Positions 1 through 64,000 of a DNA stretch of 64,000 nucleotides are shown one piece after another. The translations under genes and the position numbers were made by a program. How positions within the stretch are numbered: the first letter of the stretch is position 1; each line of letters begins with the position of its first letter. The notes below the pieces were generated by a model. It saw only the letters and a list, made by a program, of their open reading frames with translations. It did not search any database and was not told where the DNA came from. This DNA is from an uncultured bacterium (GTDB lineage Bacteria > Omnitrophota > Omnitrophia > Omnitrophales > JACQLI01), in NCBI GenBank assembly GCA_964372875.1, contig CAYJTB010000001.1, positions 27,860-91,859 of the forward strand. The letters run 5' to 3'.

Positions 1-1
1 T

Positions 2-268
2 TACCGAAGGATTCCCAAACGCGGGTTCAATCAATTTCCCAGAAAAGAATTTGCGGTGATCAATCTTGATCTTCTCGCAACGCTTGGCGAGAGCGAAATT
101 ACGCCCGAAAAATTGGTCGAACGAGGCATTATCAAAAATTTGAAAAAAGATGTGAAGATTCTTGGCAACGGGGATTTAAAAAAGGCCCTTCACGTAAAGG
201 CGCAGCGTTTTTCCGTCCAAGCCAAACAAAAAATTGAAGCGGCCGGCGGCCAGGCGGTGGTGATTTAA
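2..268 (+). CDS. rplO: 50S ribosomal protein L15, C-terminal part (gene starts upstream of window)
   Basis: Frame of ORF 56..268 is open from base 2: [25 protein letters not shown]...; L15-like sequence, directly upstream of secY. Confidence 0.85.
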
Positions 269-1623
269 TGTTACGAGCCTACGCGAATATTTTTAAAGTC
301 CCTGAGCTTACCCGCAAAGTCCTTTTTACCCTAGCGATCATCGTTGTCTACCGTATCGGGACTTATGTCCCCACCCCGGGAATTGACGGCCATGCCCTTA
401 CCCGGTTTTTTCAGTCGGTCTCCCAAACGCCCGGAGGAACGCTCTTTGGCATTATGGGAATGTTTTCTGGCGGCGCACTTCAAAAAGCCACGATCTTCGC
501 GTTGGGTATTATGCCCTATGTCTCCGCTTCTATTATTCTTCAACTCTTGACCGTCGTTTTTCCTTATTTAGAAAAATTGGCCAAGGAAGGCGAAGAAGGC
601 AGAAAAAAAATCATTCAATACACCCGTTATGGAACGGTGCTGCTTGCGATCATCCAAACTTATTTTATTTCTTTGTGGCTGGAAAATCCTAATGCCTTTC
701 AGGGAACCGTGATTGTACCCAATCCAGGCTGGGGATTCCGGCTGATGACCGTACTTACCTTGACCACCGGCACCGCTTTCATCATGTGGTTAGGCGAGCA
801 GGTGGATCAATATGGAATCGGCAATGGTATGTCCATCATCATCACGGCCGGTATTATTGAATCCATTCCCACCGCGCTTTGGCAGACCTGGGTATTAGTA
901 TCGCCTTTTGACCTTGCCCGGCAGCAGCTGAGTTATTGGAAGCTGGGGCTTTTGATCGGACTTTTTATTTTTACCGTGGTGAGCGTGATTCTTATTATCC
1001 AAGGCGAGAGAAAAATTCCTGTGCAATATGCGAAACAAATTCGGGGAAACCGGGTTTACGGCGGACAATCCACTTATCTTCCTTTGAAAGTGAACCAGGC
1101 CGGAGTGATTCCGATTATCTTTGCCCAGTCCGTGGTGCTTTTTCCGGCCACGATCGCAGGCTTTTTCCCGCACTCCGGAATTTTAAAATCAGCGGCCGGT
1201 CTCCTTGATCCAGGATCCTGGGTTTATACGACAATTTATGCCCTTTTGATTATATTTTTCACGTTCTTTTATACCGCCATTACGTTTAATCCGATTGAAG
1301 TTGCCGATAATCTTCAAAAATTCGGGGGATTCATTCCAGGAATCAGGCCCGGAAAAAATACAGCGGAGTATTTGGATTATGTCATGACCCGGATTGCGGC
1401 AAGCGGTGCGATTTTTCTAGCAGTCATTGCGCTCTTTCCTGAGCTGATTTCGTCGCCCCGGGTTTTGAATGTACCTTTTTTAGTGGCAAGCTTTTTCGGC
1501 GGTACCGGAATGCTTATCATTGTAGGTGTCGTTTTAGACACCATGAAGACGATTGAATCTCAGCTCTTAATGCGTCACTATGAAGGCTTTATTCGAAAAG
1601 GTCGTCTCCGTTCGCGGAGATAA
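268..1623 (+). CDS. secY: preprotein translocase subunit SecY
   Basis: 451-aa multi-TM protein with SecY-like stretches (GIMPYVSASIILQLL, GGTGMLIIVGV); TAATG overlap with rplO; conserved operon position. Confidence 0.97.
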   Translation: MLRAYANIFKVPELTRKVLFTLAIIVVYRIGTYVPTPGIDGHALTRFFQSVSQTPGGTLFGIMGMFSGGALQKATIFALGIMPYVSASIILQLLTVVFPYLEKLAKEGEEGRKKIIQYTRYGTVLLAIIQTYFISLWLENPNAFQGTVIVPNPGWGFRLMTVLTLTTGTAFIMWLGEQVDQYGIGNGMSIIITAGIIESIPTALWQTWVLVSPFDLARQQLSYWKLGLLIGLFIFTVVSVILIIQGERKIPVQYAKQIRGNRVYGGQSTYLPLKVNQAGVIPIIFAQSVVLFPATIAGFFPHSGILKSAAGLLDPGSWVYTTIYALLIIFFTFFYTAITFNPIEVADNLQKFGGFIPGIRPGKNTAEYLDYVMTRIAASGAIFLAVIALFPELISSPRVLNVPFLVASFFGGTGMLIIVGVVLDTMKTIESQLLMRHYEGFIRKGRLRSRR

Positions 1624-1636
1624 TTAGAACCGGCTG

Positions 1637-2293
1637 ATGCGCTTCGTTCTGTTCGGCCCGCCCGGCGCGGGTAAAGGGACGCACGCTCGAATCATGAGTG
1701 AAAAATGGAAGATCCCTCAGCTCGCAACCGGAGATATTTTGCGCCGGCACATCCGTGAGCAAACGGATTTAGGAAAAAAGGCGAAGGCCATTTTGGACCG
1801 GGGGGAACTGGCCCCAGACACGCTGGTCAATGAATTGATGAAAGACCAGCTGGCAAAACCAGAAGCCGGACACGGATTTATTTTAGATGGCTATCCAAGA
1901 ACGCTCGGCCAAGCGGAAACCTTGGATGATATTTTGAAAAGCCGGAATGAGAAGTTGGACGTTGCGCTTTACTTCAAGACCTCTCCGGAAGTGATCGTGG
2001 ATAGGTTAGCAGGCAGAAGGTCCTGCCCGAAGTGCGGTGCGAATTATCACATTCGCAATATTCGTCCCAAGGTGGAAGGCAAATGCGATGTTTGCGGAGC
2101 GGGTCTCATCCAGCGTTCGGATGACCGTCCTGAAACAGTGCAGCACCGGCTCGAAGTTTATGAAAAAGATACGGCGCCGCTTCTTAATTATTACAGGAAA
2201 AGCGGGCTCTTAAAAGAGATCTCGGGAGATCTGGGTGTCTCCCAGCTGCAAGAGGAACTTTCGAAAGTCCTGGCTAAAAAAGATCGCGGTTGA
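1637..2293 (+). CDS. adk: adenylate kinase
   Basis: P-loop GPPGAGKGT; LID with CPKCG...CDVCG zinc knuckle; follows secY. Confidence 0.95.
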   Translation: MRFVLFGPPGAGKGTHARIMSEKWKIPQLATGDILRRHIREQTDLGKKAKAILDRGELAPDTLVNELMKDQLAKPEAGHGFILDGYPRTLGQAETLDDILKSRNEKLDVALYFKTSPEVIVDRLAGRRSCPKCGANYHIRNIRPKVEGKCDVCGAGLIQRSDDRPETVQHRLEVYEKDTAPLLNYYRKSGLLKEISGDLGVSQLQEELSKVLAKKDRG

Positions 2294-3060
2294 TGATTCG
2301 TCTGAAATCGAAACGAGAAATTGAAATCATGGAAAAGGCGGCAATGATCTTGAGAAAAGTGTTTGAAAAATTGCATCCCGAAGTTCACCCCGGCATGAGT
2401 ACGCTGGAACTGGATGAAATTGCGGAGAAGGCTATTCAAGAGGCGGGCGGTAAATCGGCCTTTAAAGGTTACCGCGGGTTTCCTCGCACCCTTTGCGTTT
2501 CTATTAATGAAGAAGTGGTGCACGGCATCCCGTCAAAAAGCCGGTTGCTCAGAGAGGGCGATTTGGTCAGTTTAGATTTAGGCGTTTTTTATCAAGGTTA
2601 TTATGCTGATGCAGCCCGCAGTCTGGTTCTTGGAAAAGGAACGAGCGAGGCGAACCGGCTTGTACAAGTTGCCCGTGAAGCCTTTCTAGCAGGTTTTGAT
2701 GCGGTACAAGCCCCCGGCAAACGCATGGGCGATCTTTCACAGGCCGTCCAAGCGGTCGTTGAAAAAAATGGCTTCGGCGTCGTCCGCGATTATGTGGGGC
2801 ACGGCATTGGTCAAGCGATTCACGAAGAGCCGTCGGTGCCCAATTATGGAAAAGCCGGTCACGGAATTAAAATTGAGACAGGGCTTGTGATTGCGATCGA
2901 ACCGATGGTGACCGCCGGTCATCATGCGGTGGAAACGCTCCAAGACGGCTGGACGGTCGTGACCAAAGACGGCAAATGGGCAAGTCATTATGAAGATACC
3001 GTAGCTTTCACTGAAAAAGGTTTGGTCAACCTGACAGGCCCGGATGAGAGCTGGAATTAA
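2290..3060 (+). CDS. map: type I methionine aminopeptidase
   Basis: 256 aa; MetAP pita-bread motifs (VVHGIP, DLGVFYQGYYADAA, GHGIG, AIEPM); ATGA-type overlap with adk. Confidence 0.95.
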   Translation: MMIRLKSKREIEIMEKAAMILRKVFEKLHPEVHPGMSTLELDEIAEKAIQEAGGKSAFKGYRGFPRTLCVSINEEVVHGIPSKSRLLREGDLVSLDLGVFYQGYYADAARSLVLGKGTSEANRLVQVAREAFLAGFDAVQAPGKRMGDLSQAVQAVVEKNGFGVVRDYVGHGIGQAIHEEPSVPNYGKAGHGIKIETGLVIAIEPMVTAGHHAVETLQDGWTVVTKDGKWASHYEDTVAFTEKGLVNLTGPDESWN

Positions 3061-3279
3061 ATGCCCAAAGAAGAAGCTATTGAAGTTGAAGGAACAGTCC
3101 TTGAGCCGCTGCCCAATGCTATGTTTCGTGTGAAGCTCGACAACGGGCATCTGGTTTTAGCGCATATCTCGGGCAAGATGCGCATGCATTACATTCGAAT
3201 ACTTCAAGGCGATAGGGTGAAGATAGAACTTTCTCCTTACGACTTAACACGAGGCCGGATTACCTTTAGGGTGAAATGA
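3061..3279 (+). CDS. infA: translation initiation factor IF-1
   Basis: 72 aa S1-fold IF-1 ([25 protein letters not shown]...[21 protein letters not shown]). Confidence 0.95.
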
Positions 3280-3280
3280 A

Positions 3281-3394
3281 ATGAAAGTTAGAAGCTCAGT
3301 CAAAAAAATATGTGAGAAGTGCAGGGTCGTACGCCGCCGGGGGACCGTTTATATTATTTGCGAAAACCCCAAACACAAACAGCGGCAAGGATAA
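3281..3394 (+). CDS. rpmJ: 50S ribosomal protein L36
   Basis: Not in ORF track (<60 aa). ATG 3281: [37 protein letters not shown], canonical L36; sits between infA and rpsM. Confidence 0.9.
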
Positions 3395-3413
3395 GGAAGG
3401 ATAAAGAAAAACT

Positions 3414-3803
3414 ATGCCACGTATTCTTGGAGTTGACGTTCCAGCGGAAAAGCGGACCGAAATTGCTTTAACTTATGTTTATGGCATCGGCAATTCACTT
3501 GCGAAGAAAGTACTCGCCTTGGCCAAGATCAATCCCAATAAGCGTGCGAAAGAACTGACGGAAAAAGAAATTTATGAAATCACCAATGTGATCCAGCGCG
3601 CGGGGATTAAGGTCGAAGGCGATGTGCGCCGGGAGACCCAGCAAAACATCCGACGGTTGATTGATATTCGCTCTTACCGGGGCCAGCGCCACATCCGGGG
3701 TTTACCCGCTCGCGGGCAAAGGACTCATACCAATGCGCGGACCCGAAAAGGTCCAAGAAAGACAGTGGGCGGACTGCTTAAAAAGCCACCCGCACCTAAA
3801 TAA
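3414..3803 (+). CDS. rpsM: 30S ribosomal protein S13
   Basis: [10 protein letters not shown]...[27 protein letters not shown]13 signature. Confidence 0.95.
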
Positions 3804-3841
3804 GGTTTCGTTAACGAAAAGGAGAATCATTTTAGAAAGTT

Positions 3842-4216
3842 ATGGCGACCAAGAAAAAGAAAGTTAGAAATATAACCAAAGGCGTGGTTCACATCACAGC
3901 CAGTTTTAACAACACCGTGATTACAGTGACGGATCCCCAAGGCAATGCCATTTGCTGGTCAAGCGCCGGTGCCGCGGGTTTTAAAGGATCTAAAAAGTCG
4001 ACGCCTTTTGCAGCCCAACGGGCTTCTGAGATGGCCGCCAAAAAAGCGATGGAAAACGGTCTAAAGGAAGTTGAAGTTTTTGTGAACGGTCCGGGTTCGG
4101 GACGCGAATCTGCGATCCGGGCTCTGCAAGCCGCGGGGCTCCGGGTAACGGCCATCAAAGATGTGACACCTTTGCCTCACAATGGCTGCCGTCCTCCAAA
4201 GCGGAGGAGAGTCTAA
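3842..4216 (+). CDS. rpsK: 30S ribosomal protein S11
   Basis: [20 protein letters not shown]...[18 protein letters not shown]11 signature. Confidence 0.95.
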
Positions 4217-4842
4217 TGGCTAGGATCGTTCAAACCGTTTGCCGTCTCTGCCGCCGCGAAGGGATGAAATTATTCCTTAAAGGCATTCGCTGCACCGGAG
4301 ACAAATGCGCGATTGAAAGAAGAAACCAGCCTCCCGGACAACACGGCAGGCGCCGTCCCAAACTCTCGGATTACGGTCTGCAGCTTCGTGAAAAACAAAA
4401 GACCAAACGTATTTATGGAATGCTCGAAAAACAATTCCGCGTTTTCTTCGCCAGGGCCACGCGCGCGCCGGGCGCCACGGGCGAGAAGCTGATCGAGCTT
4501 CTGGAAAGAAGGCTGGATAATGTAGTCTACAGGCTTCATTGGGCAAGTTCGCGCCGCGAGGCCCGTCAAACGGTGAATCATAATAATATTTTTGTAAACG
4601 GCCGGGCCGTCAACATCGCATCCTTCATCGTCCGTGCCGGAGATAAGATCCAGGTTCGCAGTACAGAAAAAATGAATAAGCGAATCCGGGGGATTCTCGG
4701 GATGCTTCAAGATCGTCCTAGGGTCGAATGGCTGAAACCGGATGCTCAAGATTTGACGGCTGAAGTCTTAAGGCTCCCAACCAAGGCGGACGCAGCACTG
4801 CCGGTTGAAGAGTCGCTTATTGTGGAATTGTATTCAAAGTAA
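4216..4842 (+). CDS. rpsD: 30S ribosomal protein S4
   Basis: N-terminal CRLCRREG zinc-type region, YGLQLREKQK, S4 RNA-binding domain; TAATG overlap with rpsK. Confidence 0.95.
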   Translation: MARIVQTVCRLCRREGMKLFLKGIRCTGDKCAIERRNQPPGQHGRRRPKLSDYGLQLREKQKTKRIYGMLEKQFRVFFARATRAPGATGEKLIELLERRLDNVVYRLHWASSRREARQTVNHNNIFVNGRAVNIASFIVRAGDKIQVRSTEKMNKRIRGILGMLQDRPRVEWLKPDAQDLTAEVLRLPTKADAALPVEESLIVELYSK

Positions 4843-4886
4843 AGATAAAGCACCTAACATTGTTAGGATTCTAAGGAGGAAATTCA

Positions 4887-5879
4887 ATGGGGATTCGTTG
4901 GAAAACATTTGAAATGCCGAAGCGGCTTGAGACAGAGAAATCGAGTCTCACGCCCACTTACGGAAAATTTATTGCAGAACCTTTTGAACGGGGTTATGGA
5001 ACAACACTGGGAAACGCCTTGAGGCGGATTTTAATTTCTTCCATTGAAGGGGCCGCGGTTACCTCCATCAAGATTGAAGGAATGCTTCACGAATTTTCCA
5101 GCATGGAAGGCGTGTTGGAAGACGGCGCCCAGCTTGTTCTGAATGTAAAGAAATTGATCCTTCGTTATTACGGGAAGGAACCCAAGAAGATTACAATCGA
5201 TGTGAAAAAGACGGGGGAAATCACCGCACGCGATATCGTGGCGGATGAGACCATCGAGATCATCAACCCCGGCCTTCACATTGCGACCCTTACCAAAGAA
5301 GTCCGTTTCTACATGGAAATGGATGTCGAGCGGGGCCGGGGATATGTCCTTGCCGACCGGAATAAAAAAGAGGGCTCTCCTATCGGTGCGATCCCCGTGG
5401 ATTCTGCTTTTTCACCGGTTTTGAAAGTCAATTTTTCAGTAGAAGAAACCCGCGTCGGACAGATCACGGACTACGACCGGTTGATTCTGGAAATCTGGAC
5501 GAACCTGGCGGTTAGTCCTGAAGAAGCGCTTCTCTATGCCTCCAATATCATGCAGCGGCACCTTGACATTTTTGTCAATTACGGCAACCTGCCGCACGAA
5601 GAGGAGGAAGAGGAGGAAGAGGACAAGGAATTTCTGGATATGATCCGCAAGCCCATCAGCGAGCTTGAGTTGTCTGTGCGCAGTGCCAATTGTCTTGAGG
5701 CCGCAAACATTAAGACGATCGGGGATCTTATTCAAAAGGCTGAACCTCAAATGCTCAAGTATAAAAATTTCGGGAAAAAATCTTTAGCGGAAATTACCGC
5801 CATTCTCACGACGATGAATCTTTCGCTCGGAATGAGTATCGAAGAACGGAAGAAAAAGAAAAAAGCCGTAACAGCCTAG
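4887..5879 (+). CDS. rpoA: DNA-directed RNA polymerase alpha subunit
   Basis: NTD (GYGTTLGNALRRILISSIEGAAVTSIKIEG) and CTD (ELELSVRSANCLEAANIKTIGDL); GGAGG RBS; poly-Glu linker HEEEEEEEEDKE. Confidence 0.95.
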   Translation: MGIRWKTFEMPKRLETEKSSLTPTYGKFIAEPFERGYGTTLGNALRRILISSIEGAAVTSIKIEGMLHEFSSMEGVLEDGAQLVLNVKKLILRYYGKEPKKITIDVKKTGEITARDIVADETIEIINPGLHIATLTKEVRFYMEMDVERGRGYVLADRNKKEGSPIGAIPVDSAFSPVLKVNFSVEETRVGQITDYDRLILEIWTNLAVSPEEALLYASNIMQRHLDIFVNYGNLPHEEEEEEEEDKEFLDMIRKPISELELSVRSANCLEAANIKTIGDLIQKAEPQMLKYKNFGKKSLAEITAILTTMNLSLGMSIEERKKKKKAVTA

Positions 5880-5888
5880 GAAAATTTC

Positions 5889-6485
5889 ATGTGGCATCAA
5901 AAAAGACGTAGACGATTAGGAGTCACCACTCCTCACCGCAAGGCAATGTTAAGAAATTTGGTCAGGGGTCTGGCCATGTACCGCCGGATCGAAACCACTT
6001 TGTCCCGCGCCAAGGAGACGTCGCGTTTAGCTGATAAGATGGTCACGATTGCCAAAGAAAACACGTTATCGGCCCGAAGACTCTTGATCCGCAAACTCGG
6101 ATCTCCCGTCGTCGCCAAGATTTTTATCGATGAAATCGCCCCGCGTCTTCAAGGGCGAAACGGCGGTTACACGCGCGTTTTAAAATTGGGTCTTCGCCGG
6201 GGTGACGGCGGCCAGACCGCTTTGGTGGAGTTTTCTGTTCCCATCGAGATCGCCACCAAAGAAGGAAAGCCCAAGAAAGAGAAAAAGTCAAAGCCCGGCA
6301 AAGAAATTGTCGAGAAAGAACAGGCTAAGCCGCGTCCTGAAAAAACGAAAGAAAAAGAAGAAATCAAGGAAGCGAAAAAGCCTGAGAAAAAAGAGACGAA
6401 GCCTGTTGACAAGGAAGAAACACAAAAAAGGGGAGGCTTTCTCTCCAAACTCCGGAAATTTCTGACCGGAGACGAACCTAAATAA
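5889..6485 (+). CDS. rplQ: 50S ribosomal protein L17 with long Lys/Glu-rich C-terminal tail
   Basis: L17 core (HRKAMLRNLVRGL...GGYTRVLKLGLRRGDG); about 80 extra K/E-rich residues at the C-terminus. Confidence 0.9.
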   Translation: MWHQKRRRRLGVTTPHRKAMLRNLVRGLAMYRRIETTLSRAKETSRLADKMVTIAKENTLSARRLLIRKLGSPVVAKIFIDEIAPRLQGRNGGYTRVLKLGLRRGDGGQTALVEFSVPIEIATKEGKPKKEKKSKPGKEIVEKEQAKPRPEKTKEKEEIKEAKKPEKKETKPVDKEETQKRGGFLSKLRKFLTGDEPK

Positions 6486-6521
6486 CCGAGGGCCTTGTTG
6501 ATCCCTCTTCTCGCAGAACCC

Positions 6522-7688
6522 ATGCTGTCCAAACGAATTAGCAAGGTCACGCCGTCTCTTACCCTTTCCATCACGGCTAAAGCCAAGGCCCTCAAGGCGC
6601 AAGGCATCAATGTCATCTCTTTAAGTGCCGGTGAACCTGATTTTGATACCCCTGAATTTATTAAAGAGGCCGCGATTGAAGCACTCAAAAAAGGCGTCAC
6701 AAAATATACGCCTGTGGAAGGCACGCTTGAACTTCGAAAAGCCATTGCCTCCAAACTGAAACGCGATCAGGGTCTTACGTACGGTCCGGACCAAATCGTG
6801 GTCTCAACCGGGGCTAAACACTCCATTTATAATCTCTTCCAAGTCCTCGTCGGTGAGGGTGACGAAGTTCTCATCCCATCGCCTTATTGGCTTAGTTACC
6901 CAGAGATGGTGACTTTGGCGGGCGGGCGCAGCGTTTTTATTGAGGCGGATGAAAAAAACGACTTCAAAATCACCGCCCAGCAGCTGGAAAAGGCCATCAC
7001 TCCTAAGACAAAAATCTTAGTCCTTAATTCACCGTCGAACCCCACGGGCGCGGTTTACCGGAAAAATGAATTGGAAGCCCTGATCCTCGTCCTTTTGAAA
7101 CATCCCCAGGTTTGGATTTTAAGCGACGAGATTTATGAAAAATTAATTTTTAATAACGAGGCCCATGTTTCCATTGCCTCGCTTCATCCCGAGATGGCGA
7201 AGCGGACATTGCTTGTGAATGGTCACAGCAAGGCCTATGCAATGACCGGGTGGAGAATGGGGTATGCCGCCTGCGCTAAAGAAGTTGCCGAGGCTGCGGG
7301 AACACTTCAAAGTCACTCCACTTCCAATGCTACTTCTTTCGCCCAGTCAGGGGCGGTCGTCGCTTTAGACAAAGGGGATGCAGAGGCAAAAAAAATGTGT
7401 CAGGTTTTTGAAAAAAGGCGGGACCTTTTTGTTTCGGAATTAAAAAAGATTCCCAAGCTCAAACCCTTTTCTCCACAAGGCGCTTTTTATCTTTTCGTAA
7501 ATATCGAAGCCACGGGCATGGATTCCATGGTTTTTTCGGAACGCCTTTTAGAAGAGGAGCGGGTGGCTGTCGTTCCCGGAAAAGTTTTCGGCAGTGACCG
7601 CCACATCCGTTTATCTTTTGCCTGCTCCGAAAAGGATATCTTGGAAGCGTCTTCCCGAATCCGTCAATGGCTTGAAAAAAAGGGCTGA
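6522..7688 (+). CDS. pyridoxal-phosphate-dependent aminotransferase, class I (aspartate aminotransferase-like)
   Basis: SAGEPDFDTP, NSPSNPTG, PLP-lysine context NGHSKAYAMTGWRMGY; ATG 6522 preferred over the track's TTG 6495. Confidence 0.85.
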   Translation: MLSKRISKVTPSLTLSITAKAKALKAQGINVISLSAGEPDFDTPEFIKEAAIEALKKGVTKYTPVEGTLELRKAIASKLKRDQGLTYGPDQIVVSTGAKHSIYNLFQVLVGEGDEVLIPSPYWLSYPEMVTLAGGRSVFIEADEKNDFKITAQQLEKAITPKTKILVLNSPSNPTGAVYRKNELEALILVLLKHPQVWILSDEIYEKLIFNNEAHVSIASLHPEMAKRTLLVNGHSKAYAMTGWRMGYAACAKEVAEAAGTLQSHSTSNATSFAQSGAVVALDKGDAEAKKMCQVFEKRRDLFVSELKKIPKLKPFSPQGAFYLFVNIEATGMDSMVFSERLLEEERVAVVPGKVFGSDRHIRLSFACSEKDILEASSRIRQWLEKKG

Positions 7689-7746
7689 ATAGCCCCTTTC
7701 CCCGGTCCCTCATCCTTCACCTGTTATAATCTTCTAGAGATTTACC

Positions 7747-9654
7747 GTGGGCGGGCTTGAAAGGCTTCATGTTGGCCAGACTGTTGAACGAAGCCATTTG
7801 GAGACCCTCCTCCAGAAACTTCGTTACAAGAGGAGAGATTTTGTGTCCGGACCCGGTGAATATGCCGACCGCGGCGCCACTCTCGATATCTATCCTGTAA
7901 GTTACCGCGCTCCCATTCGTCTTAATTTCGATCTCGATACCATCGTTTCGATCCACGATTTTTCTCCCGCCGAAGGCAAGAGCCTCACCCGCTTTGACGA
8001 GGTCCTTCTCGTCCCGCTCTCGGAGCCTTTTGAATCTTCAGCCACCCGGATGCGGCAGCGTTTTCAGGCCTTCGAAGCCCTTACGGAGACGGCCGATCTC
8101 GAGCCGGGCGATTATGTGGTCCATCTCCAGTACGGCATCGCGCGCTACCTCGGAACGAAGAAGATGACGCTGAAGAAAAAGGCGGTCCGCTGCGTTGCCT
8201 TGGAGTTTGCAGATCGTGAAATCCTTTATTTGGATTCCAAAGAACCCTTGGAGCGCTACATCGGGGTTGAAGGAAAAAAACCCCGGCTTACCCGGCTTCA
8301 CTCGAAAGAATGGGAAAAAGCCAAGGCCAAGACACGGCTTGCCGTAGAAAGCGTTGCGCGAGACCTCCTTTCTCTTCAAGCGAAGCGCGAACTCTCCCAC
8401 GGCCAAACCTTTCCTAAAGACAGTGAATGGCAGAGTAAATTCGAAGAAGAGTTTCCTTTTGAAGAAACGGAAGATCAAATCAAGGCCACGGAAGACATCA
8501 AAAAAGATATGGAAGGTGCCAAGCCGATGGATCGTCTTCTTTGCGGCGATGTGGGCTTCGGAAAAACAGAAGTTGCCATGCGCGCCGCCTTCAAGGCCGT
8601 GATGGCCGGAAAACAAGTGGCCTTTTTAGTCCCCACCACGGTGCTTGCCGAGCAGCACGCCCTTGTTTTTAAAGAACGCACCCGGACTTTTCCCATCAAA
8701 ATCGAAGTCCTCTCCCGTTTTCGTTCCCGAAAAAACCAAACCGAGATATTAAAGCAACTCTGGGAAGGAAAAGTGGACGTGATCATCGGCACGCACCGGC
8801 TTTTTTCCTCCGATGTCCAGTTTAAGGACCTAGGTCTTGTCATCATTGATGAAGAACAGCGTTTCGGCGTGGCCCACAAGGAAAAATTAAAAAAGTTAAG
8901 AGAATTGGTGGATGTGCTGACCTTAACGGCAACGCCCATTCCACGCACGCTTTATCTTTCGCTGATGGGGGCGAGGGACATGTCGGTCATTAATACCCCG
9001 CCTCGCACACGACTTCCCATTGAAACTTATGTGATGGAATATGATGATCACAAAATTGCAGAGGCCATCCGCCGGGAGCTGGCGCGGGGCGGCCAAGTGT
9101 ATTTTGTCCACAACCGCGTGGCTTCTCTCCCCAGAGTTTGCGAGCATTTAAAAACCATTCTGCCGAGTGTGCGGTTTGCCGGCGCGCACGGCCAGATGTT
9201 TGCCCACGAACTGGAAAAGGTCATGAAAAATTTTCTCGAGAAAAAAATTGATTGTCTCGTCACCACCAACATTATTGAATCAGGTCTTGATATCCCTAAT
9301 GCCAATACGATCATTGTGAACCGCGCTGACCGGTTTGGTCTTGCGGATCTTTATCAGCTGCGCGGACGGGTAGGGCGGTTTGTGGGTAAGCGGCAGGCTT
9401 ACGCGTATTTTATTATTCCTCGCCATTGGGTCATGACCTTGGATGCCCAAAAAAGATTAGAGGCAATTGAGCGGTTCACGGAACTTGGAGCAGGATTCAA
9501 AATCGCCATGAAAGACCTCGAAATTCGCGGGGCAGGTAATGTTCTGGGCCATGAACAAAGCGGATTTATCTATGCGGTGGGTTTTGACCTGTATTGCCGC
9601 ATGCTCCGCAAGGCCGTGGATGAACTCAAGAACTCTCCCAAAAAGAAGCCGTGA
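7747..9654 (+). CDS. mfd: transcription-repair coupling factor, short form (635 aa)
   Basis: RNAP-interaction domain ([19 protein letters not shown]), SF2 helicase motifs ([26 protein letters not shown]), TRG motif region; only 58 nt separate the GTG start from the upstream gene. Confidence 0.8.
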
Positions 9655-9693
9655 ACATTGAAATCACAAGCATCTACTGGTTATAATGCTCCC

Positions 9694-10662
9694 ATGTTGC
9701 GTCGTCTTGTCCTTACCCTAGGTTTTCTTATTTTAGGCACCCTTCCTGCCTGGGCCCAGAAGCAGCTTGTCGATCGGGTGGCCGCTGTTATCAACGACGA
9801 AGCCATTACCCAAAGCGAGCTAGAGATGTATCTGCGTCCCATTTATGAAGGCCTGAAACAGCAATTTGAAGGCGAAGAATTAATGAACCGCTTGAATGAG
9901 ACCCGGCTTAAACTTCTAAATCAAATGATCGAAGACCGTCTTGTTTTTCAAAAAGCCAAGGCCATGGAACTCAAAGCGGAGGACAGTGAGATTGAAGAAG
10001 AAGTGGATAGGCTCAAAAAGCGCTACCCTTCTGAGGAGGCCTTGGAAAAAGAAATGACGAGTCAGGGTTACAGCATGTCAGGGCTTCGGGAAAATATACG
10101 CCGGCAAATCCTCATTCGTAAACTTCAAGACATCGAAGTAAAGTCCCGCGTTATCGTCTCACCCCGCGAGATTGAAGAATATTACAAGTCGCATATCGGT
10201 GAATTCGAACAAGAATTAAGAATGAAGCTGCTTTCCATCACCATTCGTAAAAGTAAAGAGGCCGAGGAAAAAGGACTTGTGGATGAAGCGGCGAAGAAAA
10301 AAATCGAATCCGTTGAATTCCGGATCCGGAGTGGCGAAGACTTTGAGGATTTGGCCCGTCAATTCTCTGAAGATGCCCATGCAGCCGAGGGCGGCCAAGT
10401 CGGCTGGGTCCGTAAAGGCGAATTTCTTCCCTCCATCGAAAAAGCCCTTCACGAATTAAACCAAGGAGCGATTTCCCCAGTGCTGGAAACCGCGGCGGGT
10501 TACCATCTTTTTAGGGTGGAGGAAAAAGATCCCGGGAAGGTGAGTTCGTTGGAGGAAGTACGGGAGAAAATTCGTTCGGTCCTATTCCGCGAAAAGGCTG
10601 AAAAGCGTTTCAAGGAGTGGATGGAAGAATTAAAGACCCAAGCCTACATCTCGGTCCGGTGA
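9694..10662 (+). CDS. SurA/PrsA-like periplasmic chaperone with parvulin PPIase domain
   Basis: Signal peptide MLRRLVLTLGFLILGTLPAWA; SurA_N-like helical region; PpiC domain (FEDLARQFSED......GG.VGWVRKGEF); ATG 9694 preferred to track start 9658. Confidence 0.75.
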   Translation: MLRRLVLTLGFLILGTLPAWAQKQLVDRVAAVINDEAITQSELEMYLRPIYEGLKQQFEGEELMNRLNETRLKLLNQMIEDRLVFQKAKAMELKAEDSEIEEEVDRLKKRYPSEEALEKEMTSQGYSMSGLRENIRRQILIRKLQDIEVKSRVIVSPREIEEYYKSHIGEFEQELRMKLLSITIRKSKEAEEKGLVDEAAKKKIESVEFRIRSGEDFEDLARQFSEDAHAAEGGQVGWVRKGEFLPSIEKALHELNQGAISPVLETAAGYHLFRVEEKDPGKVSSLEEVREKIRSVLFREKAEKRFKEWMEELKTQAYISVR

Positions 10663-10671
10663 CGCCTGGCC

Positions 10672-11721
10672 GTGTTGCAAAAACCCATCATTGCGATCAC
10701 ACAGGGCGATCCCGGCGGGGTCGGTCCCGAAATCATCGCAAAGTCCCTCCAGCATCCTGAAAATTTTTCCGGCGTTTTTCTTCTTCTGATCGGCACCGCC
10801 GTGGTTTTTGAATTTGTCCAAGAAGAATTTGGCATCAAACTCCCTTTAAATCCCATCCCGACCTTGGATCCCCAATTTTTAAGAGACGATTCGCTTAATT
10901 TTTTGGATGTGACGGAAGAAGCGGGATGGCTTTTAAAAAAACACTCCCTGCCCCAGCCCGATGAAAATAATCTTTTTGATATCGGCAAAGTGTCTGCGAC
11001 TAACGCAGCCATGGCCTTGGCGGCCTTGAAGGCCGGGGCGTACCAGGCAGCCACGGGTCTTGTCAATGGACTTGTCACAGCACCTGTGAATAAAGAAGCC
11101 ATTCGACTTCTCGAGCCCAAATTTGTGGGGCATACGGAATATCTGGCCAGAATCGCCCGCACCAAAGAATTCGCCATGATGTTTCTCAAAGCTAAGGACG
11201 AGAGTTCGGGACCTTTGCGGGTGACACTCGTGACCATTCATGTCCCTTTAAAAAAAGTTTCCCGGCTCGTCACTGAAGATGCCATTTTAGAAAAAATCCG
11301 TCTCACACATCAGTTCTTAAAAACCCGCCTTAAAATCGCCAAGCCCCGAATCGGTGTTTCGGCTTTAAATCCGCACGGTCATGAGACGGGGGACGAAGAG
11401 GAAAGAGTGATTTTTCCGGCCATCAAAAAGGCCCAAGAGGAAAATATCTTGGCAAAGGGTCCGGTTTCAGGCGACCGGATTTTTTACGATGCCTCCAAGG
11501 GAATTTATGATGCGGTTATCTCGATGTATCACGACCAGGCGCTGGCGCCCTTTAAATTGGCGGCCTTTGAAACAGGTGTGAATTTAACGCTGGGGCTTCC
11601 CTATGTGCGCACATCGCCTGACCACGGAACCGCCTTTGATATTGCCTACCAGGGAAATGCCAATCCCAAATCCATACAAGCGGCTCTCGCGTTGGCAATT
11701 CAGCTTGTGAAGGTTCGCTGA
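10672..11721 (+). CDS. pdxA: 4-hydroxythreonine-4-phosphate dehydrogenase
   Basis: IAITQGDPGGVGPEI, GHTEYLA, NPHGHE, MYHDQALAPFK, VRTSPDHGTAFDIA: PdxA family signature. Confidence 0.9.
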   Translation: MLQKPIIAITQGDPGGVGPEIIAKSLQHPENFSGVFLLLIGTAVVFEFVQEEFGIKLPLNPIPTLDPQFLRDDSLNFLDVTEEAGWLLKKHSLPQPDENNLFDIGKVSATNAAMALAALKAGAYQAATGLVNGLVTAPVNKEAIRLLEPKFVGHTEYLARIARTKEFAMMFLKAKDESSGPLRVTLVTIHVPLKKVSRLVTEDAILEKIRLTHQFLKTRLKIAKPRIGVSALNPHGHETGDEEERVIFPAIKKAQEENILAKGPVSGDRIFYDASKGIYDAVISMYHDQALAPFKLAAFETGVNLTLGLPYVRTSPDHGTAFDIAYQGNANPKSIQAALALAIQLVKVR

Positions 11722-11744
11722 TTTATTTAAATTAAAAGAACTCC

Positions 11745-11877
11745 GTCATCCTGAATGAAGCGACACGTCTTCGAGTGCGGCAAAGCCGCGAAGCCGTGAG
11801 GATCTGCCTTGAGATTCTTTCCGCCAAAGGCGGGCCCGCCTCTGGCGGGCGGCCATAGCCCTCGGCCTCAGAATGAC
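11745..11877. repeat. MITE-like palindromic element, variant termini GTCATCCTGAA...CTCAGAATGAC, intergenic copy
   Basis: Terminal inverted repeats plus internal GC hairpins (GGCGGGCCCGCC...GGCGGGCGGCC); lies between the convergent stops of pdxA and the GT2 gene. Confidence 0.6.
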
Positions 11878-11884
11878 AGTTTGG

Positions 11885-13558
11885 TTAGTAAACCCGGGCG
11901 GCCCTTCTCTTTTTATTCTTTCCGCCTTTAGGCGCGACAAAAAATTCCATGTATTGGCCGAGGGCCAGGCGTGTCTGTGCATCGAGCGCAGGGACAGCAC
12001 CGAAGATGGTGGCAATGGCCGGGACAAGAAGCCATTGAAGAGCCAAGAAAATCTTTTCATAGAAGGGGACTTTCTTGGGGCGTTTGGGCAGGAGATAAAA
12101 ACTCAGGATAATCGAAATCACAAGGCTTGCGATAGCCATGTTGCAGATGACACCTGCCACCCGAGGCGCATTAAAGTGGGCGACGGTCAAATTGAATTCG
12201 TAATTGGGAACAAGGGCAGGCGCCCAGCTTAAGATCATCATGATGGGGGTCCAGGTGGCCCACGAGACATTCATCTCAAGAAGACGCAGCGCTCGTTTAA
12301 ATTTAAGCCAAAACGGGATCTCCTGATGCTTCAGCATGCCCCTCACGAGAATAGGAAAATTTTCGACCCCCCATGCCCAGCGTCTTTTTTGCCGGTAAAT
12401 GGATTGGCAGGTTTTCCACAAGTTCTCACCGATTGCCACATCCATCGACAACGTAACATAAAGAGGCTCCACCCGGTAATCGCCGTTAAAAATAAGAAAG
12501 GCCTTCCAGAAAATGGCAGAATCATCGGAAACCAGATCCACCGGCCAGTAACCTACTTCGACAAGCGCCTGAAAGCTCATGCTATGGCTTGAAAAGGTAA
12601 CCAAGTGGTCCGGGTCAGTGACTTCGATCAGCTGAAAATAAGAAGACCCTGTTTCTAACACTTGGGCAAAAGAGGGGGCCTCCCAGAGATTGTTATGATA
12701 AACGGGGATGGGCTGAAAACTGGTCCGGGTCCGTTTGGGATGAATCAAATAATTATAGGTGAGGCAAGAAAAATATTCGGTACTTACGACCGTATCCGAG
12801 TCAAAACAGGAAACCACAATGTGATCGAGCGGAGTCCCGCGCGCCTCGAAAAATTTCTTGGCCCAACGCGCGGCATACGTGGCGTTGGCGCCTTTGACCG
12901 CCGCCTCTCCTGGGAGCCCATCGGGATGAATACAGTTTTCAAAGTGGAGGAAATCTTTCGCGTATTCTTCTTTTAAGACCTCCGCAATACGGACCGCCTC
13001 TTTTCCTCCGCGTTCCTCAATCGCAAGGACCACCACGATGTGGTTTTTGGGATAATTCGTTTGTCTTAAAGCCTCAAGCGTGGGTTCTAAGACACTCAGA
13101 CCTTCCCAGAGATAGGGAATAATCACGAGATGATAGATATCTTTTGGATTGGGAAAATGGATTTTATCATGTTGGAGGCGTTTCAAAGTTGCGAGATGCC
13201 TTTTTTCTGAAAAATGAATTTTCCAACCAAGCTTGGGATCGCGAATCCTTTTTTGTGTCCTCGTTATGGCGCTCTCTAAATGGAGAAAATCTTGCAGCCG
13301 GTCAAACCATTGAGCGGTTCGTTCAATTTCAAGAAGCACATAAGAGAGCACCAAAAAAATGGTGAAATAAACCAGCCGGAAAAGCCAGTAGAGATCGAAA
13401 AGAATAACCGTCACAACCCCGGCGACCGGGGCCAAGATACATACGAGTGTAAAGGAAATAAGAAGACTCCAGCTAAGCACGGCGGGGAGGATTTCCAGGC
13501 CACGCTCCAACCGCCCTTCGTTTTTACCCAGATTGTGGCGGGAATATTCAAATTTCAT
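11885..13558 (-). CDS. processive family-2 glycosyltransferase (cellulose/chitin-synthase-like), multi-TM
   Basis: D,D,D and Q-x-x-RW motifs (CFDSDTV, YRQKRRWAWG), flanking TM helices; ATG 13558 forms an ATGA overlap with the upstream gene's stop, so it is preferred to the track start 13594. Confidence 0.8.
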   Translation of the reverse strand: MKFEYSRHNLGKNEGRLERGLEILPAVLSWSLLISFTLVCILAPVAGVVTVILFDLYWLFRLVYFTIFLVLSYVLLEIERTAQWFDRLQDFLHLESAITRTQKRIRDPKLGWKIHFSEKRHLATLKRLQHDKIHFPNPKDIYHLVIIPYLWEGLSVLEPTLEALRQTNYPKNHIVVVLAIEERGGKEAVRIAEVLKEEYAKDFLHFENCIHPDGLPGEAAVKGANATYAARWAKKFFEARGTPLDHIVVSCFDSDTVVSTEYFSCLTYNYLIHPKRTRTSFQPIPVYHNNLWEAPSFAQVLETGSSYFQLIEVTDPDHLVTFSSHSMSFQALVEVGYWPVDLVSDDSAIFWKAFLIFNGDYRVEPLYVTLSMDVAIGENLWKTCQSIYRQKRRWAWGVENFPILVRGMLKHQEIPFWLKFKRALRLLEMNVSWATWTPIMMILSWAPALVPNYEFNLTVAHFNAPRVAGVICNMAIASLVISIILSFYLLPKRPKKVPFYEKIFLALQWLLVPAIATIFGAVPALDAQTRLALGQYMEFFVAPKGGKNKKRRAARVY

Positions 13559-15036
13559 GGAGAATCCTTGGAGGCCGCGGAGGCGGAAACCCAATCATCT
13601 ACCAACCGGGGAAGAATATTTGCCGGCTCGAAAAGCTGGATCCGTGACAATCGGCGGGTAAGGGGATCCGCAAAATAAACAAACCCCCGTCTTTCATCCA
13701 AAGCAATTTGAGGGACTCTTTTTGAAATTTGGAAGAGAGGAACCGCTTGGCCATTGCCTTCAAAATCCAACACCTTTACCCAGCCGCCTTCTACAAATAA
13801 AAGATAATTGTCATTGTAAAACCAAGTGAGATTAGAAATTTTTTGCTCTCCCTGATAAATTTTTCGGGGGGAAACGCCGGTTTGGAAAAATTCTTTTTCC
13901 GGTTCACGCTCAAAATCGACCAGCCAAAGTTCAGAATCTTTCCGGTAGACAGCCCGCCTGTTGAAAACGGCCGTGACCACTTCCTCCACTCTCTTGTCCA
14001 GGTAATAGGGAAGCCGGTTGGAAAAAAGCTTGCCTTGATCCGACAAGAAAAGAGCAAACGCCTCATGAAGCGGAGTGAAGATAAAAGGCCGGGAGAGAAA
14101 ATAGAAGGAATAGCGTTCCCCCTCGTCAGGACCGAAAATAAGGTGCGCCTTGGCGGCCGTGCCCAATAACGTTTTCCGGATTTCCCCTTTTTCAGTTAAT
14201 TCGAATAAACGTCTTCGGGCATCCATCACAAAAAGTTTGCGTCTGTCCGTGGTATAGCCCCGAATCCCGCCCTGCACATCAAAGAGAGGAAACCGTTCTT
14301 CAAAATCCATTTTTTTGAGGGTATCGCCTTGAAGATAAAAGAGTGCATTTTTTTGAGAGGGGCCCCAACGAAACTTATCGAAGGGTTCCTGGAGACTTCC
14401 AGCAAGCGGAGTCAGTTCCATGGGACTCAGGAATTTCACAAGAAAAGGACGAATGCCTTCTTTTTGTTTCATGAAGGCCACGGCCTTTTCGCCTAAGGGA
14501 TGCATCAGGACTTCTCCCACTGGGAAATCATATTCGCCTGAAAAATTGGGGAAAATAGGCTCGAGTTGATTTCGCTCAGGTTCAAAAAGATAGAGCCCGG
14601 AGACGTGATCGCCTTGAAGGACTACAAGTTTTCTTGTCTGTGCAGCGTGCCAGATTTTTGTGATGGGAAAATCCGTGAGCTTCTCCGAATCAAACTGAGT
14701 GGGGAAGAGCAAAATATTTTCAAAAGAAAGGACCTTATCGGCTTTGACCTCCACTTGTTTTTGCCAAGGATGCATTCCCGGCAGGCTCAAGTGAAGGTTA
14801 TAAAAACCGGATTTAAGATTACGAATGACGACAGGGGTGGTGTCTTTCAAGACCCGGTGATTGAGCTCAACCTGGGCTTGGGAGGGGTGTGAATTAAGGC
14901 TGATCAGGCCGGTGAGGAGAAGCTTGGAATGGCTGGGGCTGAAAATATAGCCCAAGGCATAGAGCACGGTCAAAGGTGCTATCACAAGGTAGGCTACGGT
15001 AAAAACCAAGAAGATTGCTTTACGTAAAATTCCCAT
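13555..15036 (-). CDS. membrane-anchored PEGA-domain protein, function unknown
   Basis: N-terminal TM helix, then PEGA-like beta-sandwich (AQVELNHRVLKDTTPVVIRNLKSGFYNLHLSLPGMHPWQKQVEV); translationally coupled to the GT2 gene. Confidence 0.6.
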   Translation of the reverse strand: MGILRKAIFLVFTVAYLVIAPLTVLYALGYIFSPSHSKLLLTGLISLNSHPSQAQVELNHRVLKDTTPVVIRNLKSGFYNLHLSLPGMHPWQKQVEVKADKVLSFENILLFPTQFDSEKLTDFPITKIWHAAQTRKLVVLQGDHVSGLYLFEPERNQLEPIFPNFSGEYDFPVGEVLMHPLGEKAVAFMKQKEGIRPFLVKFLSPMELTPLAGSLQEPFDKFRWGPSQKNALFYLQGDTLKKMDFEERFPLFDVQGGIRGYTTDRRKLFVMDARRRLFELTEKGEIRKTLLGTAAKAHLIFGPDEGERYSFYFLSRPFIFTPLHEAFALFLSDQGKLFSNRLPYYLDKRVEEVVTAVFNRRAVYRKDSELWLVDFEREPEKEFFQTGVSPRKIYQGEQKISNLTWFYNDNYLLFVEGGWVKVLDFEGNGQAVPLFQISKRVPQIALDERRGFVYFADPLTRRLSRIQLFEPANILPRLVDDWVSASAASKDSP

Positions 15037-15085
15037 GTTGTTCTAACTCCCTATTGGGCCTCATTTTATGCTACTTGGGGGTCAT

Positions 15086-15114
15086 TTGACAAGTTACGTT
15101 CCAGAGGGTATCTT
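15086..15114 (+). promoter_or_regulatory. candidate sigma-70 promoter for the giant ORF
   Basis: TTGACA, 17 nt spacer, TATCTT, about 200 nt upstream of ATG 15316 in a 280-nt divergent intergenic region. Confidence 0.35.
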
Positions 15115-15213
15115 TTGTTACAGTGAAAGAAACTCTTAAGTGAATGTTCCTAAGGGGTTAGCACCTCGACTCTATTGATTTTTTTGGGGTATGCTCGGTG
15201 CTATGGTGAGCGA

Positions 15214-15242
15214 GATTGAAATTGGCGGTGCCAATTTCAATC
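15214..15242. promoter_or_regulatory. 13-bp-stem perfect hairpin/palindrome in the giant-ORF leader
   Basis: GATTGAAATTGGC ggt GCCAATTTCAATC; could be an operator or an RNA hairpin. Confidence 0.5.
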
Positions 15243-15315
15243 GTGTCGAACCATTAGCAACAACTCCAGGGAATTTTTTTACTCTGTAATTCAGACCTTT
15301 AGGAAAGATTAAACT

Positions 15316-18300
15316 ATGACCCTACGCGCGAAAAATTTTTATCTACGCACTGTCGCAGCTTTCACCGCAATCATTTTTTGCTGGAATAGCCTTGCTTGGC
15401 CGCTTCCCGAGGTTGCGGTTCCCCAGGCCGGCAAAACTTTCGATCTCATTCCAAAAGAACTCGGAACCGTCGATGAATACGAACTGCCGGACGCTTCACA
15501 TTCCGCACCCTTTGTCATACATATTCAAGATCTCCACGCAGCACCCGAAGCTCAAGAAAAAATCCTGGACATTCTTAAATTTTTACATTCAAAAAAGAAA
15601 CTTCTCGTAGCGGTCGAAGGAGCCGCCGGAACGCTTCATCCTGAGTATTTAGATTTCTTTCCGCAATACCCGCGTGTCACAAACGCACTCGTTCAAGATT
15701 TGGTAAGTGAGAGCATGCTTACAGGGCCGGCGTTATTCGCATGGGAGAGGTATGAGAGTAAGCCGTCATTGCACCCGTCATTGCGAGGACGTAAGTCCGA
15801 AGCAATCTCAAATCCTAGATTGCTTCGTCGGGCCTTTGGCCCTCCTCACAATGACAATAGCGTCCAATTCATAGGCGTCGAGACGCCGCGTCTTTATCGC
15901 GAAAACCTTAAAGCCTATCGCGATTTTTTCCAGGATGAAGAAAAAAATCAGCAGGATTTGAAATCTTTCCAAACCTCATTGGAATCGGCCCAAACGAAGA
16001 TTTTCAATCCTGATTTGAGGAAATTTGTCCAAGAAGTCCAGAGACGTAAAGATGGAAAGTTTCAATCGGGAAAGGCCTCGCCCGATCTTGCGGCTTACAT
16101 TCGCTTTCTCGCGGATTCAAGCCGAGATCATTTGGGAGTTGATCTAAGAGATAAATTCGAACAGATCCGTTTTCCCAATCTAACCCGCATTCTTTTCTTG
16201 ATGGAATTCGAATCAAAAATCACTGCTCACCAGCGCCGGGTTCTGCATTCTGAAATTGAATCCAAAAAACTTTTTGATGAAATCACACTTCTCGAAACAA
16301 GACTGCGGCAAATACTGGTTAAAAAGCCGGAAGAAACAAAACTTCTTGAGATCCTTGATGATTTCAAGTTGCTTGAGAAGTTATTCCATTTGGAACTGAC
16401 TCGCGAGGAATATTACCAAGTCGTCAACAGGGTTTTGGAAATCAATCCGTCGAATTTACATCAGCGTTTGGCAACCATTGCTGAGATTGCTTCGACCTCG
16501 TCTGAAATGTTGTCTCGCAATGACGCCGATTACGAAACTGCTCTGCGTTTTTACCGCTTAGCCATTCGCAGAGACAAAGCCCTTCTTGAAAATGCCTTGC
16601 GAGAGGCAGCTAAAACGGAGAACTCGTCTCAAGAAAAACCACTCATCGTTCTTGTTACCGGCGGTTTTCACACTTCAGGGGTGAGCGAGCTTCTCAAAGA
16701 AAAGAAAATTCCTTACGCCGTCGTCACGCCTGCCTTAGCAAAAACCAAAGCCAATCAAGACCAATATCACAAACTGATGTCCGGCAAAATGTTCGCCAAA
16801 GAAGCCTCAAGCGCTTCGCCCAAGAATAACAATCTGGTGTGGGCGCAGATTCTTACAGCAAGAGATCGGTACCCGAGCCTCAATTCCGACGAGGATCAGC
16901 AAAAAATATTTTCCCACGCGACTGAAAAGTCCGGCGAGTATTTTCGAAAATTCTATCCCCAAATCTCCGAACCCAAACTGCAAGAACTTTTATCTCGCCC
17001 CGCCGGATTCTTTTCGCAAATCTCCCGTTCCGAATTGCAAAGTAGGAGCCAGATTACGAATTCGGCCATCGATGGCCGAATTGGCGGGAAAAGGGTACTG
17101 CCTTCACGTTTTCCGCGCTCGGAAGTGCGGGCGGTAGAACAGCGATTAGAAGTCAGTGGTCAGAAGACAGAAGGCTGGAGTTCAAAGATAGGAAAAATTA
17201 TCAGGAATGGCAGCGATTTTGGACTATCGAGGGTTTTCCAGCGTAGTCAGGCGAAGAATTATCGAATTCCAAGCCGCTTAGAAAAATCTCGAGGTGAAAG
17301 AATAGAAATCTCTTTAAAGGTTTTCATCGATAGCAGATCGTGGTCTCCTGTGACAATGATCGTTGCTTTAGCTGAAAGAGCGCATTCCAGCACGGCATCA
17401 TCGTCCGGGTCACGGCAGGCCTTTACCTTTGTTTTAGGTTTGACTATCAAAGCTTTCATATGGATCAATGAAATCATTTCTTCAAGCATTTCAGGCGTGA
17501 TCCATTTCTTGAGTTTAGGTTTTTCCAGTGAGCGAAGAAAGTCTTCCAGTAAGGCCGGAGATAAAGCCGCAATGAACTTGTCTTCTTCCAGGGATTCCAG
17601 AATCGAACGGCAAACGCCCGGAAAGGCGAGTCCGCTCACCAGCACATTCACATCAAGAACGACCCGACGCATACCGTTCCTGCCGGGCTTGCTTGACCAG
17701 ATTCAGAAGCTCTTTTCGGCTGAGAGGGTGTTTCTTTCGGCTTTTATCAACTTTGCGGGTCAGAGAACGGAAGCGTTCTCCCCAGGTCTTATGTTCAAGA
17801 CGACGGATCAGGGTAATGCGGTCACGGGATTTCAATTGATTGATCATGCGCTCAATTTGTTGAATGTCTACTTCCACGGCAATCTTAGGCATAGGATTTT
17901 ATCCTCCTCTTCGAATCAGTATAATTTATCGGCCTTGGCGGATCAAAATCAAAACATTTCTTCCGTTAAGCCTTCTAAGCAAAGTTCGACAGAACCGAGC
18001 CGAAGGGCCGCTTCCGGCCCCGAGAGCCGTCAGTCTCCGATCCTAAGCGTCGATAGACCCGGAGGGGCCCGTGGGGAGGTGCGGGCAAAAGAACAGAGGT
18101 CAGAAGTCAGAGAGCAGAGGATAGAGGTCATAAGTCAGAGATCAGAAGGAAAAATTACTTCGAGTGGCGGCGATTTTGGTAGCGTTCGATCAGGTACATC
18201 ACGCCCCAGGCAAGAAATATCAAAACCAAAACAAGAGACACGGTTATCACGTTTTATTTACCCCTTTTCCGAATCTCTTGGGCAAGCCATCCAAGAAATA

Positions 18301-21300
18301 AGAATCATGATGGCTACAATTATAGAGAGAACAGCCTTGGCCTTCAATGAAGTTTTCCAAATGTTTTCGCTCACCACGAGGGCTGCTAATACAAGGCTCA
18401 CCGCCCTCATGATCCCATCAGCAAACAAATTCCGTCTTTTAGATGGAAAAAGGGTTTTCATCTCAATGCTTCAAGCGCCGCAACCTAACACAGGATTAAT
18501 TTTAAGTCAAATATTATTTTTAGAATATGAAATATCCCGCCGCTCGGAGGTGCGGGAATACATCTCGGATTGGACGGTCTCGACCTTGGAAACGAAACAG
18601 CCGGTTTTGGCGGCGGCATTTTCAACGGACGGGAAGATTTTGGCCGCGGGCGCAAGAAACAACGTTCATCTGACCAACGGAGACCTTCGGAAATGGTCCG
18701 TGGAATTTAGGGCCCACCGCAACGAGATTGCAAAACTTATTTCTTTTCAAAGAGGAAACAGGAATTTTTTCGCCACAGCCAGCAGAATCGGCTCGATCAG
18801 CCTATGGAATTCAAACGGCGGGCTGATCCGGCGGCTGGAGCAGCTTAATCCGGAGGATTTCCAACCTGTGTTAGGGTTATCCGTTTCTAAAAATGGAGAT
18901 TGGCTGGCAGCCACGGACATGGATGTAATGAAGATCTACGATCTTACGGGAATGAGTTCCCCTAAAACAATTCCCATCACGGATCAAAGTCGCAATCATT
19001 TCGTTCAATTTTCTCCCGATGGGACGAGCATCGCCTCCACTTATTACGGCGAAATCCGAATCGAGGATATCAAAACCGGAAAACTCCGCGCGAACCTTCA
19101 TCACGAAGCTTCTCTTAAGAAGTCCATGGATACGTCAGCCTTGGCCTTTTCCAAAGGCGATGATGTCGCCGCGGCCTCCACCGACGGAAAAATCAGGATC
19201 TGGAGATGGAAAGGGGAAAGGCAGCCTCAGGTTTTAGATTTTTTGTCACCAGCCCGCGAAGCAAGCCACCTCATCTTTTCACCTAATGGAAAACGTCTCG
19301 CCGCGTCTACGGCAGATCAGATCGAAATATGGAAACTTAATGGAAAAGTGTGGCGTCATGAAGAAACAATCTATCCGCATCTGGACGCCGTGACAGAAAT
19401 TTTATTTTCACCGGATGCAAAACGGTTTATGGCCGCAGGCATTTGGCACGGAAGCGGGAGAGTCCGAATTTGGTCGAAGGAAACGCCGGCAAGGGCCGAA
19501 GTGCGGACCGACGGCATCCCGACAACCTGGTTCCGGATTTTTAACAGGCTGGATAACCTTAACCGGGAAGTGTGGAAACAAAAAGATTTAGACATCATTG
19601 ACCTGACCAACCAATTGGAGAAAAAACTCATCAGCTTATTCGGTTCGCAGCTCCTTTATGGAATCTGGACTTGGAATACTTCAGTTCGGGAAGTACGGTT
19701 TGGCCTTAGGTCGGGGCCTTTAAGTTTTGAATTGACTGCCAACCCGCATCAGGAAATCCCGGAAAGAGAAATTAAAAGGGGATACACGGTAACAATGAAT
19801 GCGATGCTTACTTCCGCTGCGGAAAGTCAGCATGCAAAAAAATGGGGAGACAGCGAACCGGAAGAAAGGGGAGAGACTTTGCTTGAAATTCCTATTGCAG
19901 AGATCGACCGCTCCCAACCTGTTATCTATTTCGGCAGTTTCTATTTTGATACCGACAAGGAAAAGAAAGAAACGATCATCAAACAGGAAATCCTTTTCCT
20001 TCCCGGAGAGGAGAGAAATTATCAAATCTATATTTGGCATAACAACGCCCTTGAAAAAACTACCTTAGAAAAAGAAGGCGGCAGGACCTACGCGGTATGG
20101 AGAACGCCGGAAGCCGAACCTTCCCTTTCGTTTCAATATGTGGCACTGCATGATGCCCAAGGCAAAGACCTGGGCGAAATAAGCCGGCTCATTCTGAAAG
20201 CCGGAAACTCGGAAACTTACAGGAACAACCTTCAATTTCTTTACGGTCCTATTTGGAGAGACGAAACGTCGAGTTTTTCTCATGGTAGCAGAACTTCCGT
20301 AAAACCATCGGTTTTTGAAGACCTTATCTCTGCTGCGCCGGGCAAAAGGATCGCTGCGCTGCTGGGTCTAGCGATTGAATATCAATATGTCCCGGAAGGC
20401 CAAGTATTCAGCCGGATGCTGCTTACCGAATTGGAAAAATTGGAGGGCCTGCCGTACGGACGAATCGCAGCGCTTCGAGAAATTGCGGAAATGAGTCCCG
20501 AGGAAGCCCATGAAAGATTTAAAGATCCCTACGACCAGCCCAGCGCGATCCCGGCCGTCATGACCCTCGTGGCCAGCCTCGCCCCGCGTCTCCTTGAAAG
20601 AATGAAAAATTGGGATCAGGAATTTTATGAAGAGCTAAAAGGGGTCCTGCAAAAACCGGATCTCAAAACTTTATTCGAGGAAGGGGAGGTCAAATTTTAT
20701 GAGGCGGATCATCTCTGGGCCGCTTCAGATAACCGATCTTTTTTCCCTGGTGTTGTCGCCTTTTCAAGGAGTAAAGACCGGCAAATCATCGTCCCAATCT
20801 ATTTCGGCAACGAACCGAAAGATGAAGACGGCAAAGTCTGGTTTAAAATCTTGGACGCCACATCGCTTGGAATCGAGAATTCAAATGCCGCCACTTACCA
20901 AGTCTACGACCACATGCTCGGGGAATTTTATAAAACACTTCATTCAGGGGAAAAACTTTATCGAGAGGGTTGGAGCATCGGCATTCCGGTCGTCCCGGGA
21001 AAGCTGGACCGGGCCGGGTTTATCCAAAAGGGACGGCATGTTCAATTTTTGGAAATGCGAAGGACCCAATCTCTAACGACGGCGACCCGGATCGGCTTGC
21101 CGGAAAATCTTGTCAAGACACAAGGGATTCTTACGGATCTTTTGAGAGAAATGAGTAAACTCGAAATTTATTTTTTTATCAGTAAGACCGGTGCAACCGA
21201 TCGGCGCATGGTGCCTGTGGATAACGTTTATGAATTTTTTTCATCCTATGCGGGGAAAAAAGGCGAGCATTGGAATGAAATCGTAAGTGAGCCCCTTCAA

Positions 21301-24300
21301 TTGACCGTGAGCTCTCCGGGTTTTAAGCGCCAGACGCTTCGGCATGCGCTTCGGATGATGCAGGAAGCGCTTCAACTTACTTATTCTTTCCCCGGCACTT
21401 TGAAAGGAAATGACCCCCACCTTTCTTTTTATCACGATAAATTAATCGAAGAGACCCAACTTTTAAAAACATCGGATCAAACCGGAAAGTGGGCCCATGT
21501 CGAATTCGAAATCGCAAGCAGCCATTTTGAAATGCCGGATCATTGGGATCAGCCCGCCGAAAATTCGCTGCGTCAAAGAATTCAGGCGTTGCGCGAGGCA
21601 TTAGAAATTCCCTTTGTCCTTATGTTAAAAGCACCTTCCGGCGCCAAGGATCCTTATCACATCGAGCCGGTGGGAAACCTTCACCAGCGGCTTCCTTATT
21701 TTGTTCTCAAAGATGATTTCTTGAAAAATCCTCACGATCCGCGTTTTCCCTATTTTTCAAAAGGCGCTCAACTCAGTTTCGGACTTGAAGCACCCATGGA
21801 TTCGGCAAGATTGGAACAAGTTAGAAATATTCTGGTTGCAAGTCTTGAAGGCCGGATGTCGGCAGCTACCCTTAAGCGTGCCATTGAAGTGACGATGCAT
21901 CAGTGGCAAAGAGAAGACTCCTTCTTTTCCGAATCCCGCTCCGAGGCACGCCGTGTGCCTCGAACGCTTGCGGTGCACCCGGTGCGGTTGGCACCGGGTA
22001 CTCCGCTATACCCGGACCGGTCGGGTCCGGGTGTTGCGGTGCAGAGTCATTGGAACTCTGCCCGTTCAGAAGTTCGAACGGAGAAGTCAGAACGTCTAAC
22101 TCGTTCCAATGCAGGCGAATTACTCAAACCGCGCAGATACCTCAAGAATAAAATCTACGGAATTGGGCGCATTACCGCTGTGGAAGGAAAATTCGGGGGA
22201 AAAGATCCTCAAGGCTCCGTCGAGGTCGCTTTTTTAAATAAACACGGATTCGAAGAAACGAAAGAATTTTCCACCTGGTCACTTTTTCAATTGCCGGAGC
22301 AAAATCCCGAAGAAGCTTTCTTTTCCGTTACCAGGCAAGAAATCGAAGATTTCAAGAATCAAAAAAGACAAGGTCAAGCAGCTTATAAAGAAGAAATAGA
22401 TAAAAAACGCATAGCCCAACGGGAGGGCAGGCAATGGATGGAAGCACAAAGCCCCACATTTTCTCTCTACGATTCGCCTTTCAGCGCAAGAGCCGGAAGG
22501 CCCCTGGCCGCAGATTATAGAAAATTGATGCAAGGAATCCAAGACCGGGCACAGGGCGAGTATCACTTGGGCAGCGCCTCCATCGTGGAACGAAAAATTT
22601 TGTTTGAAATGCTGGGCACTCGCCTGATCCCTAAGACGAACCAATCGGAAACCACCCTTCGGATCAACTTAGGCCGGAGAAAAAAGGAATTCGCAGAGAA
22701 ATTGAAAACGATTTTAGATGAAACGGGCGGGCTAAGCGCCCGGGCCGTGAGCGAGGCGGAAGAGAAAATCATGTCTCCCAAAGATAAGTCCCGTGCGCTT
22801 TCAAGCGAATGGCTGAAATTCCGGGATCCTGTTACCGGTAAATTTGCGACCGAAAAAGATATCAAACGCTGGATCCAGAATGCCATTCCGATCGTTGAAA
22901 GAATCTTAGAATATGAAGTAAAACTTCTCAAATTAGAAAAACAAATTCAAATTCATCCGCGGCCTCTTGCGCGATCCGAAGTAAGGGCCGCTGAAAGTTC
23001 TCCCACAAAGAAGGTCGCATTTTTTAACCTCAGGACCGCGGACGATTCATCCATTGTTTTGCCGCAAAGGATGTCCTATCTTCCCGTCGAGCAGCGGTTG
23101 CCTGACTATAGCGCCTGGCGGATTCGAGTGGGAAGGGAATCGGGAAATTTGCACGCATTTTTGAGAGATGTCCTTGGCCCACGCTGGCATTGGAATGTCA
23201 AAGGAGAAACTAAGGCTTATTTTCTTTATAAAAGTCTCCCGAAGAAATTCAAACAATTTATTGGTAAACGCAAACCGCCGACAGGTTTTGATATGGAAGC
23301 GCTTGGACTTTTGGTGGTTAATCGAAGCGACATTTTTTACATTCCGATGGAAGAAACTGTGAATGAATCCGTGGTAACGGTGTTAGACAAAAATGACCGG
23401 GACGCGATCAATGAATTTATAAGCCATCATGCAATGATCCAAACGGTGCCGCAGAATATCCGGATCTTTCCTCCCGTTCGATATGAGAGCGTCAAGTTTG
23501 GATTGGGAGAGGATCCCGTGTCGAGTCCCAAGCCCGGCTCCATCGAAGTTGTTTATCACCCCAGGCTCATGGTCAATGATCTTGGCAAGGCAGATAAAGA
23601 AATTATTTTCGAAACCAGTTTCGACTTAACACAATTAAGGCCCCGGAAAAAGATTACGGCTGAACTTGAGGGAAGATTCTATCAAGAGTTAAAGTCCAGG
23701 CTGCGCAATACTTGGCAGATCCGCATAGGCAACCGGACCGTGGAAATGCCTCGGGCAAAAGATTTGCCGGCTAAAGTTCAAGACGTGGAAGAAATTTTGT
23801 TGCCGGGGAATAACCGTAAAACGGCGTCTTTACATTTCAATGATGCGGTTTCGTTCTATCTCGACGGAATTTTGATGCGCTCCAATGTGCCTGTACCCAA
23901 GGATATTCACGCCTGGATTTTTTGGAAAACACGGATTCGTTTTAACGATCAGGAAATCTCGGTTGAAACGACCGAAGGCAACAATGTATTAACTTATCGA
24001 ACAGATGAAACCGGTGAACATCTGCGGGTCAATGGCGAACCGACAGACAATAGTGTTTTGCAAAACATGATTCGTCAGATGGGCTCCGCTTTTTCAATCT
24101 TGGCCTTTCAGATGGCGCGCGATCCCGAACAAACGGATTATCTTCGCGAATCCGGCAAAGAAACGATTGATGATGAATTCGACCAATGGCTCGGCCGTTC
24201 TGAGGTGCGGGAAGAAGGACAGCCTGCACAAAATGGGAATGGCCACGCTATCCAGAAAAAGCAAAGAGGCCGCGGGTTCAGGACTAAAGAAGAAGCCTTG

Positions 24301-27300
24301 CAAGCCCTTGCCGAAAGACAGGCAAAAGGTCTTTCCAGTGATCCAAAATCCCTTCAAAGGCATTTAGCCGAAGGCGGCAACCCTACTTTGCTCACCTTCA
24401 TTTATCGATGGAATCAAAAGCACCCGGAAGAACCCATTGAAATGAAATTGTTGCCTACCCGAACCCACAAGTACGAATCCAAAGGAGAAATTATTGAAGC
24501 GCTGGAAAAAAGGCGGCTGGAAAAAGGAGAATCAGCCAATTATCGAATGCAATTACGCCTTCATATAGAAGAAGGCGGCGATCGTACATTGTATCAAGCG
24601 GTTCTGCGTTGGAATCATGATCATCCAGAGGATTTGATCAATCTTCCTTTGGATCCCCATGTGGCGCATGGTCAATTGGGAAAATACCAGACCAAACAAG
24701 ACGGCTTGAATACTTTGAGTGAAAGGAAAAAACAAGGTCTGGGAAATTCAACCAGCGATCTCAGGCAAACTAAATCGGATGGGGGGGATTGGCCTCTTCT
24801 TGTTTTTATTCGCCATTGGAATAAGAAGCATCCGAAGGATCGCATTGCGCTGGAGAATGCTGACCAAAACTTCAACCGCCTGAGTCCTGTTGCGGTCTGG
24901 CATTCCCAGACGCAGGATTTCAAGACGACCGATCAAAAAAGAACCGAATGGTGGCGGGCCTTGCAGGAAGAGGCGGATCACGAAGCTGGAAAAAGGCTGG
25001 TCGAGTCTTTTATTCCTTCAGTCAATGAGATTGCCCAAAGGTTAAGCGGGGGGAGAGATTCGCATTATGAAGCGGATTTAATCCAAAACGGAAATATGAT
25101 TGTCCTTGAGACGATCTATCCCGAGCGTAAAGAAGACCAGTGGAATCCGAGCCGCGGGGTTTCCATGACCGAATTTGTCGAGACCCGTTTAAAGAAAGAG
25201 ATGAGGCACCGGACATTGCAAGAGATACGTTCCAGCGGGAGATTTTCCATCGACGAGCCCTACCGTTTTTCCAAAGGCAGAGAAAAGGAATGGCAGGTTC
25301 CCAGTTATGACGCCCAACCGCAGGAAGTCCGAATTAACAACTTGGCTGATGAGAGGGACAAGCAATCGGGCCTTCCCGTGATTTTGTTTGAGGAAAAACA
25401 TCAAATCGCCCGCGAGATCGGAAAATGGTTAATCAAAAAAGGTTTTCTTAAACAGGTCAAGCAGGAAGGGATTCAGAACCTTGCCGTTTCAATGATCGGA
25501 AGCCTGGGAGTGCTCGGATCGGCAGTCAGAGATAAAAGCGATCTTAATTTGATGGTTGTTACCGACGCAAATGAGTCGCAGGCTGAAGCCCTCGCAGAAA
25601 AACTTGCGCAGTGGATCGGGGGCCGATATCACGAGCCGCAGGATTCGGAGCCTATCCGCATCTCCGTAGGAAAAGAAGGTGATTATGAGCAAGCCATAGC
25701 AGACGGAAACGGCTTCATTAGCTTACTTCAAAAACACAAGGTGGGCACAGACCCCATCAAAGGAATTGCAAGCGTTGAAGTGATTGGAATTCCCGACGAA
25801 GACAACTCGTTTTCCGAAGACTCTCTTACCCGGCAAAAAACGCGGGCGGCTTTTCACCTGGCCTTCCAAGATCCCCGGTTAGCCGAGCAGGCAATCAATG
25901 GGATCCTTGTCCTTGAAAATGCCAAGGGGGCCGCAGAGCGTCTTGCCCAAAAATTGCCGAGCGATCAGGAAAACCTTTTCGGTTATTATGAAAAATTTCT
26001 TGCCAAACAAGCCGCCAATCTTCGCAAGTTGCAGGAATCTTCCATTGACTCAAAAGCAAGGGCCGAGGTGCACCCGAATCCGACCGATTCGGGTACTCCT
26101 CAGTCCTCGCCCGATCAGGCGAGGGCCGAGGTGCGTTCTTCTTTGCCGGAGCAACGGGCGGAAAAGAAGTTAGAAACAAGAAAGTTGGAAATTGGAGCAG
26201 GAATCAGCGGGCTTAGCGGCCGCGTTGAAACATCTAATGGGCGTGTTTTTTCCGGAAGTGATCGATTGCCAATAAAGTCAACGAGATCGCCGCAAAAATC
26301 AGAATGGCAAGGACAGCCGTCATTTAGTCTTCCTCCTTTGAGGAGCTTGCCGCAAAAATCAAGCCCAAATAAAAGCATATCACGAGTCCTCCTAGAACGA
26401 CAAGCCGCCATTTCAGGGAGAGTTTTAGGAAAAGCTCTCCTCCCAGAACTCCTGCTAATAGGACCAAAATCACATGCTGAAACAACTTTGCCAGCCAGTC
26501 CCTCCGGGCCGTTGTCAGGAATATACTTTTCACAAAATAAAATATATAGCAATATCAATTCAGAGTTAAGCGATTTTTCCCGCTCCGATGGTTCGACAAG
26601 CTCACCATCGGTCCTGAGCAAGGCCGAAGGCCGCGTCGAACGCGCCGAGGTGCACCCGAATCCGACCGATTCGGGTACTCCTCCGCACTCACGCCCAACC
26701 GGCGTGAGTACTGAGGTGTCCCTGGCGGCGCCGCCAGGGGCTCCTCCGTCCTCGCCTGAACGGGCGAGGGCCGAGGTGCGGGCAAGCGTTGAAGAAATAA
26801 TCAGGAAGCAGATGCTTTCTGGAGATCTGAAGGCCTTTGAAAAGAATTTCGAATCTTACGACCGTGAAAAGGCCTTTGAACTTTTAAATAGCATTTCGAA
26901 AATTGCCAAGGAAATTTCAGAAAGGATCCGCAAAGGAGAAGAAGAACTGATGGTAGCTGCAAACAATGGCCAAAAAATGCAAGAAATCATTGACGCGGCT
27001 AAAATCTTGGAAAATTTCCCAAATGATAAACAAATACATGGTGTCCACCTATCAGCTATTATAAATTTACAGGAAATCTTCAATCTTACACCAAAAGCAT
27101 TGCCAAGATATCGCAATCTCTTAGAAGCTATTGTTAAACACGCGTCAAAAAAAGAACAACCTCACCAGGCAGCAGCTGAAATTATCGAGAGCTTTGAAGG
27201 AGAACAGCACGCTGATTCCCAACAAGATCAATTTCAAAGGAACGAAGCACTGGAATTTTTAACCCTAGATCTGGATGAAAAAGTTTTTAAAGAAACAGTA

Positions 27301-28719
27301 ATAAAAAATCATTTTCTGACCGCGCTTCATCATTTCATTTGGGAACACAGCGACTTTGAAGATGCGAAGAATTTAGCCAGAGAACTCGGTAACTTGAGCC
27401 TAATCAGTTCTTTGTTGGGTGAGCCCCTCAGTAAAAGACAGGCCGCTTTTTATAAGCGCGCACTTTTGAGCTCTGACCGCACGCAGCAGAAGATCGCGCT
27501 TGGCTTCTTCGAGACTTTCCCTGATCTTGAAAAAATGGACTGGAAAGAGGAAGTCGTTGGTAAACTTAAAGAAATCGTAATGGATGAATCCGAAGATTCT
27601 GAATTTAGAAAATATGCCTTTGAAGCGTTGACAAACAATATTCTTCTTATAGAGCCAGCCTTTTTGGCGCCTTATTTTAAAGAGCCGCGCAGCCAACGGT
27701 TTCGAATCATTTCTTCGGATAAAAAAGGCGCTCGGATTTTATTTTCGGTTCTTCAGAAGAAATTTGGGTCGCCTTTAAAGGACCCGCCCCTTTTTAAAAA
27801 AAGTTCCGAGTCCATCATTTTATCAGGAGAATTTACGACAGGTCTGAGAAATGCTGCCATGTTGATCCGATTTGTAAGGCAGGCCTACGGCCGGGAGATA
27901 TCCTTTGATGAGTCCCGCGGCTTGCTTAAAGAGATGAAAAAGAAACAAGACAGATCCCGGCGTTCCGAAATACGGAGTGAAAGCTTGGATTCGACGTGGG
28001 AGTTGAGGGAGGATGCGAACAAAGGAAAGCTTGCGGAACTTGGAAAACAATTTGCGCCGATGATTGAGAGTCTTTGGAAACGCTCCGAGGTCAGGCACAG
28101 GCTTGCGACGGACGGATTTTTGAATCTTTCAAAGCTGATTGAAATTCCCAAAGCCGAAGCGGCTGAACCTGCGATTGTAGCTGCGCTTTTGATCCGTGCA
28201 GAACAATCCCAAACCGGAACGCCGGCTTTGGACAAACATTTGCAAGTGTGGCAGTCGCGCATGGGAATCAGTTCGGTTGCTAAAGAAAATGAAGTCGTAA
28301 TCCTCTTAGAAGGTGCGGCGTTTAAACTCGGACTCTTGGCTGCGATCGACGGAATTAGCCCGGCAGCTCCGAAGATCGGCGTTGTGGCGCCCAAGGCTTA
28401 CCATTCTTTAGTGGAAGAAGTCAGAAGCGGTCTTAGAACCGGGCAAGAACTGATCGAAGGGGAGAAGCTTCCCGAAATTTTAAATCAAATTGCTCAGATG
28501 AAACAGAAGCCAAGCCGCTTAACGATTTGGGCTTCGAAGGAAGACTCGTTCTTAACAGCAGCGTTCATCAAACGTTTTCTTAAAGATCCAAACCTGAATG
28601 TAGAAGTAAAGACCGTGACGCAGCGCGATCTTGACCGCGCCAACGCGTCTCACCCCGGCTTTGCGGAACGTATCAAGAACTTCCTCGCCGCCGTCAAATC
28701 CCTCAGCATTTCCGCTTAA
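15316..28719 (+). CDS. giant modular ORF, 4,467 codons, function unknown
   Basis: Single uninterrupted frame; AGGAAAG RBS; N-terminal TM helix; protein-like composition in most modules; junction peptide conserved with synonymous codon variation. Caveat: three segments look non-coding on this strand. Confidence 0.7.
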   Translation: MTLRAKNFYLRTVAAFTAIIFCWNSLAWPLPEVAVPQAGKTFDLIPKELGTVDEYELPDASHSAPFVIHIQDLHAAPEAQEKILDILKFLHSKKKLLVAVEGAAGTLHPEYLDFFPQYPRVTNALVQDLVSESMLTGPALFAWERYESKPSLHPSLRGRKSEAISNPRLLRRAFGPPHNDNSVQFIGVETPRLYRENLKAYRDFFQDEEKNQQDLKSFQTSLESAQTKIFNPDLRKFVQEVQRRKDGKFQSGKASPDLAAYIRFLADSSRDHLGVDLRDKFEQIRFPNLTRILFLMEFESKITAHQRRVLHSEIESKKLFDEITLLETRLRQILVKKPEETKLLEILDDFKLLEKLFHLELTREEYYQVVNRVLEINPSNLHQRLATIAEIASTSSEMLSRNDADYETALRFYRLAIRRDKALLENALREAAKTENSSQEKPLIVLVTGGFHTSGVSELLKEKKIPYAVVTPALAKTKANQDQYHKLMSGKMFAKEASSASPKNNNLVWAQILTARDRYPSLNSDEDQQKIFSHATEKSGEYFRKFYPQISEPKLQELLSRPAGFFSQISRSELQSRSQITNSAIDGRIGGKRVLPSRFPRSEVRAVEQRLEVSGQKTEGWSSKIGKIIRNGSDFGLSRVFQRSQAKNYRIPSRLEKSRGERIEISLKVFIDSRSWSPVTMIVALAERAHSSTASSSGSRQAFTFVLGLTIKAFIWINEIISSSISGVIHFLSLGFSSERRKSSSKAGDKAAMNLSSSRDSRIERQTPGKASPLTSTFTSRTTRRIPFLPGLLDQIQKLFSAERVFLSAFINFAGQRTEAFSPGLMFKTTDQGNAVTGFQLIDHALNLLNVYFHGNLRHRILSSSSNQYNLSALADQNQNISSVKPSKQSSTEPSRRAASGPESRQSPILSVDRPGGARGEVRAKEQRSEVREQRIEVISQRSEGKITSSGGDFGSVRSGTSRPRQEISKPKQETRLSRFIYPFSESLGQAIQEIRIMMATIIERTALAFNEVFQMFSLTTRAANTRLTALMIPSANKFRLLDGKRVFISMLQAPQPNTGLILSQILFLEYEISRRSEVREYISDWTVSTLETKQPVLAAAFSTDGKILAAGARNNVHLTNGDLRKWSVEFRAHRNEIAKLISFQRGNRNFFATASRIGSISLWNSNGGLIRRLEQLNPEDFQPVLGLSVSKNGDWLAATDMDVMKIYDLTGMSSPKTIPITDQSRNHFVQFSPDGTSIASTYYGEIRIEDIKTGKLRANLHHEASLKKSMDTSALAFSKGDDVAAASTDGKIRIWRWKGERQPQVLDFLSPAREASHLIFSPNGKRLAASTADQIEIWKLNGKVWRHEETIYPHLDAVTEILFSPDAKRFMAAGIWHGSGRVRIWSKETPARAEVRTDGIPTTWFRIFNRLDNLNREVWKQKDLDIIDLTNQLEKKLISLFGSQLLYGIWTWNTSVREVRFGLRSGPLSFELTANPHQEIPEREIKRGYTVTMNAMLTSAAESQHAKKWGDSEPEERGETLLEIPIAEIDRSQPVIYFGSFYFDTDKEKKETIIKQEILFLPGEERNYQIYIWHNNALEKTTLEKEGGRTYAVWRTPEAEPSLSFQYVALHDAQGKDLGEISRLILKAGNSETYRNNLQFLYGPIWRDETSSFSHGSRTSVKPSVFEDLISAAPGKRIAALLGLAIEYQYVPEGQVFSRMLLTELEKLEGLPYGRIAALREIAEMSPEEAHERFKDPYDQPSAIPAVMTLVASLAPRLLERMKNWDQEFYEELKGVLQKPDLKTLFEEGEVKFYEADHLWAASDNRSFFPGVVAFSRSKDRQIIVPIYFGNEPKDEDGKVWFKILDATSLGIENSNAATYQVYDHMLGEFYKTLHSGEKLYREGWSIGIPVVPGKLDRAGFIQKGRHVQFLEMRRTQSLTTATRIGLPENLVKTQGILTDLLREMSKLEIYFFISKTGATDRRMVPVDNVYEFFSSYAGKKGEHWNEIVSEPLQLTVSSPGFKRQTLRHALRMMQEALQLTYSFPGTLKGNDPHLSFYHDKLIEETQLLKTSDQTGKWAHVEFEIASSHFEMPDHWDQPAENSLRQRIQALREALEIPFVLMLKAPSGAKDPYHIEPVGNLHQRLPYFVLKDDFLKNPHDPRFPYFSKGAQLSFGLEAPMDSARLEQVRNILVASLEGRMSAATLKRAIEVTMHQWQREDSFFSESRSEARRVPRTLAVHPVRLAPGTPLYPDRSGPGVAVQSHWNSARSEVRTEKSERLTRSNAGELLKPRRYLKNKIYGIGRITAVEGKFGGKDPQGSVEVAFLNKHGFEETKEFSTWSLFQLPEQNPEEAFFSVTRQEIEDFKNQKRQGQAAYKEEIDKKRIAQREGRQWMEAQSPTFSLYDSPFSARAGRPLAADYRKLMQGIQDRAQGEYHLGSASIVERKILFEMLGTRLIPKTNQSETTLRINLGRRKKEFAEKLKTILDETGGLSARAVSEAEEKIMSPKDKSRALSSEWLKFRDPVTGKFATEKDIKRWIQNAIPIVERILEYEVKLLKLEKQIQIHPRPLARSEVRAAESSPTKKVAFFNLRTADDSSIVLPQRMSYLPVEQRLPDYSAWRIRVGRESGNLHAFLRDVLGPRWHWNVKGETKAYFLYKSLPKKFKQFIGKRKPPTGFDMEALGLLVVNRSDIFYIPMEETVNESVVTVLDKNDRDAINEFISHHAMIQTVPQNIRIFPPVRYESVKFGLGEDPVSSPKPGSIEVVYHPRLMVNDLGKADKEIIFETSFDLTQLRPRKKITAELEGRFYQELKSRLRNTWQIRIGNRTVEMPRAKDLPAKVQDVEEILLPGNNRKTASLHFNDAVSFYLDGILMRSNVPVPKDIHAWIFWKTRIRFNDQEISVETTEGNNVLTYRTDETGEHLRVNGEPTDNSVLQNMIRQMGSAFSILAFQMARDPEQTDYLRESGKETIDDEFDQWLGRSEVREEGQPAQNGNGHAIQKKQRGRGFRTKEEALQALAERQAKGLSSDPKSLQRHLAEGGNPTLLTFIYRWNQKHPEEPIEMKLLPTRTHKYESKGEIIEALEKRRLEKGESANYRMQLRLHIEEGGDRTLYQAVLRWNHDHPEDLINLPLDPHVAHGQLGKYQTKQDGLNTLSERKKQGLGNSTSDLRQTKSDGGDWPLLVFIRHWNKKHPKDRIALENADQNFNRLSPVAVWHSQTQDFKTTDQKRTEWWRALQEEADHEAGKRLVESFIPSVNEIAQRLSGGRDSHYEADLIQNGNMIVLETIYPERKEDQWNPSRGVSMTEFVETRLKKEMRHRTLQEIRSSGRFSIDEPYRFSKGREKEWQVPSYDAQPQEVRINNLADERDKQSGLPVILFEEKHQIAREIGKWLIKKGFLKQVKQEGIQNLAVSMIGSLGVLGSAVRDKSDLNLMVVTDANESQAEALAEKLAQWIGGRYHEPQDSEPIRISVGKEGDYEQAIADGNGFISLLQKHKVGTDPIKGIASVEVIGIPDEDNSFSEDSLTRQKTRAAFHLAFQDPRLAEQAINGILVLENAKGAAERLAQKLPSDQENLFGYYEKFLAKQAANLRKLQESSIDSKARAEVHPNPTDSGTPQSSPDQARAEVRSSLPEQRAEKKLETRKLEIGAGISGLSGRVETSNGRVFSGSDRLPIKSTRSPQKSEWQGQPSFSLPPLRSLPQKSSPNKSISRVLLERQAAISGRVLGKALLPELLLIGPKSHAETTLPASPSGPLSGIYFSQNKIYSNINSELSDFSRSDGSTSSPSVLSKAEGRVERAEVHPNPTDSGTPPHSRPTGVSTEVSLAAPPGAPPSSPERARAEVRASVEEIIRKQMLSGDLKAFEKNFESYDREKAFELLNSISKIAKEISERIRKGEEELMVAANNGQKMQEIIDAAKILENFPNDKQIHGVHLSAIINLQEIFNLTPKALPRYRNLLEAIVKHASKKEQPHQAAAEIIESFEGEQHADSQQDQFQRNEALEFLTLDLDEKVFKETVIKNHFLTALHHFIWEHSDFEDAKNLARELGNLSLISSLLGEPLSKRQAAFYKRALLSSDRTQQKIALGFFETFPDLEKMDWKEEVVGKLKEIVMDESEDSEFRKYAFEALTNNILLIEPAFLAPYFKEPRSQRFRIISSDKKGARILFSVLQKKFGSPLKDPPLFKKSSESIILSGEFTTGLRNAAMLIRFVRQAYGREISFDESRGLLKEMKKKQDRSRRSEIRSESLDSTWELREDANKGKLAELGKQFAPMIESLWKRSEVRHRLATDGFLNLSKLIEIPKAEAAEPAIVAALLIRAEQSQTGTPALDKHLQVWQSRMGISSVAKENEVVILLEGAAFKLGLLAAIDGISPAAPKIGVVAPKAYHSLVEEVRSGLRTGQELIEGEKLPEILNQIAQMKQKPSRLTIWASKEDSFLTAAFIKRFLKDPNLNVEVKTVTQRDLDRANASHPGFAERIKNFLAAVKSLSISA
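15765..15855. mobile_element. MITE-like element inserted in-frame in the giant ORF
   Basis: GTCATTGCACCC GTCATTGCGAGG...AAGCAATC..GATTGCTTCG...CCTCACAATGAC; translated SLRGRKSEAISNPRLLRRAFGPPHND. Confidence 0.6.
16475..16524. repeat. possible degenerate/short copy of the same MITE family
   Basis: CCATTGCTGAGATTGCTTCG...TCTCGCAATGAC, translated ...MLSRND; left terminus is weak. Confidence 0.3.
17059..17082. repeat. 24-bp perfect palindrome
   Basis: AATTCGGCCATC|GATGGCCGAATT, 34 nt upstream of the first RSEVR junction. Confidence 0.9.
17259..17672 (-). CDS. PIN-domain ribonuclease toxin (PIN_3/VapC-like)
   Basis: VVLDVNVLVSGL..., CRDPDDDAVLECALSAKATIIVTGDHDLL: acidic PIN residues in the canonical order; 20-nt overlap with the upstream small gene. 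Confidence 0.9.
   Translation of the reverse strand: MRRVVLDVNVLVSGLAFPGVCRSILESLEEDKFIAALSPALLEDFLRSLEKPKLKKWITPEMLEEMISLIHMKALIVKPKTKVKACRDPDDDAVLECALSAKATIIVTGDHDLLSMKTFKEISILSPRDFSKRLGIR
17653..17892 (-). CDS. putative antitoxin of the PIN toxin
   Basis: 79-aa basic protein directly upstream of and overlapping the PIN gene; strong RBS; family not recognised. Confidence 0.6.
   Translation of the reverse strand: MPKIAVEVDIQQIERMINQLKSRDRITLIRRLEHKTWGERFRSLTRKVDKSRKKHPLSRKELLNLVKQARQERYASGRS
18070..18556 (-). mobile_element. antisense cassette 2: junction, 3'-flank repeat, small membrane protein
   Basis: Same build as cassette 1; bounded by junctions at 18070 and 18541; minus-strand TTGACT -35-like box upstream of ATG 18461. 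Confidence 0.4.
18258..18461 (-). CDS. small two-TM membrane protein (paralog of 26324..26533)
   Basis: 67 aa with two hydrophobic helices. Shares MK(T/S)(L/I)F...RR..(F/L)A...LVL.A.V...SLK pattern with the other cassette protein. Confidence 0.5.
   Translation of the reverse strand: MKTLFPSKRRNLFADGIMRAVSLVLAALVVSENIWKTSLKAKAVLSIIVAIMILISWMACPRDSEKG
18556..19491 (+). other. WD40-type beta-propeller module of the giant ORF
   Basis: Repeated units such as FSTDGKILAAG, ATASRIGSISLWN, FSPDGTSIAS, ASTDGKIRIWRW, FSPNGKRLAAS..IEIWK, FSPDAKRFMAAG..RVRIWS. Confidence 0.8.
21937..22080. repeat. in-ORF array of GC-rich hairpins at a module junction (copy a)
   Basis: CGAGGCAC/GTGCCTCG; CCCGGTGC/GCACCGGG; ACCCGGACC/GGTCCGGGT; CAGAGT/ACTCTG; CCGTTC/GAACGG; flanked by RSEAR and RSEVR codons. 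Confidence 0.65.
24274..24857 (+). repeat. three tandem ~65-aa protein repeats inside the giant ORF
   Basis: GFRTKEEALQALAERQAKGL...GGNPTLLTFIYRWNQKHPEEPI / KYESKGEIIEALEKRRLEKG...GGDRTLYQAVLRWNHDHPEDLI / KYQTKQDGLNTLSERKKQGL...GGDWPLLVFIRHWNKKHPKDRI. Confidence 0.6.
25060..25230 (+). other. sigma-70 region-2-like stretch in the giant ORF
   Basis: EADLIQNGNMIVLETIYPERKEDQWNPSRGVSMTEFVETRLKKEM resembles DLIQEGNIGLMKAV..FDP.RG..FSTYA.WWIR. Confidence 0.35.
25483..25575 (+). other. nucleotidyltransferase (Pol-beta/MNT-like) motif in the giant ORF
   Basis: SMIGSLGVLGSAVRDKSDLNLMVVTD matches the G-S-x(n)-G...D-x-D minimal NTase pattern. Confidence 0.45.
26059..26136. repeat. in-ORF hairpin element (copy b)
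   Basis: AGGGCCGAGGTGCAC CCGAATC cgacc GATTCGG GTACTCCT...CCTCGCC cgatca GGCGAGG GCCGAGGTGCGT; 39 bp (26062-26100) are repeated perfectly at 26644-26682. Confidence 0.7.
26324..26533 (-). CDS. small two-TM membrane protein (paralog of 18258..18461)
   Basis: 69 aa, GTG start, two hydrophobic helices, acidic C-terminus (SSSKEED); A/T-rich TATATT box upstream on the minus strand. Confidence 0.5.
   Translation of the reverse strand: MKSIFLTTARRDWLAKLFQHVILVLLAGVLGGELFLKLSLKWRLVVLGGLVICFYLGLIFAASSSKEED
26641..26781. repeat. in-ORF hairpin element (copy c, expanded to four hairpins)
   Basis: CCCGAATC/GATTCGGG; ACTCACGCC/GGCGTGAGT; CCCTGGCGG/CCGCCAGGG; CCTCGCC/GGCGAGG. Confidence 0.7.
26782..27960 (+). 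other. alpha-helical (HEAT/ARM-like) module of the giant ORF
   Basis: Helix-rich composition with a recurrent ~40-aa helical periodicity; judged by eye only. Confidence 0.3.
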
Positions 28720-28737
28720 TCTTGTTTCAAACCACGT

Positions 28738-28766
28738 TTGACAAACATGCCAAATTGTATTACACT
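28738..28766 (+). promoter_or_regulatory. candidate sigma-70 promoter of vapBC
   Basis: TTGACA, 17 nt spacer, TACACT; ACGGAGG RBS precedes ATG 28808. Confidence 0.5.
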
Positions 28767-28807
28767 TTACCGATCGATAAGTTAATCGTATGACAACGGA
28801 GGCTTGA

Positions 28808-29017
28808 ATGACACGAGTGACAGTTTCCCCAAAATATCAAATCGTGATCCCTAAAGAAATTAGGGAAAAGTTGGATATTCGGTGCGGACAGAAGATGGCC
28901 GTCGTAACAAGAGGGGAATGGATTATGCTGGTTCCCGATCTGCCTTTGAAACATTATCGGGGGTTTTTGAAAGGTGTGAGTTCAGAGGGGGTTCGTGACC
29001 GAAGGGACCGGTTTTGA
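28808..29017 (+). CDS. vapB: AbrB/SpoVT-type antitoxin
   Basis: MTRVTVSPKYQIVIPKEIREKLDIRCGQKMAVV: looped-hinge-helix AbrB fold motif; 4-nt overlap with the PIN gene. Confidence 0.85.
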   Translation: MTRVTVSPKYQIVIPKEIREKLDIRCGQKMAVVTRGEWIMLVPDLPLKHYRGFLKGVSSEGVRDRRDRF

Positions 29018-29391
29018 CGGTCATCGATTCAAGCGGTTGGATTGAGTTTTTTAGCGAAGGTCCACTTGCCTCCCATTATGAAAAGCATTTGGGGTCTTTG
29101 TCTGAGATTGTCGTTCCTACCATTGTGCTTTATGAAGTCTACAAGAAATATAAGAGAGAAAGCGGAGAGCAAGGCGCTTTGACCGCGGTGTTTCATATGC
29201 AAAAGTGCCGGATCGTACCTTTAACAGAAGAATTGAGTTTGGAGGCGGCGGATTTAAGCCTTCAATACGGACTTGCCATGGCCGATGCGATTGTTTATGC
29301 GTCGGCACTTCAGGAAAAAGCAAAGTTAATCACCAGCGATAAAGCCTTAAAAAATCTGCCTCAAGTGGTTTACTACAGTAAATCGTCCTAA
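29014..29391 (+). CDS. vapC: PIN-domain toxin
   Basis: MTVIDSSGWIEFF..., LSLEAADLS...MADAIVYASA...LITSD: PIN acidic residues. Confidence 0.85.
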   Translation: MTVIDSSGWIEFFSEGPLASHYEKHLGSLSEIVVPTIVLYEVYKKYKRESGEQGALTAVFHMQKCRIVPLTEELSLEAADLSLQYGLAMADAIVYASALQEKAKLITSDKALKNLPQVVYYSKSS

Positions 29392-29397
29392 GATTCC

Positions 29398-30312
29398 TTG
29401 AGTTCCACGCAAATCGCCCTTCTTAAAAAATACGGTCTTGAAGTCCGTGGATTTCGCGGCCAGCATCTTTTGGTCGATCCCAACATTCAACGAAAGATCG
29501 TGGAGTTAGTCGCTCCCAAACCAGGTGAGTGGATCGTTGAGATCGGGCCGGGCCTGGGTGCGCTCACGACTGAGATTTTGGCGGACGGCGCGTCGGTCCT
29601 TGCGATTGAAAAAGACAAACGCTTCTGCGAGATCCTGGAAGGGGAGTTCGGCATCGATTACAAAGGAAAACTCCTGATCGAAAATGCGGATGTTCTCAAG
29701 ACGGATTTAAAAAAATTACTCAAATCGTCGTTACGAGCCCCAAAGAGGCGAAGCAACCTAAGCACGAAGACTGCTTCGGCGCCGCCTCGCAATGACCGGA
29801 TCAAAGTCATCTCGAACCTTCCTTACTATATAACTTCACCTGTGCTTTTCTGGCTGATCTCCAATCGTGCATCTGTGGAAAAAGCGGTTTTGATGATGCA
29901 GGCTGAAGTCGCGGACCGTTTGCTCGCCCAGCCGGGAGATAAAGATTATAGCCGGCTTACCTTGGGAGTCCGGTATTACGCCGAAGTCCACCGTGCTTTT
30001 GAAGTTTCCCGCAATTGTTTTACTCCGAGGCCCGATGTCGATTCAACGGTCGTGACGATCGATTTTCACCCGCCGTCCGCATTCCCAAAAGGAATCGACG
30101 AGGCATTTCTTTTCCATCTCATTCAAGTAGCCTTCGGTGCCCGGCGAAAAACCCTACTCAATCGTCTTACGCAAGATTCAAAAGTAGGTCGCCCTCGTTC
30201 CCAGCTCTTAGAAATTTTTCACAAGCTCGGCATCCCCGAAATGGCCCGCGCTGAAGAGCTCCTCCTCAAAGACTTCATCTCATTGACCGAATTTCTTCAA
30301 CCTAAACATTAA
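29398..30312 (+). CDS. rsmA: 16S rRNA (adenine1518/1519-N6)-dimethyltransferase, carrying an in-frame repeat insertion
   Basis: GQHLLVDPNI, VEIGPGLGALT SAM motif, SNLPYYITSP; TTG start. Confidence 0.9.
   Translation: MSSTQIALLKKYGLEVRGFRGQHLLVDPNIQRKIVELVAPKPGEWIVEIGPGLGALTTEILADGASVLAIEKDKRFCEILEGEFGIDYKGKLLIENADVLKTDLKKLLKSSLRAPKRRSNLSTKTASAPPRNDRIKVISNLPYYITSPVLFWLISNRASVEKAVLMMQAEVADRLLAQPGDKDYSRLTLGVRYYAEVHRAFEVSRNCFTPRPDVDSTVVTIDFHPPSAFPKGIDEAFLFHLIQVAFGARRKTLLNRLTQDSKVGRPRSQLLEIFHKLGIPEMARAEELLLKDFISLTEFLQPKH
29727..29796. mobile_element. MITE-like element in-frame in rsmA
   Basis: GTCGTTACGAG...GAAGCAACC..CTGCTTCGG...CCTCGCAATGAC, translated SSLRAPKRRSNLSTKTASAPPRND, placed just before the NLPY motif. 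Confidence 0.6.
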
Positions 30313-30328
30313 AATTCATTATCCGGAA

Positions 30329-30425
30329 GGACACGAGTCTCGTCGTCACTCGTAACGCCCCTGCGAGACAGTCCCCTTCTATATTGTTTCTTTTCAAGGA
30401 TCGGGGCAAGTCCCCGTGGGACGTC
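30329..30425 (+). repeat. structured intergenic repeat, copy R1 (left half of the ~180-bp unit)
   Basis: GGACACGAGTCTCGTCG.CACTCG.AACG.CCCTGCGAGACAGTCCCCTTCTATATTGTTTCTTTTCAAGGATCGGG is near-identical to the reverse complement of 32770-32847. Confidence 0.8.
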
Positions 30426-30548
30426 CTCGTTCGTGCGTCCGGCCTCGTTCTCCGCCAAAACGCGTGGCGGATCCCTGCCCACTCGGCCTTCCGAACGCGC
30501 CTCGACTGGTCCTTCCGCTGATCGTAACCTAGCAGAATCCCCAAGCCT

Positions 30549-30690
30549 GAGACGGTCCCCTTCATTAATTTTTATTTTCAAGGATCGGGACAGCCCCCTT
30601 GTGGGGCGGCGTAGCGGCCGTTACGGAAAAATCCGGAAAAGATTTTTCCGTAGGCCCACGAGTGAGGGCGACTCCTTGTCCGTTTCTATC
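30549..30690 (+). repeat. structured intergenic repeat, copy R2
   Basis: GTCCCCTTCATTAATTTTTATTTTCAAGGATCGGGACAGCCCCCTTGTGGGGCGGCG...CGGAAAAATC cggaaaa GATTTTTCCG...CCTTGTCCGTTTC; matches the reverse complements of 32488-32574 and 32671-32770. Confidence 0.8.
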
Positions 30691-30735
30691 TTGTCGCCTG
30701 AACGTTCGGCGAAGGCTGTGGGGATTCTCCCTGCG

Positions 30736-30765
30736 TTGACAATAAGAATTGCGGCATGCTACGAT
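30736..30765 (+). promoter_or_regulatory. candidate promoter immediately upstream of gatC (possibly leaderless)
   Basis: TTGACA, 18 nt spacer, TACGAT; the -10 box ends 8 nt before ATG 30773 and there is no SD. Confidence 0.3.
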
Positions 30766-30772
30766 CCTTGGC

Positions 30773-31057
30773 ATGTCGTTTGAAATCGAGCAAATTGCGG
30801 AACTTGCAAGACTCAGTCTGAAGCCTGAAGAAAAGGCCAAGTTAAAGAAGGATCTGGAATCGATCCTCGCCTATATGGCGCAGTTGAAAGCCGTTCCGAC
30901 GGACGATGTAGAGCCCACAAGTCACGTCCTTAATCTGGAAAATGTCTTCCGGGAAGATGAAATTAAGCCTTCCGATATCCGCGAAGATGTCCTCAAGTAT
31001 GCCCCTCACCGAGAAGGAAGTTTCTTCAAGGTCCCCAAGGTCATTGATCAGGAATAA
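30773..31057 (+). CDS. gatC: Asp/Glu-tRNA amidotransferase subunit C
   Basis: MSFEIEQIAELARLSLKPEEKAKLKKDLESILAYMAQL...VEPTSHV...REDE: GatC signature; ATG 30773 preferred to the track start 30749. Confidence 0.9.
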   Translation: MSFEIEQIAELARLSLKPEEKAKLKKDLESILAYMAQLKAVPTDDVEPTSHVLNLENVFREDEIKPSDIREDVLKYAPHREGSFFKVPKVIDQE

Positions 31058-32475
31058 TGTCTGATTTCAGACTCACTTTAAAAGAAGCGATCGGTTTCTC
31101 TCAAAAAAACGGGGCGGAGCCGCTTATCCAAGGTCTTTCTAAGCGGGTCCAAGACGTAGATGGAAAAATAAATGCCTATATCCGTTTTGACCCGTCAAAA
31201 ATCGAGCGGGCCAAAAATCAGGGGCTGCTCCACGGCGTTCCTATTTCTATCAAAGACAATATTTGTACGCGTGGGTGGGAGACAACATGCGCGTCAAAAA
31301 TTTTGTACGGATATACCCCTCCTTATGACGCGGCGGTGATCGAAAAATTGCGGGCTGCGGGCGCCACAATTTTTGGTAAATGCAACATGGATGAATTTGC
31401 TTTTGGCTCCTCCAATGAAACCTCGACTTTCGGTCCCGTCCACAATCCTTGGGATTTGGAAAGGGTGCCGGGCGGTTCAAGCGGCGGATCGGCGGCAAGC
31501 GTTGCGGCGGATGAGGCCTTTGCAGCGCTTGGATCTGACACCGGCGGATCGATCAGGCTTCCTGCCGCATTCTGCGGAGTTGTAGGATTCAAACCCACGT
31601 ATGGAAGAGTCTCGCGTTACGGCCTCGTCGCCTTTGGTTCAAGCTTTGACCAGATCGGTCCCATTACAAAAACCGTTGAAGACTCGGCTATCTTAATGAA
31701 TATTTTGGCGGGTTACGATGAACGCGATTCAACCTCTGCAAATATTCCGGTTCCTGATTACATCCAAGCATTAAAGCGGGGAGTTAAAGACCTAAAGATC
31801 GGAATGCCTAAAGAATTTTTTGTCAAAGGTATGGACCCGGAGATTGAAAAGGCAGTGCGCAAAGCGGGGAAAGTTTATGAAAAGATGGGTGCAACGATCA
31901 AAGAAGTAAGTCTGCCGCACACGGAGCATTCGGTCGCTGCCTATTACATTGTAGCCGTAGCTGAGGCAAGTTCCAATCTCGGCCGTTATGACGGCGTCGA
32001 ATATGGACTCCGGGCAAGTGAGAATAATTTGCGTGATATGTATTTTGAGACGCGCGATCAAGGGTTTGGCCAGGAATCGAAGCGGCGAATTCTTTTGGGC
32101 ACGTTTGTACTCTCAGCCGGTTATTACGATGCATATTATAGGAAAGGCCAAAAGGTAAGGACTTTGATCCGGCAAGATTATGAGAAGGCGTTTAAAGAAA
32201 TCGACGTTCTCTTGACTCCTGTTTCGCCGTCGCCTCCTTTTAAACTAGGCGAAAAATTAACCGATCCGCTTACGATGTATCTTTCAGATATTTTTACGAT
32301 CTCTGTGAATCTGGCAGGAGTCCCGGCCATCGTCCTTCCGTGCGGTTTCACAAAATCCAATCTTCCGATTGGAATGCAGCTTATCGCGCCGGCTTTTGCC
32401 GAAGAGACTCTCTTTCAAGCTGCATCTGGCTACGAACAGGAAACCCAATGGTTCAAACGCAAACCGAAAATTTAA
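31057..32475 (+). CDS. gatA: Asp/Glu-tRNA amidotransferase subunit A
   Basis: Amidase signature GGSSGGSAASVAA...GSDTGGSIRLPAAFCG; TAATG overlap with gatC. Confidence 0.95.
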   Translation: MSDFRLTLKEAIGFSQKNGAEPLIQGLSKRVQDVDGKINAYIRFDPSKIERAKNQGLLHGVPISIKDNICTRGWETTCASKILYGYTPPYDAAVIEKLRAAGATIFGKCNMDEFAFGSSNETSTFGPVHNPWDLERVPGGSSGGSAASVAADEAFAALGSDTGGSIRLPAAFCGVVGFKPTYGRVSRYGLVAFGSSFDQIGPITKTVEDSAILMNILAGYDERDSTSANIPVPDYIQALKRGVKDLKIGMPKEFFVKGMDPEIEKAVRKAGKVYEKMGATIKEVSLPHTEHSVAAYYIVAVAEASSNLGRYDGVEYGLRASENNLRDMYFETRDQGFGQESKRRILLGTFVLSAGYYDAYYRKGQKVRTLIRQDYEKAFKEIDVLLTPVSPSPPFKLGEKLTDPLTMYLSDIFTISVNLAGVPAIVLPCGFTKSNLPIGMQLIAPAFAEETLFQAASGYEQETQWFKRKPKI

Positions 32476-32487
32476 TGCCAAAGAGCA

Positions 32488-32574
32488 GAATCTCCGCCCC
32501 ACAAGGGGGCTGTCCCGATCCTTCAAAAGAAACATTAATGAAGGGGACCGCCTGCGTCGGACGTTCGGCCGGCG
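32488..32574 (-). repeat. structured intergenic repeat, copy R3 (inverted)
   Basis: CCGCCCCACAAGGGGGCTGTCCCGATCCTTCAAAAGAAACATTAATGAAGGGGAC is the reverse complement of the R2 core. Confidence 0.8.
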
Positions 32575-32670
32575 CATGAACGGGTGAGGAAATCAAAAGG
32601 TGATCATTCCAAATGAACGTGAACAGATAAGGAAACAGTAATAATCTGGGAAGATGCACACAGGTATGAA

Positions 32671-32847
32671 GATCGAAACGGACAAGGTGCCGGCCTCACT
32701 CGACGGGCCTTCGGAAAAATCTATTCCGGATTTTTCCGAGACGGCCCAACGCCGCCCCACAAGGGGGCTGTCCCGATCCTTGAAAAGAAACAATATAGAA
32801 GGGGACTGTCTCGCAGGGACGTTGCGAGTGGCGACGAGACTTGTGCC
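32671..32847 (-). repeat. structured intergenic repeat, copy R4 (inverted, full-length ~177 bp)
   Basis: Its reverse complement joins the R1 left half to the R2 right half, which defines the full unit. Confidence 0.8.
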
Positions 32848-32865
32848 TGCAGCGGATGGAAATTA

Positions 32866-34287
32866 ATGGAAACAGTCATTGGATTAGAAGTTCACGTTCA
32901 GCTGAAAACGAAATCGAAATTATTCTGCGGATGCCCCAACGCATTTGGCGCGGAGCCCAACCGCAATACATGTCCTGTCTGTATGGGTCTGCCGGGCTCG
33001 CTGCCGGTACTGAATCGGGAAGCCTTGCGCTTTGCGGTTAAGATCGGTCTGGCGCTTAATTGCCAAGTGGCGGACCGCCTCAAATTCGACCGGAAAAATT
33101 ATTTTTACCCTGACCTACCCAAGGCTTATCAAATTTCTCAATTCGATATGCCGGTCAATTCCACGGGCTTTCTTATGGTGGAAACTTCCAAAGATCTTAA
33201 GAAAATAGAAATCACACGCGCGCATTTGGAAGAAGATGCCGGAAAACTTTTGCACGAAGGAATCAAAGACGGAAGCCTTGTTGATTACAACCGCGCCGGT
33301 GTTCCCTTGCTCGAGATTGTTTCTGAGCCCGACCTTCGTTCGCCCGAAGATGCTTATGATTACCTCGCCACTCTCAAAGCTATCCTCCAATATCTGGAAG
33401 TAAGTGATTGCGATATGGAAAAGGGGAGTCTACGCTGCGACGCCAATATTTCCGTAAGAAAAGAAGGCGACCCGAAGCTTGGAACGAAAGTTGAAATTAA
33501 AAATATGAATTCCTTCCGCGCGGTTCAAAAAGCCGCTGAATATGAAATCAGCCGCCAAATCAAAGTGTTGGAAGAGGGCGGAAAGCTCGTGCAGGAGACG
33601 CGGCTTTGGAATGAGGCCAAAGGCCAAACCTTTTCCATGCGTTCCAAGGAATTTGCTCACGATTATCGATATTTTCCTGAGCCCGATCTTGTGCCCTTCA
33701 CGATTTCCCGCAGCGAAGTTGAAGAGGCACAAAAAACCATGCCCGAACTGCCGGTCGACCGGGCAAAACGGCTCATGCAGGAATATCAGCTCACAGAAAA
33801 AGATGCATTGAGGCTCGTGCAAGATAAAAAATTGGTGGAATATTATGAGACTTGTCTTAAAACAAAGGCCAATCCCAAACTTGTGAGTAACTGGATTTTA
33901 AGTGAACTCCTGGGTCACCTAAATCAAAAAGCTCTGGGGATTGAGGCTTCTCCAGTTTCACCCGCAGCCCTCGCCGGACTTGTGCAACTCATTGAGAACA
34001 ACACCATCAGCGGTAAGATTGCCAAAGATGTGCTTCCTGAAATGATTGAAACAGGGAAATCCGCAGAAGTGATCGTCAAAGAAAAAGGTCTCGTGCAAGT
34101 GACCGATGTGAAATTTTTGGAAGAAGCAGTCCAGCGTATTATCCAAGCCAATCCCAAATCTGTGGAGGATTACCGGTCCGGAAAAAAACAAGCCTTGGGT
34201 TTTTTGGTGGGCCAGATTATGAAAGAGACTCAAGGCAAGGCCAATCCTAAGATGGTCAATGAAATCCTGGAAAGGAAACTGTCGTGA
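32866..34287 (+). CDS. gatB: Asp/Glu-tRNA amidotransferase subunit B
   Basis: METVIGLEVHVQL.TKSKLFCGC...CPVCMGLPG.LPVLN, YFYPDLPK.YQISQ: GatB signature. Confidence 0.95.
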   Translation: METVIGLEVHVQLKTKSKLFCGCPNAFGAEPNRNTCPVCMGLPGSLPVLNREALRFAVKIGLALNCQVADRLKFDRKNYFYPDLPKAYQISQFDMPVNSTGFLMVETSKDLKKIEITRAHLEEDAGKLLHEGIKDGSLVDYNRAGVPLLEIVSEPDLRSPEDAYDYLATLKAILQYLEVSDCDMEKGSLRCDANISVRKEGDPKLGTKVEIKNMNSFRAVQKAAEYEISRQIKVLEEGGKLVQETRLWNEAKGQTFSMRSKEFAHDYRYFPEPDLVPFTISRSEVEEAQKTMPELPVDRAKRLMQEYQLTEKDALRLVQDKKLVEYYETCLKTKANPKLVSNWILSELLGHLNQKALGIEASPVSPAALAGLVQLIENNTISGKIAKDVLPEMIETGKSAEVIVKEKGLVQVTDVKFLEEAVQRIIQANPKSVEDYRSGKKQALGFLVGQIMKETQGKANPKMVNEILERKLS

Positions 34288-34297
34288 CGGGATCATT

Positions 34298-35362
34298 ATG
34301 TTAACCCTCGGCATCGAGACCTCCTGCGATGAAACCTCCTGCGCGGTTTTAAAAAATGGCGATGAGATTCTTTCCAATATTGTTTCCTCGAGCCTTGCCC
34401 AACACACACCCTTTGGGGGAGTCGTTCCCGAGATTGCGTCGCGTCACTGTCTGGAACAAATTGATTTAGTTTTTGAAACCGCGCTCGAAAAGGCCGGCGT
34501 TTCAAAAAAAGATTTGGATTTAGTCGCGGTAACCCAAGGCCCCGGGCTGGTGGGTTCGCTTCTGGTCGGACTTTCTTTTGCCAAGGCGTTGGCCTATCAG
34601 CTTAAAATCCCTTTGATTGGGGTCAATCATTTAGAAGGACATCTTGCAGCGAATTTTATTGGAAAGCCGCTTCCGAAATCTTTCATTGGTTTGATTGTCT
34701 CGGGCGGCCACACAGAACTTACTTATCACCGGAACGGCGCCATAAAAATTCTTGGATCTACGGTGGACGACGCTGTGGGTGAGGCGTATGACAAGTCAGC
34801 GAAACTTCTCGGCCTGGGTTATCCCGGCGGTCCGGTCATGGATAAGTTGGCGCAAAAGGGAAATCCCAAGGCCTTCCGGTTCACGCGGCCCAAGCAAAAA
34901 GGACGATTTGATTTTAGTTTCAGCGGAATTAAAACAGCGGTATCTGTCATTGTGAGGGCGCAAAGCGCCCGAAGCAATCTGACGCCAGTGGCGTCAGGGC
35001 TTCGTCCCGCCCCCGTTGGGGGCAGTCCTCGCAATGACCATCAGTTTGTCAACGATCTCTGCGCCAGTTTTCAGGAGACGGTAGTGCGCTGGCTTGTGGA
35101 AAAAACCATCGCCGCCTGCAGGAATAAAAAAGTAAGCGATGTGGTTGTGGGCGGGGGAGTAAGCGCCAATACAAGACTCCGTGAACTTCTTCCCCAAGAA
35201 GCCAAGCTTTATCATATCAATGTTTGGTTTCCTCCGTTTTCGCTGACCATTGATAATGCGGCAATGATCGCAAGGCGAGGCTTTGAACTTTACCAGAAAG
35301 GAAAACGAACGGATTTCAAAATTTCAGCCCGTCCCAGTTTTCCCATAGGAGAGGCAAAATGA
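34298..35362 (+). CDS. tsaD: tRNA N6-adenosine threonylcarbamoyltransferase, carrying an in-frame repeat insertion
   Basis: MLTLGIETSCDETS, GVNHLEGHL, FSFSGIKTA, GGVSAN: TsaD/Kae1 motifs; ATG 34298 preferred to the track start 34259. Confidence 0.92.
   Translation: MLTLGIETSCDETSCAVLKNGDEILSNIVSSSLAQHTPFGGVVPEIASRHCLEQIDLVFETALEKAGVSKKDLDLVAVTQGPGLVGSLLVGLSFAKALAYQLKIPLIGVNHLEGHLAANFIGKPLPKSFIGLIVSGGHTELTYHRNGAIKILGSTVDDAVGEAYDKSAKLLGLGYPGGPVMDKLAQKGNPKAFRFTRPKQKGRFDFSFSGIKTAVSVIVRAQSARSNLTPVASGLRPAPVGGSPRNDHQFVNDLCASFQETVVRWLVEKTIAACRNKKVSDVVVGGGVSANTRLRELLPQEAKLYHINVWFPPFSLTIDNAAMIARRGFELYQKGKRTDFKISARPSFPIGEAK
34946..35038. mobile_element. MITE-like element in-frame in tsaD (93 bp, 31 codons)
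   Basis: GTCATTGTGAGG...GAAGCAATC...CCTCGCAATGAC with hairpins GGGCGC/GCGCCC, TGACGCC/GGCGTCA, GCCCCC/GGGGGC; translated VIVRAQSARSNLTPVASGLRPAPVGGSPRND between FSFSGIKTA and the ..LCASFQE helix. Confidence 0.7.
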
Positions 35363-35808
35363 ATTGGTTCAGTTCCCAAGACACCCTTATGATCACAAGA
35401 CTTTTTCTTGCGACATTTCTTGCGAGCTTTATTGGGATCGAGCGGGAAATCCACGGTAAAGTAGCCGGATTTAGAACACATGCCCTAGTATCGCTGGGCT
35501 CCGCCCTCATCATGCTTGTTTCCATTGATCTTTCGGAGGCGTATCGTGGAGTGGTGGATGTGGACCCTTCAAGGATTGCGGCACAAGTCGTAAGTGGTAT
35601 CGGATTTTTGGGAGCAGGCGCTATTATCCGGTTTCGAACGGGGATCACCGGGCTCACGACAGCGGCCAGTCTGTGGGTCGCGGCCGGGGTGGGTCTTGCC
35701 TGCGGCGCCGGATTTTTCAAACCGGCTTTCGTTGCCACACTCTTCGCCCTTTTGGTTTTAGCCCTTTTTGGGACCTTAGGCAGGTGGCTTGGTTGGAAAG
35801 ACGTATGA
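35359..35808 (+). CDS. MgtC/SapB family membrane protein
   Basis: LATFLASFIGIEREIHGK.AGFRTHALVSLGSAL...AQVVSGIGFLGAGAI: MgtC N-terminal domain signature. Confidence 0.85.
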   Translation: MNWFSSQDTLMITRLFLATFLASFIGIEREIHGKVAGFRTHALVSLGSALIMLVSIDLSEAYRGVVDVDPSRIAAQVVSGIGFLGAGAIIRFRTGITGLTTAASLWVAAGVGLACGAGFFKPAFVATLFALLVLALFGTLGRWLGWKDV

Positions 35809-36692
35809 CACTCACACAAGAAACTATCGGAAAAATTTTAAAAGAGGTCGAATCGCGCAAAATTTCCAGCCAGAAGGCGTTTGGGAAATTACAAAATCTC
35901 GCTTACGAAACTTTTTCATTCGCCAGGATGGATCATCACCGTACTCTGCGCAAAGGTTTTCCGGAGGCGATCTACACACCCGGTAAAACGATTCCTCAAC
36001 TGGAAAAAATTTTCCGTTCGATCCAAAAATCAGGACAAAAGCTGATCGCGACGCGCTTGGAGGAGAGTGTTTATAAAACACTCAGGAAAAAATTCCCCGG
36101 TCTTCGCTATTCAAAGGAAGCAAGGATTGGGTATTTCTCATCCGTCATTGCGAGAAGCACCAACGGTGCGACGAAGCAATCCCGACCAGAGATTGCTTCG
36201 TCCCTTCCTACGGAAGGGACGGTTAAAGGAATCCTCTTTAGCCCTGACGCCAGTGGCAACAGGACTTCGGCTTTGTCTGGAACGCCGCCTCGCAATGACA
36301 GAGAGAAATCCATTGCGATTCTCACCGCTGGCACGAGCGATCTTCCGGTTGCGGAAGAGGCGGCCATTACGCTTGAATTAATAGGAAAGAAAGTTGTCCG
36401 GATTTATGACTGCGGTGTCGCGGGCCTGCACCGGCTTTTGGATCAAGTCTCAACATTACAAGAAGTCAAAGCCGTGATCTGCGTTGCGGGAATGGAAGGC
36501 GCACTTCCGAGTGTGGTCGCTGGCTTGATCAGTAAACCTATCATTGCAGTTCCGACCAGTGTGGGTTACGGCGCAAGCTTCAAAGGTCTTGCGGCGCTTC
36601 TTACCATGCTCAATTCCTGCGCTCAAGGTGTAGCCTGCGTCAATATTGATAACGGATTCGGCGCCGCCTGCTTTGCCGCGTCTATTGCCTAA
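35805..36692 (+). CDS. larB: LarB-like protein (PurE/AIR-carboxylase fold; pyridinium-3,5-biscarboxylic acid mononucleotide synthase family), carrying an in-frame repeat insertion
   Basis: N-terminal domain ..ARMDHHRTLRKGFPEAIY.PGKT; C-terminal IAILTAGTSDLPVAEEAA...CVAGMEGALPSVVAGL...IAVPTSVGYG; ATGA overlap with the MgtC stop sets the start at 35805. Confidence 0.75.
   Translation: MTLTQETIGKILKEVESRKISSQKAFGKLQNLAYETFSFARMDHHRTLRKGFPEAIYTPGKTIPQLEKIFRSIQKSGQKLIATRLEESVYKTLRKKFPGLRYSKEARIGYFSSVIARSTNGATKQSRPEIASSLPTEGTVKGILFSPDASGNRTSALSGTPPRNDREKSIAILTAGTSDLPVAEEAAITLELIGKKVVRIYDCGVAGLHRLLDQVSTLQEVKAVICVAGMEGALPSVVAGLISKPIIAVPTSVGYGASFKGLAALLTMLNSCAQGVACVNIDNGFGAACFAASIA
36144..36299. mobile_element. 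MITE-like element(s) in-frame in larB (156 bp, 52 codons; possibly two fused units)
   Basis: GTCATTGCGAGA...CGAAGCAATC ccgaccaga GATTGCTTCG, TCCCTTCC/GGAAGGGA ... CCTCGCAATGAC; lies in the linker between the two LarB domains. Confidence 0.7.
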
Positions 36693-36701
36693 TTCCACTT
36701 G

Positions 36702-37649
36702 ATGAGAATCGCAGTTTTTCACTGTCCAGCCGGCGCGACAGGCGAAGGAATCCTCCAGGCTTTTTTCGATGCAAGTCTTCCTGTCTCCTTCCTCAAAAAA
36801 GAACTCAAAAAAAATAAAATCGACAAAAAAATCCAGGCCCTTGTCCGCCAGGTTTCGCGCCAATTAGGGGAAGCGGGAATCGGGGGTAAACAGGCTTTGG
36901 GTTCTCTGATTTCAATAGCTGCCGTCGCAAACGCCCTTCGTTATTTCAAAATTGAGAAGTGTTTTCTAAGAAACCTCGCAATTGGAAAGAAAGGAAATCC
37001 CAACACACTCAAACTCCTTCGGGGTTTTCTTACCCACCGCCTAAACATAAATAAAGAATTGGTGACACCCTCAGGTGCCTCGGTCCTTGCAGCCTTCTGT
37101 GAAAAAGAAGATGCAATTCCCTCAATGAGGCTGGAGGCTTTAGGTGAAGGCCCGGACGGACTACGAATCAGTATGGGAGAGACGGTCAAGCCGTACCGGC
37201 GGGAACGGATTTTACTTGTTGAGACTAATATTGATGATATGAATCCGCAAGGCTTCGAACTTCTTTACGCCCGGCTTTTCGAAGCGGGTGCTTTAGACGT
37301 TTGGGTCCAGACGATTTTAATGAAGAAGATGCGGCCCGCCTTCAAACTCTCGGTTCTTTGTGAGCATACAAAACAGGGGGAAATTGCCGAAGTTATCTTT
37401 AAAGAAACCACCTCACTGGGCGTGCGATTTCTTGAACTGGACCGCTTCAGCCTGGAGCGTAAGATCGTCCCGGTCAAAACGAAATGGGGAAAGGTGCGAG
37501 TTAAAATTGCAGAACTGGAAGGCCGAAAGATGATGAGTCCTGAATATGATGATTTGAAACGGATTTCTCAAAAGACAAAACTTCCTTTTCGTGAAGTCTA
37601 TGCTAAGGTAAAAAACCAGATATGCTCGTCACCTTTATCCAAAATTTAA
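36702..37649 (+). CDS. larC: LarC-like (DUF111) nickel-insertion protein, short form
   Basis: C-terminal DUF111 pattern: LLVETNIDDMNPQ..E.L...L...GALDVW.....MKK.RPA.KLSVLC......I...IF.ETTSLGVR; divergent N-terminus. Confidence 0.65.
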   Translation: MRIAVFHCPAGATGEGILQAFFDASLPVSFLKKELKKNKIDKKIQALVRQVSRQLGEAGIGGKQALGSLISIAAVANALRYFKIEKCFLRNLAIGKKGNPNTLKLLRGFLTHRLNINKELVTPSGASVLAAFCEKEDAIPSMRLEALGEGPDGLRISMGETVKPYRRERILLVETNIDDMNPQGFELLYARLFEAGALDVWVQTILMKKMRPAFKLSVLCEHTKQGEIAEVIFKETTSLGVRFLELDRFSLERKIVPVKTKWGKVRVKIAELEGRKMMSPEYDDLKRISQKTKLPFREVYAKVKNQICSSPLSKI

Positions 37650-38368
37650 TCGCGCTTTTAAGCGCAGGGCTTGGCGCACTGCTCGCCATTAGCTTTGGCG
37701 TGTCCCACCGGAATTTGTGTGCCCTTATCAGTTTCGCAGCCGGAACCCTTTTTGCTACGACTCTTTTTCATATTATTCCCGAGGCTGCTTCATCTCTTCC
37801 GATGCTTGCCATCCTTATTGCATTAGGATCGGGGTATGGGTTTTTTTATTTTTTGAGCCGCTTTGTCTTTCACGTGTGCCCCGCCTGCGCGGCGTCACAT
37901 TTTGATGAACAGACAGCCACTAAATTTCGCAGCATTGCACTTCTTTTGGCAACTGCATTGGGGATTCATTGTGTCTTCGATGGGGTAGCCATTGCGTTGG
38001 GAGAGGAGTTAGCGAACAAGGCTAATTGGTCTATCTTTCTTACGATCACCATCCATAAATTTCCGGAGGGCCTTGCCCTCACAGCCCTTTTAATGAAGTC
38101 GGGATTTAACCGCGCAAGGTCGCTTTTTGTTACCTTTGTCCTTGAAACTTTGACCTTGCTGGGGTGGGTTTTAGGCACGTTTTTAATGCAAGATCTATCC
38201 TTAGGAAGCTGGTTTTACTTGATCCTTTTGCACATCGGAGGGGGATTTATCTACCTGGCCCTTCACGCCCTCATTAATGAAAGCAAAGAGCATTCGCCTA
38301 GCTACATCCTCTTCTTTTTCCTGCTTGGGGTTGGCCTTATCGGCCTGACCAATTTCATACCCTCCTAA
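37622..38368 (+). CDS. ZIP-family divalent-metal transporter
   Basis: 8-TM profile, HKFPEGLA motif, HxxPE (FHIIPEA). Confidence 0.8.
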   Translation: MLVTFIQNLIALLSAGLGALLAISFGVSHRNLCALISFAAGTLFATTLFHIIPEAASSLPMLAILIALGSGYGFFYFLSRFVFHVCPACAASHFDEQTATKFRSIALLLATALGIHCVFDGVAIALGEELANKANWSIFLTITIHKFPEGLALTALLMKSGFNRARSLFVTFVLETLTLLGWVLGTFLMQDLSLGSWFYLILLHIGGGFIYLALHALINESKEHSPSYILFFFLLGVGLIGLTNFIPS

Positions 38369-38555
38369 ACCGCCCAAAAGTAAGCTCAAAAAAACCTTTC
38401 GTTTTAGACTCTTTTTAAAGCTGCTATCTAATGCTAAGGATCGTTCAGTCCTGGCATAATAGGCTAGCCAACATTCCTTTGTATTCCGTAATTACTAAAT
38501 GTATAGTTAAAGTGATTATTAAGAATTTAATTAGTTAAATGAAAACGAGGAAGAC

Positions 38556-40496
38556 ATGAAGATAAAAATCGAAGGTTCAACTAATAAGCTTGTAAAGGTG
38601 ATCAGCATTTTCCTGTCTTTATCTTTGATTTTCTGGGTTTCGGTCCCGGTTTCTTTTGCTGGTTCACCGTTTGAGGCTCCTGAGACTGACCCAAATTCCA
38701 CCACTCCTACGATTGACATTGAAAATCCTGAAAATCCTCCCGCGGAAGAAGAATTTCCCGACCCGGCAGCTTTGGGATCCGACCAAGAGACCACCGAAGA
38801 ATTTGTAGCGACAGAGGAAGGAACCCCTTTGTCTGACCCCATTTTTCTTGATGATCCTCAGGACCAAGCCCTTCTCGATGCATTGATTGACGCCGGTGCA
38901 GACCAAGCGACGATCGACGCTTTTCTGACAAGCGTTGAAGTAGAAAACACAGTAGCGCTGCCGGATGAAGAAACGAATCCCAATGAGGACCCTTTTTTGA
39001 TGGGTCAAACGGAGGAATCCATAGAGGGTACAGCGTTTGAAGATCCTGCCCTTACCGGTCCGAGTAATGAAGCGGCAGAAAATGTAGATCTTGAAGCGGA
39101 AACAAGTGACCCAGAAATGATTGAGATGGCGACCTTGGAGGGAGAAGAGGAAGTTCTCCAGAATATGTCGGAAGAAAATTCAACGGAGGAAACCGTCATC
39201 CCGGAAGAAACTACAGACCCGGAGGCTGAAGTCATAGAAGACCCCACGAATACTGAAGAGGCGTTGGATCTTGAGGCGCTCCAGTTGGAACTTGAACAGC
39301 AATTGCAGATAGAAAACCCTGATTGGACTCCGGAGCAGATTACACAACAGGCCGAAGAAATCATTAGTTCAATCTTTGGTGAAGAAACGGTGAGTGAAGA
39401 AGCCCAAGCGGTGGAAGAAGACTTCGATATGGCGGCATTTGAAGAACAGCTTCATGATCCAAATTTTGATTTAACCTCTGAGGAAATTGACGGAATCCTC
39501 ACTTACTTTAATAGCAATGGAGAAGAGGGGGAGCTTTCAGAAAAACAATGGCTTGTTTTAGAGGAAATTTTTAGTGGCAAGACCAAAAGTACTGAAACGG
39601 AAACTACAGAAACTACCGAAGAAGACCCTCTACCGAAAGTTATGGAGACACCCACCGAAACCATTGAAGAAGATTCCATGAAAACGGTGGAGACAACCAC
39701 CGAAACCACGAGTGAAGAAACCACAAATAATGAAGACGCATCTTTAAATGACTTTCTTGAGCAACTCAATAGCCGGTCAAATAACTCGGATTTCACTTCT
39801 GACCAAGCAGCGGCAAATGCCGCAGCGGCCAACGCAGGTGGTGGCGGAAGCACCGGCGGAGGATCCAGTTCAGACAGTTCTTCTTATGGCGGAGGCGCGC
39901 GTCTCTCAAGCATGGGAACCATGCCCAATGTTTCCCAATGGGGCTCTGCCGTCATCCCCGTTTCACTTGTGAACAGAATTTCAGGGCTTAGAGAAATGCT
40001 CAGTCGCATTAAATCCGGCCAGATGGATTTGCTCAGCCAATTTAATAGAGAAATCTACGCCTTGGTCTCACTTTTCAAAAGCCAAGGCCTGATGGTTCCC
40101 GAAGAAATTCTGAACCTTATCAGAGAAGCTCAAAGCGTTCAGGTAAGTGAAGGCATTCGAGTCGAAAATAAAAGTAAAAATGTTGAATTCAAAAGGACTT
40201 CCATCGTTGTTGATCAAGTCGAACAATCTGAAATTTCAGAACAAGCACCAACCGAGCGAACAATGGTCCAGGCCGAGCAGCAACAAGTCTCAAATGAGAC
40301 TGGGACGGAAGATGATTTTGAAGTGAGCGATCAAGTGAGCGATCGTATTCAAGAAGCTGAACATATTCAAGTCGCGGTAAACCTGGCTGAAAAAAATAAT
40401 ATGATCATTTCCCGTGTCGCAAACACTCACTTGGTGGTTACTCCTGTGGTCACACCGGTTTTCTCCCAGCAGCCACCGGCAGGGCAGACGAACTAA
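38556..40496 (+). CDS. secreted, extremely acidic low-complexity protein, unknown function
   Basis: Signal peptide ...FWVSVPVSFAGSP; about 400 aa rich in E/T/D/P; Gly/Ser tract; more ordinary C-terminal ~200 aa; AGGAAG RBS. Confidence 0.6.
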   Translation: MKIKIEGSTNKLVKVISIFLSLSLIFWVSVPVSFAGSPFEAPETDPNSTTPTIDIENPENPPAEEEFPDPAALGSDQETTEEFVATEEGTPLSDPIFLDDPQDQALLDALIDAGADQATIDAFLTSVEVENTVALPDEETNPNEDPFLMGQTEESIEGTAFEDPALTGPSNEAAENVDLEAETSDPEMIEMATLEGEEEVLQNMSEENSTEETVIPEETTDPEAEVIEDPTNTEEALDLEALQLELEQQLQIENPDWTPEQITQQAEEIISSIFGEETVSEEAQAVEEDFDMAAFEEQLHDPNFDLTSEEIDGILTYFNSNGEEGELSEKQWLVLEEIFSGKTKSTETETTETTEEDPLPKVMETPTETIEEDSMKTVETTTETTSEETTNNEDASLNDFLEQLNSRSNNSDFTSDQAAANAAAANAGGGGSTGGGSSSDSSSYGGGARLSSMGTMPNVSQWGSAVIPVSLVNRISGLREMLSRIKSGQMDLLSQFNREIYALVSLFKSQGLMVPEEILNLIREAQSVQVSEGIRVENKSKNVEFKRTSIVVDQVEQSEISEQAPTERTMVQAEQQQVSNETGTEDDFEVSDQVSDRIQEAEHIQVAVNLAEKNNMIISRVANTHLVVTPVVTPVFSQQPPAGQTN

Positions 40497-40500
40497 GTCT

Positions 40501-40529
40501 TTGACACCTTTTAGGGCAGTCGTTACAAT
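40501..40529 (+). promoter_or_regulatory. near-consensus sigma-70 promoter abutting hisG (probably a leaderless mRNA)
   Basis: TTGACA, 17 nt spacer, TACAAT; the -10 box ends 8 nt before ATG 40538 and there is no SD. Confidence 0.5.
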
Positions 40530-40537
40530 CCTGCCCT

Positions 40538-41413
40538 ATGCCCCATAAACTCAAACTTGCACTCCCTAAAGGAAGCCTCGAAGAAGCCACTTATGTTTTG
40601 ATGCGTAAGGCGGGCTTTAATACCAGCGTTTCAAGCCGTTCTTATTTTCCTACGATTGATGATCCGGAACTCGAGGTGGTTTTGTACCGGCCGCAGGAAA
40701 TGCCCCGTTATGTAGAAGATGGGGTGGTGGATGCCGGTCTCACAGGCCACGATTGGGTCGTTGAAAATAATTCCAAAGTCCTCGAACTGTGCGAACTCAC
40801 TTATTCCAAAAGAACCAAAAACCCCGTGCGCTGGGTTTTGGCTGTACACGAGGATTCTCCTTATAAAAATGTCAAAGACCTTCAAGGTAAAAAAATTGCC
40901 ACCGAGCTCGTCAAGGTCACCGAGAGTTATCTCAAAAAACACAAAGTAAAAGCCGAGGTGGAATTCTCCTGGGGTGCCACCGAAGTGAAGCCCCCGAAAC
41001 TGGCCGATGCCATTGTGGAAGCCACGGAAACCGGTTCGAGTCTGCGGGCCAATCACTTAAAAATTATCGATACGGTTCTTGTCTCCACCACGCAATTTAT
41101 TGCGAACAAAAAAAGTTATGCCGATCCCTTCAAGCGCAGAAAGATGGATAATATTATCCTTCTCTTAAAAGGCGCCATCCTTGCGCAGGACAAAGTCGGG
41201 CTCAAAATGAACGTGTCGAAAAAAGATTTGCAGAAAATCCTGAAGATTCTACCCGCAATGAAAAAGCCAACGATTTCCAATCTTTCGGACGATAATTGGT
41301 ATGATGTGGAAACAATTACCGATGAGTCTGTGGTGCGCGAGCTGATTCCGGAACTTAAGAAAGCGGGCGCCACCGGGATTATTGAATATCCGCTGAATAA
41401 AGTTATTCCGTAA
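40538..41413 (+). CDS. hisG: ATP phosphoribosyltransferase, long form
   Basis: [24 protein letters not shown]-terminal regulatory domain present (291 aa). Confidence 0.9.
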
Positions 41414-41422
41414 CTATGAATT

Positions 41423-41461
41423 GTCATTGCTTCGCCCGCTTAAACGCGGGCTCGTCATGAC
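41423..41461. repeat. mini palindromic element related to the MITE termini
   Basis: GTCATTGC ttc GCCCGC ttaaac GCGGGC tc GTCATGAC, just after the hisG stop. Confidence 0.4.
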
Positions 41462-41482
41462 GATACAGATAGAGGAGGCCCA

Positions 41483-41581
41483 ATGCCCTGGCCGAAAAAA
41501 CAACGTAAGCGAAAGATGAATAAACATAAGCGGAAAAAGAAACTCCGCAGGCACCGGCATAAGAAAAAGTCCTGGTCGTAA
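41483..41581 (+). CDS. 32-aa highly basic protein, ribosomal bS22 (AURKAIP1-like) candidate
   Basis: Not in ORF track. AGAGGAGG RBS 5 nt upstream; MPWPKKQRKRKMNKHKRKKKLRRHRHKKKSWS resembles mycobacterial bS22 (..[20 protein letters not shown]..). Confidence 0.55.
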   Translation: MPWPKKQRKRKMNKHKRKKKLRRHRHKKKSWS

Positions 41582-41587
41582 ATAGTT

Positions 41588-42457
41588 TTGACGCTTGATT
41601 CACCTGCTAAGCTGAATCTGTTTTTGCGTGTCTTAGGAAAGCGAAAAGACGGTTACCACGAGCTGGTAACCGTCTTTCATCGCATCTCCTTAAGGGATAC
41701 GCTCACCCTCAAAAGAAGATCCCAAGAAGGAATCCGGATTCTTTGTTCTGCCCCGCGGGTCCCCCTCCAAGATAATTTGATTGCACGCGCCTTCCATCTG
41801 CTTAAGAAAAAATATCCTTTTCCGGGCGGAGTGAATGTCCGCCTCGTAAAACGAATCCCCATGGGCGGAGGCCTTGGCGGAGGGTCCAGCAACGCGGCAA
41901 CTTTTCTCTTAGGTATGAACCGACTTTCTCGCCTCAGGCTTACTCAAAAACAACTTATGCAGTTGGGCGGCGAACTGGGTTCCGACGTCCCTTTTTTTGT
42001 CAGCGGCATGCGGCATGCGCTGGGGTTAGGACGGGGAGAGAAAATCCGTCTTCTTCCTTATAAGGAGAAGTTCTGGTTTCTTCTCTTCCCAAGCGCCCAA
42101 GGTCTTTCTACCGCTAAAGTTTACGCACAACTACGCTTACAGCGTCCCGCACCTTCCTTGACACATGCAATACGTGATGCTAAACTCACTCCCACTTTTT
42201 CGGAAAATGGGAATTTGGTTCGGCCCGAAAAATGGTTAGCCAACGACTTAACGGAGAGCGCAGATCGAATCAAACCTTCCCTAGGGAAGACGCGAGAAAG
42301 ATTAAGTGGCTTACACCTTGGAGTTTGTCAAATGTCCGGAAGCGGCCCCACTTTATTTATGATGTTCCGTTCTAGAGCGAAAGCTCGACAAGCCCGCCTT
42401 TCGATTCGAAAACGTCTTAAAAAAGTCCAAGGCATTTTTCTCTGTCATTCTTTTTAA
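41588..42457 (+). CDS. ispE: 4-diphosphocytidyl-2-C-methyl-D-erythritol kinase
   Basis: PAKLNLFLRVLGKR.DGYHEL, GHMP motif PMGGGLGGGSSNAA; TTG start. Confidence 0.9.
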   Translation: MTLDSPAKLNLFLRVLGKRKDGYHELVTVFHRISLRDTLTLKRRSQEGIRILCSAPRVPLQDNLIARAFHLLKKKYPFPGGVNVRLVKRIPMGGGLGGGSSNAATFLLGMNRLSRLRLTQKQLMQLGGELGSDVPFFVSGMRHALGLGRGEKIRLLPYKEKFWFLLFPSAQGLSTAKVYAQLRLQRPAPSLTHAIRDAKLTPTFSENGNLVRPEKWLANDLTESADRIKPSLGKTRERLSGLHLGVCQMSGSGPTLFMMFRSRAKARQARLSIRKRLKKVQGIFLCHSF

Positions 42458-42460
42458 GCT

Positions 42461-42874
42461 ATGAAAATCACCGAAGTCCGAATATTTCCTAAAGAGGGTC
42501 CGGATAAAAAATTGCGGGCCTTTGCCACAATTACCTTTGAAGATTGCTTTGTCGTCCGGGACATCAAAATCATCGAAGGGAATAAGGGTTATTTTGTGGC
42601 CATGCCTTCCCGCCGGGTGAAAGAACCTTGCTCCAAATGCGGGCACCGGAATGTGATCCGCTCGTTTTATTGCAATCAGTGCGGGGCAAAGCTTGTGGTC
42701 CCGCCTGTCCGCAATATGGATGCCGAGGCCCTTCAGGCGGAGCATAAAGATGTGGCCCATCCGATTACAGTGGAATGCCGCGAATATATCCAGCAAGCCG
42801 TTCTTGAGGCTTATCAAAAAGAAAAGGATAAGCTCTACACATCCTCGTCTCCGGGGCAGCAGCCTCATCCCTAA
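42461..42874 (+). CDS. spoVG: SpoVG-family protein with an inserted CxxC...CxxC zinc ribbon
   Basis: MKITEVRIFP....KLRAFATITFEDCFVVRDIKIIEG.KGYFVAMPSRR and ...DVAHPIT.ECREYIQQAVLEAY flank CSKCGHRNVIRSFYCNQCG. Confidence 0.85.
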   Translation: MKITEVRIFPKEGPDKKLRAFATITFEDCFVVRDIKIIEGNKGYFVAMPSRRVKEPCSKCGHRNVIRSFYCNQCGAKLVVPPVRNMDAEALQAEHKDVAHPITVECREYIQQAVLEAYQKEKDKLYTSSSPGQQPHP

Positions 42875-42909
42875 TTTTGGTTTGTCATTTCAAACCCGAA
42901 TCAAAATTT

Positions 42910-42980
42910 TGCCCGATGGTGAAATGGTATCACACCGCCCTTTGGAGGCGAGGTTCCTGGTTCGAGTCCAGGTCGGGCAG
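42910..42980 (+). tRNA. tRNA-Gln (anticodon UUG)
   Basis: Hand-folded cloverleaf: acceptor TGCCCGA/TCGGGCA (U1-A72) with discriminator G73, as in bacterial tRNA-Gln; D stem GTGA/TCAC; anticodon loop CTTTGGA; T arm CCTGG TTCGAGT CCAGG; CCA not encoded. Confidence 0.8.
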
Positions 42981-43027
42981 AACTTCGACTCGCTTCGCTC
43001 GCTCAGTCCAAGGAAGATAGAAAATAA

Positions 43028-44140
43028 ATGATAATCCCCCTCGTTGATCTTAAAGCGCAATACGATTCCATCAAAAATGAAATCCAAGAAGCCATTTCCC
43101 GGGTTTTGGAAACAAGCCAATTTATTCTTGGAACCGAGGTGGAAAAATTTGAAGAAGAGTTTGCTTGCTACCTGGGTGTGCGCTATGCCATCGGAATCAA
43201 TTCAGGCACTAACGCAATTTATCTCGCACTTCTTGCTTTGGGGATCAAGCCGGGCGATGAAGTCATCACGGTTTCCCAGACTTTTATTGCAACCGTCGAC
43301 GCCATTTATTGGACCGGTGCCCGCCCGGTATTGGTGGATATTGATGAAGCAACCTTTACCATGGATCCCAAAAAATTTGAGGCGGCGATCACCCAAAAAA
43401 CCAAGGCGGTGATTCCTGTTCACCTCTACGGCCATCCGGCGGATATGGACCAGGTCCTAGCCGTCGCTAAGAAGCACAACCTTTGGGTCATTGAAGATGC
43501 CTGCCAGGCCCACGGAGCTCTCTATAAAGGAAAACGCGTCGGCGGTTTGGGGCACGCCGCTTGTTTTAGTTTTTATCCGGGAAAAAATTTGGGGGCCTAC
43601 GGCGAAGGCGGTGCCGTTACTACCAACGATGAAAAACTCGCAATCCTTATTAAGAAACTAAGAAATCACGGAGGCCTTAAGAAGTATTCACATGAAATCC
43701 CGGGTTTTAATGCGCGCCTGGAAGGAATCCAAGGGGCGATCCTCCGGGTCAAGCTTCCTTATTTGGACCGGTGGAATGACCTGAGACGACAACATGCAAG
43801 CGAATACGAAAAAAGTCTTCAGGGGTTGGGAATTAAATTTCCCTCCGAGGCTTCTTATGCGCGAAGTATTTTTCATGTGTATGTGATCCGCGCACCGCAA
43901 CGAGATTCTTTAAATGATCATCTGAATGAACAGGGAATCGGTTGTGCGATTCATTACCCCATCCCCAATCACTTGCTTCCCTGTTTTCAATCGTTAGGTT
44001 ACCGTCTAGGGGATTTGCCGGTGACGGAAAAAATTTCCAAAGAAGTTCTGTCACTTCCTTTGTTCCCGGAATTAAAAAAAGAACAAATTGAGGAAGTAGC
44101 CGGCCAGGTCCGTAACTTTCTTTCCACCCCCGTTTGTTAG
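43028..44140 (+). CDS. DegT/DnrJ/EryC1/StrS-family sugar aminotransferase
   Basis: [12 protein letters not shown]; FE.EFA.Y.G..YA.G.NSGT.A..LAL; [16 protein letters not shown] (PLP-lysine context). Confidence 0.9.
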
Positions 44141-45144
44141 AACCTCTTTCAATTCTTGGAATAGGCAGCGTTCCTTTTTCTCAAAATAAAAATTCCTGCA
44201 AAGAAATCTTTGAGAACTGGGACATTCCCTTCTGGCCTCAGTATCCCCGGCGAACCCTTCGGGAAAACCTTGTCTTTCAGTTCCTCAGTTCTTTTCCCGG
44301 CCTCGCCGTTTCAGATAAAAGCGCAACTTTTAATAAAGAAGAATTTTTGGCGGGGGAGGTAACCTACCGCAAGGCGCTGGAGCAGGCATTGACCCAAAAG
44401 GATCCCCTATCTTTTGAGCCGCCTTCTGATTGGGCGCTCGGATACGCCCAAATGAAAGAGCTTTTAGCCCAAAGCCTTTCTTCTCAACCTATCGTTAAGC
44501 TTCAAATCACAAGCCCGGCCACCGTTTGGTGCGCCTTTTTTAAAACCCGAGTTAACGATTTTGCCTCTAGGGTGTGGAAGATCCTGAACCTAACATTAAT
44601 AGCCTCAGGTCTTAGCCAAATCCGCCGGGTTTTGTCTTTGGATAAAACACCCCTTATTTTCATCGATGAACCTCTTCGTCAAAACGAAACCGGCTATTTG
44701 CAAGAAATGGTTCAGACTTTTAAAAACGAAAAGGCGTTGGTGGGACTTCATCTTTGTTCGAATCAGGATTGGAGCGGGTATGAAAAGTTAGAGTTTGACG
44801 TATTTCACTTTGACCTCACGATCTATAAGGAGCTTTCTTTAAAGCTAAAGGATTTCCTTCGCCAATTGCTCCACCGAAAAGGGTGGCTTGCCTGGGGGAT
44901 TATGCCCGCTACAGCTATTGAGGCTTCTTCAGTCACGAGCTCCACCCAAAATCTATTAATGTGGGCCAAGAAGATCGCGGCACCCGATTTAAGCGTTGAA
45001 CAAATCCTTGACCAATCACTTTTGGCTCCCTCCTGCGGCCTGGGAACGCTGACTTTTGAGCAAGAAGAATCAATCTTCCGTCAACTCCGAGCGCTTTCAC
45101 GGGAGTTAAAGCATTTAAGAAGTCACCTTACAGAAGAAAATTAG
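44134..45144 (+). CDS. hypothetical protein
   Basis: 336-aa ORF with protein-like composition; overlaps the DegT gene end by 7 nt; no motif recognised. Confidence 0.5.
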
Positions 45145-45153
45145 AAATCAGCC

Positions 45154-45181
45154 TTGACACTACAAAACCTGCTTGTATACT
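45154..45181 (+). promoter_or_regulatory. candidate sigma-70 promoter
   Basis: TTGACA, 16 nt spacer, TATACT, about 110 nt upstream of ATG 45292. Confidence 0.45.
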
Positions 45182-45291
45182 TTCAATAGTTATTGCGACG
45201 AGTGGAGTTAGCACTTCTTCAGATCTCATTAAAGTTAAAAGCACAAGAGCCGAAAATTAAAAAACAAGTTGCATACCATAAGGAGGAAGGA

Positions 45292-45726
45292 ATGAGAAGG
45301 CATATCCTGTCGTTGGGCGTTTTGTTTTTCGTGATTGTTGGATTTTCCGTAACTGCAGCACCGACGACGTCGCTTGCACAATCTGGAGCACCTACCGAAG
45401 AATGGAGCCAAGGCCAATTTGCCCTTTGGGTGGTTAAGGCTGCCGGTGCGATCAGCAAGCTTCCTCCTGCCGCAACCGGATCAGACGCTATCGTCTTTCT
45501 GACCAAGCTGGGAGTTATTCCTGAAGATGGCTGGAAGAAAGACGGAAAAATAACCAAAGAGTTTCTATTAAGCTTACTAGGGGATGACTCGGAAGGTGCC
45601 GAAGGTCTCAGCTTCGATGACTTGATTCAAAGACTCCAAGATCAGGTTAATACGCTTGTTACTCAATGGAACGAAGGATATTTTAGCGGGTCAACAGATA
45701 CAGCGGCTTCTTCGATTACTCCCTAA
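45292..45726 (+). CDS. secreted hypothetical protein
   Basis: AAGGAGGA RBS; signal peptide MRRHILSLGVLFFVIVGFSVTAAPTTSLA; ATG 45292 preferred to the track start 45193. Confidence 0.6.
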   Translation: MRRHILSLGVLFFVIVGFSVTAAPTTSLAQSGAPTEEWSQGQFALWVVKAAGAISKLPPAATGSDAIVFLTKLGVIPEDGWKKDGKITKEFLLSLLGDDSEGAEGLSFDDLIQRLQDQVNTLVTQWNEGYFSGSTDTAASSITP

Positions 45727-45795
45727 TACCATTGACGCTATCTTACTCTTAATATTCAATAAATTTGAGACTAACGCTTAACCTTAAAGAGGTGA

Positions 45796-47214
45796 ATGAT
45801 GAAAAAGCATGAGCTAAAAGCGAATTGGGCGGTGGGGAGTTTAATAGTCTTTTTTGCATTCTTATTGTCACTGACACCCCTTTCCTCCGCAGATGAGGGA
45901 GCAGCGACAGAAGCTAGCTCTGGGAATATGTGGTCAAGGATGAAAAATAGTTTGTCTAATCTCGGCTCCGGACTGCCGAACATATTTTCAGAGCTTTCCC
46001 CTGCAGATGTGGGAGTGAAGCCGAGAATCAAACCTCATTTCAGTTTTACCCAAGGTTTTAATTCCAATGCAAACTTAGGCCAAAAGCAAGCAGACGCTGC
46101 ATGGAAGGCCCGCATGGCTCCAGGGATTACTATTTCCATCCCATCCGGGAAGCTTTACACGGAAATGGATTACACGTACGGTCTTTCTACCACACAGGGA
46201 AGACGTACTTCTGATACGGTCAATACGCATAATTTGAATGCCTTAGCCCGGTATGACCTGAGTGAAGAGACGATTGTGGGATTAGGAAATAACCTGCAAA
46301 TCAGTGAATTGCCCGGTCAGGCTGGAAAAACCTTTTGGCTAGACACGGCCACGGGCCAGATCTCCCATCGACTTTCACCTAAATTGTTAGGGACGTTAAC
46401 CGATACGTTCCAGTGGTACAAAGATTCCATCAAGACTACGCCTTTCCGTGTAGGTGGAGGTGACGCTTTCAGAAACAAAGAGTTCAGAAATACCTATTAC
46501 GACAATGGCGTCGGTGCAGACCTCGCTTATGATGCTCTAGAAGACCTCACTGTAGGCCCTGCTTTTAGATGGAATATTCGTGAATATGTGGATTCGGAGG
46601 GAAAAAGTTACTGGCAAATCCTGCCTGCCACAACCGCCAATTATAAGCTTGGGCCCAAAACAACGGTAAACGGTAATGTGGGATGGGCTTATAGAAGATT
46701 TAACGATAAAACGAGTACCACTGTCGGATCTTCCACGTCTGAAATTGTTTACGGAGCCGGTGTTAGCCATCTTTTGGGTACGAAGTTTATTTGGTCGGTT
46801 GGTTATGCGAAGACCCTTCAAGATACCTTTGACACTAATTTCATCTTTCGCGACCGGCCGGGCTCAAGCGCAACAGAAATGGATGATTTGGACCGTCAGT
46901 TCCGAGCGCTTATATCTCATCGTCTTAACACGAATGCCATTTATCGCTTTACAGAACGGCATAGTGTCGATGCGTTTGCAGATGCATCTTTTGTGCACGG
47001 CCATGAAGATGACAACGTGATCCAACGTCAAAAGAGTCATGAAAAAACAATGCAAGTCGGAGCGGGGTATAGCTACCGGGTAAACCGCTATATTACCCTC
47101 GATATCCATTACGCTTTTGGGAGGCGTTTTACAGCGGACAATAACGAAGCTGTTGGGGCACGTAACGAATACACCTTCCATAAGGTAACAGGCGGCGTAA
47201 ACCTAACAGTCTAG
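45796..47214 (+). CDS. putative outer-membrane beta-barrel protein of the polysaccharide locus
   Basis: Signal peptide; alternating amphipathic beta-strand pattern; aromatic-rich C-terminus (..YTFHKVTGGVNLTV); directly upstream of the export gene. Confidence 0.55.
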   Translation: MMKKHELKANWAVGSLIVFFAFLLSLTPLSSADEGAATEASSGNMWSRMKNSLSNLGSGLPNIFSELSPADVGVKPRIKPHFSFTQGFNSNANLGQKQADAAWKARMAPGITISIPSGKLYTEMDYTYGLSTTQGRRTSDTVNTHNLNALARYDLSEETIVGLGNNLQISELPGQAGKTFWLDTATGQISHRLSPKLLGTLTDTFQWYKDSIKTTPFRVGGGDAFRNKEFRNTYYDNGVGADLAYDALEDLTVGPAFRWNIREYVDSEGKSYWQILPATTANYKLGPKTTVNGNVGWAYRRFNDKTSTTVGSSTSEIVYGAGVSHLLGTKFIWSVGYAKTLQDTFDTNFIFRDRPGSSATEMDDLDRQFRALISHRLNTNAIYRFTERHSVDAFADASFVHGHEDDNVIQRQKSHEKTMQVGAGYSYRVNRYITLDIHYAFGRRFTADNNEAVGARNEYTFHKVTGGVNLTV

Positions 47215-47282
47215 TCGTTCACCACGCTTCTCAATCCTCAAGAGGAGTTGATGAAGCAGGCATTACCATCCTCTCTTTTGAA

Positions 47283-48173
47283 GTGAGCGGGTTTAAGATT
47301 AAATTTCTCCTCAGTGTAATCTCGTTACTGGTGATTGTCCCCAGTGTCGTTATATCTGCGCCCAAGCAAGATAATTACATTATCGGCCGGGACGACGTTT
47401 TAGATATTACGGTCTGGCAATCCCCCGACCTGACCAAATCCGTTACGGTCCTTTCAGACGGCACCATTGAATATCCTATTCTTGGCGTTCTACCTGCCGA
47501 AGGAACCACTCCCGCAGCTCTCGCAAAAGCAATCAGTGATAAACTTGCGCAAGGATACGTTAAAGAACCCAGGGTAAACGTTGCGGTTAAAGAATATAAC
47601 AGCAAAAAGATCCTGGTCTTTGGCGAAGTTGCGAAACCGGGTCTTTATAAACTTAAGGGTGAAGTGCCGGTTCTCGAATTACTTTTTATGGTGGGAGGTG
47701 CTAACATGACTGCCAAGCGGATGACCATCATTCGTCCTCCGGCCGGTAATAGTGAAAAATCGGCAACGCCCGTTGCTTTTGGAGGTGAAGAAGCCAATGT
47801 AAATACGACTTCCATTGAAATTGATTTAATCTCCCTGTTATCCAAGGGAAATCTTTCTCAGAATGTATTCATTAGGCCGGGGGATACCGTTTACGTTTCG
47901 TCAGGGACAGGGCAACGTTTTTATGTCCTGGGTCAAGTGATGAATCCAGGCCCCTACGAGTGGAGTCAGGATATTACCGTTTTGGAAGCCATTAAAGCGG
48001 CGGGTGGGGTGAAGGAAAAAGGCGCACCTAACCGGATTAAAGTCAGAAAAACTTTCAATGGACAGAAAGAGGATATCAAAGTGAATGTTTTAGAGATTAT
48101 GAAGGGGAAGAAAAAAGATGATGTCGTGATTAAGCCCGGTGACACAATCATTGTCCCCGAAAGCTGGGTATGA
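47283..48173 (+). CDS. polysaccharide export protein (Wza/Poly_export plus SLBB domains)
   Basis: YIIGRDDVLDITVWQSPDL...G.I.YP.LG; SLBB-like GEVAKPGLYKL and GQVMNPGPYEW; GTG start. Confidence 0.8.
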   Translation: MSGFKIKFLLSVISLLVIVPSVVISAPKQDNYIIGRDDVLDITVWQSPDLTKSVTVLSDGTIEYPILGVLPAEGTTPAALAKAISDKLAQGYVKEPRVNVAVKEYNSKKILVFGEVAKPGLYKLKGEVPVLELLFMVGGANMTAKRMTIIRPPAGNSEKSATPVAFGGEEANVNTTSIEIDLISLLSKGNLSQNVFIRPGDTVYVSSGTGQRFYVLGQVMNPGPYEWSQDITVLEAIKAAGGVKEKGAPNRIKVRKTFNGQKEDIKVNVLEIMKGKKKDDVVIKPGDTIIVPESWV

Positions 48174-50368
48174 CGGAAAGTAAACGTCCGCCCTACGCGG
48201 TCAACCGGCATCAAGATCTGCCCGTTGAATCCCTGAATCTCGAGGCCGGAATCCAGCCTTATCTCCACATTCTCAGAAATAGAAAAGGCGTCATCGCGGC
48301 ATGCGTTTTTACTACGCTTCTTATCGCCTTTGTCGCTAATATAACGCAGCGGCCTGTTTATCAGGCGGCGACAGAACTTCTTTTAGAGCCTAAAGAATCC
48401 AAAGACGCCCTCACGAGCGATTCCAATAAATCGACCCTTATGCAAGACCCTACGCTCATGATGACGCAATTTAGACTGATACGAAGCCGTCCTCTGGCGG
48501 AGCGAGTATTGGAGAAGGTGCAAAAACCAGAAAATCGGGAATCTTTGTTGTCTTCTTTTGGCGTTAAAGCCGGAGGAAAACGTCAAGACGGCGGCATTTT
48601 TTCAGAAAAGGAAAAGCAAAATTTAATCGGACGCATCCAGACATCATTGGCGGGAGCCCAACCAGACCGGAATGTGCGTCTCATTAAAATCTTATCGACA
48701 GGCTATCAGCCGCAAGTCGTTGCCTTGGTCTCCCATGCTGCGAGCGAGGCCTACATCGAACTCAATCATAAATCCAACATGGAATCGTTCCGGCAAAGTT
48801 TTATGATGATTTCACAGAATCTCGCGGAGGTGCGCGAAAAGATAAAAACGGGGGAGCTCGCCTTTCAAAAAATTGATTCTGAAGTAAAACTTTTGGAAGC
48901 ATTGAAAATTTACGGCGAAAGACACCCGCTCGTCATTCAATTACAGAACGATATTCCCCAACTGGCCCGAAGACTTAAAAGGGAAATTCAGAGTCTAGAA
49001 TCCATTCAAGTAGGACAAAGAAAAGACTTAACGACGCTTTTAACGGTTCCCAACACCAAATTAGAAGATCTCCAAAAAATCGAAACGGATCTTTATAACC
49101 TTAAACCCATCTTGGAGCAAGAAGTGACAAGTCAGAAAGAGATGTATAACTCCATCTTTCGAAAACTTCAAGAAGTGGGTGTTTCGGGCGGAGGAAGTGT
49201 TTGGGTAGATGCCGAGATTGTGGAACCGGCTTCCGCACCATCAAGCCCGATTCGCCCCAATAAAAAATTAAACTTGATTCTTGGTTTCTTCACCGGTATT
49301 GCCTTGGGAATTGGGTTGGCCTTCTTCCAAGAATACTTAGACAGCAGCGTGCGAAGCTTAGAAGACGTTCGCGGTTACCTTAAACTCTTTCCTCTGGGCA
49401 TGGTTCCTTTTGTACAGTTTAACGTTGTCCAAAAAAACGGGGGAGCAAAAACCGAGGATGAAATTGCCATGAATAGAATGAGATCTCCCCGGACTTTTTG
49501 GCTTGCGAACGATTCCGATATTCCCTTATATGTAGCTGAGGCCTACCGGATTATTCGGGCAAATTTGGCATTCGGTTCAATTGACTCTACCTTAAAAATT
49601 TTGCAAGTTACGAGCGCTGTCAAAGGTGAGGGTAAAACCACCACCACCGCAAATCTTGCCGTCAGTTTAGCACTCGCTGGGGAAAAAATTTTAATTGTTG
49701 ACGCGGATATGAGGCGTCCTGCGCTTCACAGGATTTTGGATTTGGAGGGGGTCGAGGAAGGCTTAAGCGATGCGTTGACTCATGAAAAATCCTGGGAATC
49801 GTTCGTGATGCCGACCGCCACACCCAATCTTTTCTTCTTGAGTGCAGGCTCCATCCCGCCCAATCCAGCCGAACTTCTTTCGTCGCGCAGAATGAAAGCG
49901 TTTATGGAAGAACTGACCCAGCATTTTGATCGTGTGATTATTGATTCGCCGCCTGTAATTTCAGTGGCCGATGCCGCCGTGATTGCTTCACAAGTGGACG
50001 GCACCATTCTTGTGTCACGTGCCGGATTTGTCCCTCGCCATTTGTGCCTGCAGGCGAAATCAGCGATCGAATCAGTCAACGGCAGGATTGTGGGATGCGT
50101 CCTCAATAGTGTTCACTCCGCTCACCTGCCTTACTATTATCACCAGTACTATCATGAGTATGGGCGTTATGATGAGGATAAAACCAACGCTTCCAAAAAC
50201 GACACTGACGAAGAGCCGGTGCTCAAAGAACCTTCAACCACACTGGATAAATTGAAAGTCCTCAAAGAGCCTTTGCTTATTTTGCTTTCCTCCGGCTGGG
50301 CCCGGCTAGGCGAGCAATTCAAAAAGGGTCAGCCGAAGAAGGAGTCAAAATCATCTGTTGGCGCTTAG
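48170..50368 (+). CDS. polysaccharide co-polymerase / BY-kinase (Wzc/GumC-like)
   Basis: Wzz-like N-terminal domain with 2 TM helices and a coiled coil; Walker A VTSAVKGEGKTTTTANLA, A' LIVDADMRRP, B VIIDSPPV; Tyr cluster LPYYYHQYYHEYGRY. Confidence 0.85.
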   Translation: MTESKRPPYAVNRHQDLPVESLNLEAGIQPYLHILRNRKGVIAACVFTTLLIAFVANITQRPVYQAATELLLEPKESKDALTSDSNKSTLMQDPTLMMTQFRLIRSRPLAERVLEKVQKPENRESLLSSFGVKAGGKRQDGGIFSEKEKQNLIGRIQTSLAGAQPDRNVRLIKILSTGYQPQVVALVSHAASEAYIELNHKSNMESFRQSFMMISQNLAEVREKIKTGELAFQKIDSEVKLLEALKIYGERHPLVIQLQNDIPQLARRLKREIQSLESIQVGQRKDLTTLLTVPNTKLEDLQKIETDLYNLKPILEQEVTSQKEMYNSIFRKLQEVGVSGGGSVWVDAEIVEPASAPSSPIRPNKKLNLILGFFTGIALGIGLAFFQEYLDSSVRSLEDVRGYLKLFPLGMVPFVQFNVVQKNGGAKTEDEIAMNRMRSPRTFWLANDSDIPLYVAEAYRIIRANLAFGSIDSTLKILQVTSAVKGEGKTTTTANLAVSLALAGEKILIVDADMRRPALHRILDLEGVEEGLSDALTHEKSWESFVMPTATPNLFFLSAGSIPPNPAELLSSRRMKAFMEELTQHFDRVIIDSPPVISVADAAVIASQVDGTILVSRAGFVPRHLCLQAKSAIESVNGRIVGCVLNSVHSAHLPYYYHQYYHEYGRYDEDKTNASKNDTDEEPVLKEPSTTLDKLKVLKEPLLILLSSGWARLGEQFKKGQPKKESKSSVGA

Positions 50369-52595
50369 CGAAGTTGAAGTTAAAGAAAAGTCTTCTTTCC
50401 GTTCCTTCCTGAATTTTTTTCTCCCGGGCGCTGCCTCCCTTTTTTTAATTTTTTCTCCCTGGCTTTACGGCCTGCGTCACTTGCCGGATAAGCTCTTTGC
50501 CCAAACCCTCATTTTTGCATTATCTTCAGCCACTTTTCCGTTTCTAAAATGGAAAAATGTCCTCAACCGGGGCAGCCGTAAACTTGATCGTTGGGTTTTT
50601 GCCTCGCTAGCCCTTGGATTTTGCTACATCCTTATTTCTGTGATTCCTTCTTTGAGTTTTCTGGCCTTTCTACAGTTGGCAGGGTGCGTTTCTCTTTACG
50701 TATTGATTCGCTCGGCCTCTACTCAAGAAAAAGAGTTTCTTTTTTTTCTAAGTTCAATCGTATTTTGCGGGGTCTTTTATGCGGCCTATGGGCTTTTTCA
50801 ATATTACGGATTTTTACCCCACCCTTATTGGTTCGAAGGGTGGTTTTTGGCGTCTCGCTTTATTAACGGCGGACATTTCGGGGTCTTCCTCCTTACCCCT
50901 TTTTTTATGGCAGGTTCTTTAATGCTTTCCACCCGAAAACTATTCCTACGCGGCGTGCTTGCGCTGTCGCTCCTCGTGATGGGCTGGGCCTTTTTGCTTA
51001 CGCATTCCAGGGCCCCGTGGCTCGTTCTGGCCTTCGGAAGCTGTTTTTTTCTTTGGGTTCTAAAACGAAACCATCTTTTATCTCGAAAAGAAATCCTTGG
51101 GGTTTCTTTTTTCCTGGGAACCTCCTTGGGACTCATGGTTCTTTCCGGAGGAATGAAGGAAATTGTTTCCCGCTTTGGACAGATGTGGGGCAAGACTTCC
51201 GTGATCTTTGATCCTCATGCCTCGGGCCAATTCTATACGGTATTTTACCGTTTGAGACTTTGGCAGGAATCTTTGGCAGCCATTCTTGCAAGACCTTGGG
51301 GTTGGGGCCTTGGAACTTTTGAAAATATCTTTCCCCAATTTCGTACGCACTCTGACCGTTTCCGTATCGATTACGCGCATAACGAAATACTTCAGATCGG
51401 AGTCGACCTGGGAATCATCGGCCTTCTTTTTTTAGCAGGTTTTCTTATTTATTATTTCAAGAGGATGGGAAATTTTTTGAGAAGTCCCGTTCCTTCACGT
51501 TCCTATAAAATTTATGCCGCAGGACTCATGACAGCAGTGGCAAGTCTTTTTCTCGTGAGCCAAGTGGATTTTCCGCTGCGAGTTTATGCCAATAGCTTCT
51601 TTTTCGCAGCCGTTTTGGCTTTGTCTTCTTCGCTCTTTGGTCTTTTGCCTCCCCATTCAAAATCCGAACGTGAGATGCCCGTTTTTTTTCAACCCCTTTT
51701 GCGCATCGGACTTCCGGCCCTCTTGGCAGTGTTGACATTTTTTTCGGCAAGGGAATATCTGGCTCAGACCTATTATTCTAAGGCAATCGAGTTAGACAAA
51801 AATTTTGAATGGTCCAAGGCCTTAACGGAATATGAGCGCGCCGTAGGGCTCTCACCACTCCGCTCAGAATATTACGAAGGCTTAGGCGGTCTTCTTCAAA
51901 AAAAAGAAACACTTTCATTTAACCGTAAGGAAAAAAAGAGGTGGGGAGAGCGTGCGCTTTGGGCATACGAAGAAGCGGTCAAAAGAAATCCTTATCAAGC
52001 GTTTAGCCACTACAGGCTTGCATTGATTTATCAAAACAAAGGTAATCCCGAAGAAGCCAAAAAGCAGTTTAAGAAAGCCATTTCCTTAGAGCCTCTTAAC
52101 GCGGCTTACGTCTCTGAATATGGCCTCTTTGCCCTTAAAAATAAATGGAAACAACAAGGTCTTTGGGCGTTCGAAAAATACACGCAAATTCCCTTCAAAG
52201 AAAATGCCCGGTTTACCACAATTCCGGAACTCTTGGAAGCCGTCTATCCCTACACGACCGAATATCTGGATTTAACAAGGATGATTCCGAACACGGCCGA
52301 CGGCCACTATCAATTAGGGACCTTTTTAGGAACCAAAGGGCGCTGGGAGTCTGCGGATCAAGAATTGGAAAAGGCCATCAAAGCGGCGAAGAGACAGGGC
52401 GGCCCATTTTCTGAATATTGGACCGGAACGGCAAAACCCGTTGCTAATTTTTACTTCTCCCAAAATCGTTTAGACCAAGCACAAAAGCTGTATCAAGAAG
52501 CCGTGAAAAAAAATCCGCACGACACGGAATCTATAAACCAACTGCAGCAAATTGAACAGATGAAAAAACCCTCTGTCCCGCAGGTTACCTTATGA
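50358..52595 (+). CDS. O-antigen ligase/polymerase-like (Wzy_C) membrane protein fused to TPR repeats
   Basis: More than 10 TM helices, LTHSRAPWL and YAHNEILQIGVDLGIIG motifs; C-terminal TPR units (..AIELDKNFEWSKAL.EYERAV.L.P..). Confidence 0.7.
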   Translation: MALSEVEVKEKSSFRSFLNFFLPGAASLFLIFSPWLYGLRHLPDKLFAQTLIFALSSATFPFLKWKNVLNRGSRKLDRWVFASLALGFCYILISVIPSLSFLAFLQLAGCVSLYVLIRSASTQEKEFLFFLSSIVFCGVFYAAYGLFQYYGFLPHPYWFEGWFLASRFINGGHFGVFLLTPFFMAGSLMLSTRKLFLRGVLALSLLVMGWAFLLTHSRAPWLVLAFGSCFFLWVLKRNHLLSRKEILGVSFFLGTSLGLMVLSGGMKEIVSRFGQMWGKTSVIFDPHASGQFYTVFYRLRLWQESLAAILARPWGWGLGTFENIFPQFRTHSDRFRIDYAHNEILQIGVDLGIIGLLFLAGFLIYYFKRMGNFLRSPVPSRSYKIYAAGLMTAVASLFLVSQVDFPLRVYANSFFFAAVLALSSSLFGLLPPHSKSEREMPVFFQPLLRIGLPALLAVLTFFSAREYLAQTYYSKAIELDKNFEWSKALTEYERAVGLSPLRSEYYEGLGGLLQKKETLSFNRKEKKRWGERALWAYEEAVKRNPYQAFSHYRLALIYQNKGNPEEAKKQFKKAISLEPLNAAYVSEYGLFALKNKWKQQGLWAFEKYTQIPFKENARFTTIPELLEAVYPYTTEYLDLTRMIPNTADGHYQLGTFLGTKGRWESADQELEKAIKAAKRQGGPFSEYWTGTAKPVANFYFSQNRLDQAQKLYQEAVKKNPHDTESINQLQQIEQMKKPSVPQVTL

Positions 52596-53926
52596 CCCTG
52601 TTAGGACCCGAAATCAAAATTTTTCTTATCCTTTTAGGAGCGGTTTATTTTTCCATCTGTTTTCTAAACGTGAGTCTGGGTTTGGCTTTTCTGTCTCTTG
52701 CCATGATTTTTTCTCCCGAGCTGCCGATTGCGAGTGTAGGTCTGCGGACTTTGACGATCCGGATCGAAGATATTTTAATTCCTATTTTACTTTTGGCATG
52801 GCTTGCCCGCCGGGCCGTTAAAAGAGACCGAGAACTTTTGACACCGACCCCCATCAATAAGCTCATTTTTTTTATTTTATCCATGAACGTTATCTCCACG
52901 ATTTGGGGGATTATCCACGGTGGCTACATCTTCCAATTGTCTTCTCTTTTTTATTTTCTTAAGACCGTCGAGTTTTTTGTTATTTTCTTTTTGGTAGTCA
53001 ATTATGTAAGAACCCCCCGCCAAATCAAATTTTTTCTCTTCTTTGCCCTGCTTACGGTTACCATGTTGAGTATTTATGCTCTGACCACCGTCCCTAACAA
53101 CGAAATCTTTTCTGATCACCGTGTGACCGCGCCCTTTGAGGGAACCCCTGAGCCTGCTTCCATCGGCGGCTACATGGCGTTCCTTCTTTTGATCATTGTT
53201 TGCTTGTTTTTATATGAATCGAGACCTCCGATGAAATGGTTGTACGGCACTCTCGGTGTAGTTACCTTTGTTCCTTTTCTCTTTACGCTGAACCGGACCT
53301 CTTATATTGCTTTCGCAATCGGCCTCATTTATGTCGCCGTGACCGCAAGAAAGAAATGGTTTTCTATTTTTCTGGCCCTATTTTTGCTGACGTCTCCTTT
53401 GTGGGTCCCGGACTCCATTAAACAAAGAATTGCCTATACCTGGGAAGATGCGGTGAATCCTGGCAGGGAATGGGGCGTGGACCAATCGACCCAGGAGAGA
53501 ATCACTACTTACAAAAAAATGTGGCACACTTTGAAGTACAGTCCTATTATTGGATGCGGCCTCGGTTCTTACGATTTTCTCGACAGCCAATATGCCCGCA
53601 CGCTCCACGAAATCGGACTGGTCGGACTTGGGCTGTGGCTGTGGCTTTTTCTGAGACTTTTTCGAATCGGCCGCTGGCTTTTCAAAAATCTTCCGGACGG
53701 TATAATGAAAGGAATAGCCCTGGGATACAGCGCCGGCGTGATCGGAATCCTAATGCATGGTTTTGGCGCGATCACTTTTTATATTGTGAGAATCATGGAA
53801 CCATTCTGGTTTGTGAGCGGATTGATCCTGTCTCTTTATATGATTACGGCTTCCCAGATGAACGAGCAAGCAGAGGAGACAGAGGCTGAAGAAAAACCCG
53901 AACTTCCTCAGTCGGTGTCGGTATGA
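52592..53926 (+). CDS. O-antigen ligase/polymerase-like (Wzy_C) membrane protein
   Basis: Multi-TM; LNRTSYIAFAIG and ARTLHEIGLVGLGLWL motifs. Confidence 0.65.
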   Translation: MTLLGPEIKIFLILLGAVYFSICFLNVSLGLAFLSLAMIFSPELPIASVGLRTLTIRIEDILIPILLLAWLARRAVKRDRELLTPTPINKLIFFILSMNVISTIWGIIHGGYIFQLSSLFYFLKTVEFFVIFFLVVNYVRTPRQIKFFLFFALLTVTMLSIYALTTVPNNEIFSDHRVTAPFEGTPEPASIGGYMAFLLLIIVCLFLYESRPPMKWLYGTLGVVTFVPFLFTLNRTSYIAFAIGLIYVAVTARKKWFSIFLALFLLTSPLWVPDSIKQRIAYTWEDAVNPGREWGVDQSTQERITTYKKMWHTLKYSPIIGCGLGSYDFLDSQYARTLHEIGLVGLGLWLWLFLRLFRIGRWLFKNLPDGIMKGIALGYSAGVIGILMHGFGAITFYIVRIMEPFWFVSGLILSLYMITASQMNEQAEETEAEEKPELPQSVSV

Positions 53927-55140
53927 AGCTTGGAAAATGGCAAGCCGCACTTTTTATTTTTGCCGCGGCTCTTTTAGTTCGTTTGGCCATGATCGGCGTT
54001 TGGTATCACACCGGCCAGGATCAGCGGATGATTGCCTCGGACGGCTTTGGTTATTATGAAATCGCGCAAAATTTAGCCGAAGGGCAAGGGTTTAAACTCG
54101 AAGGAAAACCCACCCTCCGGCGGGTTCCTCTTTATCCTCTTTTCATTGCCTTAACAGATAAAGGACTTTCTTTTCCCAAGGGGGTTCAAGCGGCTCAAGC
54201 CTTTTTGGGGGCGATGAGCTGCGTCGTGATTTTCTTCCTGGGCCGTGAACTCTGGAATGAGAAAGTGGGTTGGATCGCCTCGCTCCTTTACGCCCTCGAT
54301 TATTTGGCCATCAGACAGGTTGCTTCCGTGATGCCGGAGATTCTTTTTGTTTTTCTGCTTCTCGGAAGCGTGTGGCTTATGGTTCGATCTCAAAACCGGT
54401 GCCGTATTTTTCCCGATATGGTCGTTTCGGGCATCCTGGCCGGTTTGGCGGTGCTCACGAAAGAAGTGATGGTTTTCTATTTTATTCTTTTGGGAGCTTG
54501 GTTTTTTTGGGGTTTCAAAAAGCAGGCGGCCGGCGTTTTTCTTCTGGGCTTTTTTCTTGCAATCACGCCTTGGGTGGTTCGGAATCGTGTCGTTTTTGGC
54601 CAATGGGGGTTGGTGATGGCTAACGCCGGCCACATGCTCTATTTGGGCAATAACCCGCTTATTTCAAGCCGGTTCGTAGGGGAAGAGTGGGATTACAACG
54701 GTGACAGCGGATTCCCTCAAAACGACCCCTCCATGCCGCGTTTGTTTACTCCGGAGGCGGACCATTATCTTTCGAAAAAAAGTTTGGTATTTATCCGGAA
54801 TCACCCGAAGCGGTTTTTCCAGCTTACTAAAGACAAAATCATCCGGTTCTGGTTTCCTTTTTACCTCGGTTCCCCGCCCCTGGGAAAAGTTCTTACCCTT
54901 TTAACTTATCTCTCTGTTTTCATCTTGGGTTGGATGGGTATCTTTAAGTCCGTCCCGCGGTGGAAAGAGATGGTCCCCATGGTGGGACCTATTATTTATT
55001 TAGCATCGGTTTATGCAGTCACCATCTCCGGCATCCGTTATCGCTACCCGGCCATGCCGTTTTTAACCCTGTTTGCGGCTTACATGCTCCGCCGGCTCTG
55101 GGAAAGCCGGGTGAAAAAAGTTTCTCTCGTGAGCGTATGA
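53923..55140 (+). CDS. GT39/ArnT-like (PMT_2) membrane glycosyltransferase
   Basis: N-terminal ..SDGFGYYEIAQNLAEGQGF.. loop typical of ArnT/PMT_2; multi-TM. Confidence 0.65.
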   Translation: MKLGKWQAALFIFAAALLVRLAMIGVWYHTGQDQRMIASDGFGYYEIAQNLAEGQGFKLEGKPTLRRVPLYPLFIALTDKGLSFPKGVQAAQAFLGAMSCVVIFFLGRELWNEKVGWIASLLYALDYLAIRQVASVMPEILFVFLLLGSVWLMVRSQNRCRIFPDMVVSGILAGLAVLTKEVMVFYFILLGAWFFWGFKKQAAGVFLLGFFLAITPWVVRNRVVFGQWGLVMANAGHMLYLGNNPLISSRFVGEEWDYNGDSGFPQNDPSMPRLFTPEADHYLSKKSLVFIRNHPKRFFQLTKDKIIRFWFPFYLGSPPLGKVLTLLTYLSVFILGWMGIFKSVPRWKEMVPMVGPIIYLASVYAVTISGIRYRYPAMPFLTLFAAYMLRRLWESRVKKVSLVSV

Positions 55141-56180
55141 TTCGAATTGCCTTAGTAGGTTATGGTCACTGGGGGCCCAATTATCTGCGTAATCTCCAAT
55201 TTTTGGAAGGAGTCGAAGTGACAGTCGTTTGTGATAAAGATCCCTCCGCACTTCAAAGATCGAACAAAGGTTTCCCTCATGTAAAGACCTTAAGTGATTT
55301 CAATCTCATTTTGCGCGATCCTAAGATTGATGCAGTGATCATTACCACGCCGGCAAATACTCATTACGAACTGACAAAAAAGTCCCTCCAGGCGGGTAAG
55401 CACACGCTTGTGGAGAAACCACTTTCCCTGAATGTCGAAGAAGGTAAAGAACTTGTTGCGCTTTCTGAAGAAATTAAAAAAATCCTGATGGTGGGGCACA
55501 CCTTTCTCTACAACCCGGCAGTTCGAAAAATGAAGGAATATTTGGATAAGGGAATCCTCGGAAAAATATATTACCTCCAAGCCGCTCGCACGCATTTGGG
55601 ACTCATCCGCAGCGACGTAAGCGCTGTCTGGGATTTGGCGCCTCATGACATTTCTATCTTTTCTTATCTTCTGGACAAGTGGCCCACAAGGGTTTCAGCG
55701 ATCGGCACGTGTCACTTGAATCCTCAATTGGAAGACGTCGCCTTCCTTAATTACTTTTATGACAATAACATCTTAGGCAATATCCATATCAGCTGGGTGG
55801 ACTCCAACAAATCAAGGCAGGTGGCGGTGATCGGGAGCAAGGCGAGGATTGTTTTTGATGACCTCAACTCGCTGGAACGGCTGCGGATTTTTGAAAAGGG
55901 GGTCAGTATCGACAAGCCTTACGCCAATTTTGGCGAGTTCCAGCTGCTTCTGCGTGACGGTGATATCATCAGTCCCAAGGTAGATGCGGAAGAACCGCTC
56001 AAAAGTGTTTGCCTCGAATTTATCGATTGCATTCAAACGGGCCGGAAACCTTTGACTGATGGTGCCAACGGCCTTGGTGTGGTGCGTGCGATGTGCGCAG
56101 CGCAGGATTCCATCAAGCGGGGCGGGGAGCCGGTAGAAATTCTTTATGACGATGTTATTCTTGCGGGAAAAAGATCCTAA
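55137..56180 (+). CDS. Gfo/Idh/MocA-family NAD(P)-dependent sugar oxidoreductase
   Basis: MIRIALVGYGHWG Rossmann start, EKPL motif (VEKPLS); ATGA overlap with the upstream stop sets the start at 55137. Confidence 0.85.
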   Translation: MIRIALVGYGHWGPNYLRNLQFLEGVEVTVVCDKDPSALQRSNKGFPHVKTLSDFNLILRDPKIDAVIITTPANTHYELTKKSLQAGKHTLVEKPLSLNVEEGKELVALSEEIKKILMVGHTFLYNPAVRKMKEYLDKGILGKIYYLQAARTHLGLIRSDVSAVWDLAPHDISIFSYLLDKWPTRVSAIGTCHLNPQLEDVAFLNYFYDNNILGNIHISWVDSNKSRQVAVIGSKARIVFDDLNSLERLRIFEKGVSIDKPYANFGEFQLLLRDGDIISPKVDAEEPLKSVCLEFIDCIQTGRKPLTDGANGLGVVRAMCAAQDSIKRGGEPVEILYDDVILAGKRS

Positions 56181-56186
56181 TTTTTC

Positions 56187-57293
56187 ATGAAAGCTCTTGT
56201 AACAGGCGGGGCAGGGTTGATCGGTTCGCACCTTGTCGATCTGGCGATTGAAAAAGGGTACGAAGTCCATATTCTTGATAACGTAGAATCTCAAACTCAC
56301 CCCCACGGCAAACCGGCCTGGATTCATCCTGGCGCCCGTTATATTGAAGGAGACATCCGGAACGACTCCGATTTAAAACAGGCGCTCCAAGGCGTGGAAT
56401 ATGTTTTTCATCAATGCGCCTTCGGAGGTTTCACGGAAGAAACTTCAAAGTATTTCGACGTCAACGTCTTGGGAACCTCGCGGCTTTTTGAATGCATCGC
56501 GGCCAACCGATCCCCAGTTAAAAAAATTGTGGTGGCTTCAAGTCAGGCAGTTTACGGAGAAGGCGCTTATTCCTGCGAAAAACACGGACTCCAGTTTCCC
56601 GCGCAGAGGACGACAGAAAATTTGCAGAATAAAAACTGGGAACTCTGCTGTGCCGATTGCAACGGTCTCCTTCGTTCCGCTTTGACTTCGGAAGAAAAGG
56701 TTTGTGCCGGCCAAACTCCTTATGCGCTCTCCAAAGAATTTGAGGAAAGGCTCGCGCTCTCTTACGGCAGAAGGCTGGGGATTCCCGTGGTGGCGTTGCG
56801 CTACGGCGTAACTTACGGTCCGCGGCAGTCGGTTTTCAATCCCTACACCGGCGTCGTTTCTATTTTCTCGACGCAGCTTCTCAATAACCTCTCCCCCCTC
56901 ATTTACGAAGACGGCCGGCAGACCCGCGATTTTATTTTTGTGGGAGACGTGGCCCGCGCCAACCTTTTTGTGATGGAAAACACATCCGCCGATGGCCAAG
57001 TGTTTAACGTGGGAACAGGAAAGCCAACGGGGATCGCGAGTCTTGCGCGCATGCTGGCTGAGATCTACAAAAAATCGATGGAGCCCGAGATCTGTGGAAA
57101 ATTCCGCCAAGGAGACGTCCGTCATTTAGTCCTTGATCCCTCCAAATTAAGAAAACTTGGCTTTTTCGCACAAACGTCTTTGTCTGAGGGCTTATCCCAT
57201 TTTGCCCAGTGGATCGGGTCCCAAGGAAAGGTCGAAGAATATTTTTCCAAGGCCTACGAGCGCCTTAAAGAACATCGCATCGTATGCGATTAA
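56187..57293 (+). CDS. NAD-dependent nucleotide-sugar epimerase/dehydratase (extended SDR)
   Basis: ALVTGGAGLIGSHL; catalytic YALSK; about 40-aa Cys-containing insertion (CEKHG...CCADCNG). Confidence 0.85.
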   Translation: MKALVTGGAGLIGSHLVDLAIEKGYEVHILDNVESQTHPHGKPAWIHPGARYIEGDIRNDSDLKQALQGVEYVFHQCAFGGFTEETSKYFDVNVLGTSRLFECIAANRSPVKKIVVASSQAVYGEGAYSCEKHGLQFPAQRTTENLQNKNWELCCADCNGLLRSALTSEEKVCAGQTPYALSKEFEERLALSYGRRLGIPVVALRYGVTYGPRQSVFNPYTGVVSIFSTQLLNNLSPLIYEDGRQTRDFIFVGDVARANLFVMENTSADGQVFNVGTGKPTGIASLARMLAEIYKKSMEPEICGKFRQGDVRHLVLDPSKLRKLGFFAQTSLSEGLSHFAQWIGSQGKVEEYFSKAYERLKEHRIVCD

Positions 57294-58876
57294 AAAAATT
57301 CGATCTTTTTTGGGTAGGATCCCTCTTTCTGATTTATTTTCTTTATTGGATTCCAATGATTCATTTCCAACCCTTCCTTTCGACAGGCGATATAGGAAGG
57401 GACCTTTATGCTTTTGAATCCGTTCTTCATGGACTCCGTCCTTGCCGCGATTATTGGTGGCAATACGGACCGCTCATGCTGCTTTACTACGCCTTTTGGT
57501 TTCTTGTAGGAGGGATCAATTTGCTGAGTGTGCGTATCGGGCTGGCTGGGATCTATCTTCTTTGCGGTCTTTTTAGTTATGCCTCGCTCCGGCTTTTTAC
57601 TTCTGCACCCACGGCCTGGCTTGCCTCTCTGGGTTTTTTAAATTTTTCTATGGGGTGGACTTTTAACCACATCGGAGCGGTACCTTTTTTATTGGCATCC
57701 GTTTTTTGTCTCTGGAAGTTTTTTCTCACGCAAAATCTCCGTTGGCCTTATCTAGGGGTCCTTAGTTTGGTGCTCACAGCACTCGTGAAGACCAGTATCG
57801 GCATACCTTGTTTTTTTGCTTTTTATCTTTCTCTTTTAATTTATAACGAATTTCTAGGGCCCAAGCTGAACGCCCGCCCTCCGCTTGCCCGGAAACACTT
57901 TATTCTTCTTCCACTTCTTTTCGCCGTGCCGGTGGCCGGAGTTTATATCTTCATGTATTGGGGACTCACTTCCCGCGAGTTACAGCAATGCCTTACGCTT
58001 GGTCCGCAATATCGACGAACATTGTCTACGCCTTGGATGAACGTTAAACATCTCATCCTTCGCTTTACGGTCTGGGAACGAATCCGTTTGTGGAGCCTAG
58101 GGGCGTTTACTCTTTTGTTAATCCTTGCCGGTCTGGGATTCAGAAAAAGAAAACTCGAGAGCCTCCAACAAGACGCTGCTCTTGCCGCAGGGATATCTCT
58201 TGTCTTCTATGCCCTGGCCAGTTCGGCCGAATATGTCATGATGGGAGAGGTGATTTACCGGTTTGATTTTTGGTTCTTTCCTGTATTGATCTTGGTCCTA
58301 GGATTTTTGGCGGAACGGGCCAGCAGTCTTTTCCCCCGGCCATGGAAAATTGCTTTTGGCGCTTTGATTTTTGTAGCCCTCGCAGGTCTTCCTTTTTGGA
58401 GGGTGAAAGAAGCTTTAGCAGAGAGAATCCCAGACCGTTATTTGGATTTGCCGAGGGGGAAGGTCTACGTTGGCGGTCCTCTCGTTTCTCTTCAAACGAT
58501 CAAAGAGGGTGCCCAGTTTCTGAGGGAGAATTCTAGGAAAGATCAAAGTTTTTTGGCGATTCCCTATGAGCCCCTTTATGGTTTTCTATCTGAGCGCCGG
58601 CACGCCCTCCCGGAAATGATTTTCATGGTTCATATGCAGATTCAGGAGGATGACGAGGAAAAATGGATCACCCAAATGGAGGCCAACGAAGTCCCTTGGG
58701 TCCTCATCTCCAACCGATATCGATCTGAAGAAGCGGGGATCGGTGAGTTTGGAAAGACCCATTGCCGGAAACTGGCGGCTTATATTTTTGACCATTACCG
58801 AGAGGTCAAAACCCTCGGTCCGTGGGGGTCTGACCCTGACAAAACCCACGCGATTAAGCTTTTGAAGAGAGCCTAA
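57284..58876 (+). CDS. multi-TM membrane protein, possible glycosyltransferase (GT-C-like)
   Basis: About 12 predicted TM helices plus a soluble C-terminal domain; locus context. Confidence 0.45.
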   Translation: MRLKKFDLFWVGSLFLIYFLYWIPMIHFQPFLSTGDIGRDLYAFESVLHGLRPCRDYWWQYGPLMLLYYAFWFLVGGINLLSVRIGLAGIYLLCGLFSYASLRLFTSAPTAWLASLGFLNFSMGWTFNHIGAVPFLLASVFCLWKFFLTQNLRWPYLGVLSLVLTALVKTSIGIPCFFAFYLSLLIYNEFLGPKLNARPPLARKHFILLPLLFAVPVAGVYIFMYWGLTSRELQQCLTLGPQYRRTLSTPWMNVKHLILRFTVWERIRLWSLGAFTLLLILAGLGFRKRKLESLQQDAALAAGISLVFYALASSAEYVMMGEVIYRFDFWFFPVLILVLGFLAERASSLFPRPWKIAFGALIFVALAGLPFWRVKEALAERIPDRYLDLPRGKVYVGGPLVSLQTIKEGAQFLRENSRKDQSFLAIPYEPLYGFLSERRHALPEMIFMVHMQIQEDDEEKWITQMEANEVPWVLISNRYRSEEAGIGEFGKTHCRKLAAYIFDHYREVKTLGPWGSDPDKTHAIKLLKRA

Positions 58877-58903
58877 AAGGTGTGCTAAGATACCCCGATT
58901 TCA

Positions 58904-59608
58904 ATGAAGGTAACCCTCTTAATCCCCATTATTAACGAGCTTCAGGGCATGAAGGAAATCCTGCCCCGTATCCAAAAAGACTGGGTGGATGAGATCATCG
59001 TTGTGGATGGCGGTTCCACCGACGGAGGTTATGAATATGCGAAAGAGCACAGCCATATCATCACCCTCAAACAAAAATCCAGAGGCCTTTTTAACTCTTA
59101 TGTGGAAGGTGCGGGAATCGCCCTAGGAGATGTCATCATTACGTTTAGTCCCGATGGCAATTCGGTACCTGAGCGAATTCCGGACTTAGTTCGCAAGATC
59201 GAAGAAGGTTACGACATGGTCATCGTTTCCCGCTATTACCAAGGGGCTAAAAGCGAAGACGACAATTTTATCACCGCTTTCGGAAATTGGTTTTTTACCC
59301 AAACGATCAATCTTCTTTTTCGCGGCCGCTATACTGATTCTCTCGTTATTTTTCGCGCTTGGCGTAAAGACTTGCTCGAAAAGTTGAATATCAACGGGAT
59401 CCCGCAAACTGGTTTTGAACCTACGATGAGTATTCGTTGTGCAAAAAACCATTTAAAGGTTGCAGAAATCCCAGGCGATGAGCCCGACCGGATTGATGGG
59501 CTGGGGAAGGTCAATCATTTTTACGCCGGTTTATCCATTCTTTCCTGCATCACCAAAGAGTTTTTTTCAAACCAGTATCAGAATCATTATGAATATGTTC
59601 AAAAATAA
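58904..59608 (+). CDS. family-2 glycosyltransferase
   Basis: VTLLIPIINE...IIVVDGGSTDG...TFSPDGN: GT-A DxD-type fold motifs. Confidence 0.85.
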   Translation: MKVTLLIPIINELQGMKEILPRIQKDWVDEIIVVDGGSTDGGYEYAKEHSHIITLKQKSRGLFNSYVEGAGIALGDVIITFSPDGNSVPERIPDLVRKIEEGYDMVIVSRYYQGAKSEDDNFITAFGNWFFTQTINLLFRGRYTDSLVIFRAWRKDLLEKLNINGIPQTGFEPTMSIRCAKNHLKVAEIPGDEPDRIDGLGKVNHFYAGLSILSCITKEFFSNQYQNHYEYVQK

Positions 59609-60569
59609 AAAGGTTCTTGTGGCGGGTGGGACCGGGCTGATGGGAGTTCCCCTCGTTGAACTCTTAGTCGAGCAAGGAGCCAAGGTTAGAATCGCTTCTT
59701 TGGACGATGTCTCACGCGCCCATCCCGAAGCAGAATTTATTCATATCGATCTGAAAAACATAGAAAATTGTCTTAAGGTTTGCGACGGGATGGATTTTGT
59801 TTTTAATCTCCTAGGGGTGAAGGGTTCCCCTGCCGCCACGGCCTCTAAACCCGCCAGTTTTTTTGTCCCAACCATTTTGATGGCGACCAATTTGATGGAA
59901 GCGGCAAGAGTCAAGGAGGTAGACGGCTTTCTGGGGTGCAGTTCGATCTGTGTTTATGCGCCGGACGAAGTTCTCTATGAAGATAACGCCTGGAAAGGAT
60001 TTCCTTCCGAAAAAGATAAGTTTGCAGGCTGGGCCAAACGGATGGGGGAACTCCAAGCCGAGGCCTTCAAGATCCAATACGGATGGGACCGGATCGCCAT
60101 CGTGCGTCCTGCGAACACCTACGGTCCTTACGATAGTTTCGCCAAAGAAAGTGCTATGGTCGTTCCCTCTCTCATCCGGCGTGCAGTCGATGGAGAAAAT
60201 CCTTTGCGGATTTGGGGAGACGGTTCGGCCGTTAGAGATTTTATCCACGCAAAAGATGTTGCTCGCGGAATGATTTTCGCGGCGGAAAAAATGATCGGTA
60301 AGCCCATCAACTTAGGCAGCGGGACCCGGGTTACGATTAAAGAGTTGGTCGATTTGATTGTGAGTAATCTCGATGTGAAACCTGAAATTATTTGGGACAC
60401 GGCCCAGCCCACGGGAGATCAATGCCGAGTGATGGATATTTCAAGGGCCCGATCGATCGGTTTTGAACCCCAGATATCGCTCAAAGAGGGGATTCGGGAA
60501 GTCATGGAGTGGTACAAAACAAACAAGACTCATGTGAACAATCGTTATGATGTCTTTGTCTCAAGATAG
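59589..60569 (+). CDS. NAD-dependent epimerase/reductase (GDP-L-fucose-synthase-like extended SDR)
   Basis: KVLVAGGTGLMG; YxxxK (GWAKRMGE); ATG 59589 preferred to the track start 59460. Confidence 0.8.
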   Translation: MNMFKNKKVLVAGGTGLMGVPLVELLVEQGAKVRIASLDDVSRAHPEAEFIHIDLKNIENCLKVCDGMDFVFNLLGVKGSPAATASKPASFFVPTILMATNLMEAARVKEVDGFLGCSSICVYAPDEVLYEDNAWKGFPSEKDKFAGWAKRMGELQAEAFKIQYGWDRIAIVRPANTYGPYDSFAKESAMVVPSLIRRAVDGENPLRIWGDGSAVRDFIHAKDVARGMIFAAEKMIGKPINLGSGTRVTIKELVDLIVSNLDVKPEIIWDTAQPTGDQCRVMDISRARSIGFEPQISLKEGIREVMEWYKTNKTHVNNRYDVFVSR

Positions 60570-60581
60570 AAAGGAATAAAA

Positions 60582-61115
60582 ATGAAAAAAGCTGTGATCA
60601 TCACAGGAAAACTTGTTCAGGACCACGAATTTATTTACCCGTACTACCGTTTACAAGAAGAGGGTTACGAGGTGGACGTTGCCATCCGTGGAAAAGAGAC
60701 GGTACAAGGCCAAATCGGCGTCCGCGTCGTTCCCACCAAGGATATTTCTGATTTAAGCGTGGAAGATTTTGATTTGCTGGTGATCCCCGGCGGCGCCAAG
60801 GCCTTGGAATATTTAAGGCAGGATCAGGAAATTCTCAAATTCATTGCGGACTTCTACCGCGCCGGCAAGGTGATCTCAAGCGTCTGTCACGGCGCCCAGC
60901 TTCTGATCTCCGCCAAGATTGTGAAAGGCAAAAAGATCTCCGGCTACTACAGCATTAAAGACGATATTGAGAACGCAGGTGCAACGTATGTGGACGCGCC
61001 GGTCGTGGTGGATGACCGGATCGTAACTTCCCCTCATTATAAATATCTGGGTCCTTGGATGAAGGAAACGATCGCACAAGTAGAACAAGCGAGTCTTGCC
61101 CGAGTCGGCCGTTAA
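60582..61115 (+). CDS. DJ-1/PfpI-family protein
   Basis: DLLVIPGG...; nucleophile elbow SSVCHGAQLLISA. Confidence 0.85.
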   Translation: MKKAVIITGKLVQDHEFIYPYYRLQEEGYEVDVAIRGKETVQGQIGVRVVPTKDISDLSVEDFDLLVIPGGAKALEYLRQDQEILKFIADFYRAGKVISSVCHGAQLLISAKIVKGKKISGYYSIKDDIENAGATYVDAPVVVDDRIVTSPHYKYLGPWMKETIAQVEQASLARVGR

Positions 61116-61764
61116 AACGCGCAAAGCTGTCATTTTCGATTTTGACGGAACGCTGGCCATGACCATGGAAGATAATTTCAAGGCGTGGCAGTCCGCCATG
61201 TCGGAATATGGAATTAAGATCAAACCCGAAGATTATTATCCTCTCGAAGGCGCCAAGGTGAATGAAGTCGCGGGAAAAATTTTTGCTCAATACGGCATCC
61301 AAGGCGTGAAGGAAGAGGAAGTGGTGAAGAAAAAGGAAAAGCATTACCTTGAAAATTACCATTTCCAGTTTTATCCCGGCGTTGAGACCTTAATCGAAAG
61401 ACTCCGTTCGCGTCATGTTCCCCTGGCGCTTGTGACGGCAGGCCTCCGGAGCCGGCTCGACCACTCCGTTCCCAAAACTTTCCTCCAACAATTTGATGTG
61501 ATGATCACAGGAGACGAGACCAAGCAAGGCAAGCCTTCGCCCGAGCCTTACCGGAAGGCTATGGAAAAACTCCATTTAAAACCTGAGAATTGTGTCGTGG
61601 TGGAGAATGCGCCGCTCGGGATCCAATCGGCGAAAAGGGCGGGCGCTTACTGCATTGCGCTTTGCACCACTTTGAGTAACGGTTATTTAAATGAGGCGGA
61701 CGAGGTCTTAGATTCCTTCGAAGATCTTCAAAATTCAGACAACATCAAAAAGTTTCTCCAATAA
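61096..61764 (+). CDS. HAD-superfamily hydrolase (beta-phosphoglucomutase-like subfamily IA)
   Basis: Motif I VIFDFDGTLA, motif II LVTAG, motif III/IV KPSPEPY...VVENAPLGIQSA; start codon uncertain. Confidence 0.8.
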   Translation: MPESAVKTRKAVIFDFDGTLAMTMEDNFKAWQSAMSEYGIKIKPEDYYPLEGAKVNEVAGKIFAQYGIQGVKEEEVVKKKEKHYLENYHFQFYPGVETLIERLRSRHVPLALVTAGLRSRLDHSVPKTFLQQFDVMITGDETKQGKPSPEPYRKAMEKLHLKPENCVVVENAPLGIQSAKRAGAYCIALCTTLSNGYLNEADEVLDSFEDLQNSDNIKKFLQ

Positions 61765-62459
61765 TGGGTATCGACGCTAATTTACAAAATGTCGTGGTTC
61801 ATAAACCGTGGGGTTATGAATATTTGGTTTATCAAAACGACAAGGTCGCGATTTGGTATTTGAGAATTAATTCCGGGGAAGCCACGTCGCTTCATTGTCA
61901 CCCTAGAAAAAAAACAGGTCTTATCCTTCTCTCGGGCGAGGCCGTGGTGTCTTTTCTCAATGATTCCATGACGATGAAAGCCCCCTCCAAACTGATGCTC
62001 CGCCCCGGGCTTTTTCATTCTACCAAGGGAAATTGTCCGGAGGGGATTGGGATTTTAGAACTTGAATCACCTGTAGATAAAGAAGACCTGGTGAGATTTG
62101 AGGATGATTACGGGCGCGAAGGCAAGGCCTATGAAGGACCGGATAAAATGTCGCCTTTGCCGGATCACTTTATTCGTTTCCAAAATCCCGAAGACGGAAA
62201 GACCCGGGAATACCGTATGGATAACCAAGTGATTCGGGTTGAGAAGTTGACGAATCTTTCTCATCTTTCCCAAAAGCCGGCTGAGACAATTATCGCCGTT
62301 TTGGACGGCGGCTTGGTCAGTAAAACAGGCGAGCCGATCACTACACCCGGAGATGTAGGGACTTTTGCCAGTCTCATCCGTCTGTCGCAAGCCTTTGAAG
62401 CGCCGGAGGGGATTTTACTTTTGACGCTGGAAAATACAAAACCCGAAGATTTAAAATGA
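61764..62459 (+). CDS. cupin-domain protein (type II mannose-6-phosphate-isomerase-like)
   Basis: KPWGYEYLV....VAIWYLRINSGEATSLHCHPRKKTGLILLSGEAVV. Confidence 0.7.
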   Translation: MGIDANLQNVVVHKPWGYEYLVYQNDKVAIWYLRINSGEATSLHCHPRKKTGLILLSGEAVVSFLNDSMTMKAPSKLMLRPGLFHSTKGNCPEGIGILELESPVDKEDLVRFEDDYGREGKAYEGPDKMSPLPDHFIRFQNPEDGKTREYRMDNQVIRVEKLTNLSHLSQKPAETIIAVLDGGLVSKTGEPITTPGDVGTFASLIRLSQAFEAPEGILLLTLENTKPEDLK

Positions 62460-63379
62460 CCGAAACGCTCACGAGTCCGAAGGGACGCTCCGCTTCTTTA
62501 GGCCTTATTCCCGGCCTCGCTAAAAAATTTCCTCGCCAGAAGACGCTCGAGATGTTCCAAAAAATCTGCATCAACCGCGCGTTTGAAATCGAAGTGGCAG
62601 CACTTTATCCCAAAGGGATCATGAAGATTCCCGTTTATCTTTCGCTGGGACAGGAACAAATTCCGGCTGCAATCTCCACCGTCAAAAAAGATTTCCTGAT
62701 CTTCGCCCAACACCGGTGCCATTCCTATTACCTTTCTTTTGGGGGAGATATGAGAAGACTTGCGGATGAACTGCTGGGCCGCGAAACGGGCTGCGCGCGC
62801 GGAATGGGCGGCTCGGCCTCTATTCATGATCCCTCCATCGGCATGTTTGGCCATAGCGGACTCATGGGCGATCAGGTTCCTGTCGCTGTGGGTGCGGCAC
62901 TGGGTTCCGGAAAACCTGTGTTAACCGTGGTAGGAGATGCCTCAGGTGAAGAAGACTATGTTTATGGCGCCATGGGTTATGCGGTCACAAAAAAACTTCC
63001 CCTTCTTATGATCTGTGAGGACAACAATCTTTCCATCCTTACTCCGATTTCAACGCGCAGATCCTGGAGCTTGGTGGATGTTGCCCGGTCCCTTGGTATG
63101 GAGTCCGTTGATATCACGGACGACCCGTGGCTCGTTGCGCATTACACGGAACAATTTTTAGGAAAACTCCCCGCATTTATTAATATCCGTACGTGCCGCA
63201 ATCTTTGGCATGCCGGCCCGGGAACCGACGGTCCGCCGGAGTGGAACCGGTTTGAACTCATCAAAGAAGAAATGAAAAACCTCGGCCTTGAGGCTGAAGC
63301 AGAGCAGATCGAAAATGAGGCCGTCCAAAAAGTGAAGAAAATATGGGAAGAACGGTTGCCGAAACCATCCAAGCCATAA
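62456..63379 (+). CDS. thiamine-diphosphate-dependent dehydrogenase E1 component, alpha subunit
   Basis: TPP-binding motif GDASGEEDYVYGAMGYAVTKKLPLLMICEDNN. Confidence 0.8.
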   Translation: MTETLTSPKGRSASLGLIPGLAKKFPRQKTLEMFQKICINRAFEIEVAALYPKGIMKIPVYLSLGQEQIPAAISTVKKDFLIFAQHRCHSYYLSFGGDMRRLADELLGRETGCARGMGGSASIHDPSIGMFGHSGLMGDQVPVAVGAALGSGKPVLTVVGDASGEEDYVYGAMGYAVTKKLPLLMICEDNNLSILTPISTRRSWSLVDVARSLGMESVDITDDPWLVAHYTEQFLGKLPAFINIRTCRNLWHAGPGTDGPPEWNRFELIKEEMKNLGLEAEAEQIENEAVQKVKKIWEERLPKPSKP

Positions 63380-64000
63380 CGAGAAAACATCTCGTTGAAA
63401 ACCAGGGCCTTCTTTTCGGCCAGTGTGTGACCGCAGTCGGTTGGATCGGCGGTACCGTCCCTCAGATGACTGAAGAAGAGGGGATTGTGGAACTTTCCAT
63501 GTCCGATGTGGCCGGACCCGGGATTGCGGTGGGTGCGGCACTTGCCGGCAGGCGGCCCATTTATGTGATCCGTTATCAAGGCTTCATGTGGTACAACGCT
63601 TCACCGATCGTCAATTACGCCGCCAAATCCAAAGAAATGTGGGGCGTGCCGTGCCCTATTTTTGTACGTGCCCTTGCCATGGAAGGCGGGATGGGTCCGG
63701 TAGCCTCTGGGGCTCATCACAGTATGGTGATGCGGATGCCGGGAATTCCGATTGTTGCGCCCATGACACCGGGAGAATGGACCGAGGCCTGGGACTGGTT
63801 TATGACGCATGACGACCCCATGTATGTGAGCGAGCATCGCCGCAGTTTTACTATCAATGATGAAATGGAACCCGCTCTTCACCCGCAGGCTGACATCACG
63901 ATCTTCGGAATCAGTGCAGGCCGGCTGAATGCCATTGAAGCAGTGAAGCAACTCGCCACTCAAGGAATCACTTGCGACCTCATTCATCTTGCATGGCTCA
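63343..64000 (+). CDS. E1 component beta subunit / transketolase-like pyrimidine-binding protein (runs off the window)
   Basis: Not in ORF track (no stop in window). ATG 63343: MGRTVAETIQAITRKHLVENQGLLFGQCV...ELSMSDVAGPGIAVGAALAGRRPIYVIRYQGFMWY...; overlaps the alpha subunit gene by 37 nt. Confidence 0.75.
   Translation, partial: MGRTVAETIQAITRKHLVENQGLLFGQCVTAVGWIGGTVPQMTEEEGIVELSMSDVAGPGIAVGAALAGRRPIYVIRYQGFMWYNASPIVNYAAKSKEMWGVPCPIFVRALAMEGGMGPVASGAHHSMVMRMPGIPIVAPMTPGEWTEAWDWFMTHDDPMYVSEHRRSFTINDEMEPALHPQADITIFGISAGRLNAIEAVKQLATQGITCDLIHLAWL

Follow-up and report, generated by a model that had tools for sequence, protein, structure and literature searches.

Giant bacterial ORFs are a current puzzle, since their products may be single chains or may be cut. 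The locus described here, in a 64-kb stretch of DNA (the window), raises the question of whether a long chain of unrelated modules is one gene at all, what marks the borders between the modules and whether these marks could be sites of cleavage.

Extent and modules of the giant ORF

The giant ORF (15316–28719, + strand) encodes a chain of 4467 aa, ~490 kDa if intact, from a single ATG start, with AGGAAAG located 8 nt upstream. There are 0 in-frame stops along its length, compared with 182 and 236 in the other two + frames and 155, 174 and 213 in the three minus-strand frames, which confirms the single stop-free ORF claimed in a preliminary description of this DNA. No second ORF of giant size is present in the ORF listing of the window. 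Coding potential in the + frame is positive across all the modules and is zero or lower in 17116–18300 and 26116–26560, matching the earlier remark that some segments look non-coding on the + strand. With 4467 open codons a chance origin is negligible; the giant gene is a genuine, selected, single translation unit.

Module M1 (15316–17115, + strand) has a hydrophobic helix (aa 2–26) followed by a domain of the TIKI/ChaN/TraB/Ere fold, whose predicted structure resembles the TIKI superfamily, with a parallel β-sheet core flanked by helices. The invariant residues are H74, E101, R419 and GG[FY]H452; H74, E101 and H452 are invariant in 13–14 of 14 members, an acidic residue is kept at position 189 and D72 varies. 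The His–Glu spacing is 27 (H74–E101), compared to 28 in Bcr135 and RRSP, where a 2His/2Glu set is catalytic and where RRSP is a sequence-specific endopeptidase. Neither Pfam nor NCBIfam gave a match at E ≤ 0.1 between M1 and the TraB/PrgY/GumN, ChaN or erythromycin esterase models, and the M1 sequence had no match among the sequences of solved structures. The initial label of ‘ChaN/Tiki-like’ is thus borne out by the fold and not by Pfam. M1 also contains a palindromic element (GTCATTGCGAGGA...TCCTCACAATGAC, 15777–15855, z −5.2), which is in frame, not present in homologues and predicted to be disordered. Palindromic or hairpin elements also occur in frame in KsgA and TsaD.

The other modules are likewise encoded on the + strand. 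M2 (18556–19491) is the WD40 β-propeller recognised previously, which Pfam places at aa 1087–1376 (E 8e-24 to 1e-10). M3 (19507–21936, ~810 aa) is common to an orthologue at locus L007, where it has another rank in the chain; local BLAST gave 32% identity over 892 aa, with the alignment ending 8–11 aa from junctions. M4 (22078–22971, ~300 aa) has homologues solely within other giant proteins, ending 2–6 aa from a junction, and M5 (22987–24195, ~400 aa) is an orphan with no homology-search match covering it. Among the giant proteins recovered, no module is shared more widely than M6 (24211–26058). Both homologues and fold support the content first proposed for it, namely three repeats, here of ~67 aa (about 24270–24870), a sigma-factor domain-2 fold (about 24930–25240) and a Pol-β-type nucleotidyltransferase (NTase) fold (about 25320–26055). 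M7 (26782–27960) is a helical orphan, and the C-terminal M8 (28096–28719) is an orphan at the sensitivity used. M3, M7 and M8 had no match in the word-indexed protein database, and no free-standing protein starting just past a junction was found for any module. With a TIKI-type fold, WD40, sigma2 and NTase folds and orphan modules in one ORF, the description of the product as a chain of mutually unrelated blocks stands.

Conservation of the junction peptide

The block boundaries given in the preliminary description match 15-nt junctions encoding R[SAG]E[VI]R. The giant ORF contains 12 canonical copies and 3 degenerate ones, all in the ORF frame. The canonical copies start at nt 17116 (RSEVR, 17116–17130); 18070 and 18097 (RGEVR and RSEVR, 18070–18111, inside a 21-nt (7-aa) in-frame tandem repeat, EQRSEVR/EQRIEVI/SQRSEGK); 18541 (RSEVR, 18541–18555); 19492 (RAEVR, 19492–19506); 22063; 22972 (RSEVR, 22972–22986); 24196 (RSEVR, 24196–24210); 26122; 26767 (RAEVR, 26767–26781); and 27961 and 28081 (RSEIR and RSEVR, separated by a 35-aa mini-segment, 27961–28095). 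The degenerate copies are RSEAR at 21937 and RAEVH at 26059 and 26641. Between RSEAR at 21937 and RSEVR at 22063 there are four successive GC-rich hairpins that are translated in frame (21937–22077, fold z −7.0). All remaining frames of the 64 kb together contain 1 match to R[SAG]E[VI]R, so that 12 of the 13 matches in the window are in the ORF frame; shuffled sequences gave a mean of 0.72 matches.

We found the same in-frame-junction architecture on six other contigs from other assemblies (loci L005, L006, L007, L008, L012 and L013). Across the seven loci, the junction peptide occurs 3 to 16 times per locus in the giant genes, with 8 copies in L007, 5 in L008, 3 in L012 and 12 in L013. Individual proteins have far more copies than expected (12 in P0006 and 13 in P0009, where 0.07 and 0.05 are expected), and these two each have their own favoured variant, RAEVR or RSEAR. 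For 41 junctions from three loci, the information content by codon position was 1.45/1.76/0.72 bits and conservation dropped to background beyond the 15 nt. In the same set, arginine is encoded by both CGN and AGR, serine by both TCN and AGC, and the ratio of GAG to GAA is 21:20. This three-periodic conservation and the use of both arginine and both serine codon families show that selection acts on the junction peptide, not on the DNA. At L005 the junction DNA is near-identical, with CGCGCCGAGGTGCGG in 6 of 12 junctions.

The motif is also linked to the TIKI domain. In 7 of 7 multi-module TIKI-bearing proteins, the TIKI domain is N-terminal and the first [RH]SExR lies 97–193 aa after GG[FY]H, even in proteins with almost no further junctions. 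The giant proteins P0010, P0012 and P0013 have the TIKI domain and one junction-like motif each; the motif is therefore unnecessary for building a giant chain. P0026 is without a TIKI domain and uses another motif, [AS][RH]F[AG]E, of which it has 12 copies where 0.04 are expected, again with conservation at the peptide level. A reading of its ARF[AG]E as the reverse complement of RSEAR-coding DNA was rejected, as the opposite strand reads xSEAR at only 1 of 12 sites and the peptide-level nature of the P0026 motif itself opposes a strand flip.

Following 66 junctions, we counted 14 start codons compared to 13.6 expected, and the next methionine was 10–225 aa away. The modules do not have start codons of their own.

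Relatives, module turnover and inserts

L007 and L008 are syntenic orthologues of the window locus, with identities of 80% for Mfd, 66–69% for GT2 and 43–44% for the PEGA protein. Their giant genes share only the TIKI domain with the window gene, apart from M3 in L007. L007 and L008 are 84% identical to each other up to a junction and unrelated beyond it, and homology among the relatives begins and ends at junctions, stopping within 0–11 aa of them. The domains present in the relatives include HEAT, wHTH, CPBP protease, methyltransferase and, in L006, SecA. Comparison with related genomes, through M3, M4 and the L007/L008 alignments, shows that modules are gained, lost and reordered at junctions, and the chromosomal locus is conserved while the modules in it change. 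We place the giant gene in a so far undescribed subfamily of the giant modular proteins found in uncultivated bacteria. Its members start with a helix, either signal or anchor, and a hydrolase domain of the TIKI superfamily (ChaN/TraB/Ere/RRSP-like), and continue with unrelated stand-alone-type modules, each bounded by R-[S/A]-E-[V/A]-R.

Three segments of the window gene are inserts. Insert 1 (17116–18069) is read as ‘junk’ in the + frame between junctions, and its first ~110 nt are repeated at 18068–18179. It carries, on the minus strand, a PIN-family toxin gene (17259–17672; PIN_3 8e-18; TIGR00305 84.9 bits, cutoff 29.15) and a putative VapB-like antitoxin of 79 aa that overlaps the toxin start (17653–17892; NF047401 E 1.4e-6, under the curated cutoff; weak match to VapB15). 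A promoter-like site, a consensus match only, is located ahead of the putative antitoxin (17946–17918, minus strand). With a toxin above the curated threshold and a small antitoxin ORF adjoining it, the pair has the make-up of a type II toxin–antitoxin (TA) module. Insert 2 (18070–18540) has low + coding potential and a candidate 67-aa 2-TM ORF on the minus strand (18258–18461). Insert 3 (26059–26766), also of low + coding potential, is flanked by direct repeats (26056–26135 and 26641–26780), each consisting of RAEVH, hairpins and RAEVR, and has a candidate 69-aa 2-TM ORF on the minus strand (26324–26533; P(open) 0.003). The claim of real minus-strand genes in three segments is therefore upheld for the PIN toxin with its VapB-like antitoxin (Pfam, TIGR00305), and the other two are plausible candidates. 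There is no more than a suggestion of homology between the two small 2-TM passengers (pairwise E 5e-4), and likewise between two coiled-coil passengers (E 0.002). A diversity-generating retroelement was considered for the flanking repeats and rejected, as the mismatches are not adenine-specific.

Across the insert segments the ORF frame contains 0 stops, and the other + frames contain 23–28 and 10–11. Multiplying recoding and shuffle probabilities, the joint chance of the + frame being open across the passenger pieces is about 5e-14, a rough figure in which the pieces are treated as independent. At L006 there is an antisense HicA_toxin gene (3e-21, 75.7 bits, cutoff 27) with a HicB-like ORF (24.8 bits, just below cutoff), and the pair sits between 14-nt junction repeats 552 nt apart. 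At L008 an additional sense module is flanked by duplicated junctions. Duplicated junctions thus enclose selfish DNA across which the frame stays open, in the form of antisense TA cassettes, clusters of hairpins and one additional sense module.

Proposed processing of the chain and comparison with known systems

The sequence suggests a bacterial polyprotein cut at junction marks. We assign a probability of roughly 50% to the giant product being a polyprotein cut at its junctions, possibly by its own TIKI domain, with in-phase junctions that allow module exchange and tolerate selfish inserts. The junctions would be endoproteolytic processing sites that yield module-sized proteins. The TIKI-family domain would be the leading candidate protease, and the first cut might be made in cis, 100–190 aa behind the domain; the M1 tail ahead of the first junction (aa 562–600) is predicted to be disordered, which would favour accessibility to cleavage. 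As all junctions are in one phase and share a short coding sequence, recombination between any two of them would swap, add or delete modules and leave the frame intact. An insert landing between two junction copies would be translated as junk and then trimmed off, and under this proposal inserts would be tolerated only if stop-free. The antisense TA cassettes would be maintained as addiction modules, perhaps with a stabilising effect on the array.

Several observations count against a polyprotein. The N-terminal helix resembles a Sec signal or anchor and would place the TIKI domain outside the cell, yet the sigma2, NTase, methyltransferase and WD40 modules look cytoplasmic. There is a cost in translating junk residues by the hundred. 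P0010, P0012 and P0013, with a single junction-like motif each, and the lack of any free-standing counterpart starting just past a junction also weigh against it. The duplicated junctions round the inserts and the near-identical L005 junction DNA also fit a process at the DNA level.

It is possible, though we hold it to be distinctly less probable, that the junctions are uncleaved linkers or recognition peptides (hinges or partner docking sites) in one giant scaffold, with the inserts as disordered loops. The motif is short, charged and in predicted disorder, and giant multi-enzyme proteins are discussed in the literature as possibly intact scaffolds. A generic linker, however, would not need an invariant pentapeptide, and the concerted variant in each protein (RSEVR, RAEVR or RSEAR, with P0026 having [AS][RH]F[AG]E) has the look of something that co-evolved with a specific reader. 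It would also be odd for a scaffold to have loops of 150–320 aa, made of antisense-derived junk, separating its folded modules. The presence of a WD40 propeller is of interest here because R-[A/S]-E is similar to the core of A-R-[ACST]-[EKR], the Win motif bound by WDR5, of which Ala(−1) and Arg(0) are described as essential. In the window, about 7 of 15 junctions have Ala(−1), compared with 0 of 12 junctions at L005 and 1 of 16 at L006; the WDR5-type Pfam match in M2 is weak (2e-7, far under its cutoff); and no WD40 was seen in the relatives' modules scanned (parts of L007, L008 and L013) or in the precomputed Pfam of two L006 genes. We have mostly rejected the Win analogy, on the lack of conservation of Ala(−1). 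That the junction is primarily a DNA recombination site, an att-like core of integron-like cassette exchange with the peptide as a by-product of an in-frame array, is unlikely. It would account for the direct junction repeats that flank inserts in a Campbell-type manner (14 nt in L006, 80–140 nt in the window), the extra L008 module, the swapping of modules exactly at junctions, the near-identical L005 junction DNA and the TA cassettes, which recall chromosomal integrons. As the primary explanation we rejected it because of the three-periodic conservation, which ends at the edges of the 15 nt; moreover, TCAGAAGTTCGA and TCGGAGGTGCGG encode the same peptide with no common DNA core. Most junctions are without attC-like structure (the insert 1 and 2 flanks, at z about −1, also led us to reject an attC reading of the flanking repeats), no known RNA family was found in Rfam and no integrase was seen among the neighbours scanned in the window and in the syntenic loci. 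Microhomology-mediated recombination at junctions may nevertheless contribute.

The modules look like independent proteins, and several junctions contain GGAGGTG or GAGGTG, as would be expected if separation were co-translational, by 2A-like peptide-bond skipping or by termination–reinitiation at an SD-like GGAGGTG. We regard this as very improbable. Internal restarts at SD-like junctions were rejected on the lack of start-codon excess past junctions, many junctions have no SD-like core (TCAGAAGTTCGA, TCCGAAATACGG) and, to our knowledge, the junction peptide does not resemble the known 2A motif. Least probable of all, with hardly any weight, is an artefact, either chimeric assembly at repeats or a decayed operon open by chance. 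There are repeats at the junctions, which had prompted a concern about mis-assembly, and look-ups by exact sequence for the giant protein, GatB and the PIN toxin returned nothing from the public collections, from which the source assembly is therefore absent; scanning genomes and metagenomes with the complete giant protein gave nothing, or one unrelated WD40 match. That concern is answered by the recurrence of the architecture on six other contigs, two of them syntenic, by the common frame of all junctions and by the junction being only 15 nt long and varying at synonymous sites. The open length of the gene and its positive coding potential across the modules also argue against an artefact.

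Returning to cleavage, the polyprotein can be extended, more tentatively, to a ‘protein-level integron’. A TIKI endopeptidase would cut a lineage-specific R-[S/A]-E-[V/A]-R, modules would recombine at in-phase junctions, TA cassettes would ride antisense and stop-free between duplicated junctions with their junk trimmed by the same protease, and other lineages would use other punctuation ([AS][RH]F[AG]E in P0026). If this were true, the cleavage map that is missing for giant bacterial proteins at large could be read from their punctuation motifs. The window locus offers a testable candidate cleavage mark, a five-residue peptide under amino-acid-level selection, placed at module borders and tied to a hydrolase-fold domain, and the junctions give a rule for splitting giant proteins for structure prediction. 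Module turnover at junctions, as seen in the syntenic orthologues, amounts to an exon-shuffling-like mechanism in bacteria. Intact TA operons antisense in a persistently open ORF are an unusual case of overlapping genetic information; they are also a trap for gene callers, which report the giant ORF or the passengers, never both.

Among known systems, MARTX is likewise a giant chain of exchangeable, unrelated effector modules, the set of which varies by strain, and one of its modules, RRSP, is a TIKI-family endopeptidase. MARTX effectors are released by a protease domain of the same chain; by analogy, the window gene would have a compatible architecture only. MARTX is cut at a Leu site between effector domains, whereas the window junction is a defined pentapeptide. 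The putative protease of the window gene is N-terminal and of another fold, antisense passengers are carried, and neither RTX/glycine-rich repeats nor a C80 cysteine protease domain was found by Pfam or NCBIfam on the whole giant protein. Viral and gingipain-type bacterial polyproteins resemble the window gene in having one translation product, short recognition sites at domain borders and domains without their own starts. They are compact and not cassette-variable, and we know of none with antisense cellular genes in frame.

Chromosomal integron arrays also have exchangeable units between a repeated element, interspersed TA cassettes (thought to stabilise the array) and hypervariable content at a fixed locus. 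In contrast, the units of the window gene are fused in one frame, and its delimiter shows conservation at the peptide level. No intI integrase was found among the window ORFs scanned, and most junctions have no significant structure of the attC kind. The flanking genes in the window encode a PEGA protein, GT2, Mfd, KsgA and a PIN pair, and those upstream recur at the syntenic loci. Rickettsia palindromic elements are similar in being palindromes or hairpins translated in frame (here at 15777–15855 and 21937–22062, in the insert 3 flanks and in KsgA and TsaD). They differ in sequence family and host, and the window gene additionally carries whole antisense gene cassettes.

There is also a likeness to the giant multi-enzyme ORFs of uncultivated bacteria (Omnitrophota-type), in which enzyme and binding domains with no relation to each other line up along a single very long ORF with membrane anchoring. 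With 4467 aa, a TIKI fold, WD40, sigma2, NTase and orphan modules, the window gene falls in this class, although at 4.5 kaa it is below the 10-kaa focus of the papers on it; SecA domains are reported there, as in the relative L006. Cleavage of such proteins has been speculated on (West-Roberts et al. 2023 bioRxiv 10.1101/2023.11.21.568195; Nielsen & Lui 2026 bioRxiv 10.64898/2026.06.07.730766), with the cleavage points stated as unknown in the former. Term searches of both texts found no junction peptide, TIKI-type N-terminal domain or antisense genes inside an ORF. The earlier view that this gene could be placed in no described system therefore holds for the junction punctuation and the antisense passengers; its size and modularity belong with the giant multi-enzyme ORFs already described.

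The giant reading frame and its junctions

The giant ORF (15316–28719, plus strand; 4467 aa) opens at an ATG with AGGAAAG 8 nt upstream. Its frame contains no stop codons, compared with 182 and 236 in the other plus frames and 155, 174 and 213 in the minus frames, so the single ATG-opened, stop-free frame of the preliminary description stands. It is surrounded by typical bacterial chromosomal genes (SecY, Mfd, GT2, PEGA protein, KsgA, GatA/B and TsaD). The block boundaries of that description, each said to carry the same short junction, coincide with the positions of a 15-nt junction. Of the 13 copies of R[SAG]E[VI]R in the 64 kb, 12 lie in the ORF frame and one in the remaining frames (shuffle mean 0.72), and degenerate junctions are found in the ORF frame at 21937 (RSEAR), 26059 and 26641 (both RAEVH).

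The five junction codons differ synonymously within the window. A pooled set of 41 junctions, drawn from the window plus two related loci, gave nucleotide information of 1.45 bits for the first codon position, 1.76 for the second and 0.72 for the third, with background levels just beyond the 15 nt; arginine was encoded by CGN and AGR, serine by TCN and AGC, and GAG and GAA were used 21:20. A DNA site would be incompatible with TCAGAAGTTCGA beside TCGGAGGTGCGG. These codon patterns indicate that the junction is under purifying selection at the amino-acid level. No Rfam match was found in the locus.

Start codons within four codons after a junction numbered 14 versus 13.6 expected (66 junctions), with the next Met 10–225 aa away. 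The modules do not have their own starts, and the whole chain must therefore be one polypeptide.

The junction is tandemly duplicated in frame at 18090–18152, where a 21-nt period gives EQRSEVR/EQRIEVI/SQRSEGK, and at 7520–7549 of the related locus L005 (RAEVRRAEVR); such tandem junctions could be landing pads that later flank inserts. Several window junctions read A-R-A/S-E-V-H/R, for example at 26056–26073 (SKARAEVH) and 19489–19506 (ARAEVR). These match the eukaryotic WDR5 Win motif in its core, A-R-[ACST]-[EKR], and co-occur with a WD40 propeller in the chain; relatives do not conserve Ala(−1), and the resemblance is probably coincidental.

Modules and their turnover among relatives

The proposed ChaN/Tiki-like nature of the N-terminal module M1 (15316–17115) is supported at the level of fold by structure models of moderate confidence; no sequence-profile match was found to TIKI-family models in Pfam or NCBIfam, and no match among solved-structure sequences. 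Across 14 family members (22–50% identity), H74, E101-G102, G187, Y194, Y413, R419 and GG[FY]H452 show little or no variation. The H74–E101 spacing of 27 matches that of the catalytic His–Glu pair in the TIKI members Bcr135 and RRSP (28), and from model and sequence the domain may be enzymatically competent. M2 (18556–19491) is, as had been suggested, a WD40 propeller (Pfam). M3 (19507–21936), M5 (22987–24195), M7 (26782–27960) and M8 (28096–28719) were orphans in the protein databases searched.

An exhaustive profile-free search with aa 2255–3454 recovered 24 proteins, nearly all of 2–7 kaa, in which M4 (22078–22971) and M6 (24211–26058) occupy differing positions. R[SA]E[VAILM]R was found 12 times in the query (0.07 expected; RSEVR preferred), 12 times in P0006 (0.07; RAEVR), 13 times in P0009 (0.05; RSEAR) and twice in the 785-aa fragment P0008 (0.01); other giants had 0–1. 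All motifs in the DNA of L005 and L006 lie in the ORF frame. The L006 giant (∼7,800 aa) opens with the same TIKI-fold domain. Gene calls divide it into two parts, 2801 and 4999 aa long, whose frames differ. The split, at 9997–10001, falls within a SecA DEAD domain; possible causes are programmed frameshifting, genuine decay into a pseudogene and a frameshift error in sequencing. Four more long loci, L007, L008, L012 and L013, came from a scan of metagenomes for the N-terminal domain; they have 8, 5, 3 and 12 in-frame junctions, respectively, and a TIKI-fold domain at each ORF's start; three of the four ORFs extend past the 10-kb flank. For all seven multi-module TIKI-bearing proteins, including those nearly junction-free, the first [RH]SExR lies 97–193 aa after GG[FY]H, and the stand-alone TIKI homologue P0005 ends where this motif stands. 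The relatives' modules that were scanned, from parts of L007, L008 and L013, are common domains of the stand-alone type: two methyltransferases, a CPBP protease, and repeats of the HEAT and wHTH kinds.

In P0006 the alignment to M4 opens precisely on a junction and stops 6 aa short of the following one; its end lies 2 aa short of a junction in both P0008 and P0009. Two of the loci, L007 and L008, are orthologous to and syntenic with the window, with the giant gene at the same position (Mfd 80% identical, the next two genes 61–76%, GT2 66–69%, PEGA protein 43–44%). Only the N-terminal domain of the window giant is common to both (47–48%). The window and L007 additionally share M3 (32% over 892 aa); its rank differs between the two chains, and its alignment ends lie 8–11 aa from junctions. 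Between L007 and L008, identity is 84% for the ∼1,040 aa that precede a junction, past which the two are unrelated (best E 2.6), and L008 has an additional 103-aa sense module between duplicated RAEVR. Therefore, the related-genome comparison suggested in the preliminary description reveals modules gained, lost and reordered at junctions.

Other separators were also seen. P0026 (3947 aa; L015 3001–14844), a giant with M6 and without the TIKI domain, carries [AS][RH]F[AG]E 12 times versus 0.04 expected, in the ORF frame only and with three-periodic information (1.80/1.65/0.85 bits); its origin as the reverse complement of RSEAR DNA was ruled out. P0007 has a hydrophobic separator 'AM(L/A)P(L/I)(V/L)P' (n=3), P0014 'MPR(F/L)IPFAAMV' (n=2) and P0018 a 26-aa 'TITTVPPGTFPETETRGGVTRDK' block (n=3). 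A second giant gene (L001 1–8965; >4552 aa, weak ARMT1-like match) lies just upstream of the TIKI homologue P0004, and no RSEVR-type motif was found in the ∼9 kb of it contained in the locus.

A palindromic element (termini GTCATTGCGAGGA/TCCTCRCAATGAC) was located at 15777–15855, 29784–29796, 34946–35038, 36144–36299 and 45189–45201 (nine matches versus 1.5 expected). Inverted pairs lie inside coding genes (the giant-ORF N-terminal domain, TsaD and ORF 35673–36692), and single termini in KsgA and at 45189. The element was apparently inserted in frame, which recalls the Rickettsia palindromic elements. An in-frame insertion in the TIKI-fold domain of L006 (1594–3500), reading '...VIPAKAGIH...', looks by eye like a translated palindromic repeat of another family.

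Antisense genes within the open frame

With the other genes of the window as training set, coding potential in the ORF frame was above zero throughout the modules and ≤0 in 17116–18300 and 26116–26560; within the first of these two stretches, a minus frame scored best over a PIN toxin gene (17259–17672, minus strand; PIN_3 8e-18; TIGR00305 84.9 bits versus a cutoff of 29.15). Upstream of this gene and overlapping it is a minus-strand 79-aa ORF, a putative antitoxin with a weak VapB15 match, itself preceded at 26 nt by a promoter-like consensus match, TTGATC-17-TATACT. The inserts at 18070–18540 and 26059–26766 each hold one putative small minus-strand 2-TM ORF, the pair being weakly similar mutually. 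Thus, of the three minus-strand passenger segments claimed previously, the PIN segment (insert 17116–18069) was verified and the other two passengers are putative only.

The ORF frame has no stops in 17116–18555 (28 and 23 in the other plus frames) or in 26059–26781 (10 and 11). When the minus genes were recoded synonymously and the gaps shuffled, the probabilities of an open frame were 0.108, 0.109, 0.45 and 0.0034, and 0.044, 0.0014, 0.13, 0.015, 0.074 and 0.32; their product, a rough figure that treats the pieces as independent, is ∼5e-14. Therefore, selection holds the plus frame open across the antisense genes, of which PIN is verified and the 2-TM ORFs are putative.

Direct repeats that include the junction flank the inserts (17114–17222 with 18068–18179; 26056–26135 with 26641–26780), and in-frame translated hairpin clusters lie between junction copies at 21937–22062 (z −7.0) and 26636–26785 (z −6.1). 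L006 carries minus-strand HicA toxin (3e-21) and HicB-like antitoxin (3e-5) genes between junctions at nt 20219 and 20771, which form a 14-nt direct repeat 552 nt (184 codons) apart; here the ORF frame has no stops versus 6 and 10 in the other plus frames. In L013 (18494–19054) and L005 (854–1262), segments between junctions resemble junk and contain coiled-coil ORFs on the minus strand.

Directly after the giant-ORF stop is a sense-oriented TA pair (28808–29391), comprising a putative AbrB/SpoVT-type antitoxin recognised by eye (28808–29017; MTRVTVSPKYQIVIPKEIREKL...) and a PIN toxin (Pfam PIN 8e-21). As this pair adjoins the stop, TA modules are dense both around and inside the giant gene.

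Proposed processing and known systems

We propose, with a probability of about 0.5, that the giant product is cut at its junctions as a polyprotein, for which the TIKI-family domain is the candidate endopeptidase; the proteolysis is wholly inferred. This reading is suggested by the short invariant peptide at every module border, the location of the first junction in predicted disorder (structure model, moderate confidence), the distinct junction variant of each lineage and the linkage of the junction to a conserved hydrolase-fold domain. The TIKI-family domain would cut the chain at the junctions, whose common phase would let recombination keep the frame. Trimming of inserts from between duplicated junctions after translation would account for their being tolerated only if stop-free.

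The junctions may instead be linker or docking motifs that stay uncleaved, which we consider possible and less probable than processing. That they form a DNA recombination core is unlikely, the three-periodic conservation and the use of both Arg and both Ser codon families arguing against it. Co-translational separation at the junctions is highly improbable given the chance-level frequency of start codons after them, and to an artefact we attach the least weight of all.

Giant multi-enzyme ORFs have been described for Omnitrophota (bioRxiv 10.1101/2023.11.21.568195; bioRxiv 10.64898/2026.06.07.730766); term searches of these two preprints gave no mention of a junction peptide, antisense genes or a TIKI domain, and in the former West-Roberts et al. 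2023 state that the cleavage points of giant ORFs are unknown. Integron arrays have cassette logic and TA cassettes in common with the giant ORF, but no integron integrase was found among the neighbours scanned in the window and syntenic loci, and attC-like structure is absent at most junctions. MARTX toxins, although defined by RTX repeats and a C80 domain that are absent from the giant protein (Pfam, NCBIfam), combine exchangeable modules with an internal protease, similar to the working proposed here for the giant ORF.

Follow-up and report, generated by a model that had tools for sequence, protein, structure and literature searches.

The giant ORF and its modules

The window, by which we mean the whole 64-kb stretch of DNA that was analysed, carries on its plus strand a giant ORF that begins with ATG and runs for 4,467 amino acids (aa) over 13.4 kb (15316..28719, +). 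A promoter-like site lies ahead of it (15086-15114). On one flank are pdxA (10672-11721) and two minus-strand genes, and on the other a PIN gene and ksgA (29014-30312). None of the 4,467 codons is a stop, and codon-usage log-likelihood favours the frame of the giant ORF in nearly all 150-nt windows. An alternative genetic code was rejected, given that the frame is free of all three stops and the neighbouring housekeeping genes are normal under table 11. An exact-sequence lookup returned no record of the giant ORF, a PADLOC search matched nothing, and a PDB sequence search with aa 1398-4467 was equally without matches. A Pfam scan of the whole ORF yielded WD40-type families alone, and Rfam reported one tRNA, and nothing else, in the 64-kb window.

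The ORF opens with an N-terminal module (15316..17115, +) that consists of a signal-anchor helix (aa 8-26) and a domain sharing the alpha/beta fold of the EreA/ChaN/Tiki/TraB superfamily. Its conserved motifs are HIQDxH, EGA and TGGFHTSG; H69, D72, H74 and E101 are invariant, and GGFH is present in the consensus. The module matched no Pfam or NCBIfam entry, and its profile found nothing among PDB sequences at E ≤ 10. A palindromic element, GTCATTGCGAGGA, lies in frame inside the module (15777..15855, +), where it is missing from homologues and modelled with low confidence; it is also present in tsaD and other genes. The giant ORF is a member of a Candidatus Omnitrophota giant-ORF family with a common membrane-anchored N-terminal module, which is the sole module common to the whole family. 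Matches to it in the genome collection came from three Candidatus Omnitrophota MAGs only, and it also occurs as a stand-alone protein of 406 aa (P0005).

Further along, a 312-aa module comprises one complete WD40 beta-propeller (18556..19491, +). It is followed by an 810-aa module that belongs to no known family (19507..21936, +), a 298-aa module with a Tudor/CarD-like barrel plus helices (22078..22971, +), a 403-aa orphan (22987..24195, +) and a 616-aa module with internal repeats (24211..26058, +), stretches homologous to which are found within many proteins of 2,000-7,000 aa. A 393-aa module (26782..27960, +) and a C-terminal module of 207 aa plus the stop codon (28096..28719, +) complete the chain.

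Three stop-free segments of the same frame are not sense-coding, and each bears genes on the opposite strand. The first (17131..18069, +) contains a full-length minus-strand PIN_3 toxin ORF (17259-17672, −; E = 8e-18) and, upstream of it with a 20-nt overlap, an antitoxin-like ORF of 79 aa (17653-17892, −); the cassette at 17259-17892 has a VapBC-type layout, a PIN toxin behind a small overlapping antitoxin-like ORF. The second (18112..18540, +) has a weak sense coding signal and was counted as not sense-coding; a small 2-TM ORF lies antisense within it (18258-18461, −). The third (26137..26640, +) likewise encloses a small antisense 2-TM ORF (26324-26533, −). Alignment of these 2-TM ORFs disclosed no database homologues. 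When the four antisense ORFs were subjected to synonymous resampling, the probability of a stop-free plus frame was 0.11, 0.11, 0.45 and 0.002 (product ~1e-5). An earlier note on this DNA had taken the plus frame to be read through the module junctions, and that frame does stay open through them, including at segments whose coding information runs on the opposite strand.

A pentapeptide at the module junctions

The same note had described 15 in-frame copies of a junction peptide of the form R-[S/A]-E-V-R. A six-frame scan of the whole 64-kb window with the pattern R[SAG]E[VIA][RH] recovered each of the 15 where it had been placed, all in one plus frame of one ORF. The sequence RSEVR stands at 17116..17130 (copy 1), 18097..18111 (copy 3, AGGTCAGAAGTCAGA, within a heptamer-repeat tract), 18541..18555 (copy 4), 22063..22077 (copy 7), 22972..22986 (copy 8), 24196..24210 (copy 9) and 28081..28095 (copy 15), and RAEVR at 19492..19506 (copy 5), 26122..26136 (copy 11) and 26767..26781 (copy 13). 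The others are the upstream halves of pairs: RGEVR at 18070..18084 (copy 2), RSEAR at 21937..21951 (copy 6), RAEVH at 26059..26073 (copy 10) and 26641..26655 (copy 12), and RSEIR at 27961..27975 (copy 14). In all five double-motif pairs in the window (5/5) the degenerate copy is upstream and the canonical copy abuts the next module, an arrangement with a chance of 1/3003 in a post hoc test.

Several pairs enclose short spacers. Multi-hairpin spacers of 37 codons lie between copies 6 and 7 (21952..22062, +) and between copies 12 and 13 (26656..26766, +). A hairpin spacer of 16 codons with 13-nt direct repeats, AGGGCCGAGGTGC, at its ends follows copy 10 (26074..26121, +), and copies 14 and 15 are separated by an unstructured spacer of 35 codons (27976..28080, +). 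Strongly structured multi-hairpin elements occur at 3 of the 15 junctions (z −3.4 to −7.1). The hairpin family GCACCCG...CGGGTAC had no match among 84 related loci.

The motif is strongly enriched over shuffled sequence: 15 copies were observed, compared with a mean of 0.11 and a maximum of 3 in 5,000 residue shuffles of the giant ORF. Nor is the motif as common out of frame, with a single further match in 64 kb × 6 frames (39800, −), and the remaining 41 window ORFs (15,170 aa) have no copy. The reading that the copies are chance matches, or a DNA repeat read in frame by accident, can point to the heptamer-repeat tract around copy 3 and to the ~100 nt of similar flanks at copies 1 and 2. However, approximately zero copies arise in shuffles, other frames and neighbouring genes, and the motif recurs with different codons in dozens of distant genomes. 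This reading is already refuted and retains next to no probability.

In dozens of relatives headed by the N-terminal module, R[SA]E(V/M/L/I/A/T)R emerged de novo as the top over-represented pentapeptide. There were 124 copies of R[SA]ExR in the 190,030 aa of giant ORFs headed by the module, versus 37 in 2.1 M aa of other six-frame translation; most of these relatives run off the 10-kb flank at >3,800 aa. One relative, P0006, has ten copies of RAEVR, and another, P0009, has 11 of RSEAR. The variants (RSEVR, RAEVR, RSEAR, RAETR and xASLG) are lineage-specific and track the tree of the N-terminal module; R-type and xASLG-type motifs are almost mutually exclusive, and a third class, [SA][RH]FAE, was found in P0026. 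A further candidate, 'GLANN' in P0007, was rejected because it belongs to a repeated domain. The N-terminal module is also found at the front of giant ORFs in which no repeated pentapeptide could be detected; these form basal clades of its tree.

According to the earlier note, the motif always sits between unrelated modules. This is supported: the bounded units are protein-sized, they include whole HPr and receiver units, and module homology stops at the motif. Three of the 'modules', however, are the segments that carry opposite-strand genes instead of sense-coding sequence. In the window, motif copies bracket the one complete WD40 propeller. The 810-aa module has a 32%-identical homologue at another locus, L006 (window aa 1398-2212 against L006 aa 2156-2968), that was found by local tblastn, a word index having given none, and that is bounded by RAEVR and RTEVR. 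Window aa 3823-4220, which span the 393-aa module, match an L029 module that starts directly past RSEAR, and the similarity of window aa 2255-2557 to P0006, P0008 and P0009 stops exactly at RSE[VA]R.

Further independent units are those of L005, where motif copies bracket two HPr units and one whole receiver domain, and which also encodes a PEP-utilising domain. Aligned with HPr, Crh and NPr as free-standing proteins, the first HPr unit is in register at their residues 4-5, and in both units the phospho-His, as read from the sequence, is 16 residues past the motif. In E. coli HPr the phospho-His is at position 15. SecA-like, Nudix-box and HAD-motif units were read directly from the sequence of P0009, and in both P0008 and P0009 a decayed motif copy lies between the Nudix unit and the following module. 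In L026 an aldolase, a sugar kinase and a DAO oxidoreductase stand together in a single 1,558-aa segment, with no motif at the boundaries between them. The lengths of the internal segments have a bimodal distribution, with 21 of the 127 at <50 aa and the remainder mostly at 100-1,200 aa. In predicted structures the motif falls in low-confidence tails outside the folded cores (pLDDT <50 at residues 567-605 of the N-terminal module, and at residues 1-16 and 314-331 of a second model), which we take to be disordered linkers.

Conservation of the peptide and of its codons

Codons do differ between the window copies, as had been listed. The stronger notion that they are scrambled is only partly right: they vary, but CGY-TCC-GAR-GTG-CGG is significantly preferred among 139 copies taken from the window and from related loci (chi-square p between 1e-5 and 1e-12 at four positions). 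These 139 copies comprise 119 distinct 15-mers, in which Arg uses all six codons and Ser both TCN and AGY; both Ser codon classes also occur in the xASLG motif, inside a single ORF of L059. Searching with the DNA consensus 15-mer at ≤3 mismatches matched 7 of the 15 window copies, all on the plus strand and in frame, plus one chance-level match, while the other 8 differ from it at ≥4 of 15 positions and keep the peptide. Positions flanking the motif contribute <0.5 bit each, and the motif is kept at the same junction in homologues of only 24-48% identity.

The proposal that selection acts on the peptide, not the DNA, is upheld by the codon-class switches, by absence from other frames and the other strand, and by conservation at junctions of divergent homologues. 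The bias to CGY-TCC-GAR-GTG-CGG indicates that, in addition, something operates at the nucleotide level or that junctions have recently been copied.

That nucleotide-level component could be a footprint of recombination, in which the 15 nt or the adjacent hairpins would be the site of module exchange and the peptide a harmless in-frame scar. Relatives do exchange modules as motif-bounded units, and to the significant bias toward one DNA consensus can be added the identical 13-nt direct repeats AGGGCCGAGGTGC around the hairpin element, direct repeats of roughly 105 nt around the antisense toxin-antitoxin cassette, and the multi-hairpin elements at three junctions. Yet a scar under no selection would lose its amino-acid sequence, whereas the peptide persists in the 8 copies farthest from the DNA consensus and through Ser TCN/AGY and Arg CGN/AGR switches. 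Moreover, the other frames and the opposite strand have no copies, not even next to cassettes with inverted genes; hairpins are absent from 12 of the 15 junctions; and no integrase or recombinase was present among the 30 neighbouring window ORFs that the scan covered, up to about 53923. As the explanation of the motif we consider recombination improbable, although it may be true alongside a peptide function.

A signal acting during translation (a folding pause, internal initiation at a Shine-Dalgarno-like GGAGGTG, or a 2A-like skip) is still less probable, and we would be surprised to find it correct. GAG-GTG-CGG is over-used, GGAGGT or GAGGTG occurs in 29 of 139 copies, and giant ORFs would gain from being segmented as they are translated. 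Against these points, GAA is used in sixty percent of copies, position 4 tolerates M, L, I, A or T, and both Arg residues are kept whatever the codon. Shine-Dalgarno-driven internal initiation was rejected, GGAGG being present in only 11 of 139 copies and no start codon lying at a fixed distance; the xASLG and [SA][RH]FAE classes are also unlike a Shine-Dalgarno sequence. The upstream peptide context needed by 2A and arrest peptides is not conserved, NPGP is absent, and the ~18-aa stretch ending NPG/P that typifies 2A/StopGo is missing from the motif flanks. A vestigial initiator Met past the motif was considered and rejected: examples exist, but Met directly follows the motif in 4 of 170 cases (p = 0.33, no enrichment), and it was therefore left out of the evidence. 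A group II intron was suggested by the likeness of GTGCG to the GUGYG 5' end and was discarded, since Rfam finds one tRNA only and the Val codons vary.

Candidate functions of the junction peptide

Cleavage, docking and recombination had each been offered as the function of the motif. Of these the sequence evidence favours cleavage, short of proof; recombination may also contribute, in view of the biased codons and of the direct repeats that flank inserted elements. A single ORF holding units that are independent elsewhere, and a short conserved peptide at their junctions, are two marks of a polyprotein, and both were found. We give about equal weight to belief and doubt in the proposal that the motif is an endoproteolytic processing site and the ORF a cellular polyprotein; cleavage itself, the position of the cut and the enzyme are what we infer here.

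Translation would start at the ATG at 15316 and yield one chain, to be cut at every motif copy, probably right past the last Arg, so that each unit that follows would be freed with an N-terminus close to its native one. Segments whose sense-frame product is junk (the antisense toxin-antitoxin pair, the small membrane genes and the hairpins) would be excised as peptides, and would be tolerated because they are stop-free and have a motif copy on both sides. One candidate protease is the N-terminal module, which is conserved and belongs to the same fold family as the Tiki and RRSP endopeptidases; against this assignment, the module matched no protease family at the sequence level, and it occurs both on its own and in front of giants that show no such pentapeptide. 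Among the neighbouring genes scanned, no protease was found except Map. It would also be expensive to translate junk segments of 300 aa that are then thrown away, which is a counterpoint to cleavage.

Alternatively, the motif may stay uncut and act as a short linear motif by which a chaperone, scaffold, membrane insertase or modifying enzyme docks on or recognises the linkers, with the giant working as one chain. Peptide conservation, disordered context and lineage variants fit this possibility too, and many giants have been published as membrane-anchored multi-domain proteins. What it leaves unexplained is the invariable bracketing of junk, antisense and hairpin segments by two copies, and the better conservation of the copy that adjoins the start of a module. 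It also sits poorly with HPr and receiver units, free diffusible carriers that are embedded here with near-native N-termini past the motif. The free exchange of Ser for Ala shows that the motif is not a phosphosite. Overall, we judge an uncleaved element unlikely, albeit somewhat less so than a recombination scar.

The proposed processing resembles that of viral polyproteins (picornavirus 3C, potyvirus NIa, flavivirus NS2B-NS3), in which independent proteins share one ORF, short peptides mark the junctions and recognition sequences are lineage-specific; as in flavivirus sites, P1 would be predicted to be basic and P1' small. Unlike those systems, the locus is on a bacterial chromosome and is built of orphans, WD40 units or everyday proteins of metabolism and signalling; none of its domains is recognisable as a protease, opposite-strand genes are embedded, and cleavage is a proposal. 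Nor does the ORF resemble MARTX or large clostridial toxins, since it lacks a C80 protease domain, RTX repeats and the setting of type I secretion, and MARTX linkers are cut after Leu with no fixed pentapeptide. Multi-core RiPP precursors such as cyanobactin PatE also carry cassettes between repeated short recognition sequences for processing proteases, but their cassettes are peptides of 6-8 residues rather than whole proteins, and RiPP enzymes are absent here.

Other parallels concern the inserted elements. Like Rickettsia palindromic elements and in-frame MITEs, the hairpin spacers and the GTCATTGCGAGGA element are inserted in frame and read as peptide; the hairpin spacers differ in sitting specifically between two motif copies. 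Integron arrays similarly combine unrelated cassettes, including reversed toxin-antitoxin pairs, with hairpin-forming sites at some boundaries. Unlike integrons, the locus has no integrase in the 30 window ORFs scanned, hairpins are confined to 3 of 15 junctions, and the cassettes are without their own start and stop codons and all in one frame.

The nearest counterparts are the giant ORFs of the same phylum ('Archaeovorins', 'multi-enzyme metabolic clusters'), which likewise hold many unrelated units per frame. Post-translational cleavage has been suspected for them, and the 'multi-enzyme' giants were described with no mention of a junction motif (10.1101/2023.11.21.568195; 10.64898/2026.06.07.730766; PMC10066038). 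Both the occurrence of cleavage in them and its positions have been called unknown, a gap that stands in the way of structure prediction and functional dissection (10.1101/2023.11.21.568195). Unlike the published giants, for which a length threshold of ≥10,000 aa has been used (10.64898/2026.06.07.730766), the window ORF, at 4,467 aa, is under the 10-kaa or 20-kb thresholds. A literature search for the junction pentapeptide variants and Omnitrophota polyproteins returned nothing relevant.

More broadly, and more tentatively, part of the Omnitrophota proteome may consist of polyproteins of gene-sized cassettes, and a protease that co-evolves with the lineage-specific pentapeptides (RSEVR, RAEVR, RSEAR, xASLG, [SA][RH]FAE) would cut at them; the Tiki/TraB-like N-terminal module may be this enzyme. 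The polyprotein genes would double as landing pads for selfish cassettes that preserve the frame: toxin-antitoxin pairs in antisense, genes for small membrane proteins, and hairpin MITEs. Such cassettes would do no harm, since they contain no stop and have a cut site at either end, and would be lost from the protein by cleavage, a proposed proteolytic analogue of an intron or intein. We hold this extension to be a doubtful one at present.

Omnitrophota giant ORFs, which reach >100,000 aa, are an open puzzle. The junction pentapeptide provides concrete, testable candidate cut sites and a rule for splitting the giants in silico, and its classes offer a handle on the processing enzyme through phylogenetic profiling. 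If confirmed, polyprotein processing would be a gene-expression strategy of a free-standing bacterial phylum, and nested antisense genes, now missed by gene callers, would come to light.

A frame-specific junction pentapeptide

The window is an ordinary stretch of bacterial chromosome: it carries secY-adk-map, rpsD-rpoA-rplQ, surA-pdxA, ksgA, gatA, gatB, tsaD and polysaccharide genes, all of the named genes have normal ORF lengths under table 11, and Rfam detected one tRNA and nothing else. The giant ORF (15316-28719, + strand; ATG start, 4,467 codons, stop-free) sits between pdxA and ksgA, alongside two minus-strand genes and a PIN gene. Its only Pfam match was a WD40 propeller (aa 1087-1376), to which NCBIfam, PADLOC and PDB sequence searches added nothing. 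A likelihood based on codon usage, with the window's other genes as training set, preferred the giant-ORF frame nearly throughout, with three exceptions (17131-18069, 18112-18540 and 26137-26640).

A six-frame scan of the 64 kb for R[SAG]E[VIA][RH] reproduced exactly the 15 positions that an earlier note had claimed, all in the giant-ORF frame; one further, unrelated match lay outside the ORF. Across 5,000 residue shuffles of the ORF, copies averaged 0.11 and never exceeded 3, and the motif was absent from all 41 remaining window ORFs (15,170 aa). A DNA consensus 15-mer, allowing ≤3 mismatches, recovered 7 of the 15 copies, on the + strand only, and no reverse-strand copies. The scan, shuffles, other ORFs and DNA-level search thus show a frame-specific enrichment, over both out-of-frame and shuffled sequence.

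Selection acts at the peptide level, as the note had argued from codon differences between copies. Among 139 motif copies there are 119 distinct 15-mers; all six Arg codons occur at both Arg positions, Ser is encoded by TCN (87) and AGY (7), and position 4 accepts V, L, M, A, T or I. Flanking positions carry <0.5 bit of information, with A/S/E/T/G preferred directly downstream. Codons within the motif are biased towards CGY-TCC-GAR-GTG-CGG (p 1e-5 to 1e-12), which may reflect either recently copied junctions or an additional nucleotide-level preference. A ribosome-level signal is unlikely, since GGAGG occurs in just 11 of the 139 copies and both a downstream start codon and an upstream context are absent.

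Lineage variants in related giant ORFs

The first 600 residues of the giant ORF (the N-module) comprise a signal-anchor helix and a domain with HIQDxH, EGA and TGGFHTSG motifs. In the genome collection, its homologues came exclusively from Candidatus Omnitrophota MAGs; a metagenome scan added 79 loci, in nearly all of which the N-module heads an ORF of >3,800 aa that runs past the 10-kb flank. In two loci (L005, nt 3-9626; L043, nt 440-979) the ORF upstream of the matched giant ORF begins with the same N-module family, so these putative polyprotein genes occur as tandem paralogues.

R[SA]E[VIML]R occurred 124 times in 190,030 aa of N-module-headed ORFs, versus 37 occurrences in all other six-frame translation (2.1 M aa). 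An unbiased count of 4-mers and gapped 5-mers returned RSE.R, R.EVR or RAE.R as the top repeated pattern in many relatives, with lineage-specific variants (RSEVR/RSEMR, RAEVR, RSEAR, RAETR). Throughout one clade (L021, L026, L031, L033, L055, L059, L061) the motif is replaced by [G/A]ASLG, whose Ser uses both TCN and AGY inside the single ORF of L059; the related protein P0026 carries [S/A][R/H]FAE nine times. Quite different recurrent pentapeptides thus occupy the same role in sister lineages of this giant-ORF family. In the N-module tree, ORFs of the R type and of the xASLG type group coherently, in clades that are almost mutually exclusive, and no repeated pentapeptide was detected in some basal clades. 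The first motif copy always lies downstream of the N-module, at aa 540-815. In L021, a signal peptidase II unit starts directly after GASLG.

With window aa 2250-3449 as the query, exhaustive HMMER searching identified 23 proteins, 16 of them 1,400-6,900 aa long, including P0006 (RAEVR ten times) and P0009 (RSEAR eleven times). Giant ORFs of Omnitrophota are already known (PMC10066038; 10.1101/2023.11.21.568195; 10.64898/2026.06.07.730766); the junction motif is unmentioned in these three reports, and full-text literature searches with the pentapeptides returned nothing relevant.

Antisense genes and inserted elements

All three poorly sense-coding segments contain minus-strand genes, a further feature previously unreported. 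Segment 17131-18069 contains an intact two-gene cassette (17259-17892), in which an antitoxin-like ORF lies upstream of, and overlaps, a full-length PIN_3 toxin (E = 8e-18); the other two segments each contain a small ORF (18258-18461 and 26324-26533). This small-ORF family has a third member, likewise antisense, in another genome (L003, 17852-18040). Members are 62-69 aa long, carry MKxxxxxxRR at the N-terminus, are predicted to have two transmembrane helices, and are nested in motif-flanked, non-coding-looking segments of giant ORFs. Database searches returned no homologues of them, perhaps because gene callers omit ORFs nested in longer ones. Direct repeats of ~105 nt (17114-17222 and 18068-18179) flank the PIN_3 cassette, and a promoter-like site (17946-17918, minus strand) lies just upstream of its ORFs.

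The + frame nevertheless lacks stops through all three segments. Synonymous-codon resampling of the four antisense ORFs gave probabilities of 0.11, 0.11, 0.45 and 0.002 for a stop-free + frame; the frame has therefore been kept open by selection and not by accident. Of the note's claim that the + frame is translated through the junctions, the openness of the frame stands, even across antisense genes; the three segments themselves are weakly or not sense-coding.

The + strand 5' ends of the antisense cassettes share ~100 nt, including the heptamer-repeat tract that encodes copy 3. This (RRGTCAG)n tract (17136-17177 and 18090-18145; translation ...QRSEVREQRIEV...) spells RSEVR in one frame, and could be a source of motif copies in inserted elements or a hint at the motif's origin.

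Five double junctions occur in the window, with 27-126 nt separating the two copies. Without exception, the upstream copy is degenerate (RGEVR, RSEAR, RAEVH twice, RSEIR) and the copy adjoining the next module is canonical. Three of the five spacers are multi-hairpin elements (z -3.4, -6.3 and -7.1 versus shuffles) sharing a GCACCCG-stem-loop-stem-CGGGTAC hairpin (21975-22001, 26070-26096, 26652-26678); its flanks are conserved, and four stem pairs show compensatory changes between copies. This hairpin was detected exclusively in the giant ORF's double-motif spacers, and 84 related loci contained none. Identical 13-nt direct repeats lie on both sides of one element, and L003 has comparable short repeated spacers between two motif copies.

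A separate MITE/REP-like palindrome, whose terminal inverted repeats are GTCATTGCGAGGA...TCCTCRCAATGAC, is inserted in frame within the N-module (15777-15855), tsaD (34946-35038) and an AIRC-domain ORF at 35673-36692 (36144-36299), with single arms at 16512, 29784 and 45189 (9 arm matches versus 1.46 expected). It is read in frame as peptide sequence (e.g., SVIARS...PRNDR) and resembles Rickettsia palindromic elements; the N-module copy folds strongly (z -5.0) and is missing in homologues.

Units bounded by the motif and their candidate processing

Internal segments are bimodal in length: 21 of 127 are <50 aa, and the remainder are mostly ordinary-protein sized. In L005, two HPr units of 105 and 119 aa lie between motif copies, as does a 155-aa receiver domain, which begins 12 residues downstream of the motif. 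From residue 4-5 on, the first HPr segment aligns in register with the free-standing proteins HPr, Crh and NPr, and in both segments the phospho-His, read from the sequence, lies 16 residues after the motif. With the phospho-His of E. coli HPr at position 15, the first residue after the motif is thus effectively residue 1 of native HPr.

One window segment is exactly one WD40 propeller. Window aa 1398-2212 match L006 aa 2156-2968, between RAEVR 2144 and RTEVR 2984; aa 3823-4220 match an L029 module that begins after RSEAR; and aa 2255-2557 match P0006, P0008 and P0009, with similarity that breaks off sharply at ...PRPLxRSE[VA]R. These modules have different neighbours in different genomes and are therefore shuffled as units, and the motif does lie between unrelated modules, as first described. 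AlphaFold models place it in low-confidence tails outside folded cores. It is not required at every domain boundary (one L026 segment contains three enzymes), and P0008 and P0009 carry a decayed copy (TEEIE/TEEIK). L003 (nt 12248-15232) has two tandem paralogous modules of ~497 aa that start directly after the motif (RSELR|LQPKPVEAGQVRDY... and RSEMR|FQAKPIQAAQIRDF...), showing that a module was duplicated along with its junction.

Module shuffling, the codon bias and the direct repeats suit a recombination footprint, which could exist alongside a peptide function; codon-class switches, amino-acid conservation and the motif's absence from other frames and from the reverse orientation contradict it. 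An uncleaved docking element would also explain conservation, but fits neither the bracketing of junk segments nor the near-native N-termini of the small carrier proteins.

Because the anatomy matches a polyprotein whose processing sites recur, we favor, among the options first raised, translation of the entire frame followed by proposed cleavage after the last Arg of the motif. Independent units are connected by disordered linkers, each with a sharply bounded pentapeptide (predicted P1 Arg, P1' a small residue); this putative recognition sequence depends on lineage, and junk segments are tolerated if stop-free and flanked by the site. Membership in the MARTX, integron or 2A systems was rejected on their defining features; viral polyproteins and MARTX toxins are the nearest functional analogues. 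Polyprotein processing is a known principle, for which the Omnitrophota would be an unexpected host.

Follow-up and report, generated by a model that had tools for sequence, protein, structure and literature searches.

How can a single reading frame stay open through segments that appear to hold complete genes on the opposite strand? The question is raised by a giant chromosomal gene of an Omnitrophota bacterium (JACQLI01; assembly GCA_964372875.1, contig CAYJTB010000001.1, positions 27,860 to 91,859 of the forward strand), and the whole 64,000-nt stretch analysed here is referred to as the window. The peptide motif R-[S/A/G]-E-x-[R/H] marks the borders between the modules of the giant ORF. 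Copies of R-[S/A]-E-x-R, hereafter junctions, number 15 in the giant frame, and almost none were found elsewhere in a six-frame translation of the 64 kb window. Three inter-junction segments contain no sense-strand module, and each holds one or more self-contained genes on the opposite strand: a predicted PIN-type toxin-antitoxin (TA) operon with its own putative promoter and ribosome-binding site (RBS), and two small proteins with two predicted transmembrane (TM) segments. We found no close allele of the window's giant gene and no earlier description of the family to which it belongs. The antisense-cassette arrangement matched no described system, and no prior description of it was found.

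Table 1 Features of the giant ORF and its antisense cassettes (window coordinates).
Feature	Position	Strand	Basis and remarks
Giant ORF	15316..28719	+	4467 codons/aa; ORF list and translation
N-terminal module	15316..17115	+	Hydrophobic anchor at N-terminus; EreA/ChaN/Tiki/TraB-like fold; defines the family
Junction J1, RSEVR (CGC TCG GAA GTG CGG)	17116..17130	+	Forms a 7-bp hairpin with flanking bases
Mini-module, copy 1 of ~110-nt flank	17131..17241	+	Related to 18085-18179; direct repeat families D1, D6, D11
Decayed junction RSQAK	17242..17256	+	Directly 3' of PIN stop codon; aligns with RSExR column of five other TA cassettes
PIN_3-family toxin gene	17259..17672	-	137 aa, without Tyr or Gln; Pfam PF13470
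Antitoxin gene	17653..17892	-	79 aa, without TTA, CTA, TCA codons; ORF list; overlaps toxin start by 20 nt
RBS GAGGAGGA of TA operon	17902-17909 (reverse complement)	-	Sequence; conserved across six cassettes
Promoter-like TTGATC-17-TATACT of TA operon	17946-17918	-	Consensus scan; conserved across six cassettes
Junction J2, RGEVR	18070..18084	+	7-bp hairpin
Copy 2 of ~110-nt flank	18085..18179	+	D1, D6, D11; second in-frame RSEVR at 18097
67-aa two-TM ORF	18258..18461	-	Without Tyr, Gln, His; ORF list; hydropathy: two hydrophobic segments
Possible promoter of 67-aa ORF (TTGACT, 17 nt, TAGGTT)	18482..18510	-	Read by eye; unflagged by consensus scan
Junction J3, RSEVR	18541..18555	+	WD40 module next
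WD40 module	18541-19491	+	After J3; Pfam WD40 matches
Left boundary repeat, third antisense cassette	26056..26135	+	Two tandem hairpins; RAEVH and RAEVR; DNA fold z = -3.4
69-aa two-TM ORF	26324..26533	-	ORF list; inside third antisense segment 26122-26640
Right boundary repeat, third antisense cassette	26641..26780	+	Four tandem hairpins; RAEVH and RAEVR; DNA fold z = -5.9

The preliminary description of this locus had proposed a minus-strand PIN toxin with an overlapping upstream antitoxin, an RBS and a TATACT box, and all of these were borne out at the positions given. The toxin ORF matched the PIN_3 profile with E=8e-18 and 65.8 bits (cutoff 27) over profile positions 1-114 of 115, and its 239 homologues, some of them free-standing, are annotated as PIN-family TA toxins and include a close clade at 62-84% identity. 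In an alignment of 19 sequences, the acidic residues D7, D88, D91 and D110 were invariant, and E43 and E96 were conserved; by analogy with PIN domains in general, these are taken to be active-site residues. The antitoxin belongs to no Pfam family, and every close-clade PIN is preceded by an orthologue of 78-82 aa. In comparisons of seven or eight lineages, dN for the two genes was 0.15-0.41 with dS saturated, giving dN/dS far below 1; this conservation marks both the PIN and the antitoxin as genuine genes subject to purifying selection, and it is from their intactness and conservation that we infer the "functional" status claimed for the minus-strand genes. The operon resembles type II TA systems of the PIN_3/VapBC-like kind in its apparent parts (a PIN toxin whose acidic residues are conserved, a small antitoxin gene just ahead that overlaps the toxin start, its own promoter and RBS). 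Unlike them, it is nested in full within a gene of the other strand, its codons and in part its residues are constrained to leave the host frame open, and its boundaries are a peptide-coding junction motif.

The locus had also been read as two units, each opening with a junction and a related 3' flank. The junctions at 17116, 18070 and 18541 do encode RSEVR, RGEVR and RSEVR, and the flank copies were related (76% identical across 51 nt, 82% across 33 nt), but the first unit is better split into a 42-codon mini-module (17116-17241), missing from TA cassettes at other loci, and a TA cassette with a decayed junction of its own, RSQAK (17242-17256). The 67-aa product proposed for the second unit fared less well: the ORF and its two hydrophobic segments are present, and it fits a weakly conserved two-TM family seen as antisense cassettes at other loci, but a database word search returned no homologue and its RBS is weak, leaving it less secure as a gene than the PIN and the antitoxin. 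The third antisense cassette is bounded by direct repeats of 80-140 nt (D5, 94%; D9, 90%), and its 69-aa ORF is related to small ORFs at three further sets of loci (L039, L048 and L043-45).

Over all 1,425 nt of the first two units (17116-18540), the giant frame contained 0 stops in 475 codons, as had been reported, compared with 28 and 23 in the other plus frames and 30, 17 and 35 in the minus frames; its translation there is Ser/Arg-rich and of low complexity, again as described, and the antisense translation of the cassettes has the same character. One alternative account would invoke chance, base composition or faulty assembly, with the minus-strand ORFs as spurious shadows of the plus-strand protein or the contig a chimera. 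The earlier expectation that an unselected frame would hit many stops was indeed overstated for the coding parts, given that the antisense frame is open over the gene alone in 15 of 62 unrelated PIN_3 loci and that resampling returned stop-free probabilities of 0.1-0.2. With proteins fixed and codons resampled, the codon-shuffling simulation suggested at the outset gave such probabilities of 0.10 (PIN), 0.11 (antitoxin) and 0.47 (67-aa ORF); for the three stretches of non-coding DNA, first-order Markov surrogates gave 0.12, 0.014 and 0.19. The product of these coding and non-coding nulls, a conservative figure, is ~2e-6 for the window, so that the open plus frame through the cassettes is far beyond chance. 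Codon resampling of the 69-aa ORF gave 0.002-0.014. For comparison, antisense stop density in 28 host genes was 0.027-0.052 per codon, with a longest open antisense run of 195 codons. The cassettes are stop-free in the host frame because particular codons (TTA, CTA and TCA in the antitoxin) and, in part, particular residues (Tyr and Gln in the toxin) are avoided.

Seven more contigs carry the same TA cassette antisense, junction to junction and within a frame free of stops (toxins 57-84% identical; synonymous sites saturated); they come from independent assemblies held by NCBI, JGI, ENA and Logan. Long stop-free frames with RSExR flanks surround it in L039, L040, L041, L042-45, L047/48 and L049; the N-terminal module of the L049 giant ORF is only 23% identical to that of the window, and L048 carries, in the same frame as the TA cassette, an antisense AF2212-like/PemK (MazF-type) pair and a two-TM ORF. 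In eight of eight TA lineages, one antisense frame had 0 stops, always in the same phase, and the other two had 5-17. Under uniform synonymous choice, the per-lineage probability of no stop was 0.011-0.059 for the antitoxin and 0.16-0.46 for the PIN; the lineages are effectively independent because dS between them is saturated, and the eight-lineage product is ~1e-18. In line with selection against antisense stops, expected stops in the used phase were lower in the close PIN clade than in other PIN_3 proteins (1.39 vs 2.41, p=1.4e-4), whereas the in-register phase showed no such reduction and the third phase had more. The beyond-chance conclusion thus holds once non-coding parts, flanks and other lineages are included. 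Against a chance or artefactual origin stand both products, a PIN match above the Pfam cutoff with free-standing homologues, dN/dS far below 1 in the minus frames and recurrence in independent assemblies; we regard such an origin as extremely improbable, and the simulations and the recurrence effectively refute it.

Same-phase openness in every lineage might instead be intrinsic to the TA family, for instance if a third protein were encoded antisense to toxin and antitoxin, and the cassette would then simply have landed in giant ORFs. In favour of this account, L035/36/37 have an antisense frame that runs open for 226 codons over exactly the TA pair, with stops closing both ends. The wobble positions of the PIN and host frames, derived from the sequence, fall together, and no other phase is as permissive for dual coding. 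An origin within the TA family nevertheless leaves unexplained why the host frame also lacks stops in the non-coding stretches, in the promoter region and in the unrelated cassettes of two-TM and MazF type, why the antisense translation is Ser/Arg-rich low complexity, and why flanking RSExR motifs are in frame in seven contexts; we therefore consider it improbable.

The overlap combines a minus strand with homology and dN/dS far below 1 and a plus strand with same-phase stop avoidance in eight lineages. As in antisense overlapping (nested) bacterial genes, both frames appear to show signs of selection. To our knowledge, described antisense overlaps are single short ORFs inside ordinary genes, with both products thought to matter, whereas here a whole operon and its regulatory region are nested together with further cassettes, the host-strand product looks like filler, and selection apparently acts only on the absence of stops.

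Beyond the window, R-[S/A]-E-x-R divides the giant ORFs of a whole family in Omnitrophota MAGs, every member of which begins with a common membrane-anchored EreA/ChaN/Tiki/TraB-like domain followed by unrelated modules in a single frame. This N-terminal module had no match in Pfam or in a PDB sequence search; a fold-similarity comparison showed that it shares its fold with the EreA/ChaN/Tiki/TraB group, with RRSP (a MARTX effector) among the matches. As candidates for the catalytic His/Glu/His constellation of this superfamily, H74 and E101 are invariant in a sequence alignment, and GGFH is conserved bar one GGYH variant. The domain is the sole candidate hydrolase among the modules. A giant ORF of unrelated modules, short peptides at the boundaries and a repertoire that differs between genomes recall MARTX and polymorphic toxins (VENN in CdiA, PxxxxDPxGL in Rhs), and the logic of MARTX is autoprocessing between modules. 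Pfam detected no CPD, RTX repeat, Rhs or CdiA feature in any module of the giant ORF, and we know of no antisense genes inside the ORF in MARTX, CdiA or Rhs systems.

Collectively, these observations point, with somewhat better than even probability in our judgement, to cassettes that are mobile and adapted to read-through translation and that act as filler among the modules of a giant protein. Ribosomes would translate the giant mRNA through each cassette, producing a filler peptide between two junction motifs. The junctions would be processing sites, as is probable, or at least disordered linkers, so that the filler could be cut out or tolerated and downstream modules still made; the N-terminal hydrolase-like domain is a candidate protease. 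RSExR contexts are variable and rich in P/S/A/G/E, and the motifs come after a low-pLDDT tail of the N-terminal module, a setting that would allow cleavage without demonstrating it. Recombination at junction-coding DNA may bring cassettes in and move them, and the TA cargo could stabilise a repeat-punctuated gene against deletion or simply be selfish. Mobility is suggested by the varied modules that flank the TA cassette at different loci, by identical 15-mers on its flanks in L035/36, where it lies outside a giant ORF, and by the direct repeats of the third cassette; homology between cassettes starts at the junction and stops after the promoter. Foreign insertions are tolerated within genes because the frame is kept, as in Rickettsia palindromic elements and inteins, and excising filler from the protein would follow an intein-like logic. 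Here, however, the insertions hold complete, expressed-looking genes on the other strand, and the filler is the antisense of real genes rather than a protein domain; Pfam detected no Hint/splicing domain in the giant ORF, and any removal would involve cutting at the flanking motifs instead of splicing.

Several points sit uneasily with the read-through account. The anchor at the N-terminus points to export, a fate hard to square with a 4,467-residue chain containing filler; in L035/36, L050 and L051, the cassette is not within a long ORF; and the role of the junctions may lie partly at the DNA or RNA level, as suggested by their codon preferences and a weak hairpin excess. In support of a junction acting as peptide, Arg and Glu were invariant across 95 sites, and the motif was enriched 10-fold in giant frames. 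Codon preference in the consensus CGY-TCS-GAR-NTG-CGG exceeded ORF usage (GTG 23 observed vs 8.9 expected; ATA 6 vs 0.7), and short hairpins at the junctions showed a weak excess of stability (p=0.005).

Both features would suit a DNA-level cassette array, integron- or shufflon-like, in which the junction is a recombination site, the frame is open only to keep ribosomes moving (avoiding Rho-dependent polarity or supporting coupled re-initiation), and the modules are separate proteins starting at or near junctions. In its favour, the identical 15-nt junction copies flanking the L035/36 cassette are mutually out of frame, the next gene there begins at an ATG inside RSEMR, the direct repeats bounding the third cassette are strongly structured, and the TA and small-ORF cargo resembles that of chromosomal integrons. 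Selection on the peptide is nonetheless indicated by invariant R, E and R in deeply diverged genomes despite codon-family switches (Ser sometimes AGY, Arg sometimes AGR). In RSELR genomes, the x codon is unusable as a start because it is mostly CTT, CTG or TTA, and a single continuous frame is not needed merely to avoid polarity. The attC cores (RYYYAAC / GTTRRRY) are absent from the junction boundary consensus, and a scan of about six genes to each side turned up no recombinase gene, IntI tyrosine recombinase included. On this evidence, we judge a purely DNA-level array unlikely.

Sedentary chromosomal integrons are among the closest parallels, as arrays of short unrelated cassettes with many small ORFs of unknown function. 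Integron TA cassettes carry their own promoters and can be inverted, and a role for TA in array stabilisation has been suggested. In contrast to integrons, with their attC sites and integrase, the cassettes here are joined in a single translated frame by a conserved pentapeptide. A bolder form of the read-through account, which we put forward tentatively and consider possible though doubtful, would make the RSExR junctions a protein-level cassette system and the giant ORFs "translational integrons": stop-free, junction-bounded cassettes, antisense operons included, would be inserted at junction DNA and expressed from one start, the N-terminal Tiki/TraB-like hydrolase would cut at the junctions, and TA operons would police the array against deletion.

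The genes within about six positions on each side of the giant gene encode SurA, PdxA, GT2, a PEGA protein, VapBC, KsgA, GatA, GatB and TsaD. As a separate observation in the same genome, palindromic elements lie in frame in KsgA, in TsaD and in the N-terminal module.

The frame of the giant ORF ran through 475 codons without a stop between window positions 17116 and 18540, against 17–35 stops in each of the other five frames. Antisense frames of 28 ordinary genes in the window contained 0.027–0.052 stops per codon, and their longest open run was 195 codons. The preliminary description had placed a PIN toxin and an overlapping antitoxin on the minus strand of this stretch, and we confirmed both; the toxin has a Pfam match, and the pair has an RBS and promoter-like boxes. 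Taken by itself, this toxin-antitoxin (TA) pair belongs to the PIN_3 type II family and is unexceptional within it.

Coordinates of the giant ORF, its antisense features and the additional genes of contig L048, a PIN-relative contig
Feature	Position	Strand	Remarks
Giant ORF	15316-28719	+	Single uninterrupted ORF, 4467 codons
PIN_3 toxin gene	17259-17672	-	PF13470, E=8e-18
Antitoxin gene, 79 aa, overlaps toxin	17653-17892	-	RBS GAGGAGGA, promoter-like TTGATC-17-TATACT
67-aa ORF, two hydrophobic segments	18258-18461	-	
Third antisense segment	26122-26640		Holds 69-aa two-TM ORF on minus strand
L048 AF2212-like antitoxin and PemK/MazF toxin; 73-aa two-TM ORF	8-229, 876-1450		Opposite stop-free frame

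Host-frame stops can arise within the PIN and 67-aa ORFs only at Tyr after NNY or at His/Gln after NNT, and within the antitoxin only via TTA, CTA or TCA codons. When the proteins were held fixed and synonymous codons were resampled, the probability of encountering no stop was ~0.10 for PIN, ~0.11 for the antitoxin and ~0.47 for the 67-aa ORF; Markov surrogates of the three non-coding stretches gave 0.12, 0.014 and 0.19. The joint probability over coding and non-coding parts was ~2e-6, which upheld the earlier observation of a plus frame open through both the TA segment and the 67-aa ORF segment, and this null is conservative because it is conditioned on sequences already moulded by stop avoidance. 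The accompanying naive estimate, that an unselected frame would meet many stops over this length, is corrected by the simulation, and an antisense frame open across PIN alone is not rare, occurring in 15 of 62 unrelated PIN_3 loci. What sets the open frame apart from chance is the unit as a whole and, most of all, the fact that it recurs.

Close relatives of the PIN protein formed a tight clade at 62–84% identity, with ordinary PIN_3 proteins at 45% or below. Among contigs retrieved for this clade, the TA pair was again antisense, within an extended frame that was free of stops and bordered on either side by in-frame RSExR motifs, in seven further contexts (given as L039, L040, L041, L042-45, L047/48 and L049). 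In L049, a head domain 23% identical to that of the window was followed by RAELR, a module, RAEIR, the antisense TA pair, RSEVR and the next module; the complete architecture is present here in a gene that is very different. The frame of L048 was open through its entire 2.26 kb, and the opposite strand carried the PIN pair, an AF2212-like/PemK (MazF-type) pair above Pfam cutoffs and a two-TM ORF, indicating that several cassette types share this lifestyle. Further inter-junction segments of L039 held an 89-aa ORF and a 71-aa two-TM ORF. Antisense ORFs filtered for Shine-Dalgarno sequences in 25 head-domain loci were noise-like, except for the TA and two-TM genes of PIN-bearing contigs, and a sliding codon-usage scan for antisense cassettes in other giant ORFs was insensitive, barely flagging the known PIN gene.

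The 67-aa two-TM ORF named in the preliminary description is present with its two hydrophobic segments, and its standing as a gene is putative. Because a word-based database search returned no homologue, the sole argument for a real gene is its likeness to the other two-TM ORFs of the window and of L039, L048 and L043-45, which have a common architecture and a weak sequence pattern. The related flank of ~110 nt after each junction proved to be a genuine sequence repeat; folding gave no convincing minus-strand structure for these flanks, and loci L001-L034 contained no copy of them.

Between TA lineages, dN was 0.15–0.41 and dS was saturated, indicating that the minus-strand proteins are under purifying selection and that each lineage made its synonymous choices independently. 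Exactly one antisense frame was stop-free in every one of the eight TA lineages, always in the same phase, and the other two carried 5–17 stops. Under uniform synonymous choice, the per-lineage probability of no stop was 0.011–0.059 for the antitoxin and 0.16–0.46 for PIN, and the product over lineages was ~1e-18. Furthermore, Tyr and Gln were depleted in the close PIN clade, where the expected number of stops in the used phase was 1.39 versus 2.41 in other PIN_3 proteins (p=1.4e-4); the clade had no fewer expected stops in the in-register phase and more in the third (11.9 versus 8.1). These protein comparisons give a modest signal of residue-level adaptation.

Six TA cassettes were aligned in host orientation. 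Homology set in at the junction that lies a few bases away from the stop codon of PIN and extended over the two genes, their RBS and the promoter-like boxes. It ended there, and the next junction lay 60–170 nt beyond; the flanking modules varied between loci. The window's own PIN-side junction has decayed to RSQAK (17242-17256) and is preceded by a mini-module of 42 codons, which carries a fresh RSEVR at 17116 and is itself related to the 3′ part of the 67-aa ORF segment. The third cassette was bounded by direct repeats of 80–140 nt with tandem hairpins. These repeats (26056-26135 and 26641-26780) are 90–94% identical and consist of near-perfect hairpins in tandem, two in the first repeat and four in the second. 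In frame, every hairpin reads as AEVHPNPTDSGTP..., and the DNA folding z-scores are -3.4 and -5.9. In L035 (1551-2323) and L036 (1098-1870), the TA cassette sat between ordinary, separately terminated genes, outside any giant ORF, and was flanked by two identical 15-mers, CGCTCCGAGATGCGG, mutually out of frame. Together with the direct repeats of the third cassette, these 15-mers point to insertion or exchange at junction-coding DNA. Even in L035/36, the antisense frame remains open over 226 codons, precisely the extent of the cassette, and the next gene starts at the ATG within RSEMR.

Six-frame translation of the 64 kb found the pentapeptide R-[S/A/G]-E-[V/I/A]-[R/H] 15 times in the giant frame and essentially nowhere else; these include the three previously described junctions (17116, 18070 and 18541). 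The corresponding DNA pattern occurred 17 times against 3.7 expected, and the motif was 10 times denser in giant frames than in the remaining long ORFs of these loci. Among 95 motif sites, the Glu and the two Arg were invariant, apart from His at the last position in two sites; position 2 was Ser, Ala or rarely Gly, and the variable surroundings had an abundance of Pro, Ser, Ala, Gly and Glu. Some Ser codons were AGY and some Arg codons AGR, and such switches, with the invariant residues in variable context, are the hallmark of selection on the peptide. The main rival explanation holds that the junction is primarily a DNA recombination or re-initiation element, which would account for the cassette in L035 and for the nucleotide-level preference at junctions (CGY-TCS-GAR-NTG-CGG), but leaves the Arg/Ser codon-family switches and the strict single frame unexplained. 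That preference, with a weak excess of local hairpin stability, makes an additional DNA or RNA role possible alongside a selected peptide. GTG and ATG were frequent at the x codon of RSExR; an internal start there was ruled out, as Leu (mostly CTT, CTG, TTA), Ala and Thr also occurred. A Shine-Dalgarno-like GGAGGTG inside RSEVR was likewise discarded as a general feature.

The 600-aa head domain had few relatives in protein databases. Scanning one genome per species identified 34 loci, nearly all in Candidatus Omnitrophota MAGs, where the matching frame was usually giant (up to >3,900 codons), often ran off the contig end and contained repeated RSE[V/L/M/I/A]R motifs. Two giant ORFs of this family are direct neighbours in some genomes (L003 1-8655; L006 16736-21670; L007 16996-21678). 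Other modules of the window's giant ORF include a WD40 propeller and a 408-aa module (22972-24195) with zero relatives in an exhaustive HMMER search of 1.84 billion representative proteins. Module 24196-26055 has three tandem ~65-aa repeats (…ALxxLxERxxxGL…RWNxxHPxD…) followed by a nucleotidyltransferase-motif-like stretch (GSLGVLGSAVRDKSDLNLMVV); its sole Pfam match is a weak Arm-DNA-bind_4. Two very short inter-junction segments of ~40 codons (21937-22062 and 27961-28080), with an obvious gene on neither strand, may be lost-cassette remnants or plain linkers. Rfam gave no match in 15000-29500 at E<=0.1, and exact look-ups of the giant and PIN proteins in a protein collection returned no record.

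Collectively, our findings establish a family of junction-punctuated giant ORFs in which self-contained antisense cassettes fill whole inter-junction segments and host-frame stops are persistently selected against. The original observation is thus confirmed and its interpretation supported by recurrence and selection, with expression of both strands putative. The host mRNA would most likely be translated through the cassettes, since downstream modules depend on the upstream start. Bounded by junctions, the filler peptide would probably be harmless, the junctions acting as processing sites or disordered linkers. A 2023 preprint on Omnitrophota giant genes and proteins gives the cleavage points as unknown; RSExR motifs are candidate processing sites, and the conserved head domain, from a fold group with known proteases among its members, is a candidate protease. 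The TA cargo may stabilise the array or be selfish.

The arrangement overlaps in features with nested antisense genes, inverted TA cassettes of chromosomal integrons, MARTX-like multi-effector polyproteins, polymorphic-toxin junction motifs and in-frame selfish DNA such as Rickettsia palindromic elements, but departs from the defining properties of each wherever these are testable. Literature searches on the motif, Omnitrophota polyproteins, the giant-ORF family and nested TA or antisense cassettes found no earlier description. Real, recurrent and shaped by selection, the feature could be placed in no known kind of system. It would stand as the clearest example in nature of long-term frame selection purely for stop absence across complete opposite-strand genes, and its replication in independent lineages offers a clean test bed for antisense-overlap and dual-coding theories. 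It also points to a new mode of genome residence for TA systems and other small genes, and it exposes a blind spot of standard gene callers: in giant-ORF contexts, the giant ORF or else the TA genes are missed.

The locus is chromosomal, flanked by surA-pdxA and ksgA-gatA-gatB-tsaD; surA-pdxA and ksgA are adjacent in many bacteria. Wedged between them is a block (9658-15036 and 28808-35362 on either side of the giant ORF) in which minus-strand GT2 and PEGA-domain genes come first, followed by the giant ORF and a plus-strand MazE-like/PIN vapBC pair at 28808-29391. Clustering of flanking ORFs across loci found no conserved protease or recombinase neighbour; apart from housekeeping genes, only an ABC ATPase recurred (7 loci). 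The ABC-type ATPase gene lies immediately upstream on the same strand in the seven loci. A MITE-like palindromic element (GTCATTGCGAGG...AAGCAATCT/AGATTGCTT...CACAATGAC) occurs at 15775-15855, ~29750-29830, 34945-35038 and 36142-36300, in frame within coding genes, namely the giant ORF (in its head domain), KsgA, TsaD and ORF 35673-36692. The head-domain copy encodes SLRGRKSEAISNPRLLRRAFGPPHNDN, is missing from homologues and has a pLDDT <50; these elements recall Rickettsia palindromic elements.
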